Assembly: GCF_022045235.1 (NCBI RefSeq)
Contig: NW_027266275.1
Coordinates: 17,670,001 to 17,734,000, forward strand
DNA: 64,000 nucleotides
Direction: 5' to 3'
DNA from: Haliotis cracherodii
Lineage: Eukaryota
Shown here: in pieces, positions 1-64,000 of the stretch
Numbering within the stretch: position 1 is the first letter of the stretch
How the letters are laid out: the number at the start of each line of letters is the position of its first letter
Notes under the pieces: model-generated
Seen by the model: only the letters and a program-made list of their open reading frames with translations
Databases searched by the model: none
Told to the model about the DNA's origin: nothing
Made by a program: the position numbers and the translations under genes

Positions 1-795
1 TAGTTCATCGCACTTGTCCTCTCACCTGGTTTGTGTGTATTATCACCTGCTTCAGTTCAAACATTTGTTTGTAACTCTGTGTGTTTGTCAAATGGCTGTT
101 CAGTATATAACTACTTACTTTAGAACCTGTGAATTCCCCTAAACTTATATACTGGTGTATTCCTACTGTAAAAGAACGTTTCATATGTTTTTTTCATGAA
201 AGAAAGAGATAGTTTTCTGTACTTTGCAATGACAAGTGACCTTCAAACAGTAGCTAGGTAGTTCCCAAGGTCGTGTAAAAATGTGACATGTTTGCAGAGG
301 ACTGTTTTTGTAATAGAATCAAGCACTTAGGTGCTACATGATTTCCATTTGGGGACCGTTCATTGTTTGTTTTATTCAGTCTGACAGCACAGTAGGTTAA
401 ACTGCTGCTCCCTGACAGGGAAGACTTATGATCTTGAGGAGTTTATCTGCTCATTGAATCACCATGGCTTATGGATTATACATCTGACATACGTCTGAGG
501 TGAAATGTCTGCGGTTAGTTTACAGTTCTTAAGTGCCAAGGTATATGTTAATGGGTCAAAACATCCTGACCTGTCTTGTTCGGGGAATGATTAATTGTGT
601 TCAGTACTTGACTTAGACTGTATTTTGTAAAACTAGGTTCATTAAAATTGTTAAATGGGAAGTTAGCCATACAGAGATGTTAAGTGTAAAGAAATAACTT
701 TTGTTTTTGAAAGGTTGAGTTTGGGAATGAGTGGTTTGTCTTTGGTATTGATTATACAGCGGGAACATAATACACTGCATGTCATAAGAGGATTT

Positions 796-1082
796 GACCT
801 GTGACGATCCGGGTTTGAATAGGTCTTCAGCAACCCATGCTTGCCGTAAAAAGCGACTATGCTTGCCATAAGAGGTGACTATGCTTGTCATAAGAGGCGA
901 CTAATGGGATCCGGTGGTCAGGCTCGCCGACTTAGTTGATGCATGTCATCGTATCCCAATTGCATGGATCGATGATCATAATGTCAATCCCTGGATTTTC
1001 TGGTCCAGACTTTATTATTTACAGGCCGCCATCATATAGCTGGAATATTGCTGAGTGCGGCGTTAAACAACAAACAAACAAG
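796..1082 (+). mobile_element. SINE-like family A copy (head-less; core GCTTGTCGTAAGAGGCGACTAA; (CAA/CAAA)n tail)
   Basis: Near-identical to more than 10 other copies in the window; 23-nt core triplicated here. Confidence 0.85.
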
Positions 1083-2257
1083 CATAATAGATTTTACTAG
1101 TTTGGGGTATCGCGTAAAACGTAATGGTCATCACTTTGAGGTAGAAGAAAAATAATTGATCATAACTGGTTTTCTTCCATGTTAGACCTGTTAAGTGTTG
1201 CTTGCACATGTTCAAAGTTACCTCCCTGCAAAAGTATGAGACAGATTGTGTCTTGTTTCAGTTGAATACATGCAAACAATTACTTGAGAATTTTACAAGG
1301 AATTATGATATGACTGAATACGAAAGTAGTCTAAAAATTATCTGCCAGACAATCGGGCAAGTGGAGGAAAATTTCATGCAGCCCACCTGAAAGTGACCAG
1401 CCTTGGGCAGGCAGTCAGTTATTTCGGACACAGGTACAGACTGCACATAAGGCTGTACCAGTCTACCACTTTAGACACAAGTCTGGAACTCTAATCTAGT
1501 AAAATGTCTTCTGGTCTAGTAAGATCAGCTTATTCTAATCCATATGCTAAGGACTAAAAATCTACTAAATAATTCCAAAATACAAGTTCGGGCTAGTAGA
1601 CTGAAACATTTTTGGCACAGTCTGCTTTACGAAATGGTGCTGTGTACAGGAAGATCTGTTTCCTGTAACTAGCTGTTTTTAGAATGAACAGGAAATATGA
1701 TTAAACTTTTTGTATGACTGTAGCCTGTTATTTCCTCTATACTGGCAGCTGTGATTGAGAGGAGTGTTTAAAAATTGTAGACCCAGTTATGGCCCCACAC
1801 TGTTGTACAAGGAACACTTTGTGGCCATTCAAACAATGCTACCTTTGACAGTGTGTACCTGATACATGTGCACAAAGTGACCTGCTTTGCCTTACTTTTC
1901 ATGTACATATAAATAGTGCTGATACCCTTGCTTGATAACACTCCAGGATGGAAGAGAGCTATTACTTGAGTGCTTGCAAAATAATCATGGTTAGGGCTTG
2001 AGTGTAATGGTAAAATAAATCAAAATTGAATTTATTGAGAGATTGATTTTGTTAGTGAATTATTATGGACAATTTCAGCCATGATCCGTTTATGGCAAGA
2101 CACTCTGAAGCGTTTTGGTTTCAGCTCATTATTGTGACATCTGTAGATCACACATTAGGAATTGTTCACTCAGTGTCAACAACTCAATGGCGATGAGCAA
2201 CATTATTGTAATGACCTGGGATAGGTTAAGATCATAAACTGTGTTGAGGATGTTCAG

Positions 2258-2364
2258 GGTGCCGTCGTACAAAACAACCTTAGCGCTACGACTGTCGTAA
2301 GTCTGTGTTAAGGTATGGGAGTTACGATCACCTTAGCTCTAAGATGGTTTTGCACAAAGGCGCC
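2258..2364. mobile_element. Small MITE, PIF/Harbinger-like
   Basis: Imperfect TIRs GGTGCC...GGCGCC, 3-bp CAG TSD; related copy near 46846-46937. Confidence 0.55.
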
Positions 2365-3149
2365 CAGGACTATGAAGGCGGTTTGTAGTGTAGAGGTCTG
2401 ATACGGGATATCTGGAGTGAGGAAAATCCAGCTCAGACTGGCGACAGTGTCAGCGTCACACCCGATGCTGGGTAGAGTGAGTACACCCTGTTTGATCAGG
2501 CCACCCTCTATACAGCAGCAGAATAGGGGTGTGGACACACAGTAAACAGTGATATAGCTATAAAACAGGATATGGCGTTATCAGAACGTTGTAGCATGTG
2601 TCAGTCACATCTTATAAGAAGGTGATTTTTACACCTATTTATTTGATATGTCATATAATTATAGATAAACAAAGACAACACCTCAGAATTAATAAGACAA
2701 AAACTATACAAATGTTGTCATTGCATCTGTATTCATTAAATTTTTTAGTTGTACAATAAATCCTGTTTAACTTATGATATTGCTGTATAAAGGGTGATAG
2801 TGATCACCCTGTACTGTAACCACCCACATAGCGAGGTAATGGGACTCCTGTGAATAGTCAAGCTAGCAAACCACAACCAACAATGTCATGCTTCAATAGA
2901 CAATGCAATTGTGATATATAATACCCCAACGGTACTTTGATAGGGCATTCAAAATCATAACAGATTTGGCCCAAGTACTTGCTAAAGCCTAGGCAAACCA
3001 CATTTCAGTTTGGTTTTGCAAATTAATGGCAGCTTTCTTAAATTCAATTTGTGATATGTGCAAAATTTTATGTGAGTGTTTTTATGTGAATGTTTTTATG
3101 TGATCTATGTATATCTAATTATTTAATTATTTTATTCTTTTACTTTCAG

Positions 3150-3177
3150 ACCGCGAAGACCAGTCTATTCTCTGCAC
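3150..3177 (+). CDS. Myosin exon (D)REDQSILC(T)
   Basis: tttcag|AC...AC|gtaagt, 28 nt. Confidence 0.93.
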
Positions 3178-6100
3178 GTAAGTTGGACTGCTATCTTTGA
3201 CCCAAGTATTGAGATAGTGGCCTCACAGCAATATGCCCTTTAAATTATATACTGGATAGATCCTAGAAATTTAGCGTATATTTTACCGTAAGTGCATGAC
3301 ATCTGCAAGACTTTGATAAATATATGTTTTGCTGCAGATTGCATAAAATCCATAATTATTGTTGACAGGAAACAAGTGTCAATTTAATCACACTGATAGC
3401 AGCACAACTTCAGTGTGATAGTCCCTGTATGTCATGATGTATCTCCAAAAAGATTCATGTGAGGGTCGGATCTGTTCTTACACACACTCTTGAATCCAGG
3501 TCTGGTGTTGTGTATGTTCAACAAATATATAAGTAGATAAAGAAGAATCCTCCAATTCCAGATGCTATCAAATATAAGCAGAGGGGTATGGAAATGTTTT
3601 GAGTAATGTAGAAGAACTATTTTAGGTTATCTAACACTGATAAGCAGGGGGAAATGAATGCCATATTTTTGGCAGCACCAGCCAGTGGTTCCTACTTTCT
3701 TCTTTCTAATACTTGAAAGAAATTGTGCCAGAAAAAAGAATCTATCAGTGAAGTCCAAGATAAGGTTTAGGTTAGCACCGGGAAAGCCTTGGCTTGCTCT
3801 GGATTCTTGTCATATTTAGTGGCAGGGTTTTAGCCTCAAGTGCATGTACAAGTCTATTTCTGAAGGAAGTGCACTGTGACCAGTGCATAGATAAGCAATG
3901 TGATCAGGGAGATCAGACTCCTTTAAATGAATAGATTACCATTTAATGAATAACCTAACTACAAGGATATGTGTAGCTCATATGAGGAAAAGAGTGTCTG
4001 AATTACTTCATGCTATTATCAGTGTTCCCGTTTACCGGTAATTACCAGTTTTTCACCGGTAAAATTAGGCCTGGACTGGTAATTCATGTGACTGCCAGTC
4101 CCTGTGAAACGGCAAATAAAGTACCTTTAAATCTTTGTTGTTGAACAAAACATTGGTGTTTTCATAAAAGTACATTTTTAGAACAAAGTCAGTTTGTCTG
4201 TTACCACCAGGGTTTCCCCTGGTCTATTTCAAGGTTAAATATCCATTTGTAGTGACTTTGTCTCGAAATATTAAAAAGAGAGAGAAAAATGTGACTGAAG
4301 TTTGTGTGAATGACGTAAAGATCTAACTAAGTTACTTCAAAGATGACATCTTTGCACTGAACATGATGTTGAAAGAATTAAAACCAAATAATTTTCATAC
4401 ATTTTTTTGTTTGTTGAAAGTTGGGACTGGTAATTTTTAGAGTTGCCAGTCCACAAGGACTGGCTGTTTCAAAAGCCAGCGGGAACACTGTATTATGTGG
4501 GAAACACTTCATTGATAATGTTTATGTTTGATCATTGAGGGCGTGAACAGAGTGGCCATGGTTATTATTGATATTTGAGTATTACTGGAAATAACTTGAG
4601 GTATTTGAAGAAACATTGTGCAAAAGATGTTGCTTGAGTACCCCATGCCACTGTATCGGATGGCGTGAATCGTTGCTCATGCTGTCAGTGACTGGTATGA
4701 CTGGTCCAGACTTGCTTACAGGCTGCCAGCATATAGCCTGGAATATTGCTGACACTTACTTGTTGATATTGACAAAATCTACACTAACCCTTGCATTGTC
4801 TGCAGCAGTGTGTTGAGGTCTTGTCTTGCTATTCACACAATTAACCTGGGGTTTGCCTGTTTCATATCTGAGAGTGCCTGCTCTGGCATCACATATCCTG
4901 ACCCAATCAAAACACAAAAAAACAGGTTTCAATATCACCCTTGTTCCTTAACACACTGGGTTCGAATCTTGGTTCACCCCGATTATGCTTCAGCATTATT
5001 GCATTATTGTCAGCACCATACCCGTGCTCGTGGGTTTCATGCAAGTGGTAAACGTCTGAGACCTGCATCACTTCGGGCATTGCTCCCACATTAAGCTGAT
5101 ATAACTGGAATACTGTTAAAAACGGTGCTAAACCCAACTTACTCACTCACACACTGCTTTGAACACACTCTTTTAACAATACAAAATGTTCAGATGTGAG
5201 AATCATATGATGCAAACATGAGATTATATTAATTTTCAGCGGTGAATCTGGAGCTGGTAAGACCGAAAACACAAAGAAAGTGATCCAGTATTTGGCGTAC
5301 GTTGCTGCATCCAACCGTACCCAAAGGAGCTCCGTGTCAAACCTACATGTGCCGGTAAGACTTGATGCATGGCTGCAGAATGGCGCCTCTTAGCGCAGGT
5401 ATCGGATTGATGGCTTGTCTGTCCTTTATTTTGCTTCTTTGCATGTTTATCTGCATGGGTATTTGCTTGTATAGCATGTTTTAGTTGTTTTAGTTGTTTG
5501 TACACGAAATGTTTGGTACATAAAGATCACAATAGCTTTGTATCAAGTTTGAAGTTAGATAGATACTGGACTATATCGTTTACTTGTTAGTACATTTACT
5601 TTAGGTTGGTTGATTGTCGTAGACAGGTTCAAGTTTAAGCAGTGAATAGTGGTGACATTCCACAGAGTTATTTGGCATTACGACTCTTAACTCTCATACT
5701 TTAACACAGACAATAATAGTTGTAGTGTTCAGGTTGCTTGGATGAACAGTCCTTTTTCCTCAAGGCTGCCAGTGTTGTTGCAGGGTCGGCTAACCTTTCG
5801 GATATGACTCTGCTGATTTTGATTGATAGTCTATGAAAATACTGTATAGTTAACATAATGGTTTTAACTTATATTTTGAAAATTATTGAGGCTTTGCAAA
5901 TATATGCAGGAATTGGTTCGACTAACAGATCAAACAGTCAATATATGGGTTCAGCTTTTGTGAAAAGTGCGTTGCTGTCTGCCAAGAGGGTTCATTCTGC
6001 TAAGATTATGATGTGCTTTGCTTGATGACTGAAGGTTTTTTCTTCGAAGATTTAAACTACGAGGTGTGTCTGTGTCAGAAGGTATTTTCAGGCCAGTGCT

Positions 6101-9100
6101 GGGCTCAGCTATCTTTTTAATGTAGAACAAATGGTTACCCCAAAATTACTTACTTTCAGAATGCTAAAAAAGGGACAAAACGTTTTGATAATCCCAATCT
6201 GAAAATACCTTGTGGATATAAGTGTTCAGTAAACCTGGATCTGAACGTATGGACTTTTATTATCTGATCTTAAAACCTGGACTATAAAATAGATTTTGAA
6301 CTGAAAATCCATTTAACTAATTAACTGTTCTAAGAGCCACACTGACATCGACTTGTATTTGTAAGAGATAACACATTGTATTGATTGATGCATAGGATGT
6401 TATGTAATATATACACATGCTGGGTATGGGGCTGTGTTAAAATTAGAAGACAAGCCAAAATATATTGTATATCAACTAACTTGTTTGGTTATAACACCAC
6501 CTTGTATGGTTAGAAATTAATCTTATTTTCACTTGTTCTCCAAACCTACAGTACTGACAGTTACCAAACAGTAAAATTGTTGCCTGCAAGAAAATATCAC
6601 TTGTCCTTACTGAATATCACTCAAACTTATGTGGGTTTCGAACCCTGCCTTGTGCTAGATGGTGTTGCTGTTCCATGTTGTCAGTTTGAAGCAAACTGTG
6701 AAATCTGAGAATCTTTTACACCCAAACAGCTTAATCTTAACAAAGAGCTATGTTCTTAGATATATTGGTTTTGATAGCATTTATGTCCTGGCTGCATGTG
6801 AAAGATGGAATAATTTTGTTAATGAGTGTCACCAGTAACCGATGTGAAGTGATGAGTTGATAATGATACTGACAATAATGTTCTGACAGTACCCACCTAC
6901 TGATACAGAGAAGATACCCCGGAACATATTAGTCTGAGAGCATGATATACAGGGCATGTTACCTAATACTGATTGATGTCAGGCATGTACTTAATCACAC
7001 ATTTAATGAGGCATGTTGCTCTAAGCTGATGTTGAGACATAAATAGTAACACTGAATGCTGTTGATGAACCTTAATCATGAGGATTTGTGATAATTAAAC
7101 AACTTAATTTTAACTAAATTGGCACACTGTCTAAAATGCATGCAATTATGAGATTCTGGATGAGCTTTTCAAAAAGAAAAGTGTTTACATTTCGAATATG
7201 ATGTTGAGTGCCATCCAAACCTCTCTGATAAATATTATATACTGGAAGGGAACCTGATGTTAAGATTCAAGTTTGAGATTTCAAGTTATTCCGAAAAAGA
7301 CATATTGTGTCTGAGTTTGTGGCTGTTTTGAATTTTATCCAAAATTGTCAACTGAAATGTTATAAATAAGGTTTAAGTATGATAACCCATCAGTCTCCCT
7401 TCCACCCAATATGCATCCTAAAGGTCCTGAAGACTTTCGGAATGTTGACGTTTATGCAAGTCTTCACTGTGGAGACCAATTCTTGCTCTTCTGGGCATGG
7501 GATTCTAAAAGCTTCCAACCTGTTTGTGAATCTAGCTTTTAGCTAGATACCTGCTTGATGCAAATACATGCCTCCATGTTGCCAAGTCGGCCATTTTGAA
7601 TTTTGACACTTCTCACAATGTTGGCGGATTTGCCATTAAACGCTTGCCACTTTTCACAGTTTATCGTTTTGAAAAATACAAGATTTCATGTAAGCACTAT
7701 GCAATTTGTGTATAAGCACACGTGCAATTTGTGTAACCACGTAGAGATACTTTGTTAAGTTAACAACAATTGGCTTGAGTTAATCTTTAAAGTACCATTC
7801 TATCAACAATGCTCTACATACTTACATCACTGCGCAGGAGTAACGTGTGTCTCACGAACAGTAACTGTTGTACAGATAGATGTAGAAGAGTCATTTACTG
7901 GTTCTAGTACTGCTTTACCTAGTTGTGGTAGAAGGTAGATAGATAAGCATGGTAGGATGCATGACGTAAGCAGATGATGATCATGTTACTCTGTTTTCTG
8001 TTGTGGGCCACCTAGAACAAAGAGTTCAACCTTGTAAGTACCCTCCTGTTGATGCATACCCCAACTCTCTCCACATAGGATTAAACCACTGGCTGCAAGA
8101 TAAGAGAAAATACATTATTCAACCACAATATTCATCAATCATTTTGGCCCTGAATGATCATTCATCAAGATTCAAAATTCATGGTGATTCAAAATCATGA
8201 CAAAAGATTTCTTAGGCACTGTTTAAACTCTTGCAAGGACTTCAAACAATTTGATGTGGCACTGATCCACAACATGATACTACGTGATTCATTATCATTA
8301 AAAGATGTTACACCCCTTTTTGTTTGTTCGAGGGGGAAATAAAAAGGTTTGAGACCAAAGTCGCATCAACCAATTGAATATATATCTTTCTGCCAGTGTG
8401 TTTTGTGATTTGAATTGTTAGTTCATTCCTATGCTGGAGAGTGTTTCTTTCTCCATGGGTTATCAATGCAGCTTAGACTGAGGCTCATTAGTGGCTGTAG
8501 ATATTACTTATTATGGTATTAATAGCAGATAGATGTAATAGACACATTATTTTGCAGAATTTGAAGCGTATACCATATTGTGATTATTTCCTGATTATTT
8601 AAAGGTCTCCCATTTGGCTTTGTTCTGTGTAAGTAATGGACCGACCAGAGGATCAGCTGTGTGTGTTTTAGTTAATTAAGTTTGAAATGATTAAGCTTGG
8701 AGATCTGCACTTATCCCTAAAACCTATATTATTGTGTGATTTATTTTTTTCTTATGTACAGTGTTTGCTTCTGTATATATGTATTCTACGACTTGCAATG
8801 TTTACATAGAAACATTCTTAAACTGCACTACACTGAATAGTGAGGTAATTCGTTTCGGAGATCTCATAAAACCAAACCAATTTTTAAGTTTTGTTTCCAC
8901 CATTTTTTTATATTTTTCCAAAAACAACATTTTCGTGATTTTGAGATAATTCTTCAACATGTTTTGGTTGGTATTTTACTAAAGCACTTAATAATTTCAT
9001 ATGCTAAGTGTGCTGTTGTGTATATAATCGATCATGTTTTTTCAATATGTAAGACTAACCAAATGGATCTCATTTCATCATTTTGGAAAGTGTTTTAGAA

Positions 9101-12100
9101 GAGTAAACTGTCAATGAGGTAACAGAAATATCTGGTGAACAACTTAGATTGTCATGTGATCAGAGTGCTTTGTTAACTGTGTACACCTGTTTGAATGTAG
9201 ATTAGATTTACCCTTAAATAGGTTTTGCATTTGAAGAAAAAAAGAATGTTTTTTTTATAGTTATAGAATATTTGCAAATTCATTCTTTTGAGATTGAATC
9301 ATGTTCAAGATTTCATACCACCTTTGCATTGTATCATGTCAGCCATTTTTTGTTTGACTCTGAAACTGAACAGCATCAAACTAATGTTTCATTTCTATTT
9401 AATTTTATTGTCTCTACAGTAACAACATAGATGCCTTTAGTTAAGCATTTACTAATTCTTATCTTCATTTTACTTGTTTCCAAACTATTCTTAAACAGCT
9501 TATTTAAGGATCTTGGTTCTAAAAAAGAAAATGAAACAAAGATCTCTCTAAACTTCAACTAGCTACAATAAACTTTTCGTATTGTTCACTTCTGTCATTT
9601 ATTTCCCAAATTGGACGGTAAACTGCCAATGTTGATGCAGTTCAGTATACCAGAATCTGTCATCTGTTTTTACTTGGTTTATATCATCACCATCATCATC
9701 ATCATCATCATCATCATCACCATCACGTTGTTGCATGCATCATCTTGCTTCATCCTGTGCATGTGTCGTTCATTGTTGTGTCATGTCCCATTGCATCATT
9801 AAGCTCAGGAGCATTAAGCTATGACATTTTTTTCAAAATCTCTTAACCATTGTTTTATTTTATGGTGTTTCATTCAAGGTATTTTCTACATGACTAATCC
9901 AGAAAGATGAGGATTCCTTGTTCATATTTGAAGTATTTCAATGGGTGATGATTTAACCTCCAAAAAGATTTCTCTCTATATATGACTTTATTGTTCTGTT
10001 AATTAATCAGTTTTGATGACTATCACTGCTTATCCTTTCATTTCCGTGCGTTCATTCCATCATCATACGCAACATTTCCATTCATTGTTCTAGTCACTAG
10101 ACCACCTCCATGTCGCCATTACTAATTCACTACATTTTCCATTGGATGTATCAGGAGCAGCCAGCTGTCTTCCAGCTGTTATCATACCTTCTTTCAAATG
10201 CTTTTTCATCGGAATCAATAAAAAGCATAAAAAGTGAATCATTAAATAAAAATGACCTTCTGTTTTCGACTAATTTGGGTCCATTCATATTATATGCCTT
10301 AAGAGCTGGACTATAATTTTCACAAACCTTCAATTCTTAAATAATAATAATTTTCATTTTGAACAGGGTAAATTTTAAATTCTATATGTGACCAGATTGT
10401 AGGGAGTGTATGTAGGTACTGTGTAGTGTACACTGGCTGCTCCATCCCCCACCTCACCTCACCATCGCAGGTGCCCTTCCCCTTCCTGCATCACATCTCA
10501 GCATCCATCATTACAGGGGGAACTGGAGAACCAACTGCTGCAGGCTAACCCCATCCTCGAGGCTTTCGGCAATGCCAAGACCATCAAGAATGACAACTCT
10601 TCTCGATTTGTAAGTTCTTTTGAGAGTGGAATTGCTAATTGTGTTTATACAAACTTTGTTGCTGTAATCAATGTAAGAAACATTCTTCATACCAAAAACC
10701 GATATCTGAGCAGATCAAGATAAGTGTGTGTTTTTTTGTAGGGAATGTTCCCCCCCCAAAATTTTTATTGAAGCACTGCAGTTGATATCTGTTCATGCTA
10801 TCACATTACTTTGTGACTGGCAGCCTCTGAATTTTACAAGAAACCTGTATTAGCTTTATGAAGTATTCGTGATTATGTCAACTCCAACAAATGATGTTTT
10901 GTACATGTTAAAGAAAAACGATTGAATAATTCCTTTCGGAGATGGATTAGACGTCTACTGTGTGAGTTGTAGGATGTGTGTAGATCTTTAATGACATCTT
11001 TGTTCATGTTTCAGGGTAAATTCATCAGAATCAACTTTGATTCTTCTGGTTACATATCAGGTGCCAACATTGAAACATGTATCCTTTCAAGTGAAAAAGC
11101 AGAAGAGTTTGCATTTTGGTCAGAATACTGATGGTCAGTTAAAAAGTGATCAGTGAGGGAGTGCCGCTGAACAAACCAACACAAGCTTGGGTATTAAGGA
11201 CCTAAATTATAAGCTTGGGTACAAGAGATTTAACGTAAATCACAAGGAATGGAAGGATCTAGCTATATCCAAACCAGATATGAAAGTCAAGGGGTATTTG
11301 TCAAAACCCTCATGTTAGAAGTTATACATTGATGGGATCCCTAAATTTGAATACTATTCTAACTGCCAGGATGGCTGATTAGTCCCTGGATTCTTCATGT
11401 TTCTGTTCAGTACACCTTAACCTATGTAAGACCTGCTGGAAAAGTCAAGAGCTGTGCGACAAGCTGAGAATGAGAGGAGCTTCCATATGTTCTACCAGTA
11501 CCTCAATGCAGCCACGCCTCAACAGAGGAGTAAGTAGTTAGAGGATTGTTTGGAAGAAAATAGTACATATCTGGTCAGTGTAATACAGTTAAACCTTGTG
11601 ACCTCACACTCGACTACATCAAAATCAGGGATAAAATATAACTCATTTTAAATACTAGTTGAGCACTATGTATAATAAAGTTGTCAATTTATTAATAAAC
11701 AATTAGCCTTATGGATACCTTTACCTTCATGAACTGTGGCTGGGACTAGTATCAGTAAATAACACCACTATGTTTGTCGTAAGAGGCGACTAACGGGATC
11801 GGGTGGTCAGGCTCGCTGACTTAGTTGATGCATGTCATCGTATCCCAATTGCATGGATCAATGATTATGATGTCAATCACTTGACCACCGTCATATAGCT
11901 GGAATATTGCTGAGTGCGGCGTTAAACAACAAACAAGCACTATCAATGATGTAATTGGTGATCTGGCTAAATTCTTACTGGTGCTATTTTTATCATGAAC
12001 AACAGATAATTCAACCTGTATTCAATGGTCCTGAGGACTTGATCAAGGGTTTACTGTAGTTTCGAGAATACCACTGAGTGAAAGAAGCATAGGGCAGTAA

Positions 12101-15100
12101 GATGGATGTTTATCAAGGGTATATTATGACACATACACAGTTGTTCAGATCTCCAGGGGCTCTGGGGTTTTGACCGTGACACATAGGACTTTCTATTACT
12201 GAGTTTCTTGGGCCTATGTTTCTGTAGTCATTGTTTCCATGGGCAATCGATTACTTGACCCATAGCCACTCATCTGAATATATAGTTCTGCTAGCGTCTA
12301 GGATCTTGATTTGTTTTGTTTTTCCCCCCAGAATCTGTTTCTGCAAATTCATTGCAATGCTACCAGTGCTTCTGTAAACTTGATAGGTGCATCGATCAAT
12401 GCAGTTTTTGGTGTGTCTGAATCATGTACAGGCATGGACCACTAGGTGCATGCCCACTACTGTTCAGAGAGTGATATTGGACCTTATTGCAAACAGGACA
12501 TTGAGAATCCTACTGCATTTCCAGTCCACTCTGCAGTCTATATTCTGATCCATGTATTCAGCCTGTGTCCTTGTTTATATGATTGTGGTCACTTGCTTTC
12601 ATCAGAGGTGTTCTCAGCATTCAATCCACAGACTTTCCCACATTAAATATGTGCAAGGGATTTCCAGGATATTATCTCTCCTAGTGTTCATTCCATACTA
12701 GAGCCTCAAAGTGGTTTACAAACATACACTTATTAGTTTGAATTTCAGTGTCATGGACTTTTTATTTGTATGTAGATGTTCATTGTCAGAAGATGAAATA
12801 CTGAATGGGCCCCCATTATAAGGCAGTATCTAAGGGGGTAGACAATCTAGTTAATTGAAGAATAATTTGATAAATGTTCCTGGTTCATTACGTATTTGAG
12901 TATTACTTTGTATAGTTTAAGCATGTAATGTCCTACTCTCTAGGTTTGGACCACATTATAATGAGGAACAAAGGTAGACATGTTGACTTGCACTCAGTGT
13001 TGAGTGTTCTATGCAAAGTGGGTCATGATGCCCTTGAAATGTGGGGACTCTATGTTTGCAAGACACATTAAAGGTCTTTGAGATATGAAAGTTGTTTTTA
13101 ATTTATTCATTAATTTGACAGTATATTTTGCATTATAACTGTGAAAATGCCTTGTCTTCTTCCAATTTTGAGGTATTAAAAGAAAGAAAGAAAGATGATC
13201 ATGGTTTTATTGAATCTGTATAAGTCAGTACTATCTTATGGTGAGTTTTTACATAAATGTCATGATTGTCATTGTACATAAGATTCAAACATTCAAGAAA
13301 CAAGGATTAGAAATTGTTTTGTCAGTGCTTTATCTTGAAATTATTTTATCTCAGATATGCCTCTTTCCCCCAAGCAGAATTTCAAAGTAAATATATATGA
13401 TTTATCTTTTATTTTTTTAAAATTTTGTATGATTCAATAACAAATACAAGGATGTTTATTTTCTATTAATACCTACTAATGTTATTCATTATCTCCGCAG
13501 AGGAGTTTCTGCTGGAGGACATCAGGAACTACACTTACCTCACCAACGGCCACATGCCCGTCGGCGGCATTGACGATGTCTTGGAGTTCCGCAGCACAGT
13601 TGAAGCCATGACCATTATGGGCATCAACGCAGAGGACCAGTCAGGTGGGCGTTTAGAATGAATGAATGTGGATTTCAGGTTATGATCCGGTGGACATGCC
13701 AATCTTAAGATGTGTACATGGACATGCCAATACTTTGATATGTCCATCAACATGCCAATATTAACATGGTTAAATGGACATGCCAATGGTATGATGTCTA
13801 CATGGACAGACCAATGGTATGCTATTTACATGGATATGCCAATGGTATGCTATTTACATGGATATGCCTATGGTATGATGTTTACATGGACAGACAAATG
13901 GTATGATGTTTACATGGACATGTCAATGGTATGATGTTTACACGGACAGACCAATGGTATGATGTTTACATGGACAGACCAATGGTATGATGTTTACATG
14001 GATATGTCAATGGTAAGATGTTTACATGGACATGCCAATGGTAAGATATTTGAATTGATGTCAATGGGTATATGTTTTACATGGATATGCCAATGGGTAT
14101 ATGTTTTACATGGATATGCCAATGGTAAGATGTTTATATGGACATGCCAATGGTGAAATGTTTACATGGATATGCCAATGGTATGATGTTTACATGGACA
14201 GAACAATGGTATGATGTTTACATGGACAGAATAATGGTATGATGTTTACATGGATATATATCAGTGGCAAGATGTTTAAATGGACAAACTGGATTTCTAA
14301 TCAGTTTGTGTTTGTTATTTCAGCCGTTTTCCGAGTGGTGTCTGCTGTGCTGCTGTTCGGCAACTTGCAGTTCAAGGCAGAGCGGAACTCCGACCAAGCC
14401 ACCTTGCCAGACAACACCGGTAAATCATCACACAAAAATAACAACAAAGTAATCTCATGAAAAATTGTTGAAAATTTCATTGGTAACAAGGCTAATATAC
14501 TACTCAAAGGAAGTTAAGGACCACTCGGTTCTTTCATATTACTATAGCTATCTGTCATGCCATGACATGTAAACTGTAGTTATATGAAAGAATTGGGCTG
14601 CGATTAACTTATGTGGAGTACAAAGTAGACAATAAAATTATGGATAACAACTTCTTTATTATACTGTAATAGCAAAGTTGTTGTCAATATTTTGGGGGTC
14701 TACTTTGTCATTGTCATCTTTTTTAGAAATCCCTCTCAAACAATTTACTTTGGAGTAGTATAATTTCACCATTACACAGTCTCTAGACTGTCAACACATG
14801 TGTTTTCCTGTTTTGACTTTGTGCACATTGGATCTCTGTCTCTGTAGTTGCTCAGAAGGCCTGCCATCTCCTTGGTCTGCCCGTGACCGCAATCACTCAA
14901 GCATTCCTCAAACCCAAGATCAAGGTCGGCAGAGACCACGTAACCAAGGCCCAGACAAAAGCACAGGTAAGTTTCTAAAACAAGGAACTCTCATTTGATA
15001 TTAACCTTACAATGTAATCTGATGTCTTGTTTGAGAAAAAGAGAAAGTAAAGCTAAGGGGAGGTAACTCTCACAGGAGTTTTGATACTTTATAAAATATC

Positions 15101-18100
15101 CAGGTACTTAGCAAACCTTTATTATGGGCAAGGTGTAAATGGGCCTAGTTGCCCGAACACCTATGAAACATTTTACTAATCAATCAATCAATCTCACAGG
15201 AGGAAAAGATACATCCACCTGAGCTGATTGGTTTTGAAGCTCACTTGCATACCTTTACAATAACGGTATACATTGTTCACACATTGACTATGTTTTGTCC
15301 TTCAAATTCAGAAATTAGTTTCTGTCTCAGCTACCCCGCTAAATGAATGCTATATCACACTGACACACAATAAATGGATGATTTGATGCCTCATCTTTCA
15401 GGTTGAGTTTGCTGTGGAGGCCATTTCCAAGGCATTGTACGAGAGAATGTTCAAATGGATCGTCTCGCGCATCAACCGATCGCTGGACAGAACAAAGAGA
15501 CAGGGTGCTAGCTTTATTGGTATCTTGGACATTGCTGGTTTTGAAATCTTCAAGGTAACTAGCTGTGATGTTTCCCCATCTAGCTCCTGCTTCCATAGCT
15601 TCCTATTGTGTCTTTATTTGGCTCATCTTCATCGTTATTCAGTTCATTCCAACATAGATGCCGTAAGTGTGCACTACTATACATACATAGTGTATTATTT
15701 ATATTTAGTGTCAGTGTTTTCATTTATTCATGTGTTTTATATGGATTATCAGAAGTTATTTCTTTCCAGTCAATCAAAATTGAAAGGCCATCTGCCTAGG
15801 AATGTTAAATCTATTTTTATTCCTTTCATGATGATATAATTGATACATTCAAAGTAGGGTACAATATCATCAAGAGATTTCCATTGCTACTGTTAATTTG
15901 AATGTTAGTTGCTAAGGCAGTTAAGTATTAAAAGATCTGTAATGTGATCATATTGGTAACAGGGATTTATCTAGACCTACTCAGAGGCCGATATCCGGCC
16001 CCAAGTCCTCAGCGAATGTGAGAAAAACATTCAAATGGGAATTTAAAATTTCCCAATTCATATTGCAATTTGTCCCAATTAGTTTGGCATCCTAGATAAA
16101 TCCCTGATTAAGGAAGATCGCTGTACTTGTACCTGGCTATTTCTTATCGCCCCCTTTCATAGTGTGTGGTTTGTTGTCGATTTGCTGCTTCTCATCTTGA
16201 GTTTTGTCTCGGCATTCAGCCGTCAATCAGGAACAGCATCATTTTCCGGTACATACATTGATTAAATCACTGCAATCACTTCATTGTTTGCCATAGTGTC
16301 AGGAAGACGTATACGACGAAAAAAATACCATGTACTTAACGGTCGCAGCAGGATCGGTAAAACTTGCATCCTTGTTGAAATCCAATCCGTGTGGCGAAGC
16401 ATCGTTTTGAAACCCTTCATTGCTATTGCTCTTCTTTTTACCCCTCGGATATGTTCCCATTTTACCCCATTTCTTCTTAATACTTCTCATCAAATGATTC
16501 TCTGCTTTTCCATATTTATTTATTTTTCTACATATTTTAACTCCTTCAGTCCACCGAAAAGGTAAACTACTTGCTCGCAAGTGCCCTTGTCTGGCTGATG
16601 TAGTCCAGCAGTGTCCGATTACCACTTATTTCATTCAATAGCATGTGAATTGCCAATAGATTTCACAATGTTATTTGTTGTCTTATTTCAAACATTATGA
16701 GATTTAAGTTTAGCAAACAGCATGCACGTGTTGTTCCCAACTTGTAGCTGAGAATGTTAATGTCATATTTTCTTGTTTCATAAGTTTATTCTCCCTTAGT
16801 TTTTTCATTCGTGTATTTTTTAAAATATTAATTTATTGAACCTTAATTTTTTAGTTCTGTTGTACTTTCGGGGGGTTGAGGTCAATTCTGGAAATGTTTG
16901 AAGCAACAGAATGAAATAAGTCAATTTTCTCTCCCCATGATAGAATTCCTCCTTAATATGTTTGTTTCTCCTGTCGCATTAATGATTAAATTGTTGGTGT
17001 GGCACTAACAGTTGTTGCTCCCAAGTTTGCTATGATCGTGCATGGTATCACCATTGACAATGCAAACTTCTCTGAGACGTCAACTTTGATGAATGTCAGA
17101 ATAAAGCTCATCAATGAATCTTGAAGAATTAAAGGAAGTACTAGGCTTTAAAAACTATTTAATGTTTATAAGGTTATGTGGCCTGGTTGATACATTTCTA
17201 TTCCCATTACTAGGGGACATAGGAGTTGTTTAGGTGCATCTATTCGCGGTGCAGAATTTGGTCCCTGAGGCATGCCAGAAAGCTATGATTGTTGGAGTCA
17301 TGGTTTGTCTTGATTACGACTGTAGGTTTGTCAGCACCAGTGGTAATCATCAAAGACCTGCATCACTTTGGGCTTTTCTCCTACATCAAGCTTCCCGTAA
17401 CTGGCCAGATGATCAGATATATAAAATGACATTCCCTTTATTTTGTTTTCATCTTTTAATTTGAAGCCAACCCTTGAATGTGGTTGCTTTCAAAAGAGCC
17501 TCGTTAGATCCATGACATCAGTTTGCTACAAATGTGAAACACTCACTAATATGTAGAGGTTGGCGTCTCTTGACACAGCTACTAAATTGTATTTGTTTTT
17601 CTTACATTGGAAATATGTTTAAATTTTGAACAACTTTGCTAACAGGTGTGAAAGTTGTTTAATTAACCAAAAGTGTGCATGTCAGTGGAACTAAAACAAT
17701 GCCTTCATAAGGCACACAAGTACAAGTAGGAAGATATCGCCTTGTAATGTTTGAAATTGGAGGAAACTATTCCTATGTCTTATTGAGATTTCACAGATTA
17801 CATGTGTCATTGATTGGCAATGGTTAAGTGAGATTTCTTGATTAATATTAACAGATTAATTGGTGCATGATATTTTCCAAATTTAACTTTTATTGTAAGA
17901 AGTTCCTGTTTCAAGTCAAAGTTCCTGTAGGGGGTTAGCAATAGATTACAAGATCAACTGGGAGGGTTAGTTTACCTATTTCTGACTTTCACTTTCTTCT
18001 CTTGTGCTTTACACTCATTGTAATTTACGTTACTTCAAACTGATTAGTACAACACTTTCTATATTTATGTTGTAATGCATGCTTTTGTTTCAGATGTTGA

Positions 18101-21100
18101 GATTTATCATTTGGATTGACTGTTTTGTAAGATCAGTGTCAGCAATGGATTGGATGAGTTTCCGGTCACCTTTTCTAGACTCGTAGAGTTTTAGCAAGAA
18201 TGGCCATGCTTTTGGGGCCCATTTTCCCAACTTTATGGTCCCAGCTATGCTTTTTCATTTTGATTCAAAATCTGCCAACTTAAATGTCCAACTGTTGCAT
18301 GAAACGTTGTGAGTTTTGGCAGACATATGCTGAAGACAGATGGTTCCAGGAATAATATGGCAGAACACTTTGTTGTATAATGATAAGAAATATTTTTGGA
18401 TAATGATTTGTTTATAAATTAAAGATGAAGGAAGACTCTCTTTTTTTCATGTAGGCTTATAAATTTATAAATATTCAGGTTCGGTTAAGGTCACCACTTA
18501 CAGTAATACCTAAATATTTTTATTTGGATTTATTGTCACATAATCTTCTGTAAATGATCAAAGGGAGACAACTCCCTTTATATGGATATACCCAATGCTT
18601 GATGTTGATATTGACAGTATGGTAGAAACAGCTTCCTACATCCAAAAATTCATAGAAACAGCAGACTCTTCTTTTGATAATGTGTGCTTCTCTATTTACC
18701 ACAGGAATTGTGTGATCTGCAAGTGGATGTTCCTAGCAACCATTTTGTGTGTTTCAGATGAATTCCTTTGAACAACTGTGCATCAACTACACCAATGAGA
18801 AGCTGCAGCAGTTGTTCAACCACACCATGTTCATCTTGGAGCAGGAAGAATACCAGAGAGAAGGCATTGAATGGAAGTTCATCGACTTTGGTCTTGATCT
18901 TCAACCCACAATTGACCTTCTGGAGAAGGTTAGCTTGTCCATCACTTCGAGCAGAGAATCAATGACTGAATACTCTAGAGATACTAAACATGAATATGAT
19001 CTGTGCCACAATAATATCTGATATTATATTTAAAAGAACGTAAAATGCACTGAAGTGTATCCTTAGGTGACACAGTAACATAGAAAGATATCTTTTGTTC
19101 ATACTTTCAACTGGAAGATTGTAGTAGAGGTCAAATGTAGCCTTCAAATTTTCTCCTGTCACCTTACTTACTTGTGTTATTTATTCACAGCCGATGGGTA
19201 TTCTCGCTCTTTTGGATGAAGAGTGTTGGTTCCCGAAGGCAACAGACAAGACATTTGTTGAGAAACTGACGGCCCAACACACTGGTCACCCAAAGTTCCA
19301 CAAACCTGACTTCAGGGCAGATGCTGACTTCTCCCTTGTCCACTATGCCGGCAGAGTAAGTAAATAGCCCAGGCGGCACTTCAATACTTCAATAGGGTCA
19401 CATTGTACCCTAATGCCTGTGACATTGTACCCTGATGGCTGGTCACATTGTACCCTAATGCCTGTGACATTGTACCCTGATGGCTGGTGACATGGCACCC
19501 CGATGGCTGGTCACATTGCATCCCGATGGCTTGTCACATTGTACCCTGATGGCTGGTCACATTGTACCCCGATGGCTTGTCATATTGTACCCCGATGGCT
19601 GATCACATTGTACCCCGATGGCTTGTCACATTGTACCCTGATGGCTGGTCACATTGTACCCCGATGGCTTGTCACATTGTACCCTGATGGCTGGTCACAT
19701 TGTACCCCGATGGCTTGTCACATTGTACCCCGATGGCTTGTCACATTGTACCCCGATGGCTTGTCACATTGTACCCCGATGGCTGGTCACATTGTACCCC
19801 GATGGCTGGTCACATTGTACCCCGATGGCTGGTCACATTGTACCCCGATGGCTGGTCACATTGTACCCCGATGGCTTGTCACATTGTACCCCGATGGCTG
19901 GTCACATTGTACCCTGATGGCTGGTCACATTGTACCCTGATGGCTTGTCACATTGTACCCCGATGGCTTGTCACATTGTACCCCGATGGCTGGTCACATT
20001 GTACCCCGATGGCTGGTCACATTGTACCCTGATGGCTGGTCACATTGTACCCCGATGGCTGGTCACATTGTACCCCGATGGCTGGTCACATTGTACCCCG
20101 ATGGCTGGTCACATTGTACCCTGATGGCTGGTCACATTGTACCCCGATGGCTGGTCACATTGTACCCCGATGGCTTGTCACATTGTACCCTGATGGCTTG
20201 TCACATTGTACCCCGATGGCTGGTCACATTGTACCCCGATGGCTGGTCACATTGTACCCTGATGGCTGGTCACATTGTACCCTGATGGCTGGTCACATTG
20301 TACCCCGATGGCTGGTCACATTGTACCCCGATGGCTTGTCACATTGTACCCCGATGACTTGTGACATGGCATCCTGTTGGCTGGTCACATTGTACCCTGA
20401 TGGCTGGTCACATTTCACTTACACTGACTGATAATCACAGGCTGCTGACATGGGTGGAATGTTGCTGAATGCAAAGTATAAATATCATTCATACACATAC
20501 ACATGAAACTGCCACAGGGTTTGATGTCCGGCCATTAAGTATTTAAGTTACTCAATGGATGACCACGAGCCATGACCCAACTAATCGTTGTGGCTTGTGT
20601 CTTGTTAGGTCACAGAGTTTTAGGTCAGTTTGTTTCAATGACATTGACTGATTGTAAACCCAAATATTATACAATACTTTAAAAGATTTGGCAATGGTGT
20701 AGAAATATGTCATATCAAAAGTTAAAAAAAATATTTGATGAAATGATAAAATACGGTACCATACTGATCAATGCAGGTATTGGAAAGAGGGACAAGGCTC
20801 TGGCAGATTGGCAGTCCCAGCATGCTTGATTCAAAGACCACTCTATTTGCCAAACTAAAATTTTATTATGTATTTTTTTTTATTTAATTGAATTACAGAT
20901 TGAACATATTTTTTTGGTGTGTTTGTGTTACTGACTGTTGTCTTGTCTACAGGTTGACTACCAGGCTGCAAATTGGCTTCTCAAGAACATGGACCCCCTC
21001 AATGAAAATGTGGTATCATTGATGCAGGCTTCCTCGGATAACTTCGTAGCATCAATCTGGAAAGATGGTACGCCTTTAGGGGCTCTTTGAATATATATAC

Positions 21101-24100
21101 TACTCAAAAGAACAGCTGATAAATCTATGTGAATGACTTCAGATCTTTTTAGTGCTAAGGTCACTTCGAGGAACAGGGCCGTGATTGTCAGGCAGTGACT
21201 TTCTGACAGTGTTATCTGTTGTTTTTTCTGGACCTTACTCACTTATACAGAGATAGCTGTGATGTAGGTGACATATACAAACTATGAGTTGTTGTATAAC
21301 TAGCTCCATGTTACAGCTGAGATTGTGGGGATATATATCCTGAGTTTATGTATAATGGCTGAGCTCCATGTTACAGCTGAGATTGTGGGATATATGGCGT
21401 GAGTTGAGTTAGTTGATGTATAACGAGCTCCATGTTACAGCTGAGATTGTGGGGATATATATCCTGAGTTTATGTATAATGGCTGAGCTCCATGTTACAG
21501 CTGAGATTGTGGGATATATGGCGTGAGTTGAGTTAGTTGATGTATAACGAGCTCCATGTTACAGCTGAGATTGTGGGATATATGTCGTGAGTTGAGTTAG
21601 TTGATGTATAACGAGCTCCATGTTACAGCTGAGATTGTGGGATATATGTCGTGAGTTGAGTTAGTTGATGTATAACGAGCTCCATGTTACAGCTGAGATT
21701 GTGGGGATATATATCCTGAGTTTATGTATAATGGCTGAGCTCCATGTTACAGCTGAGATTGTGGGATATATGTCGTGAGTTGAGTTAGTTGATGTATAAC
21801 GAGCTCCATGTTACAGCTGAGATTGTGGGATATATGTCGTGAGTTGAGTTAGTTGATGTATAACGAGCTCCATGTTACAGCTGAGATTGTGGGATATATG
21901 TCGTGAGTTGAGTTAGTTGATGTATAACGAGCTCCATGTTACAGCTGAGATTGTGGGGATATATATCCTGAGTTTATGTATAATGGCTGAGCTCCATGTT
22001 ACAGCTGAGATTGTGGGATATATGGCGTGAGTTGAGTTAGTTGATGTATAACGAGCTCCATGTTACAGCTGAGATTGTGGGATATATGTCGTGAGTTGAG
22101 TTAGTTGATGTATAACGAGCTCCATGTTACAGCTGAGATTGTGGGATATATGTCGTGAGTTGAGTTAGTTGATGTATAACGAGCTCCATGTTACAGCTGA
22201 GATTGTGGGATATATGTCGTGAGTTGAGTTAGTTGATGTATAACAAGCTCCATGTTTCAGCTGAGATTGTGGGGATGGGAGCAGCTGCAGCTGTGGACAC
22301 GATGTTCGGGTCCCGCACACGCAAGGGCATGTTCCGTACTGTGGGCCAGCTGTACAAGGAACAGCTCGCCAAACTCATGGCCACCCTCAGAAACACCAAC
22401 CCCAACTTTGTCAGGTGTATCATTCCCAACCATGAGAAGAAGGTAAATAGATGCAAGGAACAGCATGAAATCAGGATCAGTTTATGTAGGGTTGTTGTGG
22501 ACACAAATGTGTTGATTGGCTGAAATGCTTTCTGTTAAAAAAGCGCCATGCATGATTTTGATGATTCTACTTTTTATTTGTGTAGTTTGCCTTTGAGGCA
22601 AGGCATATTTTCAAATATCCACACACTGCAGCTTTGACGTAGATGAAATTATTTAAAGTGACAGTGCCACTCTCACCCTTGATACATTCTTGGCAGGACT
22701 TTCATACAACTTCATAATCCAGAGATGGAATTTGGCGAGTCAGTATGTCTAATGTTAAAGGTATTGAATGAGCCAGTTGAATTTCATAGTTTGTAAGGGG
22801 TATCTACTTTTGGGGCCTGTAAATGTTTCAGGTTGGGCTCGTAAATGTTTCAGGTTATGTTGCATCCCTGGAAGTGCACGTCACAAAGACTAATGGTTTT
22901 GTTTTTCCAACTGCAGGCTGGTAAGATAGACTCTCCCCTAGTGCTGGAGCAGCTGAGATGCAATGGTGTCTTGGAGGGCATCCGAATCTGCCGCCAAGGT
23001 TTCCCAAACAGAATCCTCTTCCAGGAGTTCCGACAGAGATACGAGATCCTCACACCCAATGCCATCCCCAGAGGATTCATGGACGGCAAAAAGGCTGTAG
23101 AGAAAATGGTAAGTACCAGAACTATTAATTGTGGTATAAATTGGGATTTTTTTGTCAACTTAAGTGTATATTCTAAGGACATAAGTACATTGTGTCACAG
23201 GCAATCTGAGAAAGTTCAATTTGAACAGGGAGAATGAAGATGAGAGAGACCCTCACCAAGAAATGACACATGATGTGTCTGTATTTTTGTGGTTAACACC
23301 ACACATGAGTTGAAGTAAATCTATTACGTACATCTCAACTTGTAAGCTGTTTCATTACAGATCAGTGCCTTGGAGTTGGACGGCAACCTGTTTCGCGTTG
23401 GTCAGAGCAAGATCTTCTTCCGTGCTGGAGTGTTGGCCCACCTGGAGGAGGAGAGAGACCTCAAGCTCACCGACATCATCATCCAGTTCCAGTCGCTTGC
23501 CAGGGGACTGTTGGCCAGAAGGTTGGTCATTTAGACACTTTTTTCCATCTTTGAGGGAGTACAGATTATCTCCCCTTAGGGGTTTTCGTTGTCCCAGTTC
23601 TCTGTGCAAGGTGTAGCATAGACTTGCTTGTATCAAAGACGTGTGTTCAAATACACTGATCATGATCCTTGGTCTTGTGAGCTCCATTCCTGTGCCTGTG
23701 CATTGCATCAAAGTGGAAGCTGACTAAGACCTGCATTACTTTGGGCTTAAGGCCTGCATTAAGCTGACATTAAAAGCTCAAAAAGGCATGAAACCCAACT
23801 TTACTCACCCTCATGAGTTTAATTATATTCTAAGAGAGTGTTGGGGAGTGTTTCAGACCTTCATCACTCCAAAGTACCGGGTTCTGTTCCCAGGGTTTTA
23901 CATAATATTGCATCCTGTATGCATTCACGATTGAAATGGGCACCAAAAAATGACATTGTAAAAAAAACAGTTGTGTTTTTCTTTAAATTTATAAAAAAAA
24001 TGTAGATTACATGTTCCATATAAACTATCGTTTCTATTTTGATACACTCAATGTTCAGTGTGTCAATGCTTGATTTTCTACATCTAACATTGAAAACATC

Positions 24101-27100
24101 ATATACAGTAGGCTTAATCTTCTGAGCATGTGCAGATATCAAGAATGTTTTAAATGTGCCACATATGGACAGCCTGGCACCCTATGTTCTTGCCCCAAAA
24201 CTTTATTACGGAGAGTCAGAAAATTGATACACCCATGCTGGTTCATAACACTGAACCTCTTTTTTCATTTTCTTTGCTTTTTATTGTCCAGAAACCACAT
24301 GAGGCGTCTGCAACAGATCAATGCTATCCGTGTGATCCAGAGGAACTGTGCTGCTTACCTCAAACTGAGGAACTGGCAGTGGTGGAGACTCTTCACTAAG
24401 GTAGGTATACACCTCCTATTGCCTCCTACTTGTATGTAATTGAAGTGTACAAATGTAGCACCCCATTCATGGTCAGACAACAATCCATAGGTTCAGTTAA
24501 GACTCAATAACACAATGTGACAATGCTTGATGACACATAATATTGGGTAAATAATTGATTATTTTTTTACCTAGACACAGCATGAGCTTAGAGTTATGTT
24601 CTTTTGAACCCTGTTTCTGAACAGGTGCTTGTTATTGAGTCACATGACACATCACATATGATGTTCCCTCCAAAGGCAAAGAGTACCTGTATTTCTATTA
24701 ATGGCATAGGATTTACCTTAGATATAGTTCAAGTTACTCTTAGGACTGAACTGAAAGTTGCTCTTGGAGCTTTTATGAATGTACACTTAAGTAAAATTCT
24801 TAGCTAAGAATTATTTTAGGCAGCTTAAGATACTTTTTGTAGAATCTTCATGAATGCAATCCCTGAAAATGATTTTAGATCTCTAGCTCTGAAATGTACA
24901 ATTGTAACACATGATCAAACAGTCATTATCACTGTTTATCAGAAAGGTAAAGCTTGTTTCAATTTCTTTTATCTGTGTCACACAATAGGCTTGTCTACTG
25001 GCGATATGTTTACTTTGAAACAATCTCTTGTCGTCATCATGGCCTCTACGGCGTGTCACCTGCGACAGGGCATTGAAAACAAGGGTTTTGGAAGAATGAC
25101 CTTGGTGTAGGTTTATGTATGAATTGTTTGGTCCTTCCCAGGTGAAGCCGCTGCTGCAGGTGACCGGGCAGGAGGAGAAGCAAAAGGTGGTCGAGGAGGA
25201 GCTGAAGAAGGTCAAGGACAGTTTCGATAAACAGAAGCAGGATTATGATGAAGTCGAGCGTCGCTATGCACAAATCATCGAGGAGAAAAACATCCTGGCT
25301 GAACAGTTGGAGGCTGAGAGCGCTATCTGTCAAGAGGCTGAGGAGGTGAATACTCGAAGCAATGATTTTGATTACTTTGATTTTAAAACAAAACTCTCCT
25401 GTGAAACTTTGGAAATGAGGTTGTTGGCCTGTGTGCCTTGGCTGATGGCTAGCATTGTCCATGCATTCACACACTGTTTTGCCTGGTCCTAACTCGATGC
25501 CTTATGTACATCATGTGGTTGGAGTGTTGCTGACTCACTGAAGATAGAACTAGTGCCAATAGTGAAATCTCAAAAGTCAAGGTCATTGAATGGTAGAAAT
25601 TACTTGTGAAAGTTTGTGCTTTGTAAGACAATGTTTGACTTTATCCTTGATAGGCATTTGAAGTGGTGTACTCAAGAATCAAGTTTTATTGATTGACAAC
25701 TTCTTTATTGTTTATAAGCCGTAAGACACCAAGTTTGGGAGTGAAAATGAGTAAGGATTCTCCAAAACGCTTGCCTTTACTCGGACCTGTGAAAATTCCG
25801 GGGTAGAATAGGTCTTCAGCAACTCATGCTTGTTGTAAAAGGCAAACTAACGGGATCGGGTGGTCAGGCTCGCTGACTTGGTTCATGCATGTCATCGATC
25901 CCAATTGCGTGGATCGATGCTCATGATATTAATCACTGGATTGTCTGGTCCAGACTCGTTTATTTACAGACCGCCCTCATATAGCTGGAATATAGCTGAG
26001 TGCGGCATAGAACAACCAACCAAGCCATTACTCAATTTGTATCTTCTGTAGACTAAGAGTTTCTACAGTTGCGATATAATATCAAGTTTTTAGTTGGCCT
26101 ATGTAGCATTCTGTATTTGCATTACAATCTTAAAGTTAATATGTGCCCTAATTACTTCACTGTAACTGTGTCTGCATATAATGAGGAAACATGTGGTTCA
26201 TGGCGTATTTGTTTGCTAACCAGGCTCGTGCTCGACTTGCTGCTCGGAAACAAGAGCTGGAGGATGTCTTGCATGATATGGAGCTGCGCATTGAAGAGGA
26301 GGAAGATCGCTGCAATGCCCTATTGGATGAGAAGAAGAAGTACAGCCAAACAATAGGGGATCTAGAAGAACAGTACGTACTTGCCCCGCTAGTTCAAACC
26401 AGGGTAATTTCTATTACAGTGATCGCTCGCTATTGCGCTCTTCGATAAAGCGCTACTTCGGTTACTACGCGCGGTAACGTATGGCTCCCAAAATTTATGT
26501 ACACTTTTATTACTGATAGTTTTACACAGACATAATTGTATTGTTGTTCGTTGTTCATTTGCACATAACGCTTCTCATTGCATAATCAACCGTTTATCGC
26601 TGAATGGAGTTCTAATAATCTGTTTGAAAACATCCGCGGCAAGTCCCGGAAATACGATTGTTCAACTAGTTAACTTTTCACACTATCGTCCTTTGATCTT
26701 AGAAGCGCATGCATGCAATAAAAGAGAACCACAAGCGAAGTTTATATTCTTAATTAGTGGGCAATCCAATTTGAGGCGACACTGTCACACACATGTAGTT
26801 GCTGTCACAACACGGCAGTCATTCATTTCGTAATCGCGCTTTCGTAACATCGCCTGGTTTTTTCCGTAGTTATAACAAGCGATTTCATTGGATTAAAATT
26901 TGTTTCTAATGACGCTTTCTTGCCGAAATCTACAAGTTTCGTGATTGGTCAATTTTGAGCACGTGACCTCAGGCAGCCAATCAAATTATAGCTGTGATAC
27001 CAAGCTCGTGTTTGATAAATTTCAGAAGTTGGCGAAAGATTTTTTGTTAAATCGTGTTAATCTGAACGTTTTAAGCAGGAAATCACGATATATATTAAAA

Positions 27101-30100
27101 ATATGGAACTTCGCGAATGTATCATGCTAGGTTACGAGCTGTGACATAGATTTTTCATGCATATATTTTTGCATTAAACATTGTGTCCGAGCCGAGAATT
27201 CAAGGCGACGAAAGCCGAGATGTCATTTGACTTACATTACACGCGATCGCACGAAACGATGGAAATAATAACTTAGATGTAAGTTTGATTACTTTTAGAT
27301 ATATTTTTGTTGATTTTTTTATCACTTTGTATAATATATTTAAAGATTTGTTTAAAACGTCTTTATTTTGCTCTTTGATGTGGACCCGTTGTCGAAATGT
27401 GTGTCCGAGAATTTTATTTTCAATAACATCGCGGGAAATAGTGAATAATTTTATAATTTATCGATTAAAAATGATAAATTGAAATGGAATACGTATTTCA
27501 GACATTGTGAAATGTGACAGATTTAATAAATGAATGATATTACAGGTAGATCTAGGTCCATAAAAATATATACTATTTTGATGTGACGTGAGATAAACAC
27601 ATATTGATGATTTGAGATTTTCCGAGCGCGCGCCTCGGTTAAACGGCTTATCGTCTATAACGCCCACCAATTATTTGGACCCCATTGGTAGCGTTATAGC
27701 GAGCGATCACTGTACTATCATAAAAGGCCAGGTGTGGTATTGTTTAAAGCTCCTTAATTCAGAGAATAGACACTTTTCCTCCACCTGCCGATTTTTCTTT
27801 TTTTTTAACAATACTCTGTATCTCATTTATAAAACTTATGATACTAAAAGTTGTGACGGAATGAGAATAGTTTCTATGTTGTGCTTGCTCCTGTAGTCAA
27901 TGACTGATGTGTTTACAGGCTGGAGGAGGAGGAACAGGCTCGGCAGAAACTGCAGTTGGAGAAAGTGACAAATGATGCCAAGATGAAGAAGATAGAGGAG
28001 GACATGGCAGTAGCTGAGGACATGAATCAGAAACTGCTGAAGGAGCGCAAACAGATGGAAGAGCGTATGAATGATGTCCAGGGACAAATGGTGGAAGAGG
28101 AGGAGAAGGCAAAGCAACTGGGCAAGCTGAAGAACAAGTATGAGGCCATCATTGCCGACCTTGAGGAACGACTCCGCAAGGAGCAGCAGGCTCGCCAGGA
28201 GCTGGAGAAGATCAGGCGCAGACTGGAGTCGGAGCTGAATGACCTGCGTGACCAGCTGAACGAGAAGAGGCAGCAGGTTGAGGATTTGCAGACCCAGCTC
28301 AGCAGACGTGAGGAGGAAGTGCAGCAGGCCCTTCAAAAGTAAGAACCACTTGGAGATGCAATGATGGTATTGCTTGTGGGAACCATCTTTGGGCTTACAG
28401 AAGTAAGAACCACTTGCAATGTAATGATAGTAGTGGTTGTTGGACCATGTCTAGGGCTTTTAGATGTAAGAACCACTTGGGGAAGTAATGAACATTTTAG
28501 TGGTGGTGAAGGGATTTAGACTAAATATCCATGATGGATAGATGGAAAGATTCACCGATGATTGTGGTAGTGGCAGAGTTCATGGGTGCATATTATGTGG
28601 TCCATCTTCCAGAACTGATGAGGAGTCTATAGCCAGGTCGAACATGAACAAGCAGATCCGAGAATTTCAGAACCAGATTCAGGAACTGCAGGAGGACTTG
28701 GACTCGGAGAAGGAGAGCAGGAATAAGGCAGAGAAACAGAAGAGGGACCTTAATGAGGTTGGTAACAACTTGTGCACTGTGCCTGTTCCAGACTTCACTT
28801 TTACACTCGGGACCTCGGTTACATGGCCAAGGAAGGGGCGGTCGGGTAGCCTAGTGGTTAAAGCGTTTGCTCGTCACGCCAAAGACCCGAGTTTGATTCC
28901 CGACATGGGTACAATTTGTGAAGCCCATTTCTGGTGTCCCCCGCCGTGATATTGCTGGAATATTGCTTAAAGCAGCATAAAACCACTCACTCACTCACTC
29001 ACACTCACTCACTCACTCACTCACTCACTCACTCCAAGGTACTCATGGTATATACAATCCTGTTCACTCACTAAGTGGAATTTGAATAGCGGTTTACGGT
29101 CCTTGAACAACACCTATAAGTCTTTGACACATATTCCAATCACTTTCCACATATGCTTATTTGACTTATGATTTAACTGACATACTGTTCAGAGTTTCAT
29201 TTAAACAGGAAGTCACTCATTGCACTTCCTTAGATCCCGTCAGCTAGTATTGCACAAACAGTCAAAGTGTGGCAACTGATGCTCTAAACTGTTTTCCTAT
29301 AGGAATTGGAGGCTCTGAAGACGGAGTTTGAGGCCGAGTTGGACAGCACAGCTGCTGCTGTGGAGCTGAGAACCAAGCGTGAGACTGAGATCAAGGACCT
29401 GAAGAAGTTATTGGACTTGTCTCAGCGTCAGCATGAGGAGAGCATCCAGGACATGAGGCACAAGTACCAACAGCAGATGGAGAACCTCAGCGAAGAGATC
29501 GAGACAGTCAGGAAGGTAAATAAATACTCGATCACAACAACGCACGCGAAAATTCCTGCGAAAGCCCTACCTCTATAACGTCATTGCTAATATCCTCTAT
29601 TTTCTTTGTCATCATACTTTTATGATCTTTAGATTTTCAACAGCAGTCCTCTACACAGTCAACTATCCATAATCAGTCATTTTGATAATAGTCTTCCATT
29701 GCCCAGTGCTCTTGCTCAAACATAAGGCTGGAAAACCTCACTTCTTTCTTGTGTGCGCTAGAGTACCCATATGAAAAGTATATCTAGCACGTCTTGGTAG
29801 TTTGTCACTCTGCAGTTAGTTTGTATTTCCTGAAAACAGTGCATGCCAGCTTCCTATTTGATTTTATGTGATACATTTCAGGGCAAGAACGTGATGGAGA
29901 AGAACAAGACGACCCTGGAGGCGGAGAACCAGGACCTGGCTAATGACCTGAAGCAGGTCCAGATGGCCAAGCAGGAGTCTGAGCGAAAGCGGAAGCAGGC
30001 CGAGCAGCAGCTGCAGGAGGCCTCCATTAAGCTGCAGGAGCTGGATCAGGGCCGGGGAGAGACTGTCGAGAAGGTGACGAAGCTGGCCACCGAACTGGAC

Positions 30101-33100
30101 ACCACCAGCCAGCAGCTGGAGCAAGCGGAGACTAAGGCTATGCAGTTGAGCTCCAAGGTGTCCAGTCTCGACACCCAGTTGGCTGATGCTCAGGTATGGC
30201 ACAGAGGATCAGATGTAGAGGATTATTGACAGTACACGTTGTGGGAATCCTGTTTAGAATTGGTCCCTAGCAACCTATGATGGTTATTAGAGTCGACCAA
30301 ATGGATCGGTGTCAGAATCAGTGATTTGGTTGATTTCGTGCCATAATACCCTGAGAACGTCAATCGTTCTTCACTATATAGTTCACTAGATTGTCTGGTC
30401 ACGTTCGATTAATGACAGACCGCTGCCATATAGCTCTAACATTATGGAGTGCGGCATAAACAATAAACAAATTGACAGTACTGCCCCTTGGGAGTATTTC
30501 CATACTGCACTACTGTCCATATCTCTCATTTCATTGGAGCAGTGATTTTCCCCAATTATTTTCTGCACCAGATATAAAAAAGGTTGCCATGGAGAATTAA
30601 ACCTTTACAGACAATGATCATATGTTGTTTCAATATCTAAATAGGAGAGCAGTTTGATTCCACAACTAACACAATGCCTATCTCTGACTAGTTATGTCCT
30701 TCTTTTCCTACAGCTGCTTGCTTCCATGCAAAGGTGCTGTCTTATCAAACAAAACGTGTCAAAGTTTTTGTTGTTTGTCTGATGTGTAAATCTGTATGTA
30801 CTTCAGGATCTAATGCAAGAGGAGACTCGTCAAAAGCTGTCTGCCCAATCTAAGTTGCGTCAGGCTAATGATGAGATCAACCAACTCGCAGACAGACTTG
30901 AGGAGGAGGAGGAATCTAAGAAGAATCTGGAGAGGCAGATAGTGGAAGCTAATAATAGGGTATGTGGTGTCTTGGTTGAAGCTGACTGTCACGGAGGAAT
31001 TAGTTGCCTTGGATTGGTTGGGGGATTATGATTGAAGCTGACCATTAGGGAAGGTGTTTGTTGCCTGGTATGGTGATTATGATTGAAGCTAGCTGAATAC
31101 TTGTCAAGTACATGTCAAATTGGAAGGTTTTAGTCCAGCTAAAAAGAAGTGAAGGAAGTTTTTTTATATTTATTGGCAAACTGTATGATTAATAGATGTC
31201 ACTCTGTGAATGCAGATGGCTGAAATGAAGAAGAAGTTTGATAATGACACTGCGAATGCTGAGGCTATGGAGGAATTGAGGAAGAAGGCCGCTCGTGATA
31301 TGGATGCTCTACAGGCCCAGCTCGATGAGACTCGCACACAGAACGAGAGGCTGGACAAGTCCCGCAAGAAGCTGCAGGCTGAGGTAGGCTAAAGTTACAG
31401 TGCCATAGTCAGTAAGACCACTGTGGGGACTGCAAGGGGGAATAGGTCCACCACAACCTATGCTTGTCATTATGTTGATTAAATGGATAGGGTTGTTAGA
31501 GACACCAGTTAAAGGAACATTGTAGGTAAATTTTGTAGGCTGAATGCACATAGAAGTTGTTAATAAATATTAGGGATGTCTCAATTTCGTATTTTCATCT
31601 ACAGTTTTTTGTTTGTTAATGATTAAGTAAGCAGTCTGTGAAGTTTATTAGACATGTATATTTATGAGAATTGACGTCGTAAATATATATATTGACGCCA
31701 GTTCTTAAACATTTCAAAGCAGTTGTAGGTTGTTCATGTATGTGTAACACAAGATACTTGTGACTAGGTCGAGGACCTGACAATTGAGCGTGACAGTCAG
31801 AGGTCCACAACCAGTCAGATGGAGAAGAAGCAGCGCAAGTTCGACCAGATGCTCAATGAAGAGAAGGCCATCTCAGAAAGGTGGGTAGTGCTTTCTGTCC
31901 TTTAAGAAGGCTCAGTTTTTGTAGTCCTCAAGTAGTTCACTACTTTAAGTATCAAGTCTTTGAATGGCATTTAGAAGTCATAACATAAGAGAGAATGTAT
32001 GGATGTCAACTTATTATGAGGAACACAACATTTTGGAGTGTGCATACTCCGTCATCAGATAATTAAATAAGCAGTCATTGACCTGATGAAGGGTAAGCAT
32101 ACACACCGAAACGTTATTGGTCATAATAAAGAAGCTGACATCCACAACATCTGCCTACTTTAGTAGGGACATTTACTGTTGCATGAATTGTTTGATAGGC
32201 ATTACTTAGAAGTTGACAGATGACAAAAGTAGACACAATTTATGGATAACAACTTCTTTAATACTGTAAAAAGCGACATTTCGGTATAGATCCTTATACC
32301 GTTGTTGTCGTTACTTATTCATGTTATCCCACTCATATATGCAATTGTCATTACTGTTAGTCCTCCACTATTATATATATTCTGTACAATGTCCCTCATT
32401 CAGTCTTGCTTGACAACGGTATAAGGATCTTTAGGGAAACAACGCTTAACAGTATTAAAGAAGTTGTTATCCATAAATGGTGTCTACCTTGTCATACTTT
32501 GCATGTTTGTTGATAATGAATCGGGGCGTGGTTGTGGAGCTAGCTATGGGGAAAGGGGCAGGTGCTACCAGTTTCCTTGTCCTGCTGACAAGAACGAACA
32601 ACTTCAGTGTACTTATTGTAAAATGTGAAAATTACATGGCTTCACGGGTAATGAATTGTAAAATGAGCAGAAATGAGGAGCTGTCAAGAAGGGACCTGGG
32701 AACCATGGATTTCATTATCTTTCTATCCTCATCTTTGCTTCATCCACTGTCTCCGTAACAAGAACTAAAACCTTATACAGCATGCAAATTCAGAATGCCT
32801 TTAAATGCCCTGAAATTGATAGGAGTTGCTTGTATCTACAGGCTTGCCGCCGAGCGTGATGGCATCGAGCGTGAGAGTCGGGAGAAGGAGACAAGGATCC
32901 TGAACCTGAACCGGGATCTGGAGGAGTTGAGAGAGAGGCTGGAGTCTTCCGAACGGCAGAAACAACAACAGGCCAGGGAGCTTGACGATCTCATGTCCTC
33001 CAAGGATGACGTTGGCAAAAATGTAAGTAGATTAGCATCAGAGAGACTTCAGTTTTGTGAGGGTCTTCAGAGTTGTATAAGCAGGAAATAGGCACTTCTT

Positions 33101-36100
33101 CACAACAAGAGTTTGTATCCTTGAATTAGCTAATCTTTTAAAGTTCCATGGCAGGAGTTTTAACTCCCAAGCCATTCAATTTTATTTGGTTTTAAAAATT
33201 GAGGGTACAAACAAATTGACCACCAAAACAATATTGGGGTTTGGCAGATACAGTAAGTTGTAATTCCAATGAATAAATCAGTTGTGATGCATAGCCCTGT
33301 AGTCTGAATTGCCACCTGTCCCTGATATACTGATCTTGTATACTGAGCCTTGCACTGTTAGCATGGGTGTAATCACAGTGACAAATGTCCACAATGGTGG
33401 TAGTTTGAGGGTTTCTTACATCATCTAGGTGGCATGCTGTGATGTACCAGAAAATTATGTTTAATGAGTGATCACAACTCCTAATGCCATGGGGGTGGCC
33501 GGGTAGCCTAGTGGTTAAAGTGTTCGCTTGTCCAGGGTTAGAAATTGGCACTAGTCCTATAGTCCTTGCCAAACTGCCCAATAGTTACGGTATCATAAGG
33601 ACTAGTAGAAAATTGCCATTTTTAAGGGTTTTGCTATATATTATCATTATAAGGACTAGTATAACAAAAATGTTAGTTTCTACCGCTGTAAATGTCACAC
33701 TGAAGACCCGGGTTCGATTCCCGACATGGGTACAATGAGTAAAGCCCATTCCTGGTGTCCCCCGCCGTGATATTGCTGGAATATTGCTAAAAGCGGTGTA
33801 AAACTATATTCACTCACCCGCTCACTCACTCACTCACTCCTAATGCCATGTGTCAGGTGCATGACCTGGAGAAGGCACGACGCCAGCTGGAGCAGCAGGT
33901 GGATGAGCAGAAGACGCAGATTGAGGAACTGGAGGATGAGCTGCAGCTCTCTGAGGACGCCAAGCTCCGTCTCGAGGTCAACATGCAGGCCCTCAGAGCT
34001 CAGTATGACCGCGACATGCAGGGACGGGATGACCTGGTCGATGACGCCAAGAAGTCAATTCTTAAGCAGGTATGTTTTATGATTGGCTTAGCACAATCCA
34101 ATTGTTGATACTCTTATCTTGCACGTAGGTTTGATTTAAGTCCTACATAGATGTAAAGTATAAGGTATTCAGGATGTATAGCTTTTAGATGGGTGAACAA
34201 ATGATACACTTCTCACTCGATCCGAAACATTTGAATCAGGGTCGTGAGACATTATTCAGAAATTCTCACACCTTGTGAAAATAGTTCTGTGGCTGGTGCT
34301 ACCCAGCAGCTAACTTAATTTTGAAGAGATAATTTGGAAAATTAAAAAAATTTAAACAATTATGGTCTATGGTGACATGAAGTATTAAGATGGTTATGGT
34401 TCATGATTAGGAAACGTCCAACCTTTGACAAAACAGTTGTCTCAGCTGTGTCATTGCCATTTTACACATGGATGGGTATTGACAGGTTCAGTTTCCAATC
34501 TCAGTTTTGGATAGGTTCCTGCTAATAGAGCTGATAGTACAAAGGGTAAGTTCAGTGTGAAAGTGAATAGACACTGTCAGATTTTCCTTTCATATTACAG
34601 TTGCGAGAAATGGAAGCAGAACTGGAAGATGAACGCAAACAGAGATCCCTTGCTACGAGTGCTCGCAACAAGCTGATGGCTGACCTGAAAGACCTTGAAG
34701 GTCAGCTGGAGATGTCCAACAAGGTGAAGGACGATGCAGTGAAGCAGTACAAACGGGCCCAGTCTCAGTCCAAGGAATACCTGCGTGAGCTGGATGAGCT
34801 GCGGATATCCAGGGAGGAGATGGCTAACAGCTTTAAGGACAATGAGAGGAAGATAAAGAACCTAGAGGCAGAGCTGCTGAAGGTGCAGGAGGAGTTGTCC
34901 ATGGCGGAGAGGGCCAGGAGGAATGCGGAGGGAGAGCGTGATGAACTCGCAGACGAACTCACAACACTTGCAAGTGGAAAGTGAGTTGCAGCATTTGTTG
35001 CCATAGATTTGACTGACTGACTGACTGACATCCGATGCTTGGTAATCCTGGTTCATTGTCAAGCCTTAGACCCAAGTTTGATTACCTGTAATTATTTGTT
35101 AGAATTTAAGCATAATAGTCAAGGGATTCTGGCCATCCAACATTTAAAGTGTCATTAATTATGTATGTCATAGCAGAAAACTCTACAGACTCAAGCATCT
35201 GCCTTAACTACAGCGTTTGAAGCCAGTGACATACCAGCTTAAGACATACACATTTGCATTTAGAATTGTGCAGTGTGAATGCTACTTTGTAGTAGTGTGT
35301 TTTCGTCCTGCACATTTGGCTGCACAGACATGCTGATTATTGAGTAAAAGGAAACATAAGAACTTTAAGATTAAAAAAGTTGTTTTGGGAATGAGCATTT
35401 TCGAATATTTATTCCAGGAATGCATTCCTTGATGAGAAGCGTCGCCTGGAGGCTCGTATCAGTGAGTTGGAGGACGAGCTGGAGGACGAACACGGCAACA
35501 CGGAGATCATGACAGACAAGGCCAGGAAGGCAACTATTCAGGTACGTACTCTCATGTTACCAGGATTTCTGGTTAGAATAGGTCCCCAGCAACCGATGCT
35601 AGTCATTCGAGACAATTTGGTGTTCCATTGCGGGCAGGCTTGTTGTCTTGGCTGATTGCTTGTCATCATACCCCAGTGGTATGGAAAGCTGCTGTGGCTG
35701 AACACTTAAAGGGGCACTGATCTAAAGCAATTCCCGGGGACTGGTTGTTGCCTTTGTTATAGTTTTTTTCCCGTGAATACCTGGATGATATAGCAGAAAT
35801 CTAGACTAGTTTGCGACCTGTGCTGTCAATTCATAAGCGCATTTGTCACTCTTATTGATAGTATAAGGGTGTATGGTCACTCACTGACGATAAAAAAAAC
35901 AATGCTCAGGAGAAATATATACTTTGTGTTGCAAGTCAAAATAGTGTAAACAAAAATCGCACAATTACCAAGTAAGTGACTTATCAAAACTTCATCACCA
36001 TTACAGATGCTACCCACAAAGATACCTACATTTCAGTCCTTCAATATGGATCCATACGTTTGAATTAACCCATGGGTCAGAATAGGTCTTCAGCAACGCA

Positions 36101-39100
36101 TGCTTGCCGTAAAAGGCAACTATGCTTGTTGTAAGAGGCGACTAATGGGATCATGTGGTCAGACTCGCTGACTTGGTGATGCATGTCATCGTATCCTAAT
36201 TGCTTGGATTGATGCTCATGATGTCAATCACTGGATTGTCTGGTTCAGACTCGTTTATTTTACAGACTGCCGTCATATAGCTGGAATGTTGCTGAGTGCG
36301 GCATTAAACAACAAACAAAACGTTTGAATTACTTCCTTTATTTTGTCAGATGGAGCAAATGAGTGCTGATTTGTCAGCTGAGAAGACACTTTCCCTGAAG
36401 TTGGAGAACCAGAAGTCTGCCCTGGAGAGGCAGAACAAGGATATGAGAGACAAGCTAGCAGAACTGGAGGGGCAGAACCGATCTAGAACCAAAGCTACTA
36501 TAGCTGCCCTTGAGAGCAAGATTGTCAATCTGGAAGAGCAGCTCGAAATTGAAGCCAAGTGAGTCTACCAGGTTCACTGGGTTGATATCAATACCATCGA
36601 TGTAGGAACAGCGTTAGAAACTGGCACTAGTCCTATAGTCCTTGCCAAACTGCCCAATGGTCAAGGTATCATAAGGTCTAGTAGAAAGTAGCCCTTTTTA
36701 AGAATTTTGCTACATGTTATCATTATGAGGACTAGTGGATGAAAACTGTCACTGACGAACCTGTTGAATTAGTGACCAGGACCAATTTGCAGAGTTGCGT
36801 CAACCCTGAGAGTGTTGGGTCTCATTAAATTGGGAAATATCTACAGTCTGCAGGACAGCACTTTCGACTACCACAAAATCACCTTCCTCACTCATACCGT
36901 TGCCTTCGTATGCCAGACATAGTGTAACTTTAACACTTGTAATCAGTGAGGTGGACAGATAATGTGTTTGTCTACATCACTGTCTTTGTTATCCCCCCGG
37001 CATCTAACTACTCCTTTTGTACGGACAGACAGCTCAGAAATTCTCTTGTCAAGTTGGACTTAGTGTAACAGTCAGATGATTTCTTCTGTGGAATTTTTTG
37101 GGGGCGAGGGATTTGCTATCTCCTGATGACTCTTGCATTATTCTGAATGTGTTTCACATTTCTGTGTTCCAGGGAACGGGCAACATTGTCAAGAGCGAGT
37201 CGGAAACTGGAGAAAAAGCTGAAGGAGTTGGTGTTGCAGGCTGAGGACGAGAGGAGACATGCTGACCAGTATAAGGAACAGGTCAGTTGGGGTGGATGCA
37301 GGGTAGTCACATGGTGGTCGCAGGGTGGATGCAAGGTAGTCGCAGGGTGGATGCAGGGTAGTCACATGGTAGTTGCAGGGTGGATGCAGGGTAGTCACTG
37401 GGTGGATGCAAGGTAGTTGCAGGGTGGATGCAGGGTAGTCACAAGGTGGTCGCAGGGTGGATGCAGGGTAGTCACATGGTGGTCGCAGGGTGGATGCAGG
37501 GTAGTCACATGGTGGTCGCAGGGTCAGTTTATCTTACTGCACAACTTATCTTATGCATGCATGCTTTGGCCTGAATCAATAAAAATACCACATTTAGGCA
37601 TTTGTAGCAGACGACAGCAAACAAACTGAGTTATTCCCCCTAGATCTATTTCATTTGGAACATATTGTTAATATCTGGAAAATGGTGTCTAACATTTAAT
37701 TAGAGATACAAAATTGTGGTTTGTATGTTGCAGGTGTAATTCCAACAGTTAGACAATTCTAGTGGGGAACATAAGAAATGTACCTTACATGTTAGCGGGG
37801 TACATTGAAAATAATAGAATGGGTCTCAGCCATACAGAATCTGACATTCATGTGCAACACTGTAAGTTGAGATTGTGTGATGTATTGCCTTGACTCTCAT
37901 TACAAACAAGGGGGACGGACACCTTGTAAGTCTTTGTGTTTCCACCTGCAGCTTGACAAGGTGAACAACCGAGTGAAGGCCTTGAAGCGACAGTTGGACG
38001 AAACTGAGGAGGAGGTTGCACGTCTCAACTCTCAGAAACGTAAACTACAGAGAGATATCGATGAGCAAATGGAACAAAATGAAGTGGCATCTCGAGAAAT
38101 CTCACAGTTAAGAAAATTCAGGTATGTGGCATTCCCTGTTTCATCAGCCATTGATGCATAGCATTGATGATATTGTAATGTATCTATAGAACTTGCAGTT
38201 AACCTTTAGACATGTTATTGTTTGTAGTAGAATATTTGTACATGTTCTCTGCATGATACGTTAAGTAGGTTTGTTTAGGTGTTTTTTTTGGTGATAAGTC
38301 AATCATTGAACTATGTTTTCATCATCACGTTATTGCATGATTCAAAACACTTTCATTTTTGGTGTCTTTGTATTTATGACATCTCATCTTCCATTTAGCA
38401 AAATGTGAGGGTATGTTATCTGATTTTTAACCAGTCCTATCATAATAGCAGCTTAATTGTGCTGTCGTGGTTATGCAATGAGTCCAAATATTGCACTGCA
38501 GTATATAGCTTCTCTTCAAGAGTTGACAGTGGCGTGGCATTTATTCATACTCTGATTGGAATGCATTCAGCAATTCTGTATTCAGCTAAAAAAGTTAAGT
38601 CGTTTTCTGAATTGGCTGAAAGGTCTGCTATCTAAAGCTGTTTGATGTCCTTTGCAAAATCATTCATGCTTTGCTTCAATGGTATTCTACAATAATACCT
38701 CGCCTTTCAGGAGATATTAGGTAACGTACCGTCTTTCCTTCATGTATTCAATATTATATATATTTCTATGTACAACTAAGTACAGTAAAATCCTGTAATT
38801 CTTGTCCCATGATAACCTCATATATCCGTCATTTTCCATGCAGTCTAAAATGTGTTTGCGAAGCCAAGAAGAAGTGAAAGGTATTCGCATGTTCCGCCAT
38901 CCCTTGGCCTCAAGCTCTTCCATTTGCAATGAAACGCCTGGATTGCATATTTATTATAAGTCATTGGTTTAATTTTTTTGGCTTCAGTGTTCAATATGAA
39001 AACAGTGAGAATAGGCTTGAATGATCTGTTGTAATCTGGGTATTTCCTCCCACCTCATCTCCAGTTGAACGCATCCATCGCCATTTCATGACATCTTGTC

Positions 39101-41060
39101 CCAAACCTGTTTTTCCATGTTAACAATTCCGCTACAGTTGACATGCTTTGCTTCGATAACTACAAGATCAATATAACAATGACAGCATGTTTTGAAGTGA
39201 TAGTTACACAACATAGATTAGTTAATTCAATTCGGAAATACTGGAGAATTTGTTAGTGCTAGTGGTGACGCATGCACTCTAAATATTTGTTTTTGACCTC
39301 ATTTGTTTGCATTTAATCAACTTTGGGAAAGCTTTGCACATTTATGTTGAACTGTTATTATGCAGTATCACTCTCTGTTGTCAGACAAAGTGAAATGCAG
39401 CAAGATTAGGTTGTAAGTTGGCAGTTTCCTATGTTTCTTCTACTATACAGACTTGAACCATCTGCCACAGACAGCTCCAAGCTGATCACAATCTGTTTCC
39501 CAGCATGCTGTAGTGTACTTGTCTATTTTTGACTGTAATTTGTCTTGTTAAAGCTTACAAGTAGAACATTGTCAGGAAAGCTTAGAGATATACAAGAGCT
39601 GTCCTCACTGCTTGGTCACAAATACCATATACGCATGGCTGTTTCAACTTTGTAGAGTTATACAGGCTGAAGTGCAAGAGTAATGTACTAACCCGAGTGT
39701 ACATTGGAAAGATATATACAGGTCAAACAGAATATAGAAAACAGTAACTGCGTGTTTGTGTAAACTTTTTGTGATGTCCTAAATGTGTGGTGTGATATTT
39801 TTTATGTTTTATAGCATGCTAGATGGTGTCATATGACAAAAGTTAAGCAATGAAGGTTTTCTATGTTTCTATAACTATGATACATGTTCCCTACTGCATG
39901 TCTACAGTGAGTTTTCTCAGTAGAGACTGCCGATGCATTCTGGATGTCAGTTTGTGTACAGGTGTGATATATCACGTATCATCTACCTATTGTGTTCTAC
40001 ACGTACCATGAATGCCGCTGGTCACCTGCATGAGGAGATGTAGCAAGTCACGAGTCATTCTGGTCACTTGAACTAAAACAAATGTGATTGTATAATCTCA
40101 TTAGACTGACTGTTAGAAAGCTGATTTTTTTGTTTAAACATTACAGTTCAAACATCAGTCCTTTGTTGTCTAATCTTATGAAGAACAAAGAAAAAGATTT
40201 GTTTTCCTGGTCCAGTGAGATTTCATTATTGAATGTAGGATTATGTTGGTGGGAAAAGTACTGTGTACGACTTCAGCTTGTCAGAGGGCATCCTTTTAAA
40301 CTAGTTCTGTCTAGGAAATGTGTTTTGTGTTTGTTGTTCAGCTCAGCAGAAGCACTGCTCAACGGATTCCTATCAGGTTATGAGGATAAAACAAGGTTGT
40401 TGTGCAATAAACAAAACTGTCTTGTATATAAATAACTTGACCAACATGGTTTAGTCTGTAAAAACAATACCAGGAAGCACTTGTAAAATTTTCCAAATAT
40501 TTCAGTTTTTCGGTAAATGTAAGATTACAAGCCTTCATAACATCACAGCAGAATTTGTGCCCTTACTGCAGTATTCAGTATGAAGAATTCTCAGAGTGTC
40601 AATTTTTGAAAGACTTTGTTCTTATTTTTCAAAGTCATTTCTGCAGCTTTTCAACAGCTTTTTTTTTTAATCTTTTTTTTTTACTTCCTTCCTCAACTTG
40701 TTTTTACATTTCACGTATTTTGTTTATTTTATCTACAAGTTTGAAAAAGTGATTTACTAAAAAGTAATTCATCAATACTTATCCATTTAGTGATATTTGT
40801 TTTTTGAGTCTATTATGGACAAGTGAACCATGGGATGTGCATGCAACCCATATATATACTCCACTATATCTCTGTCACCTCTGTGCAACACCTTAGTCAA
40901 ACTCAATCATTCTGCAAGAGTCTTAACCCCAGAACCCACCTGTTTCAGGCCCTCATCCCGAAGCACGACGACGGCCCGCCAGGTTATTCAATCAATCAAG
41001 ACTCAGGCAGCCGAGGAAGAAGATGACGATGAATCAGAGCAGAATCAGTCTGAAACCTGA
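3150..41060 (+). CDS. MYH9/10 (zip): Non-muscle myosin II heavy chain gene (5'-partial; 33 constitutive coding exons in window)
   Basis: Hand-spliced GT-AG exons total 5381 nt and stay in frame to TGA 41058-41060. Motifs: P-loop [13 protein letters not shown], switch I NDNSSRFGKF, switch [29 protein letters not shown] region, [13 protein letters not shown], long coiled coil and acidic tailpiece. [10 protein letters not shown] and [10 protein letters not shown] are non-muscle/smooth-type features. Confidence 0.97.
4020..4490. mobile_element. MITE with CAGTGTTCCCG TIRs and 6-bp TSD (hAT-like)
   Basis: TIRs CAGTGTTCCCG / CGGGAACACTG, TSD tattat, subterminal GACTGG/CCAGTC motifs. Confidence 0.8.
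4958..5150 (+). mobile_element. SINE family C copy (B-box GTTCGAATC, (ACTC)n tail)
   Basis: Matches 51887-52080; fragments near 17320-17400 and 23725-23810. Confidence 0.75.
5240..5354 (+). CDS. Myosin exon with P-loop GESGAGKT and start of loop 1
   Basis: tttcag|...CCG|gtaaga; [38 protein letters not shown]. Confidence 0.95.
7660..7689 (+). CDS. Candidate alternative loop-1 micro-exon ([10 protein letters not shown])
   Basis: ttttcacag|30 nt, phase 0, no stop|gtaagc. Confidence 0.55.
8016..8033 (+). CDS. Candidate alternative loop-1 micro-exon (NKEFNL)
   Basis: cacctag|18 nt, phase 0|gtaagt. Confidence 0.6.
9682..9726. repeat. (CAT)n microsatellite
   Basis: Seen directly. Confidence 0.9.
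10517..10609 (+). CDS. Myosin exon [31 protein letters not shown]
   Basis: ttacag|...|gtaagt, switch I. Confidence 0.95.
11015..11078 (+). CDS. Myosin exon [21 protein letters not shown]
   Basis: tttcag|...T|gtatccttt. Confidence 0.95.
11079..11430 (+). other. U12-type (minor spliceosome) GT-AG intron
   Basis: 5' site GTATCCTTT; branch site CCTTAAC at 11415-11421, 9 nt from the intron end; no polypyrimidine tract. Confidence 0.9.
11431..11529 (+). CDS. Myosin exon (Y)[22 protein letters not shown]
   Basis: Conserved YLLEKSR motif; donor gtaagt. Confidence 0.95.
11770..11937 (+). mobile_element. SINE-like family A, partial
   Basis: Matches core and tail; internal deletion. Confidence 0.8.
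13501..13644 (+). CDS. Myosin motor exon
   Basis: ccgcag|...[13 protein letters not shown]...|gtgggc. Confidence 0.92.
13710..14288. repeat. 28-bp minisatellite (CCAATGGTATGATGTTTACATGGACAGA)
   Basis: About 20 diverged units filling the intron. Confidence 0.9.
14324..14419 (+). CDS. Myosin motor exon
   Basis: [16 protein letters not shown]...DQATLPDNT; AG/GT boundaries. Confidence 0.93.
14848..14966 (+). CDS. Myosin motor exon
   Basis: AQKACHLLG...[18 protein letters not shown]; AG/GT boundaries. Confidence 0.93.
15402..15554 (+). CDS. Myosin exon with switch II
   Basis: [17 protein letters not shown]...[11 protein letters not shown]. Confidence 0.95.
15960..16106. mobile_element. MITE with 15-bp TIRs
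   Basis: CAGGGATTTATCTAG / CTAGATAAATCCCTG; no clear TSD. Confidence 0.7.
18758..18928 (+). CDS. Myosin relay-helix exon
   Basis: [22 protein letters not shown]...[16 protein letters not shown]. Confidence 0.95.
19191..19355 (+). CDS. Myosin motor exon
   Basis: [19 protein letters not shown]...HYAGR. Confidence 0.95.
19397..20413. repeat. 23-bp minisatellite (GTCACATTGTACCCCGATGGCTG)
   Basis: About 44 near-perfect units. Confidence 0.95.
20953..21067 (+). CDS. Myosin motor exon
   Basis: [21 protein letters not shown]...IWKD. Confidence 0.95.
21285..22275 (+). repeat. 60/64-bp minisatellite derived from a myosin 3' splice site
   Basis: 15 copies of CTCCATGTTACAG|CTGAGATTGTGGG before the true junction at 22261. 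Confidence 0.95.
22261..22442 (+). CDS. Myosin loop-2 exon
   Basis: tttcag|(A)EIVGMG...[16 protein letters not shown]...[14 protein letters not shown]|gtaaat. Confidence 0.94.
22917..23108 (+). CDS. Myosin SH1/SH2 helix and converter exon
   Basis: [30 protein letters not shown]. Confidence 0.95.
23361..23521 (+). CDS. Myosin converter/IQ exon
   Basis: [23 protein letters not shown]...FQSLARG. Confidence 0.95.
24292..24400 (+). CDS. Myosin IQ2 exon
   Basis: [22 protein letters not shown]. Confidence 0.95.
25142..25345 (+). CDS. Myosin S2 rod exon
   Basis: VKPLLQVT...EAEE; AG/GT boundaries. Confidence 0.93.
25784..26022 (+). mobile_element. SINE-like family A copy
   Basis: Starts GACCTGTGAA; imperfect TSD gcc(t/a)ttactc. 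Confidence 0.85.
26224..26372 (+). CDS. Myosin rod exon
   Basis: [13 protein letters not shown]...DLEEQ. Confidence 0.92.
26417..27712. mobile_element. Non-autonomous Tc1/mariner (pogo/Tigger-like) DNA transposon
   Basis: 17-bp TIRs CAGTGATCGCTCGCTAT / ATAGCGAGCGATCACTG, TA TSD, CpG-rich interior, no transposase ORF. Confidence 0.85.
27919..28338 (+). CDS. Myosin rod exon
   Basis: [17 protein letters not shown]...; donor gtaaga. Confidence 0.94.
28613..28757 (+). CDS. Myosin rod exon
   Basis: [13 protein letters not shown]. Confidence 0.92.
28835..29033 (+). mobile_element. tRNA-derived SINE family B
   Basis: A-box TAGCCTAGTGG, degenerate B-box GTTTGATTCC, tail GCTGGAATATTGCT shared with family A, (ACTC)n; short TSD ccaagg. 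Confidence 0.85.
29303..29515 (+). CDS. Myosin rod exon
   Basis: ELEALKTE...LRTKRE. Confidence 0.92.
29882..30193 (+). CDS. Myosin rod exon
   Basis: GKNVMEKNK...QLADAQ. Confidence 0.93.
30240..30470 (+). mobile_element. SINE-like family A, old diverged copy
   Basis: Degenerate match along the full length. Confidence 0.65.
30807..30959 (+). CDS. Myosin rod exon
   Basis: [11 protein letters not shown]. Confidence 0.92.
31216..31383 (+). CDS. Myosin rod exon
   Basis: MAEMKKK...[11 protein letters not shown]. Confidence 0.92.
31768..31880 (+). CDS. Myosin rod exon
   Basis: VEDLT...[12 protein letters not shown]. Confidence 0.92.
32000..32494. mobile_element. Two inverted pairs of Penelope-like pLTR fragments with hammerhead-like motifs
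   Basis: Arms 32000-32058/32083-32144 and 32221-32305/32409-32494; CTGATGA-stem-GAAAC followed by AATAAAGAAG. Confidence 0.55.
32842..33022 (+). CDS. Myosin rod exon
   Basis: ESREKETR...SSKDDVGKN. Confidence 0.93.
33492..33835 (+). mobile_element. tRNA-derived SINE family B interrupted by a MITE (about 33533-33688)
   Basis: A-box TAGCCTAGTGG, B-box GTTCGATTCC, 15-bp TSD actcctaatgccatg; insert ends CAGGGTTAGAAA...TTTCTACCGCTG and recurs near 36609-36745. Confidence 0.85.
33857..34069 (+). CDS. Myosin rod exon
   Basis: VHDLEKARR...[14 protein letters not shown]. Confidence 0.94.
34601..34980 (+). CDS. Myosin rod exon
   Basis: [15 protein letters not shown]...ERDELADEL. Confidence 0.94.
35418..35541 (+). 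CDS. Myosin rod exon
   Basis: [18 protein letters not shown]. Confidence 0.93.
36068..36320 (+). mobile_element. SINE-like family A copy
   Basis: 12-bp TSD acgtttgaatta. Confidence 0.85.
36350..36558 (+). CDS. Myosin rod exon
   Basis: LERQNKDMR...[16 protein letters not shown]. Confidence 0.93.
37173..37281 (+). CDS. Myosin rod exon
   Basis: [24 protein letters not shown]. Confidence 0.93.
37290..37522. repeat. 33-bp (3x11) minisatellite
   Basis: CAGGGTGGATG-CAGGGTAGTCA-CATGGTGGTCG. Confidence 0.9.
37952..38121 (+). CDS. Myosin last rod exon (assembly-competence region)
   Basis: [15 protein letters not shown]...RKLQRD; ends in phase 2. Confidence 0.93.
38399..38410 (+). CDS. Candidate stop-containing tail micro-exon (..FSKM*)
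   Basis: tcttccatttag|CAAAATGTGAGG|gtatgt. Confidence 0.55.
38711..38720 (+). CDS. Candidate stop-containing tail micro-exon (..FRRY*)
   Basis: cctttcag|GAGATATTAG|gtaacg. Confidence 0.55.
40347..40376 (+). CDS. Candidate in-frame tailpiece cassette exon ([10 protein letters not shown])
   Basis: T-rich tract then ctcag|30 nt, phase 2/2|gttatg; NAGNAG alternative at 40350; donor weak. Confidence 0.35.
40949..41060 (+). CDS. Myosin terminal exon, non-helical tailpiece
   Basis: tttcag|(R)[11 protein letters not shown]...[15 protein letters not shown]. Confidence 0.88.
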
Positions 41061-43282
41061 GCTGACTCGTATCCCATGCATAGTATATATGAATATATAT
41101 CCTAACTGTGCTGGTTTCTAAGCCACCAGCCATTCCAATAGTTGTCCATATTATGCATTATATTAACTATTGTATCTATCTCTAATTGATATAACGTGAC
41201 ATTACCATCATTTACTGCTTTAATAATCAAGTTTATCTTTTGAATGGTCCATTATGCTTATGTTATGATGCTGTTATTTTCTGTCTGTACGTTTGATGAT
41301 GATCAACTGAGATTTTGTTTACAATGGAAAAGAACCAATGAACTAAAGGCTGTCTAAGTAGGACTGAATGTTTACGTTTTGGAGACAGCACATGCAGACA
41401 TGGGCATATTTAGATTGAGCTGTAATGTGGTAATGATTGTAAATTTCACACTTTAATCAGAATTGTATTATAGTATGGAGAAATTGATTGAAATGGGTTT
41501 CTGTTATCGATATGTTGGCAATTGAGGGATATCAAATAGACGTTGTCAAGGCATTGTTTAGACATCCAGGAAAGGGTTTAATCAGTCGTCATGTTGGCTT
41601 GCTAGAGTAGTTTCCATCAGTAGCATAGCAATAAATCCTCTTTTCTTTTGTTGCTCACTGAATCTGCTTGACTACGTATGACTGAGTGACAACTCATGAA
41701 AAATCAAGTTTGTCTTTTTTGGGGGTCATATTTCCAAACACAAATTACCAATATTTGAGTGGTATGGGTCAATATGAGTCGACATGGTTTTAAACGCATG
41801 AAAGCTCCATTTTGTCATTTTGACGTGTTGTACCGTCGTATATTTCCAAGAAAGGATTCCAGGTTACAACAGTGGGTTTTTGTTGTTTCTCCCCACAACC
41901 TTCTCTCTTGGAACCAGTGATGAAATCAGTGTACTTAGTTAATGTTTACCCCCAGACTGAAGATACAGGCTTGTGTTTGCATGAGGATGGTGCGTCTATG
42001 TAGCAGTGTCTGTTGCCGGAGATATAGAGAAGCATTAATGTGCTTGATATGAATCAGATTGTGGACTTAGACCCAAGAAAGTTGTTTTTCATGTGACTGA
42101 TGAGCTTGGTCACTTAAATAGTGATTTTATTTCTGATCTTAATAAGTAAAACCACCAAATGGAAACACATTTGGGGATTTGATATATGGACTTTGCTTGC
42201 AACTATTACATTTCACTTTACGTTTAGGGATGCAGTCTTTGTTTAACTGTTTTGTTTTGGTACAATGCTATTTATCATATCACCGTTTGTACATTTCCAT
42301 GCAGACTTTATGTGACAATTTGATACAAGCCATAATCTTGACTGAACAATCCTATGGGACAGCTAGCCACCTCAAAATCACAACTTATAAATCATGACAC
42401 ACACAATAGAAGAACAATACTTCTCATCACAGATTGAGAAACATCAGTATTTGATATTAACTTAAAAATTGAAGTATCGAGGTATGATCAGTATTTGATA
42501 TTAACTTAAAAATTGAAGTATCGAGGTATGTAAAACTACTAATGTTGATGAGGATATTCTATTTTAAAATGTTGGGTTCTCTGCATCAGTTGTTATCCCT
42601 AACTGTACTTTGAGCTGACCTCTGTGAAAGAAAGTTAATATTCTATTTTTAAGATGTTGAGTGAAAGGTTGCTAAGCATTTGATGTGCATCCTTAGTTTC
42701 AATATAAGATTACTAATGTAAGAATGGTTATTTTATTAACATGGCGTGTCAACTGGCTATCAGAACAGCGATAGGAGGATCTGGCAATGGTTAGTCTTGT
42801 GCAGTGCTTGAATAATGTGTAAATAACGTTTCTATGTTTAATTGGTCACTAACATGTGAACAGATTTTAGATGAATATTTTTGTACATTCTACGCAATCA
42901 TTTGACACCATTTTTTTCAGTGAAAACACGCCTCTGCTGCCTTTGTTGTTTAGGACATAATTAGGCCAAAATAGAAAATTTGTAAAAGTATTGTTGTAAC
43001 GAAATTACTAAACATTTCTACCAATGGGAACAAATGATGTATTATAGCTGACTGCCACCGCAGCAATGGTGGTAGGAATGAGCAGGTGCTCTTTTGAGTA
43101 TGCTGTTTTCAAGGGATCAAAATTCTTTTATTAAGTGTTTCTTTTGAGCCAGTCAGCAGTTGATTGCATTTAATCTCAGTGATATATCATGTTATGTACC
43201 TGTTTCCACACGGATTTGATAAGATTGCTTGGCATTGAATACTATCATGATGTATGCTTGGCTGATACACAAAAAAATCTTA

Positions 43283-43288
43283 AATAAA
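43283..43288 (+). terminator. Probable myosin polyadenylation signal (3'UTR about 2.2 kb)
   Basis: AATAAA followed about 15-40 nt later by a GT-rich element (tgtgtgacgtgtccgttgtttattgt). Confidence 0.6.
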
Positions 43289-43894
43289 ATAACTATGGAA
43301 AATGTGTGACGTGTCCGTTGTTTATTGTCATGATCTGCATTCTATTTCTAATTGCTTTGATAAGTCTGTCATGATGAAAACTCGAGTTGGTTCTCCGTAT
43401 TGGAACAGTACTTGGAGAGGAGTGAATATTGTTGACAACAATCATGGTGTTCGGGAGACTTATCCTGTCTTGGAATCTCCACAGGTAGCATGGGCTACTG
43501 CTGACCTATTCCTCAGAGAGACAAACAAGGGAAACTGGGGACATATTCTGTCCTGGAATCTCTGCAGGGAGACGAGCATGGAGTACTGGTGACCTTTTCT
43601 GATATGTAAAAGTGAAACAATGAAAGAACAAACAACATTGGTATGTGTGTTGGTCATGAACAGTTTGCTCATGATTTTATTAAACATTTTTAAACAAATA
43701 GAGAACAAAGCCATATTCAGAAGCCTCAATAATAAGACATGAAAATAATGCCTTTTTATCCCACCACAAAGTGGGTTGAAATACCTTTTCAAAAGCAATA
43801 TTATATGATATATTTGCAACCTTTCCATATCAACTATACAACACACTGTGTTCTGAATTTTTAATTTCAGTTAGTGAGGAATTCTTGATTTGAT

Positions 43895-44125
43895 TCTTTG
43901 TTTAATGCCGCACTCAGCAATATTCTAGCTATATGATGGCGGTCTGTAAATAATCAAGTCTGGACCAGACAATCCAGTGATTGACATCATGAGCATCTAT
44001 CCACACAATTGGGATACGATGACATGCATCAACCAAGTCAGCGAGCCTGACCACCCGAGTCCCGTTGGTCGCCTGTTACGACAAGCATGGGTTGCTGAAG
44101 ACCTATTCTACCCTGGATCTTCATG
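43895..44125 (-). mobile_element. SINE-like family A copy
   Basis: Reverse-complement match to the family. Confidence 0.85.
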
Positions 44126-44269
44126 AAGGAAAGTTTTTAGTTTATGACATGAGATACCTTGCAAATGTCTACTGATACCCTGGTCCCCACAAATTTGAAA
44201 GAACAGATCATCTGACTGTTACTTAAGTCAAACTTGATGAGAGAATTTCTATCTATCAAAACAATACCA

Positions 44270-44955
44270 TGGGATTTGGAACATTGTACACAGTTAAAAT
44301 CAAACTTGTTGCCATGGAAACAGGAAAAAAAATAATTTTAAACACCCCCAAGTAGCAAAAGGCACCATTTGACAAACAGGTCTGTGTGCAAAGTATTATG
44401 AAAGAATACATATTACTTTTAGAGATATGGTATGAACAAACACACCACTATGAACAGAGTGGAAGTCAAACTTGTTGCCTTGGAAACAAAATTTTAATTT
44501 TTTTTAAAAAATCGCAAAAGGTACGACTTCAGCCCTTGGTTAAAATAAGTACCAAGTTTGGATGAAAAATGTTGAATATAGTTGTGCTCCGGAAACGACA
44601 CATACCTCCGTTTCCACTGAGTCTTAATTTGCTTCCATGGAAACATGGAAAAATATAATTTTGAAAAATTCCTAAATACCAAAAGGCACCACTTCAGCCC
44701 TTGGTTAATACATGTACCAGGTTTGGATGAAATGCCTTTTTCAGTTTTCAAGTTTTTTTCCGGAAACAACACCTACCCCATCACTTTTGAAACTAAGTAA
44801 AAATAGTTTCCAATAAAAATGTACAAAGTCCATAAATAGCAAAAGGCACTACTTCAGGATTTGTTTGATATATCTGCCAAGTTTTGCTGAAAAAAATTGA
44901 ACAGTTTTCGAGTTTCGAAATGATTACAGACAGACAAATGGACATACAGACGAAG
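44270..44955 (+). mobile_element. Helentron/HINE-like non-autonomous element with about 180-bp internal repeats
   Basis: Recurrent AAAAGGCACCACTTCAG...TACCAAGTTTG units and GACA microsatellite; homologous to 52250-52742. Confidence 0.6.
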
Positions 44956-45790
44956 CATCAACTCTGCATTATCTTTCAGTATTTTGCCATGTTAAATGTT
45001 AATGGAATATGAACTATAAATAACTATGCCAACACCCATCATGTCATGATTATGTCAAATGTCATGGTCACTTTGAAGGTCATTCACTCCTCACTTACTC
45101 AGTACTGTCATGGTGAGGTAGAATAAGGTTAAACTTGTGTACATAATATCAATGATTATTAAACTATTATGACGACGTCACGCTATTGTTGTTGCAGCTG
45201 ATCCTGAGCCAGGAATTAACTGGCCATTTTGCACTATAGGTCAATAGGCCAAACGAAATAGAAATTCTACAGCAACCGTAATACATTTTAAGTTGGAGAA
45301 TCATTAAATCTGTTGGTTCCTGAAGTAGAAACAACAGATCCTCATTATTTCTCCATTAAGTGTTAAAAAAATATTTGTCCGATCACTAGGGTGACCTAAT
45401 GAAGGTCAAGGTCACTAGAAACCTTATTGTCAAAATATGGAACACCTTATTTTATTCTATTTTGATACACGACATTTTATTATGATACTAATACATCAGT
45501 TTTCATCTTAACTTGCCATGTGTCAAGGTCATTTATCATCCAAAACTGGCTCCCACAGGAGATATGCTTAGGTGAGATCAAGCAATATCTACACTGTAGA
45601 TATCGCTGCAATGAAATTGCATCACAATGCTTTGCAGACCATTGTGACGTCATTGGTTACCGTGACGTCACAATCATATGACATCACTAATGGCTCTGCT
45701 ACAGAAGCTGTAAGCAGTACTTTTTACACTTAAGACACTGCTAATTACTGTCTGCAAACTGAAAAAGTTGGAAGAATGATGTTGGATGAT

Positions 45791-46485
45791 AAATAAAATC
45801 TCATCCTCGTGTCTTTTGATATGAATTATATCAACACTCGATAAAAGTGGAAAAAATCCTTGGCAAGCCTCGGAGTTTTCCCACTTTTATCATCTTCCCA
45901 AGGCAAGGAAGTTAACTGACTAAAAAAGTCCAGTTTCCACTCTTGCGGAACTAAGCTGGTATTATGGAGTTACATTTTGGCTGGACTAATGAGTCTATGC
46001 ATAGTCTAATCAAAATTTTGCATCGAAATCGAAATCCGGTTCGTAAACTGTCCTGCAGATATCGGTTGATTGCACGATTTGCAAAGCATGTGCACCTTCA
46101 ACTCGTCAACAGATATTTTCCAAATCTTTTCATGTTTTTAATCAAGGTGCTCACGCATTGCACGATGTCAGACCCATTTTATCACAATATAGATCTTGAT
46201 TATTGATCAGATCGTCTTGACGTGGCGCCACTGTTTTGTTTCAAGCAAATGCAAGTGATACAAGAGGTGGAATCTGATTGGTCTAAAGGAGAGGATCAGG
46301 AGGGACATAACTCGTAATAGCCACTGGTGGCACTACGATCGAGCCCAGGAATTCCAGCCTAGTTCGGCAAGGGTGGAAACTGGACTTTTAAAGTCAGTTA
46401 ACTCTCTTGCCTCGGGATGATGACTTTTATCAACTTGTGTGGATATATTTGATATCAAAAGACACTCGGGTGAGATTCTCTATTT
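45791..46485. mobile_element. Fold-back element containing a nested TIR element (45891-46422, 8-bp TSD acttttat)
   Basis: Outer arms form a palindrome; inner element has about 70-bp imperfect TIRs CATCTTCCC...GGGATGATG. Confidence 0.75.
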
Positions 46486-47274
46486 CAAAGTTACAAAAGA
46501 CAACCATAAATGAAAAACACAAACATGTAACATAAAGCTTACATAAAACTGAACCTGAACATAGACATCAATGTGATCACCACACCCATACGATACTAAC
46601 ACCTCCGAGCTTTCACACATACGAGTCACCTGATTGGCTGCTCAGTACTACAAGGCATAAACAGACCACAGATTGTGTTTCGTGATTGTTGAAGATGAAT
46701 TTCAATCTGTTCAAACAACAATGAAACAACAATAACAAACAATGGAAAAGAACTGGTACACACAGGTTTGAGATTCAAGCACGCAAGGTACACACATGAT
46801 ACCTCACGCTTTCTTTGATTTTGTTATTATCTAAAGCAAATTGATCAGGAACCTGTTCCATAAAGCAAACTTAGTGCTAAGTTGGTCGTAGCTCCCATAC
46901 TTTGCATATAGGCTAGCGACCAGCTTAGCAGGAAGATTGCTTAGTCGAACGGGTTCAGCATGGATATACTATCAGAGAGAAAAATCAGATCCATCTCACT
47001 ACAAGATCACAGTGAAAGGTTGAATAATGTGCTTATTACAAACAAGGAAACTGGCAATGTGATATATAATATATAATATTATGCTGAGCTATTCTCAGAT
47101 ATCACTCTTGCAGATTTTGGATTCCACCTATAAAGTATGTCAGGATTAAATAGACCTCCAGATCTAGGCAACCTCTACAAACAGATCTAGGCCTCTTCCA
47201 AGTACAGATCTAGGCCTCTTCCAAGTACAGATCTAGGCCTCTTCCAAGTACAGATCTTGGCCTCTTCCAAGTAT

Positions 47275-47781
47275 CAGGGATGTGAAATCTCTGAGGAAAC
47301 GCGTAAAATAGCGTTTTTTCAAACAGTAGTCCTCGGAAAAAATCATCTTCCGCGTAAAAATATAATCAAAGATTTTAAAAACTCCGAAAATATGATCGAA
47401 AACCGGACAACCGTTGCGGATTGTCCTGTTTTCGATCAGAGCTTTCAGCTGCATAGGTTTTCGGACATAATACGTTTTCTATCACGAATACTTGCACTAT
47501 AACATGGGGTGTGGCGTGGCGTGGCGTCACACAAAAAATTGTAAGTTCTCAGAGTCAGATGATGGCTTGTTTTTAAGATAAAGTTGTCTTTTAGCCTGTA
47601 AGTGAATGAGATGTTTTACAGTTGTTAATGTGATTAGCGAGAAAACTATGAATGTTTCTTCAGCGTCCAAAAACCAATAACATGGGGATATATGTTGCAT
47701 TAGTGTCTTATGTTTGCAATGGAGTTGGCTTTTTTCAACTAAAGGTAAGTAAGAAGAAGGTAAGTTTTTTTCACATCCCTG
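47275..47781. mobile_element. MITE (13-bp TIR CAGGGATGTGAAA, 6-bp TSD aagtat) in satellite, copy 1
   Basis: TIRs and TSD seen directly. Confidence 0.85.
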
Positions 47782-48945
47782 AAGTATAAATCTAGGCCTC
47801 TATGTACAGATCTGGGCCTCCTCTATGTACAGATCTAGGCCTCTTCCAAGTACAGATCTGGGCCTCCTCTATGTACAGATCTAGGCCTTCTCTATGTACA
47901 GATCTGGGCCTCCTCTATGTACAGATCTGGGCCTCCTCTATGTACAGATCTGGGCCTCTTCTATGTACAGATCTGGGCCTCCTCTATGTACAGATCTAGG
48001 CCTCTATGTACAGATCTAGGCCTCCTCTATGTACAGATCTAGGCCTTCTCTATGTACAGATCTAGGCCTCTTCCAAGTACAGATCTAGGCCTCCTCTATG
48101 TACAGATCTAGGCCTCCTCTATGTACAGATCTAGGCCTACTCTATGTACAGATCTGGGCCTCCTCTATGTACAGATCTAGGCCTCCTCTATGTACAGATC
48201 TGGGCCTTCTCTATGTACAGATCTGGGCCTCCTCTATGTACAGATCTGGGCCTCCTCTATGTACAGATCTAGGCCTCTATGTACAGATCTGGGCCTCCTC
48301 TATGTACAGATCTAGGCCTTCTCTATGTACAGATCTAGGCCTCTTCCAAGTACAGATCTAGGCCTCCTCTATGTACAGATCTAGGCCTACTCTATGTACA
48401 GATCTGGGCCTCCTCTATGTACAGATCTGGGCCTCCTCTATGTACAGATCTAGGCCTCTATGTACAGATCTGGGCCTCCTCTATGTACAGATCTGGACCT
48501 CCTCTATGTACAGATCTAGGCCTCTATGTACAGATCTGGGCCTCCTCTATGTATAGATCTAGGCCTCCTCTATGTACAGATCTGGGCCTTCTCTATGTAC
48601 AGATCTAGGCCTCTTCCAAGTACAGATCTAGGCCTACTCTATGTACAGATCTGGGCCTCCTCTATGTACAGATCTAAGCCTACTCTATGTCCAGATCTGG
48701 GCCTCCTCTATGTACAGATCTAGGCCTCCTCTATGTACAGATCTGGGCCTCCTCTATGTACAGATCTGGGCCTCCTCTATGTACAGATCTGGGCCTCCTC
48801 TATGTACAGATCTAGGCCTCCTCTATGTACAGATCTAGGCCTACTCTATGTACAGATCTGGGCCTCCTCTATGTACAGATCTAGGCCTCTTCCAAGTACA
48901 GATCTAGGCCTCTTCCAAGTACAGATCTTGGCCTCTTCCAAGTAT

Positions 48946-49462
48946 CAGGGATGTGAAATCTCTGAGGAAACGCGTAAAATAGCGTTTTTTCAAACAGTAG
49001 TCCTCGGAAAAAATCATCTTCCTCGTAAAAATATAATCAAAGATTTTAAAAACTCCGAAAATATGATCGAAAACCGGACAACCGTTGCGGATTGTCCTGT
49101 TTTCGATCAGAGCTTTCAGCTGCATAGGTTTTCGGACATAATACGTTTTCTATCACGAATACTTGCACTATAACATGGGGTGTGGCGTGGCGTGGCGTGG
49201 CGTGGCGTCACGCAAAAAATTGTAAGTACTCAGAGTCAGATGATGGCTTGTTTTTAAGATAAAGTTGTCTTTTAGCCTGTAAGTCAATCACATGTTTTAC
49301 AGTTGTTAATGTGATTAGCGAGAAAACTATGAATGTTTCTTCAGCGTCCAAAAACCAATAACATTGGGATATATATTGCATTAGTGTCTTATGTTTGCAA
49401 TGGAGTTGGCTTTTTTCAACTAAAGGTAAGTAAGAAGAAGGTAAGTTTTTTTCACATCCCTG
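48946..49462. mobile_element. Same MITE, copy 2
   Basis: Identical flanks and TSD; differs by a few substitutions and two extra GCGTG units. Confidence 0.85.
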
Positions 49463-50984
49463 AAGTATAAATCTAGGCCTCTATGTACAGATGTAGGCCT
49501 CCTCTATGTACAGATCTAGGCCTCTTCCAAGTACAGATCTAGGCCTCCTCTATGTACAGATCTGGGCCTCCTCTATGTACAGATCTAGGCCTTCTCTATG
49601 TACAGATCTGGGCCTCCTCTATGTACAGATCTGGGCCTCCTCTATGTACAGATCTAGGCCTACTCTATGTACAGATCTGGGCCTCCTCTATGTACAGATC
49701 TAGGCCTCCTCTATGTACAGATCTGGGCCTCCTCTATGTACAGATCTAGGCCTTCTCTATGTACAGATCTGGGCCTCCTCTATGTACAGATCTAGGCCTC
49801 CTCTATGTACAGATCTAGGCCTACTCTATGTACAGATCTGGGCCTCCTCTATGTACAGATCTGGGCCTCCTCTATGTACAGATCTAGGCCTCCTCTATGT
49901 ACAGATCTAGGCCTACTCTATGTACAGATCTGGGCCTCCTCTATGTACAGATCTAGGCCTTCTCTATGTACAGATCTGGGCCTCCTCTATGTACAGATCT
50001 AGGCCTCTTCCAAGTACAGATCTAGGCCTTTATGTACAGATCTGGGCCTCCTCTATGTACAGATCTAGGCCTTCTCTATGTACAGATCTAGGCCTCCTCT
50101 GTATACAGATCTGGGCCTCCTCTATGTACAGATCTAGGCCTTCTCTATATACAGATCTAGGCCTCCTCTATATACAGATCTGGGCCTCCTCTATGTACAG
50201 ATCTAGGCCTCCTCTGTATACAGATCTAGGCCTCCTCTATATACAGATCTAGGCCTCCTCTATGTACAGATCTAGGCCTACTCTATATACAGATCTAGGC
50301 CTCCTCTATATACAGATCTGGGCCTCCTCTATGTACAGATCTAGGCCTCCTCTGTATACAGATCTAGGCCTCCTCTATATACAGATCTAGGCCTCCTCTA
50401 TGTACAGATCTAGGCCTACTCTATATACAGATCTAGGCCTCCTCTATGTACAGATCTGGGCCTCCTCTATGTACAGATCTAGGCCTACTCTATGTACAGA
50501 TATAGGCCTACTCTATGTACAGATCTGGGCCTCCTCTATGTACAGATCTGGGCCTCCTCTATGTACAGATCTAGGCCTACTCTATGTACAGATCTAGGCC
50601 TACTCTATGTACAGATCTAGGCCTCTTCCAAGTACAGATCTGGGCCTCCTCTATGTACAGATCTAGGCCTACTCTATGTACAGATCTAGGCCTACTCTAT
50701 GTACAGATCTAGGCCTCCTCTATGTACAGATCTGGGCCTCCTCTATGTACAGATCTGGGCCTCCTCTATGTACAGATCTAGGCCTACTCTATGTACAGAT
50801 CTAGGCCTACTTTATGTACAGATCTAGGCCTACTCTATGTACAGATCTAGGCCTCCTCTATGTACAGATCTAGGCCTCCTCTGTGTACAGATCTAGGCCT
50901 ACTCTATGTACAGATCTAGGCCTTCTCTCTGTACAGATCTAGGCCTCCTCTATGTACAGATGTAGGCTACAGTCATGTATGTAA

Positions 50985-51151
50985 CTAACTCCCTTGAGCA
51001 ATCTCTTCTTCTGTGTCCTTGTAGATGACTGATCTGCCCCAGAGTTTGGTCTTGAGAGGCACCAGTCCCATTATGACACCGCTGGCTACAACAAGCACCC
51101 CAGCAGTGTACAGCGGCACATCATAGGTTCCGAGACTGTCCTTCAGTAGGC
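50985..51151 (-). CDS. SLC16 coding exon 4
   Basis: tttcag|(G)LLKDSLGTYDVPLYTAG...QGS*. Confidence 0.9.
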
Positions 51152-54100
51152 CTGAAACACAGGTCATACAACCACTGGAGACTGGGTGCTTCACATGTGT
51201 TATAGCATTGGTTCCTTCAGCTGGACCCATACCTAAACAATTAATATATACAGTAAACCATGTTTATAACGAACTGACCGATATAATGAACTTAGTATTT
51301 AGTCCCGGCCTTTTGTTGTATATATGCTTTTAACGAACTACGGTTATTACAAACTAAAATTAGTGGTCCCTTTGAGTTCATTTTAACCATAGTTTACTGT
51401 ATATATATGTATATAATTTTTTAATTTGAAGTTAACACGATATACAGCTTTTTAATTGGACTAGAGATCGGTCACCTGACCGCAAAATTGAAAATGAAAT
51501 GACATAAACACTGACGGGCTACTTCCACATTCCTGGGGAAACCCCTTGGAATTTCCTTACACGAATACGTAAAGAAGCGTTCTTTCTGATCATTGTGACC
51601 CTTTAATCTTGAACTCAGCGTTTTAGTATGTTTTAGTATACATTGAGAAACGTCAGAGTTTGACTGCACGATCGTTCACGAATATCCCCGCTACAACCCA
51701 TCCAAACTATGGTAGTTTCGACTCGATCCGTGTCTAGGCTGGTAGTGACTGTCTACAACAAGCTATGACTTCATCTTAATGTCTATTTGACACATCTTTA
51801 ATCACCTTTCAATGATCGGCCAATTGATCAATGATGACTTAAACATGTAACCTCCATGGGTTCATTAGCAACTATCTATGATTGTGTGTTCGAATCCCGG
51901 TTCGCCCCGATTATGTTTCTAGGTTTGTCAGCACCATACCCGTGCTTGTGGGTTTCACTGAAGTGGTAAACGTCTGAGACCTGCATCACTTCGGGCTTTC
52001 CTCCCACATTAAGCTGACACGCCGCGATATGACTGGAATACTGTTAAAAGCGGCATTAAACCCAACTCACTCACTCACTCATTAGCAACTCCCAGTATTC
52101 ACAGTATCCACAGTAGTCCAGTTATATCAGTTTAATATGGGAGGAAAGTGATGCAGGTCTCAAACGTTTATCACTTTTGTGAAACCCATAGAAATGGATA
52201 TGGTGCTTACAAAGCTGGAAAGAAACTCTGCACAACAATTTGAGGCACATAAAAACAAAAGGCACCTTGATTACCTGTAATATATGTACCAAGTTTGCAT
52301 GAAAAATGTTGAATAGTTTTTCACTTCTGCTCCGGAAACGACACCTAACTCCGTTTCAGATAAGTCTAACTTGTTTCCATGGAAACAGTGAAAAATCAAA
52401 TTTTGAAAAATTCAAAAAGGCAGGAAAAGGCACCACTTCAGCCCTTGGTTAATACATGTACCAGGTTCGGATGAAAAGTCTTTCACAGTTTTCAAGTTGT
52501 GCACAGGAAATGACACCTACCCCTCCCTTTGTGGACTAAGTTCCAATTGTTTCCATGAAAATTGATACAAAATAAAAATGCCCAAAATCTGCAAATAGCA
52601 TAAGGCATCACTTCAAGATCTGTTTAATAGATCTGCCAAGTTTTGGAGAAATATATTAAACAATTTTTTACTTAGGCTTAGAAATGATTACTGACAGACA
52701 AGTCGTTGACTATATCCCCTGCTTATATGCCGGGGGAATAACAATCAAAACCTACAGTGAGCAACTTGTAAATTGAGGTTTGTGTTATTTTCCCTCCATT
52801 CACCATATGGTATATCTTGTACAAGTTCCTTTGTCAAGTGTAATACATCTCAATCACGTAATTGTGGTAAAATATCTCAGACAACCCAACTTAGAAAATC
52901 CAAAATGACACGACAGTTTCAGTACTCTGTTAATACGGGTATAACATGTCATGGATGATATATGAAAAAAATAATGATATATGATCCAGAAATGAACGCT
53001 ACAACCCATCTGTTTTTTACCTTAAGCTCTGGTAATTAATGAAAGGCACCAGTTCAGTATGTGTTTGAAGCATATGCAAAATTTTGTGAAAAATATTAAA
53101 CGGTTTCCGAGTTATGCTCAGGAAATGAAACGTGATGGCGGGCCGGACGACAGACGAATGGATGGAAGGATGGAAGGACGAACAGACAGCACTCATGCCC
53201 ATATCCCCCTCCCACTTGATGTCGGGGGATAAACACCGTGATGGTGCTCTGCTGTGGTAGTTACCTGCGATCGGAGGTCCAGCAAAACATCCAACACCAT
53301 TGGACAGCATGAGGTAGCCGACGCCATCACCCAGACTCTCAGGCCCCAGCAGGTCAGTGGTCAACACAAGAAGCAGGCCAAGGATGCCCCCAAAACCAAG
53401 ACCAACAATTGCATGAGCTACCATCAACATAACGTAGGTCTTAGCTATTGGGAAACAAATGACTCCAATACCAGAAAGCACACATACCAGCACATATAAG
53501 AAAAGCCTGTTTACACAATGGAAGTTACCAATGAAACCTGTCAGAAGAGATCCTAGAAAAGTACAAAGACCTAAAACAGTCAGCATATAAGCAGCTTCTA
53601 TACTCGTTACGCCTAGCGTTGTCAGTATGAAATCGGGTCCAAAAGTCACAACAATGTTTAGCCCCATATTCCATAAAATATTACCAACAAAAAACACATC
53701 AAATTCAAAAACACAAAAAACTAAATAATTTCGAAATCTTTTTCCTTTTGTTCCCTTATCCTGATCATTTTCCCCTATATTTTCCAACATAGTCTCATCT
53801 TCATCTCTTGTCTTCTTAGACTGAGGCAGGGGACGCAGCAGGAGACCAAACACAAACAGATTCAACATCAGTCCTGCCAGGATAATCAGCGACCCACGCC
53901 ATGTGTAGACGTCGATGAGGTAGCCGACGATGGTGGGGAACACTGTCATCCCCAGCCCCGACCCTGCTGTAGCGACTCCTGTGGCTAGGCTGGTGTGCTT
54001 GTCATAGTACAGCCCACTCATCACATGGGACGGTACATAAACAAAGCAGAACCCCAGGCCTGAAACAGATAACATATATTTAAAAACAGTGCTAGCATGT

Positions 54101-57100
54101 ATATTGACAAAAGCTTCAAAAAGACAAAAACTGTCAAATTATGTTTGAGAAATTATACTCCACAAAGTGCGTATATCTCATACACCATTTGTACACACCT
54201 GCACTGACTCCCCACAGAGTGTACATGTAGCCTATATCTCATACACACCTGCACAGACTCCCCACAGAGTGTACATGTAGCCTATATCTCACACACCTGC
54301 ACAGACTCCCCACAGAGTGTACATGTAGCCTATATCTCATACACACCTGCACAGACTCCCCACAGAGTGTACATGTAGCCTATATCTCATACACACCTGC
54401 ACTGACTCCCCACAGAGTGTACATGTAGCCTATATCTCATACACACCTGCACAGACTCCCCACAGTGTGTACATGTGGCCTATATCTCATACACACCTGC
54501 ACAGACTCCCCACAGAGTGTACATGTAGCCTATCTCTTACACACACCTGCACAGACTCCCCACAGAGTGTACATGTAGCCTATATCTCATACACACCTGC
54601 ACAGACTCCCCACAGAGTGTACATGTAGCCTATATCTCACACACCTGCACAGACTCCCCACAGAGTGTACATGTAGCCTATATCTCATACACACCTGCAC
54701 AGACTCCCCACAGAGTGTACATGTAGCCTATATCTCATACACACCTGCACAGACTCCCCACAGAGTGTACATGTAGCCTATATCTCACACACACCTGCAC
54801 TGACTCCCCACAGAGTGTACATGTAGCCTATATCTCACACACACCTGCACCGACTCCCCACAGAGTGTACATGTAGCCTATATCTCATACACACCTGCAC
54901 CGACTCCCCACAGAGTGTACATGTAGCCTATATCTCATACACCTGCACAGACTCCCCACAGTCTACATGTAGCCTATATCTCATACACACCTGCACCGTC
55001 TCCCCACAGAGTGTACATGTAGCCTATATCTCACACACACCTGCACCGACTCCCCACAGAGTGTACATGTAGCCTATATCTCATACACACCTGCACCGTC
55101 TCCCCACAGAGTGTACATGTAGCCTATATCTCACACACCTGCACCGTCTCCCCACAGAGTGTACATGTAACCTATCTCTCATACACACCTGCACCGACTC
55201 CCCACAGTGTGTACATGTAGCCTATATCTCATACACACCTGCACAGACTCCCCACAGAGTGTACATGTAGCCTATATCTCATACACACCTGCACAGACTC
55301 CCCACAGAGTGTACATGTAGCCTATCTCTTACACACACCTGCACAGACTCCCCGCAGAGTGTACATGTAGCTATATCTCTCATACACACCTGCACTGACT
55401 CCCCACAGAGTGTACATGTAGCCTATATCTCATACACACCTGCACAGACTCCCCACAGAGTGTACATGTAGCCTATCTCTTACACACACCTGCACAGACT
55501 CCCCACAGAGTGTACATGTAGCTATATCTCTCATACACACCTGCACTGACTCCCCACAGAGTGTACATGTAGCCTATATCTCACACACACCTGCACCGAC
55601 TCCCCACAGAGTGTACATGTAGCCTATCTCTCATATACACCTGCACTGACTCCCCACAGAGTGTACATGTAGCCTATATCTCATACACACCTGCACAGAC
55701 TCCCCACAGAGTGTACATGTAGCTATATCTCATACACACCTGCACAGACTCCCCACAGAGTGTACATGTAGCCTATATCTCACACACCTGCACAGACTCC
55801 CCACAGAGTGTACATGTAGCCTATATCTCATACACACCTGCACAGACTCCCCACAGAGTGTACATGTAGCCTATATCTCATACACCTGCACCGACTCCCC
55901 ACAGAGTGTACATGTAGCTATATCTCATACACACCTGCACAGACTCCCCACAGAGCGTACATGTAGCCTATATCTCACACACCTGCACAGACTCCCCACA
56001 GAGTGTACATGTAGCCTATGTCTCATACACACCTGCACAGACTCCCCACAGAGCGTACATGTAGCTATATCTCATACACACCTGCACAGACTCCCCACAG
56101 AGTGTACATGTAGCTATATCTCATACACACCTGCACAGACTCCCCACAGAGTGTACATGTAGCTATATCTCATACACACCTGCACAGACTCCCCACAGAG
56201 CGTACATGTAGCCTATATCTCACACACCTGCACAGACTCCCCACAGAGCGTACATGTAGCCTATATCTCACACACACCTGCACCGACTCCCCACAGAGTG
56301 TACATGTAGCCTATATCTCACACACCTGCACAGACTCCCCACAGAGCGTACATGTAGCCTATATCTCATACACCTGCACAGACTCCCCACAGAGTGTACA
56401 TGTAGCCTATATCTCATACACACCTGCACAGACTCCCCACTGAGCGTACATGTAGCCTATATCTCACACACCTGCACAGACTCCCCACAGAGCGTACATG
56501 TAGCCTATATCTCACACACACCTGCACCGACTCCCCACAGAGTGTACATGTAGCCTATATCTCACACACCTGCACAGACTCCCCACAGAGCGTACATGTA
56601 GCCTATATCTCATACACCTGCACAGACTCCCCACAGAGTGTACATGTAGCCTATATCTCATACACACCTGCACAGACTCCCCACAGAGCGTACATGTAGC
56701 CTATATCTCACACACCTGCACAGACTCCCCACAGAGCGTACATGTAGCCTATATCTCATACACACCTGCACAGACTCCCCACAGAGCGTACATGTAGCCT
56801 ATATCTCATACACCTGCACCGACTCCCCACAGAGTGTACATGTAGCCTATATCTCATACACCTGCACAGACTCCCCACAGAGTGTACATGTAGCCTATAT
56901 CTCATACACCTGCACAGACTCCCCACAGAGCGTACATGTAGCCTATATCTCATACACCTGCACAGACTCCCCACAGAGCGTACATGTAGCCTATATCTCA
57001 TACACCTGCACAGACTCCCCACAGAGTGTACATGTAGCCTATATCTCATACACACCTGCACAGACTCCCCACAGAGCGTACATGTAGCCTATATCTCATA

Positions 57101-58731
57101 CACCTGCACAGACTCCCCACAGAGTGTACATGTAGCCTATATCTCATACACACCTGCACAGACTCCCCACAGAGCGTACATGTAGCCGATGCTGGGCAGG
57201 AATGGCACACATAGTATACTGGCAGAACTCAGCCCAGCACCAATCAATACGATGGTCCGATGGCTTAGGTAGTTCATCAACAAACTTGCGAGTGGACCTG
57301 CAGAAAAAAACCATAATATTTTACAAAGTATCAATATGGATTCATGTGAATAAGGTAAGAAATAAGCCTCAGCACAAGTGTCAAAGGGTCAACAACATAA
57401 TATGGTGTTGTAGAACTGGGAGTCATCATGACTCACTCCATACCAACAGCCACGGTTGAAACTAGCCCATGATTGAGTCGTCATGACTCACTGCACACAG
57501 ATAGGTTTCACCCTGCCCATGATTGAGTCGTCATGACTCACTGCACAGATAGGTTTCACCCTGCCTATGATTGAGTCGTCATGACTCACTGCACACAGAT
57601 AGGTTTCACCCTGCCTATGATTGAGTCGTCATGACTCACTGCACACAGATAGGTTTCACCCTGCCTATGATTGAGTCGTCATGACTCACTGCACACAGAT
57701 AGGTTTCACCCTGCCTATGATTGAGTCGTCATGACTCACTGCACACAGATAGGTTTCACCCTGCCCATGATTGAGTCGTCATGACTCACTGCACACAGAT
57801 AGGTTTCACCCTGCCCATGATTGAGTCGTCATGACTCACTGCACACAGATAGGTTTCACCCTGCCCATGATTGAGTCGTCATGACTCACTGCACACAGAT
57901 AGGTTTCACCCTGCCTATGATTGAGTCGTCATGACTCACTGCACACAGATAGGTTTCACCCTGCCTATGATTGAGTCGTCATGACTCACTGCACACAGAT
58001 AGGTTTCACCCTGCCTATGATTGAGTCGTCATGACTCACTGCACACAGATAGGTTTCACCCTGCCTATGATTGAGTCGTCATGACTCACTGCACACAGAT
58101 AGGTTTCACCCTGCCCATGATTGAGTCGTCATGACTCACTGCACACAGATAGGTTTCACCCTGCCCATGATTGAGTCGTCATGACTCACTGCACACAGAT
58201 AGGTTTCACCCTGCCTATGATTGAGTCGTCATGACTCACTGCTAACAGATAAGTTTTCACTAATGGGATCGGGTGGTCAGGCTTGCTGACTTGGTTGATG
58301 CATGTCATCGTATCCAAATTGCGTGGATCGATGCTCATGATGTCAATCAATGAATTGTTTGGTCCAGACTTGATTATTTTACAGACTGACGTCATATAGC
58401 TGGAATATTGCTGAGTGTGGCGTTAAACAACAAACAAACAAAACAAAGCATACCAACAGCCAGGTTTCACCCAGCCTATGTAAAGTAATGAGTCATCAGT
58501 ATAGTGGTCAGAGTGTGTGGGTGAGGACGAGAAACACCTACCTGAACCAAGGAAGCAGCCTGTGTTTATTGCTGCCACTAATGACACTGAAAAGGCGTCG
58601 CCAGTGACAGCGAGTAACTCGATATTGTAGAGACCAATCGACAGGCCAGTGCCAAAAGCTAGAAACTGGATCATGAAGGCCGACAAGATGATGGCCAGCC
58701 CCCAGTATCCTCCATTCACGTCCTTGATCAT
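50985..58731 (-). CDS. Monocarboxylate transporter (SLC16/MCT family, MFS), 4 coding exons, 431 aa
   Basis: Exons 58731-58542, 57297-57154, 54059-53265 and 51151-50985 total 1296 nt in frame. N-terminal NGGYWG (DGGWGW-like) motif, YYDKHTSLATGVATAGSGLG, YTWRGSLIILAG, GPPIAG. Confidence 0.92.
51251..51399. mobile_element. Tigger/pogo-like MITE
   Basis: TA|CAGTAAAC...GTTTACTG|TA. Confidence 0.7.
51485..51840 (+). repeat. Unclassified interspersed repeat, second copy at about 60055-60400
   Basis: Collinear similarity (taaacactgac...ttcctggggaaaccc...catccaaactatgg...atgatcggcc). Confidence 0.7.
51887..52080 (+). mobile_element. SINE family C copy with adjacent inverted fragment (about 52115-52212)
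   Basis: Match to 4958-5150. Confidence 0.78.
52250..52742 (+). mobile_element. Helentron/HINE-like element; related 3' end at 53020-53233
   Basis: Same internal repeats; terminal hairpins ATCCCC...GGGG(G)A(T) followed by A-rich end. Confidence 0.6.
53265..54059 (-). CDS. SLC16 coding exon 3
   Basis: tttcag|(G)LGFCFVYVP...GPPIA(G)|gtaac. Confidence 0.93.
54192..57187 (-). repeat. 48/50-bp minisatellite derived from the SLC16 exon-2 5' splice site
   Basis: About 60 units of (minus strand) GCTACATGTACACTCTGTGGGGAGTCTGTGCAG|GTGTGTATGAGATATAG. Confidence 0.95.
57154..57297 (-). CDS. SLC16 coding exon 2
   Basis: ttctgcag|(G)PLASLLMNYLSHRTIVLIG...YALWGVCA(G)|gtgtgt. Confidence 0.9.
57465..58258. 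repeat. 50-bp minisatellite with TGAGTCGTCATGACTCA quasi-palindrome
   Basis: About 15 near-perfect units. Confidence 0.95.
58259..58446 (+). mobile_element. SINE-like family A, 5'-truncated
   Basis: Family match with (CAAA)n tail. Confidence 0.8.
58542..58731 (-). CDS. SLC16 coding exon 1
   Basis: MIKDVNGGYWGLAIILSAF...FLGS(G)|gtaggt; in-frame stop upstream of the ATG. Confidence 0.85.
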
Positions 58732-58896
58732 GATCCTAGTCAAACGTCCACGGACATGGAGGAATTAGATTAGAGAATGTTGTACACTGTGTCTCACACA
58801 CAGGCCACAAGGGGTCCTTACTGGCACCAATTCACTGCAAACAATTTATCAATTTCTAAAGGGAAGTATATGTACGCATCACTAGATGCTTGACGG

Positions 58897-59420
58897 TTAA
58901 AGCTTTCTCCAGATCTGATATTCTACGATTCGGTCATGGACGTTGATTCAGTCATGAGACTGCACAGGTGCTTAAAGCCTTCTCCAGATCTGATAGTCAT
59001 TGATTTGGTCAAGAGACTGCACAGGTGCTTAAAGCTTTCTCCAGATCTGATATTCGATGATTCGGTCATGGACGTTGATTCATCATGAGACTGCACAGGT
59101 GCTTAAAGCCTTCTCCAGATCTGATATTCATTGATTTGGTCAAGAGACTGCACAGGTGCTTAAAGCTTTCTCCAGATCTGATATTCGATGATGCGGTCAT
59201 GGACGTTGATTCAGTCATGAGACTGCACAGGTGCTTAAAGCCTTCTCCAGATCTGATATTCATTGATTTGGTCAAGAGACTGCACAGGTGCTTAAAGCTT
59301 TCTCCAGATCTGATATTCGATGATGCGGTCATGGACGTTGATTCAGTCATGAGATTGCACAGGTGTTTCAAGGTTGAAGTTGCTTAAGATCCGATTCGGT
59401 CAAGAGACTGCGCTAGGTGC
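58897..59420. repeat. Alternating 75/54-bp (129-bp higher-order) repeat upstream of the SLC16 ATG
   Basis: Shared core GAGACTGCACAGGTGCTTAAAGC(T/C)TTCTCCAGATCTGATATTC. Confidence 0.88.
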
Positions 59421-60772
59421 AGTTGTCAGATGGTACAGGCACCAAATGCTGAGCTTGTGTTTGCAATAGTAGTTGCAATTAACAACTGATCTGGAATCGG
59501 TGTTTTGACAATAGTATATCCCTTGTTTCGACCGCTGCAAACTCCATGCTTGAAGCTGAATCGATGCACACACCACAAGCGTTGAAGTTACTGTGATCTG
59601 TCATGGCTGCATTCCTGAAATTAAATGTAAAGTCAGTGAGTCAGAGAATGTTAACACAGCATGATGGGCTACATTATTGAAAGAGCTTTCTGCAGAGTCG
59701 ACGGGGCACTGTAACTCTTCTCCTTTTTTATTCAACAGTCTGAAATATCAGTAACAGCAACTATTTGAGATCCTGTTCACCCTAATAAGCGCCCTAATAA
59801 GCACCCCATGACCATCTTCTGGACAAGTCTGCAAGCCATCTTCATTAGTGCCCCGCACAAAGCCAGAGAGCTTATATGACAATATAGTTTCTGGTGTATA
59901 TTACTCAATAATTTCAAAATGTTCATTTAACAAGATATGCAGTTTTTCCATTGAATCTGAGGTCAGTAACATGACCACGAAATTGACATTCTTAGTGTAC
60001 GAATGCCACATTTTGATGCTAAAATGTTTTTCACAAGACCATATTCTTAAAGTGACGTAAACACTGACAGACTTCTTCCTTATTCCTGGGGAAACCCTGG
60101 AAATTTCCTAGCACGAATACATACAGAAGCATTGTTCCTGATCACTAAGGCCCTTTACTCTTGAACTTAGCATTTTAGCATACACTGGGATAAGTCAGAG
60201 AGTATAACTGAATGCCTGTTCAAGAATATCCTCACTACGACCTACCCTTGTGACCAAAACGAAGAAATGAACATCCAAACTATGGCCTCGATCCGTGTCT
60301 AGACTGACAATTGACAGTCTACAGCAAACTTTAAATTTACCTTGGTATCTATCTTTTTAATCACCTTTTAATGATCGGCCGATTAATCAATGATGACTAA
60401 CGCATGCCACAGGTTCGTGAACAACTTTGGAAATCTCTCCCGTCAAGAGCCTCTATTGTCAGAATGAATGCCTTAATAATTACTGTCAATATATAATTTG
60501 TCATGGTTATTGTCATTTGAAAATTGTAAATTAATCCATCACTTCGTGGGTGCTCCCCATTATGAGACCACAAGTTGGTCAATATCAAATTGTGACTTGT
60601 CAAACTGTTCCATAAGTTTCAAAGCTAATCAGATATATACCAACTTCTATACCAGGTATGTATTTCTGGGTCCTTTCATGCAAATCACAAAGAGTCTGAG
60701 TTTCCTTTGTGGTACAATAATGGCTGGTGATCAATATCTTTCAATCTTTGCACAAAACAATTACTGAAGTTT

Positions 60773-61239
60773 TTTGTTTTTTTGTTGTTTAATGCCTCAC
60801 TCAGCAATATTCCAGCTACATGACGGCAGTCTCTAAATAATTGAGTCTGGACCAGACAATCAAGTGATTGATATCATGAGCATCGATCCACGCAATTGGG
60901 ACGTTATTCCAAAACATACATGCAATGAAGATAGGACAGAGTTGTGATATCGGAGTTGTGCACATGAAGTATTGTTTGTTTGTTGTTCAACGCCGCACTC
61001 AGCAATATTCCAGCTATATGATGGCGGTCTGTAAATAATCAAGTCTGCACCAGACAATCCAGTGATTGACATCATGAGCATCAATCCACGCAATTGGGAT
61101 ACGATGCCATGCATCAACCAAGTCAGCGAGCCTGACCCACCCGATCCTGTTAGTTGCCATTTACGACAAGCTGTAGCAGTAGCCTTTTCAGCAACCATGG
61201 GTTGCTGAAGATCTATTCTAACACGGATCTTCACAGGTC
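60773..61239 (-). mobile_element. Two adjacent SINE-like family A copies (60773-60902 partial; 60972-61239 full)
   Basis: Reverse-complement match to the family. Confidence 0.82.
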
Positions 61240-62221
61240 GGCAATTCTAGTAATTGAATGAATGCTATTTGATATAAATAAGTAATAGTAAGGCTATTCC
61301 CCTATTGCCGATGCTGTGTACATGCCATAGGGTGTCATTTCATTTAACTGCCATTTTGTTGCTGGTTCTAGAATTACATTCCCTGAGTAATACTTTGTTT
61401 TATGTAACCACATGCTGTCCGTGTGTTGACAGTGAGCCATGCCTTGCCTGAAGGACGATACACATGCCAAACTGACAGTAAATGGTTTGGAATAACTACC
61501 AGTGATTTATTCTTCTATTTTTCAAACTGGGAGGTTACCCAGACCTTGGAAGCAACACATGGTGGCATATTAAAAATTATCTCAAACAAACTAACAAGAA
61601 AAATACAAACATTCACAAACTGAACAAAATACTGTATATGAAGATGATAATGATGAAGCTAATATACTAGAGGACTACTTTGTTGGAATGCAACAGTTGA
61701 AAATTCAAATGATGAAATTTAATGTCACTTAGCATCATTTCCTTGACTGTACAAGTATCTGCCAAAGAGTTGGTGAGTATGGTTTTACACCGCTTTCAGC
61801 AATATTCCAGTAATATCACAGCGGGGGACACCAGACCGCTCCTGTCTGGTTGTTCTAGGTGATATTTTTTCAATTTGCAACACAAGTGCACTGTGAATCG
61901 ACAGCGTTTTATTGAGAGAGCTCTTTCCTAAGTGTTTAGTGTTCAGCTCTCAGTTCCCAAATGCACAGCTCGTACTGGTTTACATGCATATACCTAGCTT
62001 TCTAACCTTCATCATATTCTTAATAAGGTAATAGGGCCAGATCACTAATACTGCATCCACCCCTCACTATCAAGTCCTCCTATATGTTTGATTGAAAAGA
62101 AGCATTATCAGAATTAATGTAAGCAATATCGTGTATAAAGTTTCCAAGTGCGATATAAAAGCAGTAACTATTGTCATAACAGCAGTTCTAATTGAAATCA
62201 ATACACAGTCGTTATTGGATT

Positions 62222-62482
62222 TTTGGTTTGTTGTTTAACGCCACACTCAGCAATATTTCAGCTATATGACGACGGTCTCTAAATAATCGAATCTGGACCA
62301 GACAATCCAGTGATTTACATCATGGACATCAATCTACGCAATTGGGATCGATGACATGCATCAACCAAGTCAGCGAGCCTGACCACCCGATCCCGTTAGT
62401 CGCCTTTTACGACAAGCATAGTCGCCTTTTACAGCAAACATGGGTTGCTGAAGACCTATTCTACCCCGGAATCTTCACGGGT
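62222..62482 (-). mobile_element. SINE-like family A copy
   Basis: Reverse-complement match to the family. Confidence 0.85.
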
Positions 62483-63681
62483 ATGAGGGACATTTATGAA
62501 AACTACATTAATATGTTCAGTAGACTTTGAGAAGAGGCTTAAGCTTCATAATCTCACTTGCACTTCAGCCCTGGTATGCTAAAAAGAGGAGAAGATGCTG
62601 ACAGAGATCAAACAAACAGGCGACACAAGCTGACTTGCCCATTGAGCAGGTGAGCTAAGGTCTGGTTTGATAGCCGTTTGCAAAACCATCTGGTTGCTGG
62701 TGAGAAACAGCTTGTATTGTGATGACACTGCTCGACAGTGCTCAGTAGAAAATAACTCTCAATGTTTCTGCCTAATTTACAGTTTCAACAAGGCAGCCCA
62801 TGGTAATCACGGCAAGTGGTAGAGTGTCCTCCAAATGTCAGACAGTGATGTTATGGCAACTTCGATACACCTTGACATTCACCGCAACCACATGTATTTA
62901 GTGTTTGTAACAACAGTTTAACTGATCAGATAGACAAGCACTGCGGAATATGTCGCAATCAGACTTGTGTCGGGCTGAAAGTCTAGTCCAGTCGAGACAG
63001 TGGTCTGGATCGGTGAGATCTTAGCAGGAGTTATGTCCCTTGCTATCACAGTCTGAACATTCAAGATCGACGTCAATATCATATCATTGATTATTGCTAA
63101 TACAATTTATCAATTAATTGAAAAAGTACCCTCACAAACATTTAACAAAACTTGTAACCCATTCTTTCTAACCATGCTGATTGATTTTGTTTAAGCAAGC
63201 CATATTGCTACACAAGTCATTACAGTGCTAGTTTAGCAATACCTCAACATCTAAGGCAGCTTATTGATGAAAACAGCTAAATAGATGTGTGACAACTCAA
63301 TCCGGATCCGAGAGTCAATTACATGGTAACTGTCTTAGAATTTCATTGCAGAGTTTGGTCCAGTACTGACAGAGATTCCACTGATTCCACTGTAACCTGG
63401 CAACTCTCTATCAGTATTCCTGCTACAGAGACACGAGCCAACAAAGACAGAAATACAATTTAGATTCAGATATGAACTGTTTACAAAATGAATTCCATAC
63501 CTGACTATTATTGAGCTGAATAAAAGCGGCCATTGTTGATGAAAAACCAGCAGATGGAGAACAATCAATAACATGCAGCAAGGGAAATATCACATAACAG
63601 CAATATCAAGATTGAACATGAATATATTATCTGTTTGTTTCCTGCTAAATGCCACATTCAGCAATACTCCAATCATATGAT

Positions 63682-63957
63682 TTTGGTTTGGTTGGTTTGT
63701 TTGTTGTTTAACGCCGCACTCAGCAATATTCAAGCTATATGACGGCGGTCTGTAAATAATCGAGTCTGGACCAGACAATCCAGTGATTAATATCATGATC
63801 ATCGATCCACGCAATTGGGATCGATGACATGCATCAACCAAGTCAGCGAACCTGACCACCCGATCCCGTTTGTCGCTTCTTACGGCAAGCATAGTCGCCT
63901 TTCACGGCAAGAATGGGTTGCTGAAGACCTATTCTACCCCAGAATCTTCACGGGTCT
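63682..63957 (-). mobile_element. SINE-like family A copy nested in an older copy
   Basis: 12-bp TSD caatcatatgat at 63670-63681 and 63958-63969. Confidence 0.88.
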
Positions 63958-64000
63958 CAATCATATGATGTCAGCCTGTAAATAACATGAAAAAACAAGT

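Follow-up and report, generated by a model that had tools for sequence, protein, structure and literature searches.

The non-muscle myosin II heavy chain gene of abalone (Haliotis) carries, in its loop-2 intron, 15 head-to-tail copies of its own 3′ splice junction (4 of 60 bp and 11 of 64 bp), each consisting of the intron end plus 13–16 exon bases and lying 5′ of the real acceptor (22260|22261). The array is a real, well-formed molluscan example of a class of repeat already described in lancelets and humans. It is very likely a tolerated junction minisatellite (a "mirage") whose last copy is spliced, whose decoy leaks would be removed by nonsense-mediated decay (NMD), and which has no regulatory role, being most probably inert; within this explanation the anatomy of the array, its tandem units in other samples, the canonical junction of the RNA contigs, and the stops in the decoy products are direct observations. 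All coordinates are positions in the window, the 64,000-nt stretch of DNA that was analyzed; the organism's own genome comprises 1.18 Gb.

The 60 amino acids encoded by the exon 3′ of the array are 100% identical to those of 15 Haliotis isoforms from three species among the matches listed, all labelled non-muscle myosin heavy chain, and the best protein match to the window (P0007) is labelled H. cracherodii. A spliced match to P0007 resolved 31 introns exactly; a further junction, which has a micro-exon inside it, falls outside this set. The last full residue of the exon upstream of the array aligns with D621 of Myosin-10, at the start of loop 2. The loop-2 span measures 28 aa in 72 of 74 homologues (those of 120 that exceed 800 aa and contain the motif), 29 in one, and 32 in one fish protein. 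Among the matches listed, all 15 Haliotis isoforms have the plain loop-2 junction; they differ (full alignments of eight) in a loop-1 micro-exon of 18 nt and at the C-terminus but are alike in loop 2, and the isoform models do register that 18-nt exon while showing no loop-2 insert.

Other features of the gene include the loop-1 micro-exon itself (window 8016–8033), found in some Haliotis isoforms and missing from others, and alternative last exons near 38842, 39383, and 40949. A further intron (window 11079–11430) has GTATCCTT as its donor and, some 10 bases 5′ of the AG, a CCTTAAC motif resembling a branch site; by consensus, this intron looks like one of the U12 (minor-spliceosome) type. 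Elsewhere in the genome, a cluster of at least about eight myosin-head-like paralogues with long open frames lies on both strands (G000:C12:64630820-65941422).

The units of the array fall into four types (Table 1): A (64 bp, seven copies), B (60 bp, four copies), C (64 bp, three copies), and D (64 bp, one copy); Tandem Repeats Finder (TRF) reports a period of 64, 14.5 copies, and a score of 1491. Types A and C are identical at 63 of 64 positions and D and A at 62 of 64, the differences between the latter being T/A at −4 and one G>A, as the initial annotation had stated; its 16 junction coordinates (15 decoy plus the true 22261) are all exact, and the GTGAGT that it placed 22 nt past the AG is present in 11 of 11 64-bp units. 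These hexamers score 3.1–3.7 bits, below 29 of the gene's 31 real donors. As in known mirages, the repeat unit straddles one of the host gene's own intron/exon junctions, the copies retain usable splice signals (CAG in 15 of 15 decoys), and the inner units are homogenized with distinct boundary units: D has two private changes, and the left copy, which supplies the first decoy acceptor at its 3′ end, has only 44–45 identities to inner units. A 27-base junction pattern matched 16 times in the 1.18-Gb genome, each time inside the array (reversed control, 0), on which ground origin from a dispersed repeat or transposon was rejected.

Table 1. Features of the loop-2 intron array and of the second junction duplication in the myosin gene
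Feature	Position in window	Strand	Evidence and remarks
Upstream coding exon with a phase-1 end where loop 2 starts	20953..21067	+	Exact spliced match to P0007; exon end present as loose sequence in both RNA contigs
GT-AG intron, 1193 nt, containing the array	21068..22260	+	P0007 match; absent from RNA contigs
Decayed left-boundary copy (16th)	21257..21316	+	45/60 identical to B, 45/64 to A; also in X4
Mirage minisatellite, 15 units in the order BCBCAABAAABCAAD	21317..22260	+	TRF, pattern search, head-to-tail units in the DNA of X4 and X5
Decoy junctions	21317, 21377, 21441, 21501, 21565, 21629, 21693, 21753, 21817, 21881, 21945, 22005, 22069, 22133, 22197	+	
GTGAGT donor-like hexamers (11, one per 64-bp unit)	21399, 21523, 21587, 21651, 21775, 21839, 21903, 22027, 22091, 22155, 22219 (range 21399..22224)	+	Exon side weak
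Last unit (D), with the authentic acceptor TTTCAG at its end	22197..22260	+	Mismatch counts in X4 and X5; T at −4 also in X7
Authentic 182-nt loop-2 exon	22261..22442	+	P0007 match, RNA contigs; strong donor at 22443 (9.3 bits)
Donor-side duplication, 63-bp unit, 2.2 copies	28337..28479	+	TRF; donor at 28339, with decayed copies of it at 28403 and 28466

Of 17 sequencing runs listed, six were compared, all as assembled contigs. DNA run X4 contains the left edge of the array, a B unit together with the junctions on either side of it (85/85 identical), head-to-tail joints, and a unit variant absent from the window; X5, DNA from another study, contains a head-to-tail 64-bp unit, and the mismatch counts of the exon-bearing contigs (X4 record 5 and X5 record 15) fit unit D. 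The array is real and not an assembly artefact. The copy number of 15 does rest on the assembly, and unit-contig depth in X4 and X5 is just 1–3 times that of the flank; against an artefact, to which we assign a negligible probability, stand the B unit, joints, and left edge just described, the order of the unit variants, and a related array in a second organism. Depth, which is no copy number, is about 14 times the flank in run X7, and run X8 has no unit contig; the low values of X4 and X5, together with the missing B core of X5, hint at shorter alleles in those two runs. Outside the repeat, too, the array intron is polymorphic: X4 has a 9-base insertion at window 21105, and the contigs of X4 and X5 break at about 21112. 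Gaps in coverage (about 21113–21286 in X5, and the upstream exon in X7 and X8) were given no weight.

In X7 (organism B) a 57-base unit lies 5′ of the true acceptor, and the contigs break there into short unit contigs, at least seven of which contain unit sequence mixing A-type and B-type features. Window and X7 units are identical at 46 of 64 and 50 of 60 positions; because X7 has this related array, the array probably predates the split from organism B. In X8 (organism C) a single 2,875-nt contig continues unbroken for 957 nt upstream of 22246; upstream of this point it begins like the decayed left copy of the window, and its upstream 900 bases do not align to the window. X8 yielded no unit-like contig and no homogeneous array (one individual, one run; the upstream exon is outside coverage in X7 and X8). 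Downstream, X7 and X8 differ at five listed sites and each differs from the window at 24–25; organism C, the closer relative of organism B, has probably lost the array or lacks it. The array persists in two species about 2.5–3% apart, and donor-like GT sites occur 21–23 nt past the AG in both. The conservation across related species expected of a regulated poison exon was not seen: with one individual each, X7 has a diverged array and X8 none that is homogeneous.

Splicing was assessed from runs X12 and X13, which come from one study and share their organism code with the best-matching DNA runs. None of the listed runs is on record as RNA; these two are RNA by an automated guess, and their contigs are spliced. 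Each has one contig (depth 476 and 352) over 22165–23200, which starts at 22260 with loose sequence corresponding to the last bases of the upstream exon and skips 22443–22916. The assembled main message thus joins the upstream exon to the last acceptor, 22260|22261, and in both RNA-like runs, as in known mirages, the regular mRNA uses the authentic copy. Depth is 0 over 22165–22234 in X12 and X13, no contig covering the unit before the true acceptor, and neither of these two contig sets, in which rare forms are lost, includes a decoy-spliced contig. Low-level use of decoys could have been missed, because contigs drop rare variants and NMD was active in the RNA sampled.

What distinguishes the last acceptor from its copies is not the strength of the site: on a matrix built from the gene's other 30 acceptors (31 introns, the one of U12 type retained), the true site scores 6.5 bits, within the 6.1–7.8 bits of the decoys. 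The T/A difference at −4 was rejected as a switch, since it does not separate true site from decoys on this matrix; A occurs at −4 in 7 of the gene's 31 real acceptors and TTACAG in 3 of 31, TTTCAG is the commonest acceptor hexamer (8 of 31), and 55 unused AGs in the 23,775 nt of the gene's other introns reach the A-type score. Masking of decoys by RNA structure was also rejected (unpaired probability at −6 to −1 of 0.04–0.18 for the true site and 0.00–0.28 for decoys, 11 of 15 folded), as was recursive splicing, because joining to a decoy leaves no GT at the junction. If the donor were paired with the nearest site across the intron, 21317 would be chosen and the intron would measure 249 nt (the gene's shortest is 252 nt); the RNA contigs contradict this.

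Only the last copy carries the rest of the 182-nt exon together with a 9.3-bit donor, compared with 3.1–3.7 bits for the GTGAGT sites, so it is likely that exon definition picks this acceptor. A further cue is needed, because the last decoy (22197) would form a 246-nt exon with the same donor. All 15 decoys have A at −4, in contrast to the T of the true site, a pattern that could reflect selection; the true site of X7 also has T, which suggests that T is ancestral and that A spread through the copies of the window. Each of the six X7 unit pieces listed has at least one unlisted mismatch, in the last decoy within 15 bases 5′ of the junction, and the simplest reading of these counts would be that X7 decoys keep T at −4. 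The description of the locus in the initial annotation as a natural test of exon definition is apt, in that decoys score like the true site and RNA uses the last one; the locus is not the first of its kind, such arrays being known and one, in human F7, having been used in this way on the donor side.

Splicing to a decoy would be destructive. Simple shifts of the 3′ splice site stop early in 15 of 15 cases, and all 98 decoy/GTGAGT pairs stop prematurely (31 of the 98 define exons of 50–250 nt), so that inclusion has the outcome typical of a poison exon. Transcripts that leaked to a decoy would be substrates for NMD, which explains why the array is tolerated, yet gives no sign of regulation. The 22-nt micro-exon between AG and GTGAGT proposed earlier would produce a stop right where the true exon starts; the 60-bp units are stop-free in frame as claimed, but the unit following each B is a 64-bp unit with an in-frame stop. 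Just two in-frame, stop-free cassettes (27 and 33 nt) can be drawn from the array, both from a B unit, and they would give a loop-2 micro-exon of 9 or 11 residues resembling the B2 insert of vertebrates. This outcome is extremely improbable: the donors required score −2.9 and −2.5 bits, under all 31 real donors; the GTGAGT and 3′-shift products all stop; X5 has no contig over the B core (a coverage hole, and a weak point); and a search for an in-frame loop-2 exon with a usable donor that appears in isoforms found an insert in none of the 15 Haliotis isoforms listed. The connection to B2 made in the initial annotation therefore stands for position, which corresponds to D621 of Myosin-10 at the start of loop 2, and fails for a B2-like insert, the GTGAGT sites giving no in-frame product. 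We assume that B2 enters exactly after residue 621 of Myosin-10.

Minisatellites are abundant around the gene. The 400,000 flanking bases contain 84 arrays with a period of at least 15, covering 42,870 bases (10.7%), and nine such arrays occur in the gene stretch examined. If arrays were seeded at random, roughly 0.49 junction-spanning units would be expected in the gene (P(≥1) 0.39, P(≥2) 0.09); two were observed (2 of 62 sites), the acceptor array and a donor duplication (28339–28466). Further intronic minisatellites of the gene (13691–14254, 19396–20414, and 37290–37524, with periods of 28, 23, and 11/22 bp) copy no splice junction. Downstream of the gene lie minisatellites at 47797–50967 (23 bp × 139), 54192–57187 (50 bp × 61), 57465–58256 (50 bp × 16), and 58897–59372 (57/75/132 bp); Pfam found no match in the tested frames flanking them.

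A codon-score screen of the 400-kb flanks for junction arrays proved too biased toward myosin. A Pfam screen of 197 open frames at array ends in the flanks, of low sensitivity, gave one match, a COX11-like exon; as a positive control the window was recovered, with 4 of 38 window frames matched. At this locus (L040:9165-10000, minus strand; G000:C12 ~17569165-17570000) a 37-bp minisatellite, with AG and GTGAGT in most units, lies just before the 42-nt COX11-like exon and stops about 30–40 nt 5′ of its acceptor, which is not copied; it is another intron with tandem pseudo-exons.

The closest known systems are the mirages of amphioxus, which the available parts of the literature place in BflGb6, BflGb9, Adh3, troponin C, and PGBD5 and describe as varying in length and leaving regular splicing undisturbed (PMC3087553, PMC3902484). 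As far as these accounts go, the abalone array shares with them minisatellite-like tandem copies of an intron/exon boundary, retained splice signals, undisturbed regular splicing, and homogenized inner units from which boundary units are excluded; like the BflGb6 mirage it lies on the acceptor side, but it has 15 copies of 60/64 bp rather than 3–6 of 150–160 bp. It differs further from the mirages so described in its mollusc rather than cephalochordate host, in its 13–16 exon bases per unit, and in the presence of an array in a second species. The Adh3 mirage is reportedly unstable in somatic cells.

The 37-bp VNTR of human F7 intron 7 also has a unit spanning an exon-intron boundary and was tested with 50 constructs (PMC1557585). 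In F7, identical pseudo-sites are silent and, as in abalone, the site adjoining the full exon is used; unlike the abalone array, which is on the acceptor side and known from sequence and contigs, the F7 repeat is on the donor side and construct-tested. The human CBS 844ins68 allele is an analogue that consists of one extra copy and not an array, and is medically studied (PMC2630376). The loop-2 cassettes of vertebrate non-muscle myosin II (A2, B2, and C2) are described as conserved in-frame neural exons of 21–33 aa, minor in abundance, with A2 at 5–15% (PMC10480317). They belong to the same region of the motor as the abalone intron, which follows the residue aligned to Myosin-10 D621; on that description they differ from the abalone array, which has no credible in-frame exon. 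Among papers on Haliotis intronic minisatellites, screened by title and start of abstract with most subscription papers outside the scope, none addresses this myosin gene.

In the explanation that we favor, a single duplication of about 60 bp across the intron-end/exon-start junction would have founded the array, and unequal exchange or slippage would then have expanded it and homogenized the inner units; the origin would precede the split from organism B, with loss or absence in organism C. The last copy, alone in adjoining the full exon and strong donor, would be chosen by exon definition; transcripts that spliced to a decoy instead would meet a premature stop and be removed by NMD. The lack of a homogeneous array in X8 suggests that the array is dispensable, and counts for inertness; persistence in two species and the shared GT sites count against it, as does the fact that an insert at the 5–15% level could escape contigs. 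It is unlikely, although conceivable, that the array is leaky and unselected, a few transcripts using decoys or 82/86-nt pseudo-exons and being degraded, with long alleles costing a little myosin mRNA and the T at −4 and nearby GTGAGT limiting the leak. Such leakage would agree with the resemblance of decoy scores to those of real acceptors, with the 50–250-nt exons defined by 31 of 98 decoy/donor pairs, and with the T at −4 in the true sites of both the window and X7, TTTCAG being the commonest hexamer (8 of 31); it is opposed by the lack of a decoy or pseudo-exon contig in X12 and X13 and by the X7 decoys, which apparently keep T at −4 and so would make the T/A change unneeded for tolerance.

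Selection for poison splicing, in which copy number would set the unproductive share and tune the dose of non-muscle myosin, perhaps by tissue, is decidedly improbable. Every GTGAGT-based product has a stop, a second species has a related array, unit-contig depth hints at length variation, and in vertebrate paralogues this intron position hosts regulated cassettes (PMC10480317); on the other side, stops are what random intron sequence gives, chance seeding suffices (0.49 expected), units have diverged between species (46/64 and 50/60 identical), X8 lacks a homogeneous array, and decoy-spliced RNA was not seen in the contigs of either RNA-like run. We give little credence to the proposal that the array, polymorphic in length and kept across abalone species, emits 82/86-nt stop-bearing pseudo-exons in proportion to its length and so acts as a heritable dial that sets the dose of non-muscle myosin II. 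An intronic VNTR of ABCA7, whose length is said to affect splicing, is the model for this idea; the abalone rheostat is proposed by analogy.

As a tolerated minisatellite, the array presents 15 near-identical acceptors, one of them at an ordinary short-intron distance, that are bypassed for one beside a full exon; this choice suggests recognition across the exon in an animal whose introns are mostly short. With alleles among abalones that are apparently long, short, or missing, the locus would be convenient for minigene experiments and for allele-specific tests of acceptor choice. The array would have greater importance only if its copy number changed unproductive splicing of the myosin gene; if that were true, the dial would occupy the intron at which the neural loop-2 switch of vertebrates arose.

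What the first reader, a model, noticed from the sequence alone, without database searches (positions are those of the whole stretch)
54192..57187. SLC16 intron built almost entirely from about 60 copies of its own exon end and donor
Seen (minus strand): each unit is the last 33 nt of exon 2 plus GTGT(GT)ATGAGATATAG, filling about 3.0 of the 3.1-kb intron. Most units therefore offer (a) a CAG|GT site, where splicing from the real donor would regenerate the same junction like a recursive-splicing ratchet point, and (b) an AG-33 nt-GT in-frame mini-exon (GYMY(T/A)LWGVCA) that duplicates part of a transmembrane segment. Read-through to the next donor meets TAG in the spacer or shifts frame. Established: tandem duplication of AG|GT is a proposed route of intron gain. 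With the myosin acceptor array, this suggests a recurrent splice-junction amplification process in this genome.
Basis: partly seen in the sequence, partly recalled or inferred. Interest (0 to 1): 0.74.

Follow-up and report, generated by a model that had tools for sequence, protein, structure and literature searches.

The report
Splice-donor minisatellite filling a transporter intron
A 50-base piece covering the end of an exon and its splice signal is copied 60 times into an old intron of a transporter gene, yet the assembled transcripts use the first signal, so it is likely a harmless example of the 'mirage' repeats known from lancelets and humans, which turn out to sit at about 1-3% of the splice junctions sampled in this genome.

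Summary
Observation confirmed: 60 units of 48-51 nt (last 34 nt of exon 2 plus the donor and a spacer) fill 2955 of 3094 nt of intron 2 of an intact SLC16-type gene. The intron is ancient (same position in 64 of 70 paralog regions), so this is not intron gain. Spliced contigs from several runs join the first donor to exon 3, and no mini-exon or downstream-donor joint was listed. The copied donors are strong, the copied acceptors weak, and any exon extension meets TAG. Recursive splicing is untested and unlikely. The architecture is a known kind: amphioxus 'mirage' minisatellites and the human CBS and ABCA7 VNTRs. The scan noted the same kind earlier on other DNA of this genome and in other genomes. 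Added here is a count. Junction-spanning arrays sit at 9 of 338 SLC16-paralog junctions (about 5-fold over shifted controls) and 10 of 840 dynein junctions (1.3-fold, not significant); pooled 1.9-fold (95% 1.0-3.0). Recurrence is shown; a splice-directed amplification process is suggested only weakly.

The parts
58542..58731 (-). Coding exon 1 of the SLC16/MCT-type transporter gene
   Evidence: Open frame and GT donor; contigs of runs X1, X5, X10 join it to exon 2 (loose ends at 57300)
57154..57297 (-). Exon 2, 144 nt, phase 1-1; its last 34 nt are the first copy of the repeat
   Evidence: length 144 or 147 nt in 62 of 64 paralogs
57148..57153 (-). True donor CAG|GTGTGT, used in the spliced contigs
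   Evidence: Contigs X10, X1 and X2; X9 joins a diverged exon 2 end to exon 3; PWM 11.9 bits
54192..57187 (-). Junction-spanning ('mirage') minisatellite: 60 downstream units, each ending in CAG|GT
57137..57139 (-). In-frame TAG in the first spacer; any extension of exon 2 to a later donor carries this stop
54060..54198 (-). 139-nt non-array tail of intron 2 with the true acceptor; holds a degenerate last unit
   Evidence: best AG of the intron, 12.9 bits; loose ends at 54138 in X1 and X19
53265..54059 (-). Exon 3, 795 nt
50985..51151 (-). Last coding exon to the stop codon
   Evidence: homologous acceptor called in 35 paralogs
21287..22276 (+). Second array of the same kind in the window: acceptor plus exon start of a myosin II heavy-chain exon, 16 copies including the true site at 22261
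   Evidence: the name myosin II is recalled from the exon's translation and comes from no call

Best explanation
A minisatellite made of the last 34 bases of exon 2, its donor and a short spacer fills 95% of an ancient intron, and the assembled transcripts splice from the first donor to exon 3, so the 60 extra donors are likely tolerated decoys with no function. Inferred origin: one tandem duplication across the exon-intron boundary, then expansion and homogenisation by slippage and unequal exchange, as for any minisatellite; the copy nearest the exon stays the working one. Inferred splicing: exon definition pairs the exon 2 acceptor with the nearest donor. Later donors have no good acceptor upstream, and any extension of exon 2 carries an in-frame TAG and would be removed by nonsense-mediated decay. 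The likely cost is a small leak of dead transcripts, as reported for ABCA7.
For: Shown: unit anatomy. Intron position conserved in 64 of 70 paralog regions. First-donor to exon 3 joins in contigs of X10 and X1 and X2; X9 joins a diverged exon 2 end to exon 3. Copied CAG scores at most 5.6 bits as an acceptor, and only 2.3% of 132 true acceptors score that low; the mini-exon AG scores -5.4 to -0.5, background level. 0 of 60 units have YTNAY upstream; pyrimidine fraction 0.45 and 0.35 against 0.65 at the true site. The exon-type base at -22 occurs in 14 of the first 25 units and 0 of the last 35, the pattern of local turnover. In 17 other arrays 211 of 221 copies keep GT/AG, no lower than neighbouring columns (0.917 vs 0.929), so there is no sign of purging. 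Precedent: amphioxus mirages reported not to disturb splicing (PMC3087553 and PMC3902484, passages).
Against: 30 of 60 copied donors are identical to the true 10-mer, so competition is real. The contigs are shallow (depth 4-18) and drop rare forms, so a leak was not measured. Array units with spacer are abundant in X1 and X2, and X1 has an intron-tail contig; this may be pre-mRNA, retained intron, DNA or extended exons. The true acceptor also lacks YTNAY in the stretch tested, so that test is weak. Units are present in runs labelled with other organisms (X1, X2, X15, X19), so the array has persisted for some time. The 5-fold excess in SLC16 paralogs is not explained by neutral placement.
Confidence: 0.78

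Rival explanations
1. The array works as a recursive-splicing ladder: the true donor splices to an internal CAG, or an internal donor splices to exon 3 and the true donor then uses the regenerated CAG; both routes give the normal mRNA.
For: All 60 units end in CAG|GT and 30 regenerate the exact donor. The copied CAG scores near the 95th percentile of background AGs. The mature junction cannot tell these routes from one-step splicing.
Against: Acceptor strength is below the 5th percentile of true acceptors. The intron is 3.1 kb, whereas multi-step introns averaged 40 kb in dystrophin, though with a range from 650 nt (PMC4829307, passages). No contig joining an array-type unit to exon 3 was listed (14 pieces not shown).
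Confidence: 0.06
2. The array is a copy-number dial: more units mean more use of later donors or more retention, more decay, and less transporter, as for the human CBS and ABCA7 VNTRs.
For: Same architecture as CBS c.1444_1467+7(16_21) (PMC2630376, passages). ABCA7 retains one unit, giving a premature stop and decay (PMC5954066, passages). Abundant unit contigs in X1 and X2.
Against: No genotype-expression data here. In ABCA7 one-unit retention did not scale with VNTR length. Unit contigs may be DNA or pre-mRNA.
Confidence: 0.1
3. The AG-33 nt-GT segments are used as in-frame mini-exons that add 11 residues to a membrane segment, a first step to new introns.
For: 52 of 60 units have the AG and keep the frame. 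The model was proposed for amphioxus globins and one case is reported in potato (PMC4974935, abstract).
Against: The AG scores at background with 0.35 pyrimidines. No core-to-core joint was listed in the 7 different runs laid. In the potato case the duplicate carried the parental polypyrimidine tract and acceptor; a donor-side duplicate like this one does not.
Confidence: 0.03
4. The array is an assembly artefact.
For: Tandem arrays are hard to assemble, and copy number was not verified independently.
Against: 28 distinct unit types in ordered succession. Unit-to-unit contigs occur in independent DNA-like runs X15 and X19 at far higher summed depth than single-copy flanks.
Confidence: 0.01

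Closest known systems
Amphioxus 'mirage' minisatellites (Adh3, globins BflGb6 and BflGb9, troponin C, PGBD5); passages read in PMC3087553 and PMC3902484; the original Adh3 paper was not held
   Same: Tandem copies spanning an exon-intron boundary, on donor or acceptor side; copies keep AG/GT; normal splicing reported; boundary copy escapes homogenisation; the same intron-gain model was already proposed.
   Different: Here 60 extra copies fill 95% of the intron (globin cases 3-6 units). A different genome, which earlier scan notes call an abalone (not checked here). Frequency at junctions was counted here; length or somatic instability was not tested.
Human CBS 31-bp VNTR c.1444_1467+7(16_21); passages read in PMC2630376; the splicing paper (Lievers 2001) was not held
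   Same: By its nomenclature the unit is 24 exon bases plus 7 intron bases, so every unit carries exon end and donor.
   Different: 16-21 units and a known population polymorphism; here 61 copies and no population data.
Human ABCA7 intron 18 25-bp VNTR; passages read in PMC5954066
   Same: Starts at the donor; use of the next donor retains one unit and gives a premature stop subject to NMD.
   Different: The unit begins at the GT; disease association and next-exon skipping are measured there, and nothing comparable is shown here.
Intron gain by tandem duplication (Rogers model as cited; human ITRs in PMC2812944, passages; potato RdRp in PMC4974935, abstract)
   Same: A tandem duplication carries AG|GT.
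   Different: No new intron: the host intron is shared by 64 paralogs, and no second intron appears in the contigs.
Recursive splicing ratchet points; passages read in PMC4829307
   Same: Juxtaposed AG|GT that would regenerate a donor.
   Different: Weak acceptors, short intron, lineage-specific repeat, no intermediate seen.

Membership tests
Mirage minisatellite | Tandem units that span an exon-intron boundary of the host gene | tested here: met
   Unit = 34 exon nt plus 14-17 intron nt, 60 copies
Mirage minisatellite | Copies keep splice signals | tested here: met
   60 of 60 keep CAG|GT
Mirage minisatellite | The mRNA is spliced at the genuine boundary | tested here: met
   First-donor joins in X1, X2, X10, and an exon 2 to exon 3 join in X9; rare forms not measurable in contigs
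Mirage minisatellite | Concerted turnover with a divergent boundary copy | tested here: met
   Polar spread of the -22 variant; degenerate last copy in the tail
Mirage minisatellite / VNTR | Copy number varies between alleles or cells | not testable with these tools
   Contigs collapse the array; no long reads were laid
Intron gain by tandem duplication | The intron is absent from relatives and paralogs | tested here: not met
   Same position and phase in 64 of 70 paralog regions; 2 regions had no site there and 4 were not called
Intron gain by tandem duplication | A duplicated segment is included as a new exon | tested here: inconclusive
   No core-to-core joint listed, but contigs drop rare forms
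Recursive splice site | AG immediately followed by a donor | tested here: met
   60 CAG|GT sites
Recursive splice site | The AG is a competent acceptor (pyrimidine tract, branch point) | tested here: not met
   At most 5.6 bits, below the 5th percentile (6.3) of 132 true acceptors; pyrimidines 0.45
Recursive splice site | Splicing intermediates or lariats at the site | not testable with these tools
   Needs nascent RNA or lariat reads; only contigs were laid
SLC16 / monocarboxylate transporter family | Best match to TIGR00892 and shared exon structure with paralogs | tested here: met
   E 2e-34 for exon 3, below the whole-protein cut-off; family search lists the window's exon among 104 matches

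The most novel reading that the evidence does not exclude
In this genome minisatellites are born or kept preferentially at splice junctions, about twice as often as chance overall and five times in SLC16 genes. One to three percent of all junctions then carry ladders of intact decoy splice sites, which extrapolates to thousands of natural, length-variable tests of how the spliceosome picks the first of many identical donors, and a standing supply of material for new exons and introns.
Probability: 0.35. Interest if true: 0.58.

Novelty: new member of a known kind. Interest (0 to 1): 0.32.

Why it matters
The locus itself is an extreme but ordinary mirage repeat. It is useful as a natural reporter, with 61 near-identical donors of which the assembled RNA shows only the first in use. 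The wider count matters more. Mirages are known from a handful of lancelet genes, and my searches of the held library listed no paper whose title or abstract start reports a genome-wide frequency or enrichment test. If the roughly two-fold excess holds with full annotation, it would point to a mutational or retention bias at exon edges and make the tandem-duplication route to intron gain testable at scale. If it does not hold, it shows that decoy donors are close to neutral in a repeat-rich genome.

Tried and rejected
Intron gain: rejected by paralog intron positions. My early idea that the 139-nt tail is the untouched ancestral intron start was dropped, because runs X1 and X19 show a more complete degenerate unit there. 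Replication of the SLC16 enrichment in dynein genes failed to reach significance: 10 of 840 vs 92 of 10152 shifted positions, P 0.24; with 6 hand-called cases among 290 uncalled exon edges, 16 of 1130 vs 10.2 expected, P 0.06. An apparent excess retention of GT/AG in copies (P 0.004) vanished with a local, column-matched test (0.917 vs 0.929) and was rejected as an alignment effect. No RNA holder listed: none of the 19 runs holding exon 3 is on record as RNA. The 3' end of intron 1 had no cover in X1, X5 and X10, and 54139-54191 had none in any run; these blanks are not used as evidence. L111-L120 (flanks of the window) were fetched and not analysed. Two primary papers were not held. No supplements were read; the amphioxus globin supplements (alignments of the mirage units) may bear on the comparison.

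Full report
Observation. The array is there as described. TRF reports 54192-57187, period 50, 60.8 copies. The host is an intact four-exon, 431-codon gene on the minus strand with three phase-1 GT-AG introns; exon 3 matches the monocarboxylate transporter model TIGR00892 best. Intron 2 (57153-54060, 3094 nt) consists of 60 units of 48-51 nt in 28 types and a 139-nt tail. Every unit ends in CAG|GT; 52 of 60 have AG before the 33-nt core. The exon-derived part is 34 nt, so that AG is a product of the duplication joint (sequence, TRF edge). A DNA search of the genome found the unit only inside this array (26 of 26 matches; counts are lower bounds).

The intron is old. A family search gave 104 exon matches from 74 of 403 candidates scored. 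I listed 73 of these rows as separate genes, dropped 3 that look intronless, and fetched 70 regions. In 64 of the 70 both the exon 2 donor and the exon 3 acceptor were called, at the same codon and phase as in the window; exon 2 is 144 nt in 45 and 147 nt in 17 of them; 2 regions had no site there and 4 were not called. Intron 2 lengths run from 126 to 4664 nt, median 748. The array therefore expanded inside an existing intron. That human MCT1 has the same 144-nt exon is recalled and was not tested.

Splice signals. Weight matrices from 171 donors and 132 acceptors of the paralogs score the true donor at 11.9 bits, and 30 of 60 copies are the identical 10-mer. As acceptors the copied CAG sites reach at most 5.6 bits, and 2.3% of true acceptors score that low; the mini-exon AG scores -5.4 to -0.5; the true acceptor is the best AG in the intron at 12.9. 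No unit has YTNAY upstream, but neither does the true acceptor in the stretch tested. Any extension of exon 2 meets TAG at 57139-57137, well upstream of the last junction, so decay is expected from general knowledge of NMD.

Transcripts. Contigs were laid on two stretches that each hold about one unit, 4 runs per call and 7 different runs of the 24 listed. X1, X5 and X10 join exon 1 to exon 2. X10 (255 letters) and X1 (9 letters) run from the first donor into exon 3; a 1328-nt contig of X2 runs from exon 3 through the core into unique exon 2; X9 joins exon 3 to a diverged exon 2 end. No core-to-core joint and no array-type unit joined to exon 3 was listed, with 23 and 14 pieces not shown. Against a clean picture: unit contigs with spacer are abundant in X1 and X2 (summed depth up to about 210 and 94 against about 7 for the exon), and X1 has an intron-tail contig; these may be pre-mRNA, retention, DNA or extended exons. 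Units also stand in DNA-like runs X15 and X19 of another organism label, with a more complete degenerate last copy, so the array is neither an artefact nor private to this assembly. The mature junction cannot exclude recursive routes.

Recurrence and enrichment. In the SLC16 paralogs, with the window left out, 9 of 338 junctions carry a spanning array of at least 3 copies against 1.85 expected or 15 of 3095 shifted positions; two of the nine share a unit, leaving 8 independent. As an unrelated set I took 16 of the roughly 18 dynein heavy-chain genes found, 50 kb each, annotated with a profile of 39 long proteins out of 150. There 10 of 840 called junctions carry such an array against 92 of 10152 shifted positions, 1.3-fold, P 0.24. 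Six more were called by eye among 290 uncalled exon edges, giving 16 of 1130 against 10.2, P 0.06. With a null limited to fully called introns and a bootstrap over genes the folds are 5.2 (2.0-9.9) for SLC16, 1.34 (0.59-2.54) for dyneins and 1.86 (1.0-3.0) pooled. Dynein introns hold 2.4 times more arrays per kb than SLC16 introns, which is why the null differs. So the arrangement recurs at about 1-3% of junctions; enrichment is modest, uneven and not established. In 17 other arrays 211 of 221 copies keep GT/AG, about as well as neighbouring columns: no purging and no special retention.

How it likely works. Shown: anatomy, old intron, use of the first donor in assembled RNA, strong copied donors, weak copied acceptors, the stop codon. 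Inferred: a single duplication across the boundary followed by ordinary minisatellite turnover (the exon-type base at -22 is in 14 of the first 25 units and none of the last 35); choice of the nearest donor by exon definition; removal of rare extended transcripts by NMD. I put this at 0.78, a copy-number effect on expression at 0.10, recursive splicing at 0.06 and mini-exon use at 0.03.

What is known. [quoted passage not shown] The human CBS VNTR has the same exon-end-plus-donor unit by its nomenclature (PMC2630376, passages). The ABCA7 VNTR shows one-unit retention and decay (PMC5954066, passages). Repeats at exon-intron boundaries in human segmental duplications are treated in PMC2812944 (passages). 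PMC10078293 (passages) catalogues splicing-associated repeats and gave nothing on this architecture in the passages shown. PMC4974935 was read as abstract only and PMC4829307 as passages. The primary CBS and Adh3 papers were not held. I reached the mirage reading; earlier scan notes seen later report the same kind at three other places in this genome and in two other genomes, one of them with no excess over chance. They are unchecked, and the label 'abalone' comes from them.

Verdict. Real, striking in size, and a new member of a known kind. Interest 0.32.

Noticed in passing
window 21287-22276 (+): Myosin acceptor array: 15 extra copies of acceptor plus exon start, each with TTACAG where the true site has TTTCAG, scoring 4.5-6.3 bits against 6.7.
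   Followed up: partly
window 28337-28479 (+): A 63-nt, 2.2-copy repeat starts at a donor of the same plus-strand gene and repeats GTAAGA with about 2 exon bases.
   Followed up: no
window 47797-50967 (-): A 23-nt array of about 139 copies starts 18 nt behind the transporter's stop codon, probably in its 3' UTR.
   Followed up: no
window 48945-49463 and 47274-47782: Two copies (501 of 509 aligned bases identical) of a roughly 510-nt element with 14-nt terminal inverted repeats and identical flanks, in and beside the 23-nt array; it looks like a MITE duplicated together with the array.
   Followed up: partly
window 57465-58256: A 50-nt, 16-copy array in intron 1 that does not touch a junction; its unit holds a palindromic core, and run X15 has it too.
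   Followed up: no
L104:1337-3410, L060:3021-4380, L066:3668-5049, L043:6776-7911, L063:2409-3251: Other large junction-spanning arrays in SLC16 paralogs: 28 nt x 74, 42 x 32, 44 x 31, 42 x 27 and 74 x 11; 7 of the 9 flank exon 2.
   Followed up: partly
L054:4793-5210: An acceptor array whose copies have all lost the AG (0 of 3), the one clear case of dead copies among 17.
   Followed up: no
L133-L212 (dynein heavy-chain introns): Arrays of at least 3 copies are 2.4 times denser in dynein introns than in SLC16 introns (0.256 vs 0.106 per kb); among called dynein cases donor-side arrays outnumber acceptor-side 12 to 4.
   Followed up: partly
G000 contig C67 and L011-L013: The SLC16-type family is greatly expanded (at least 73 genes listed, most on C67, many in tandem), with three apparently intronless members clustered on C12.
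   Followed up: no
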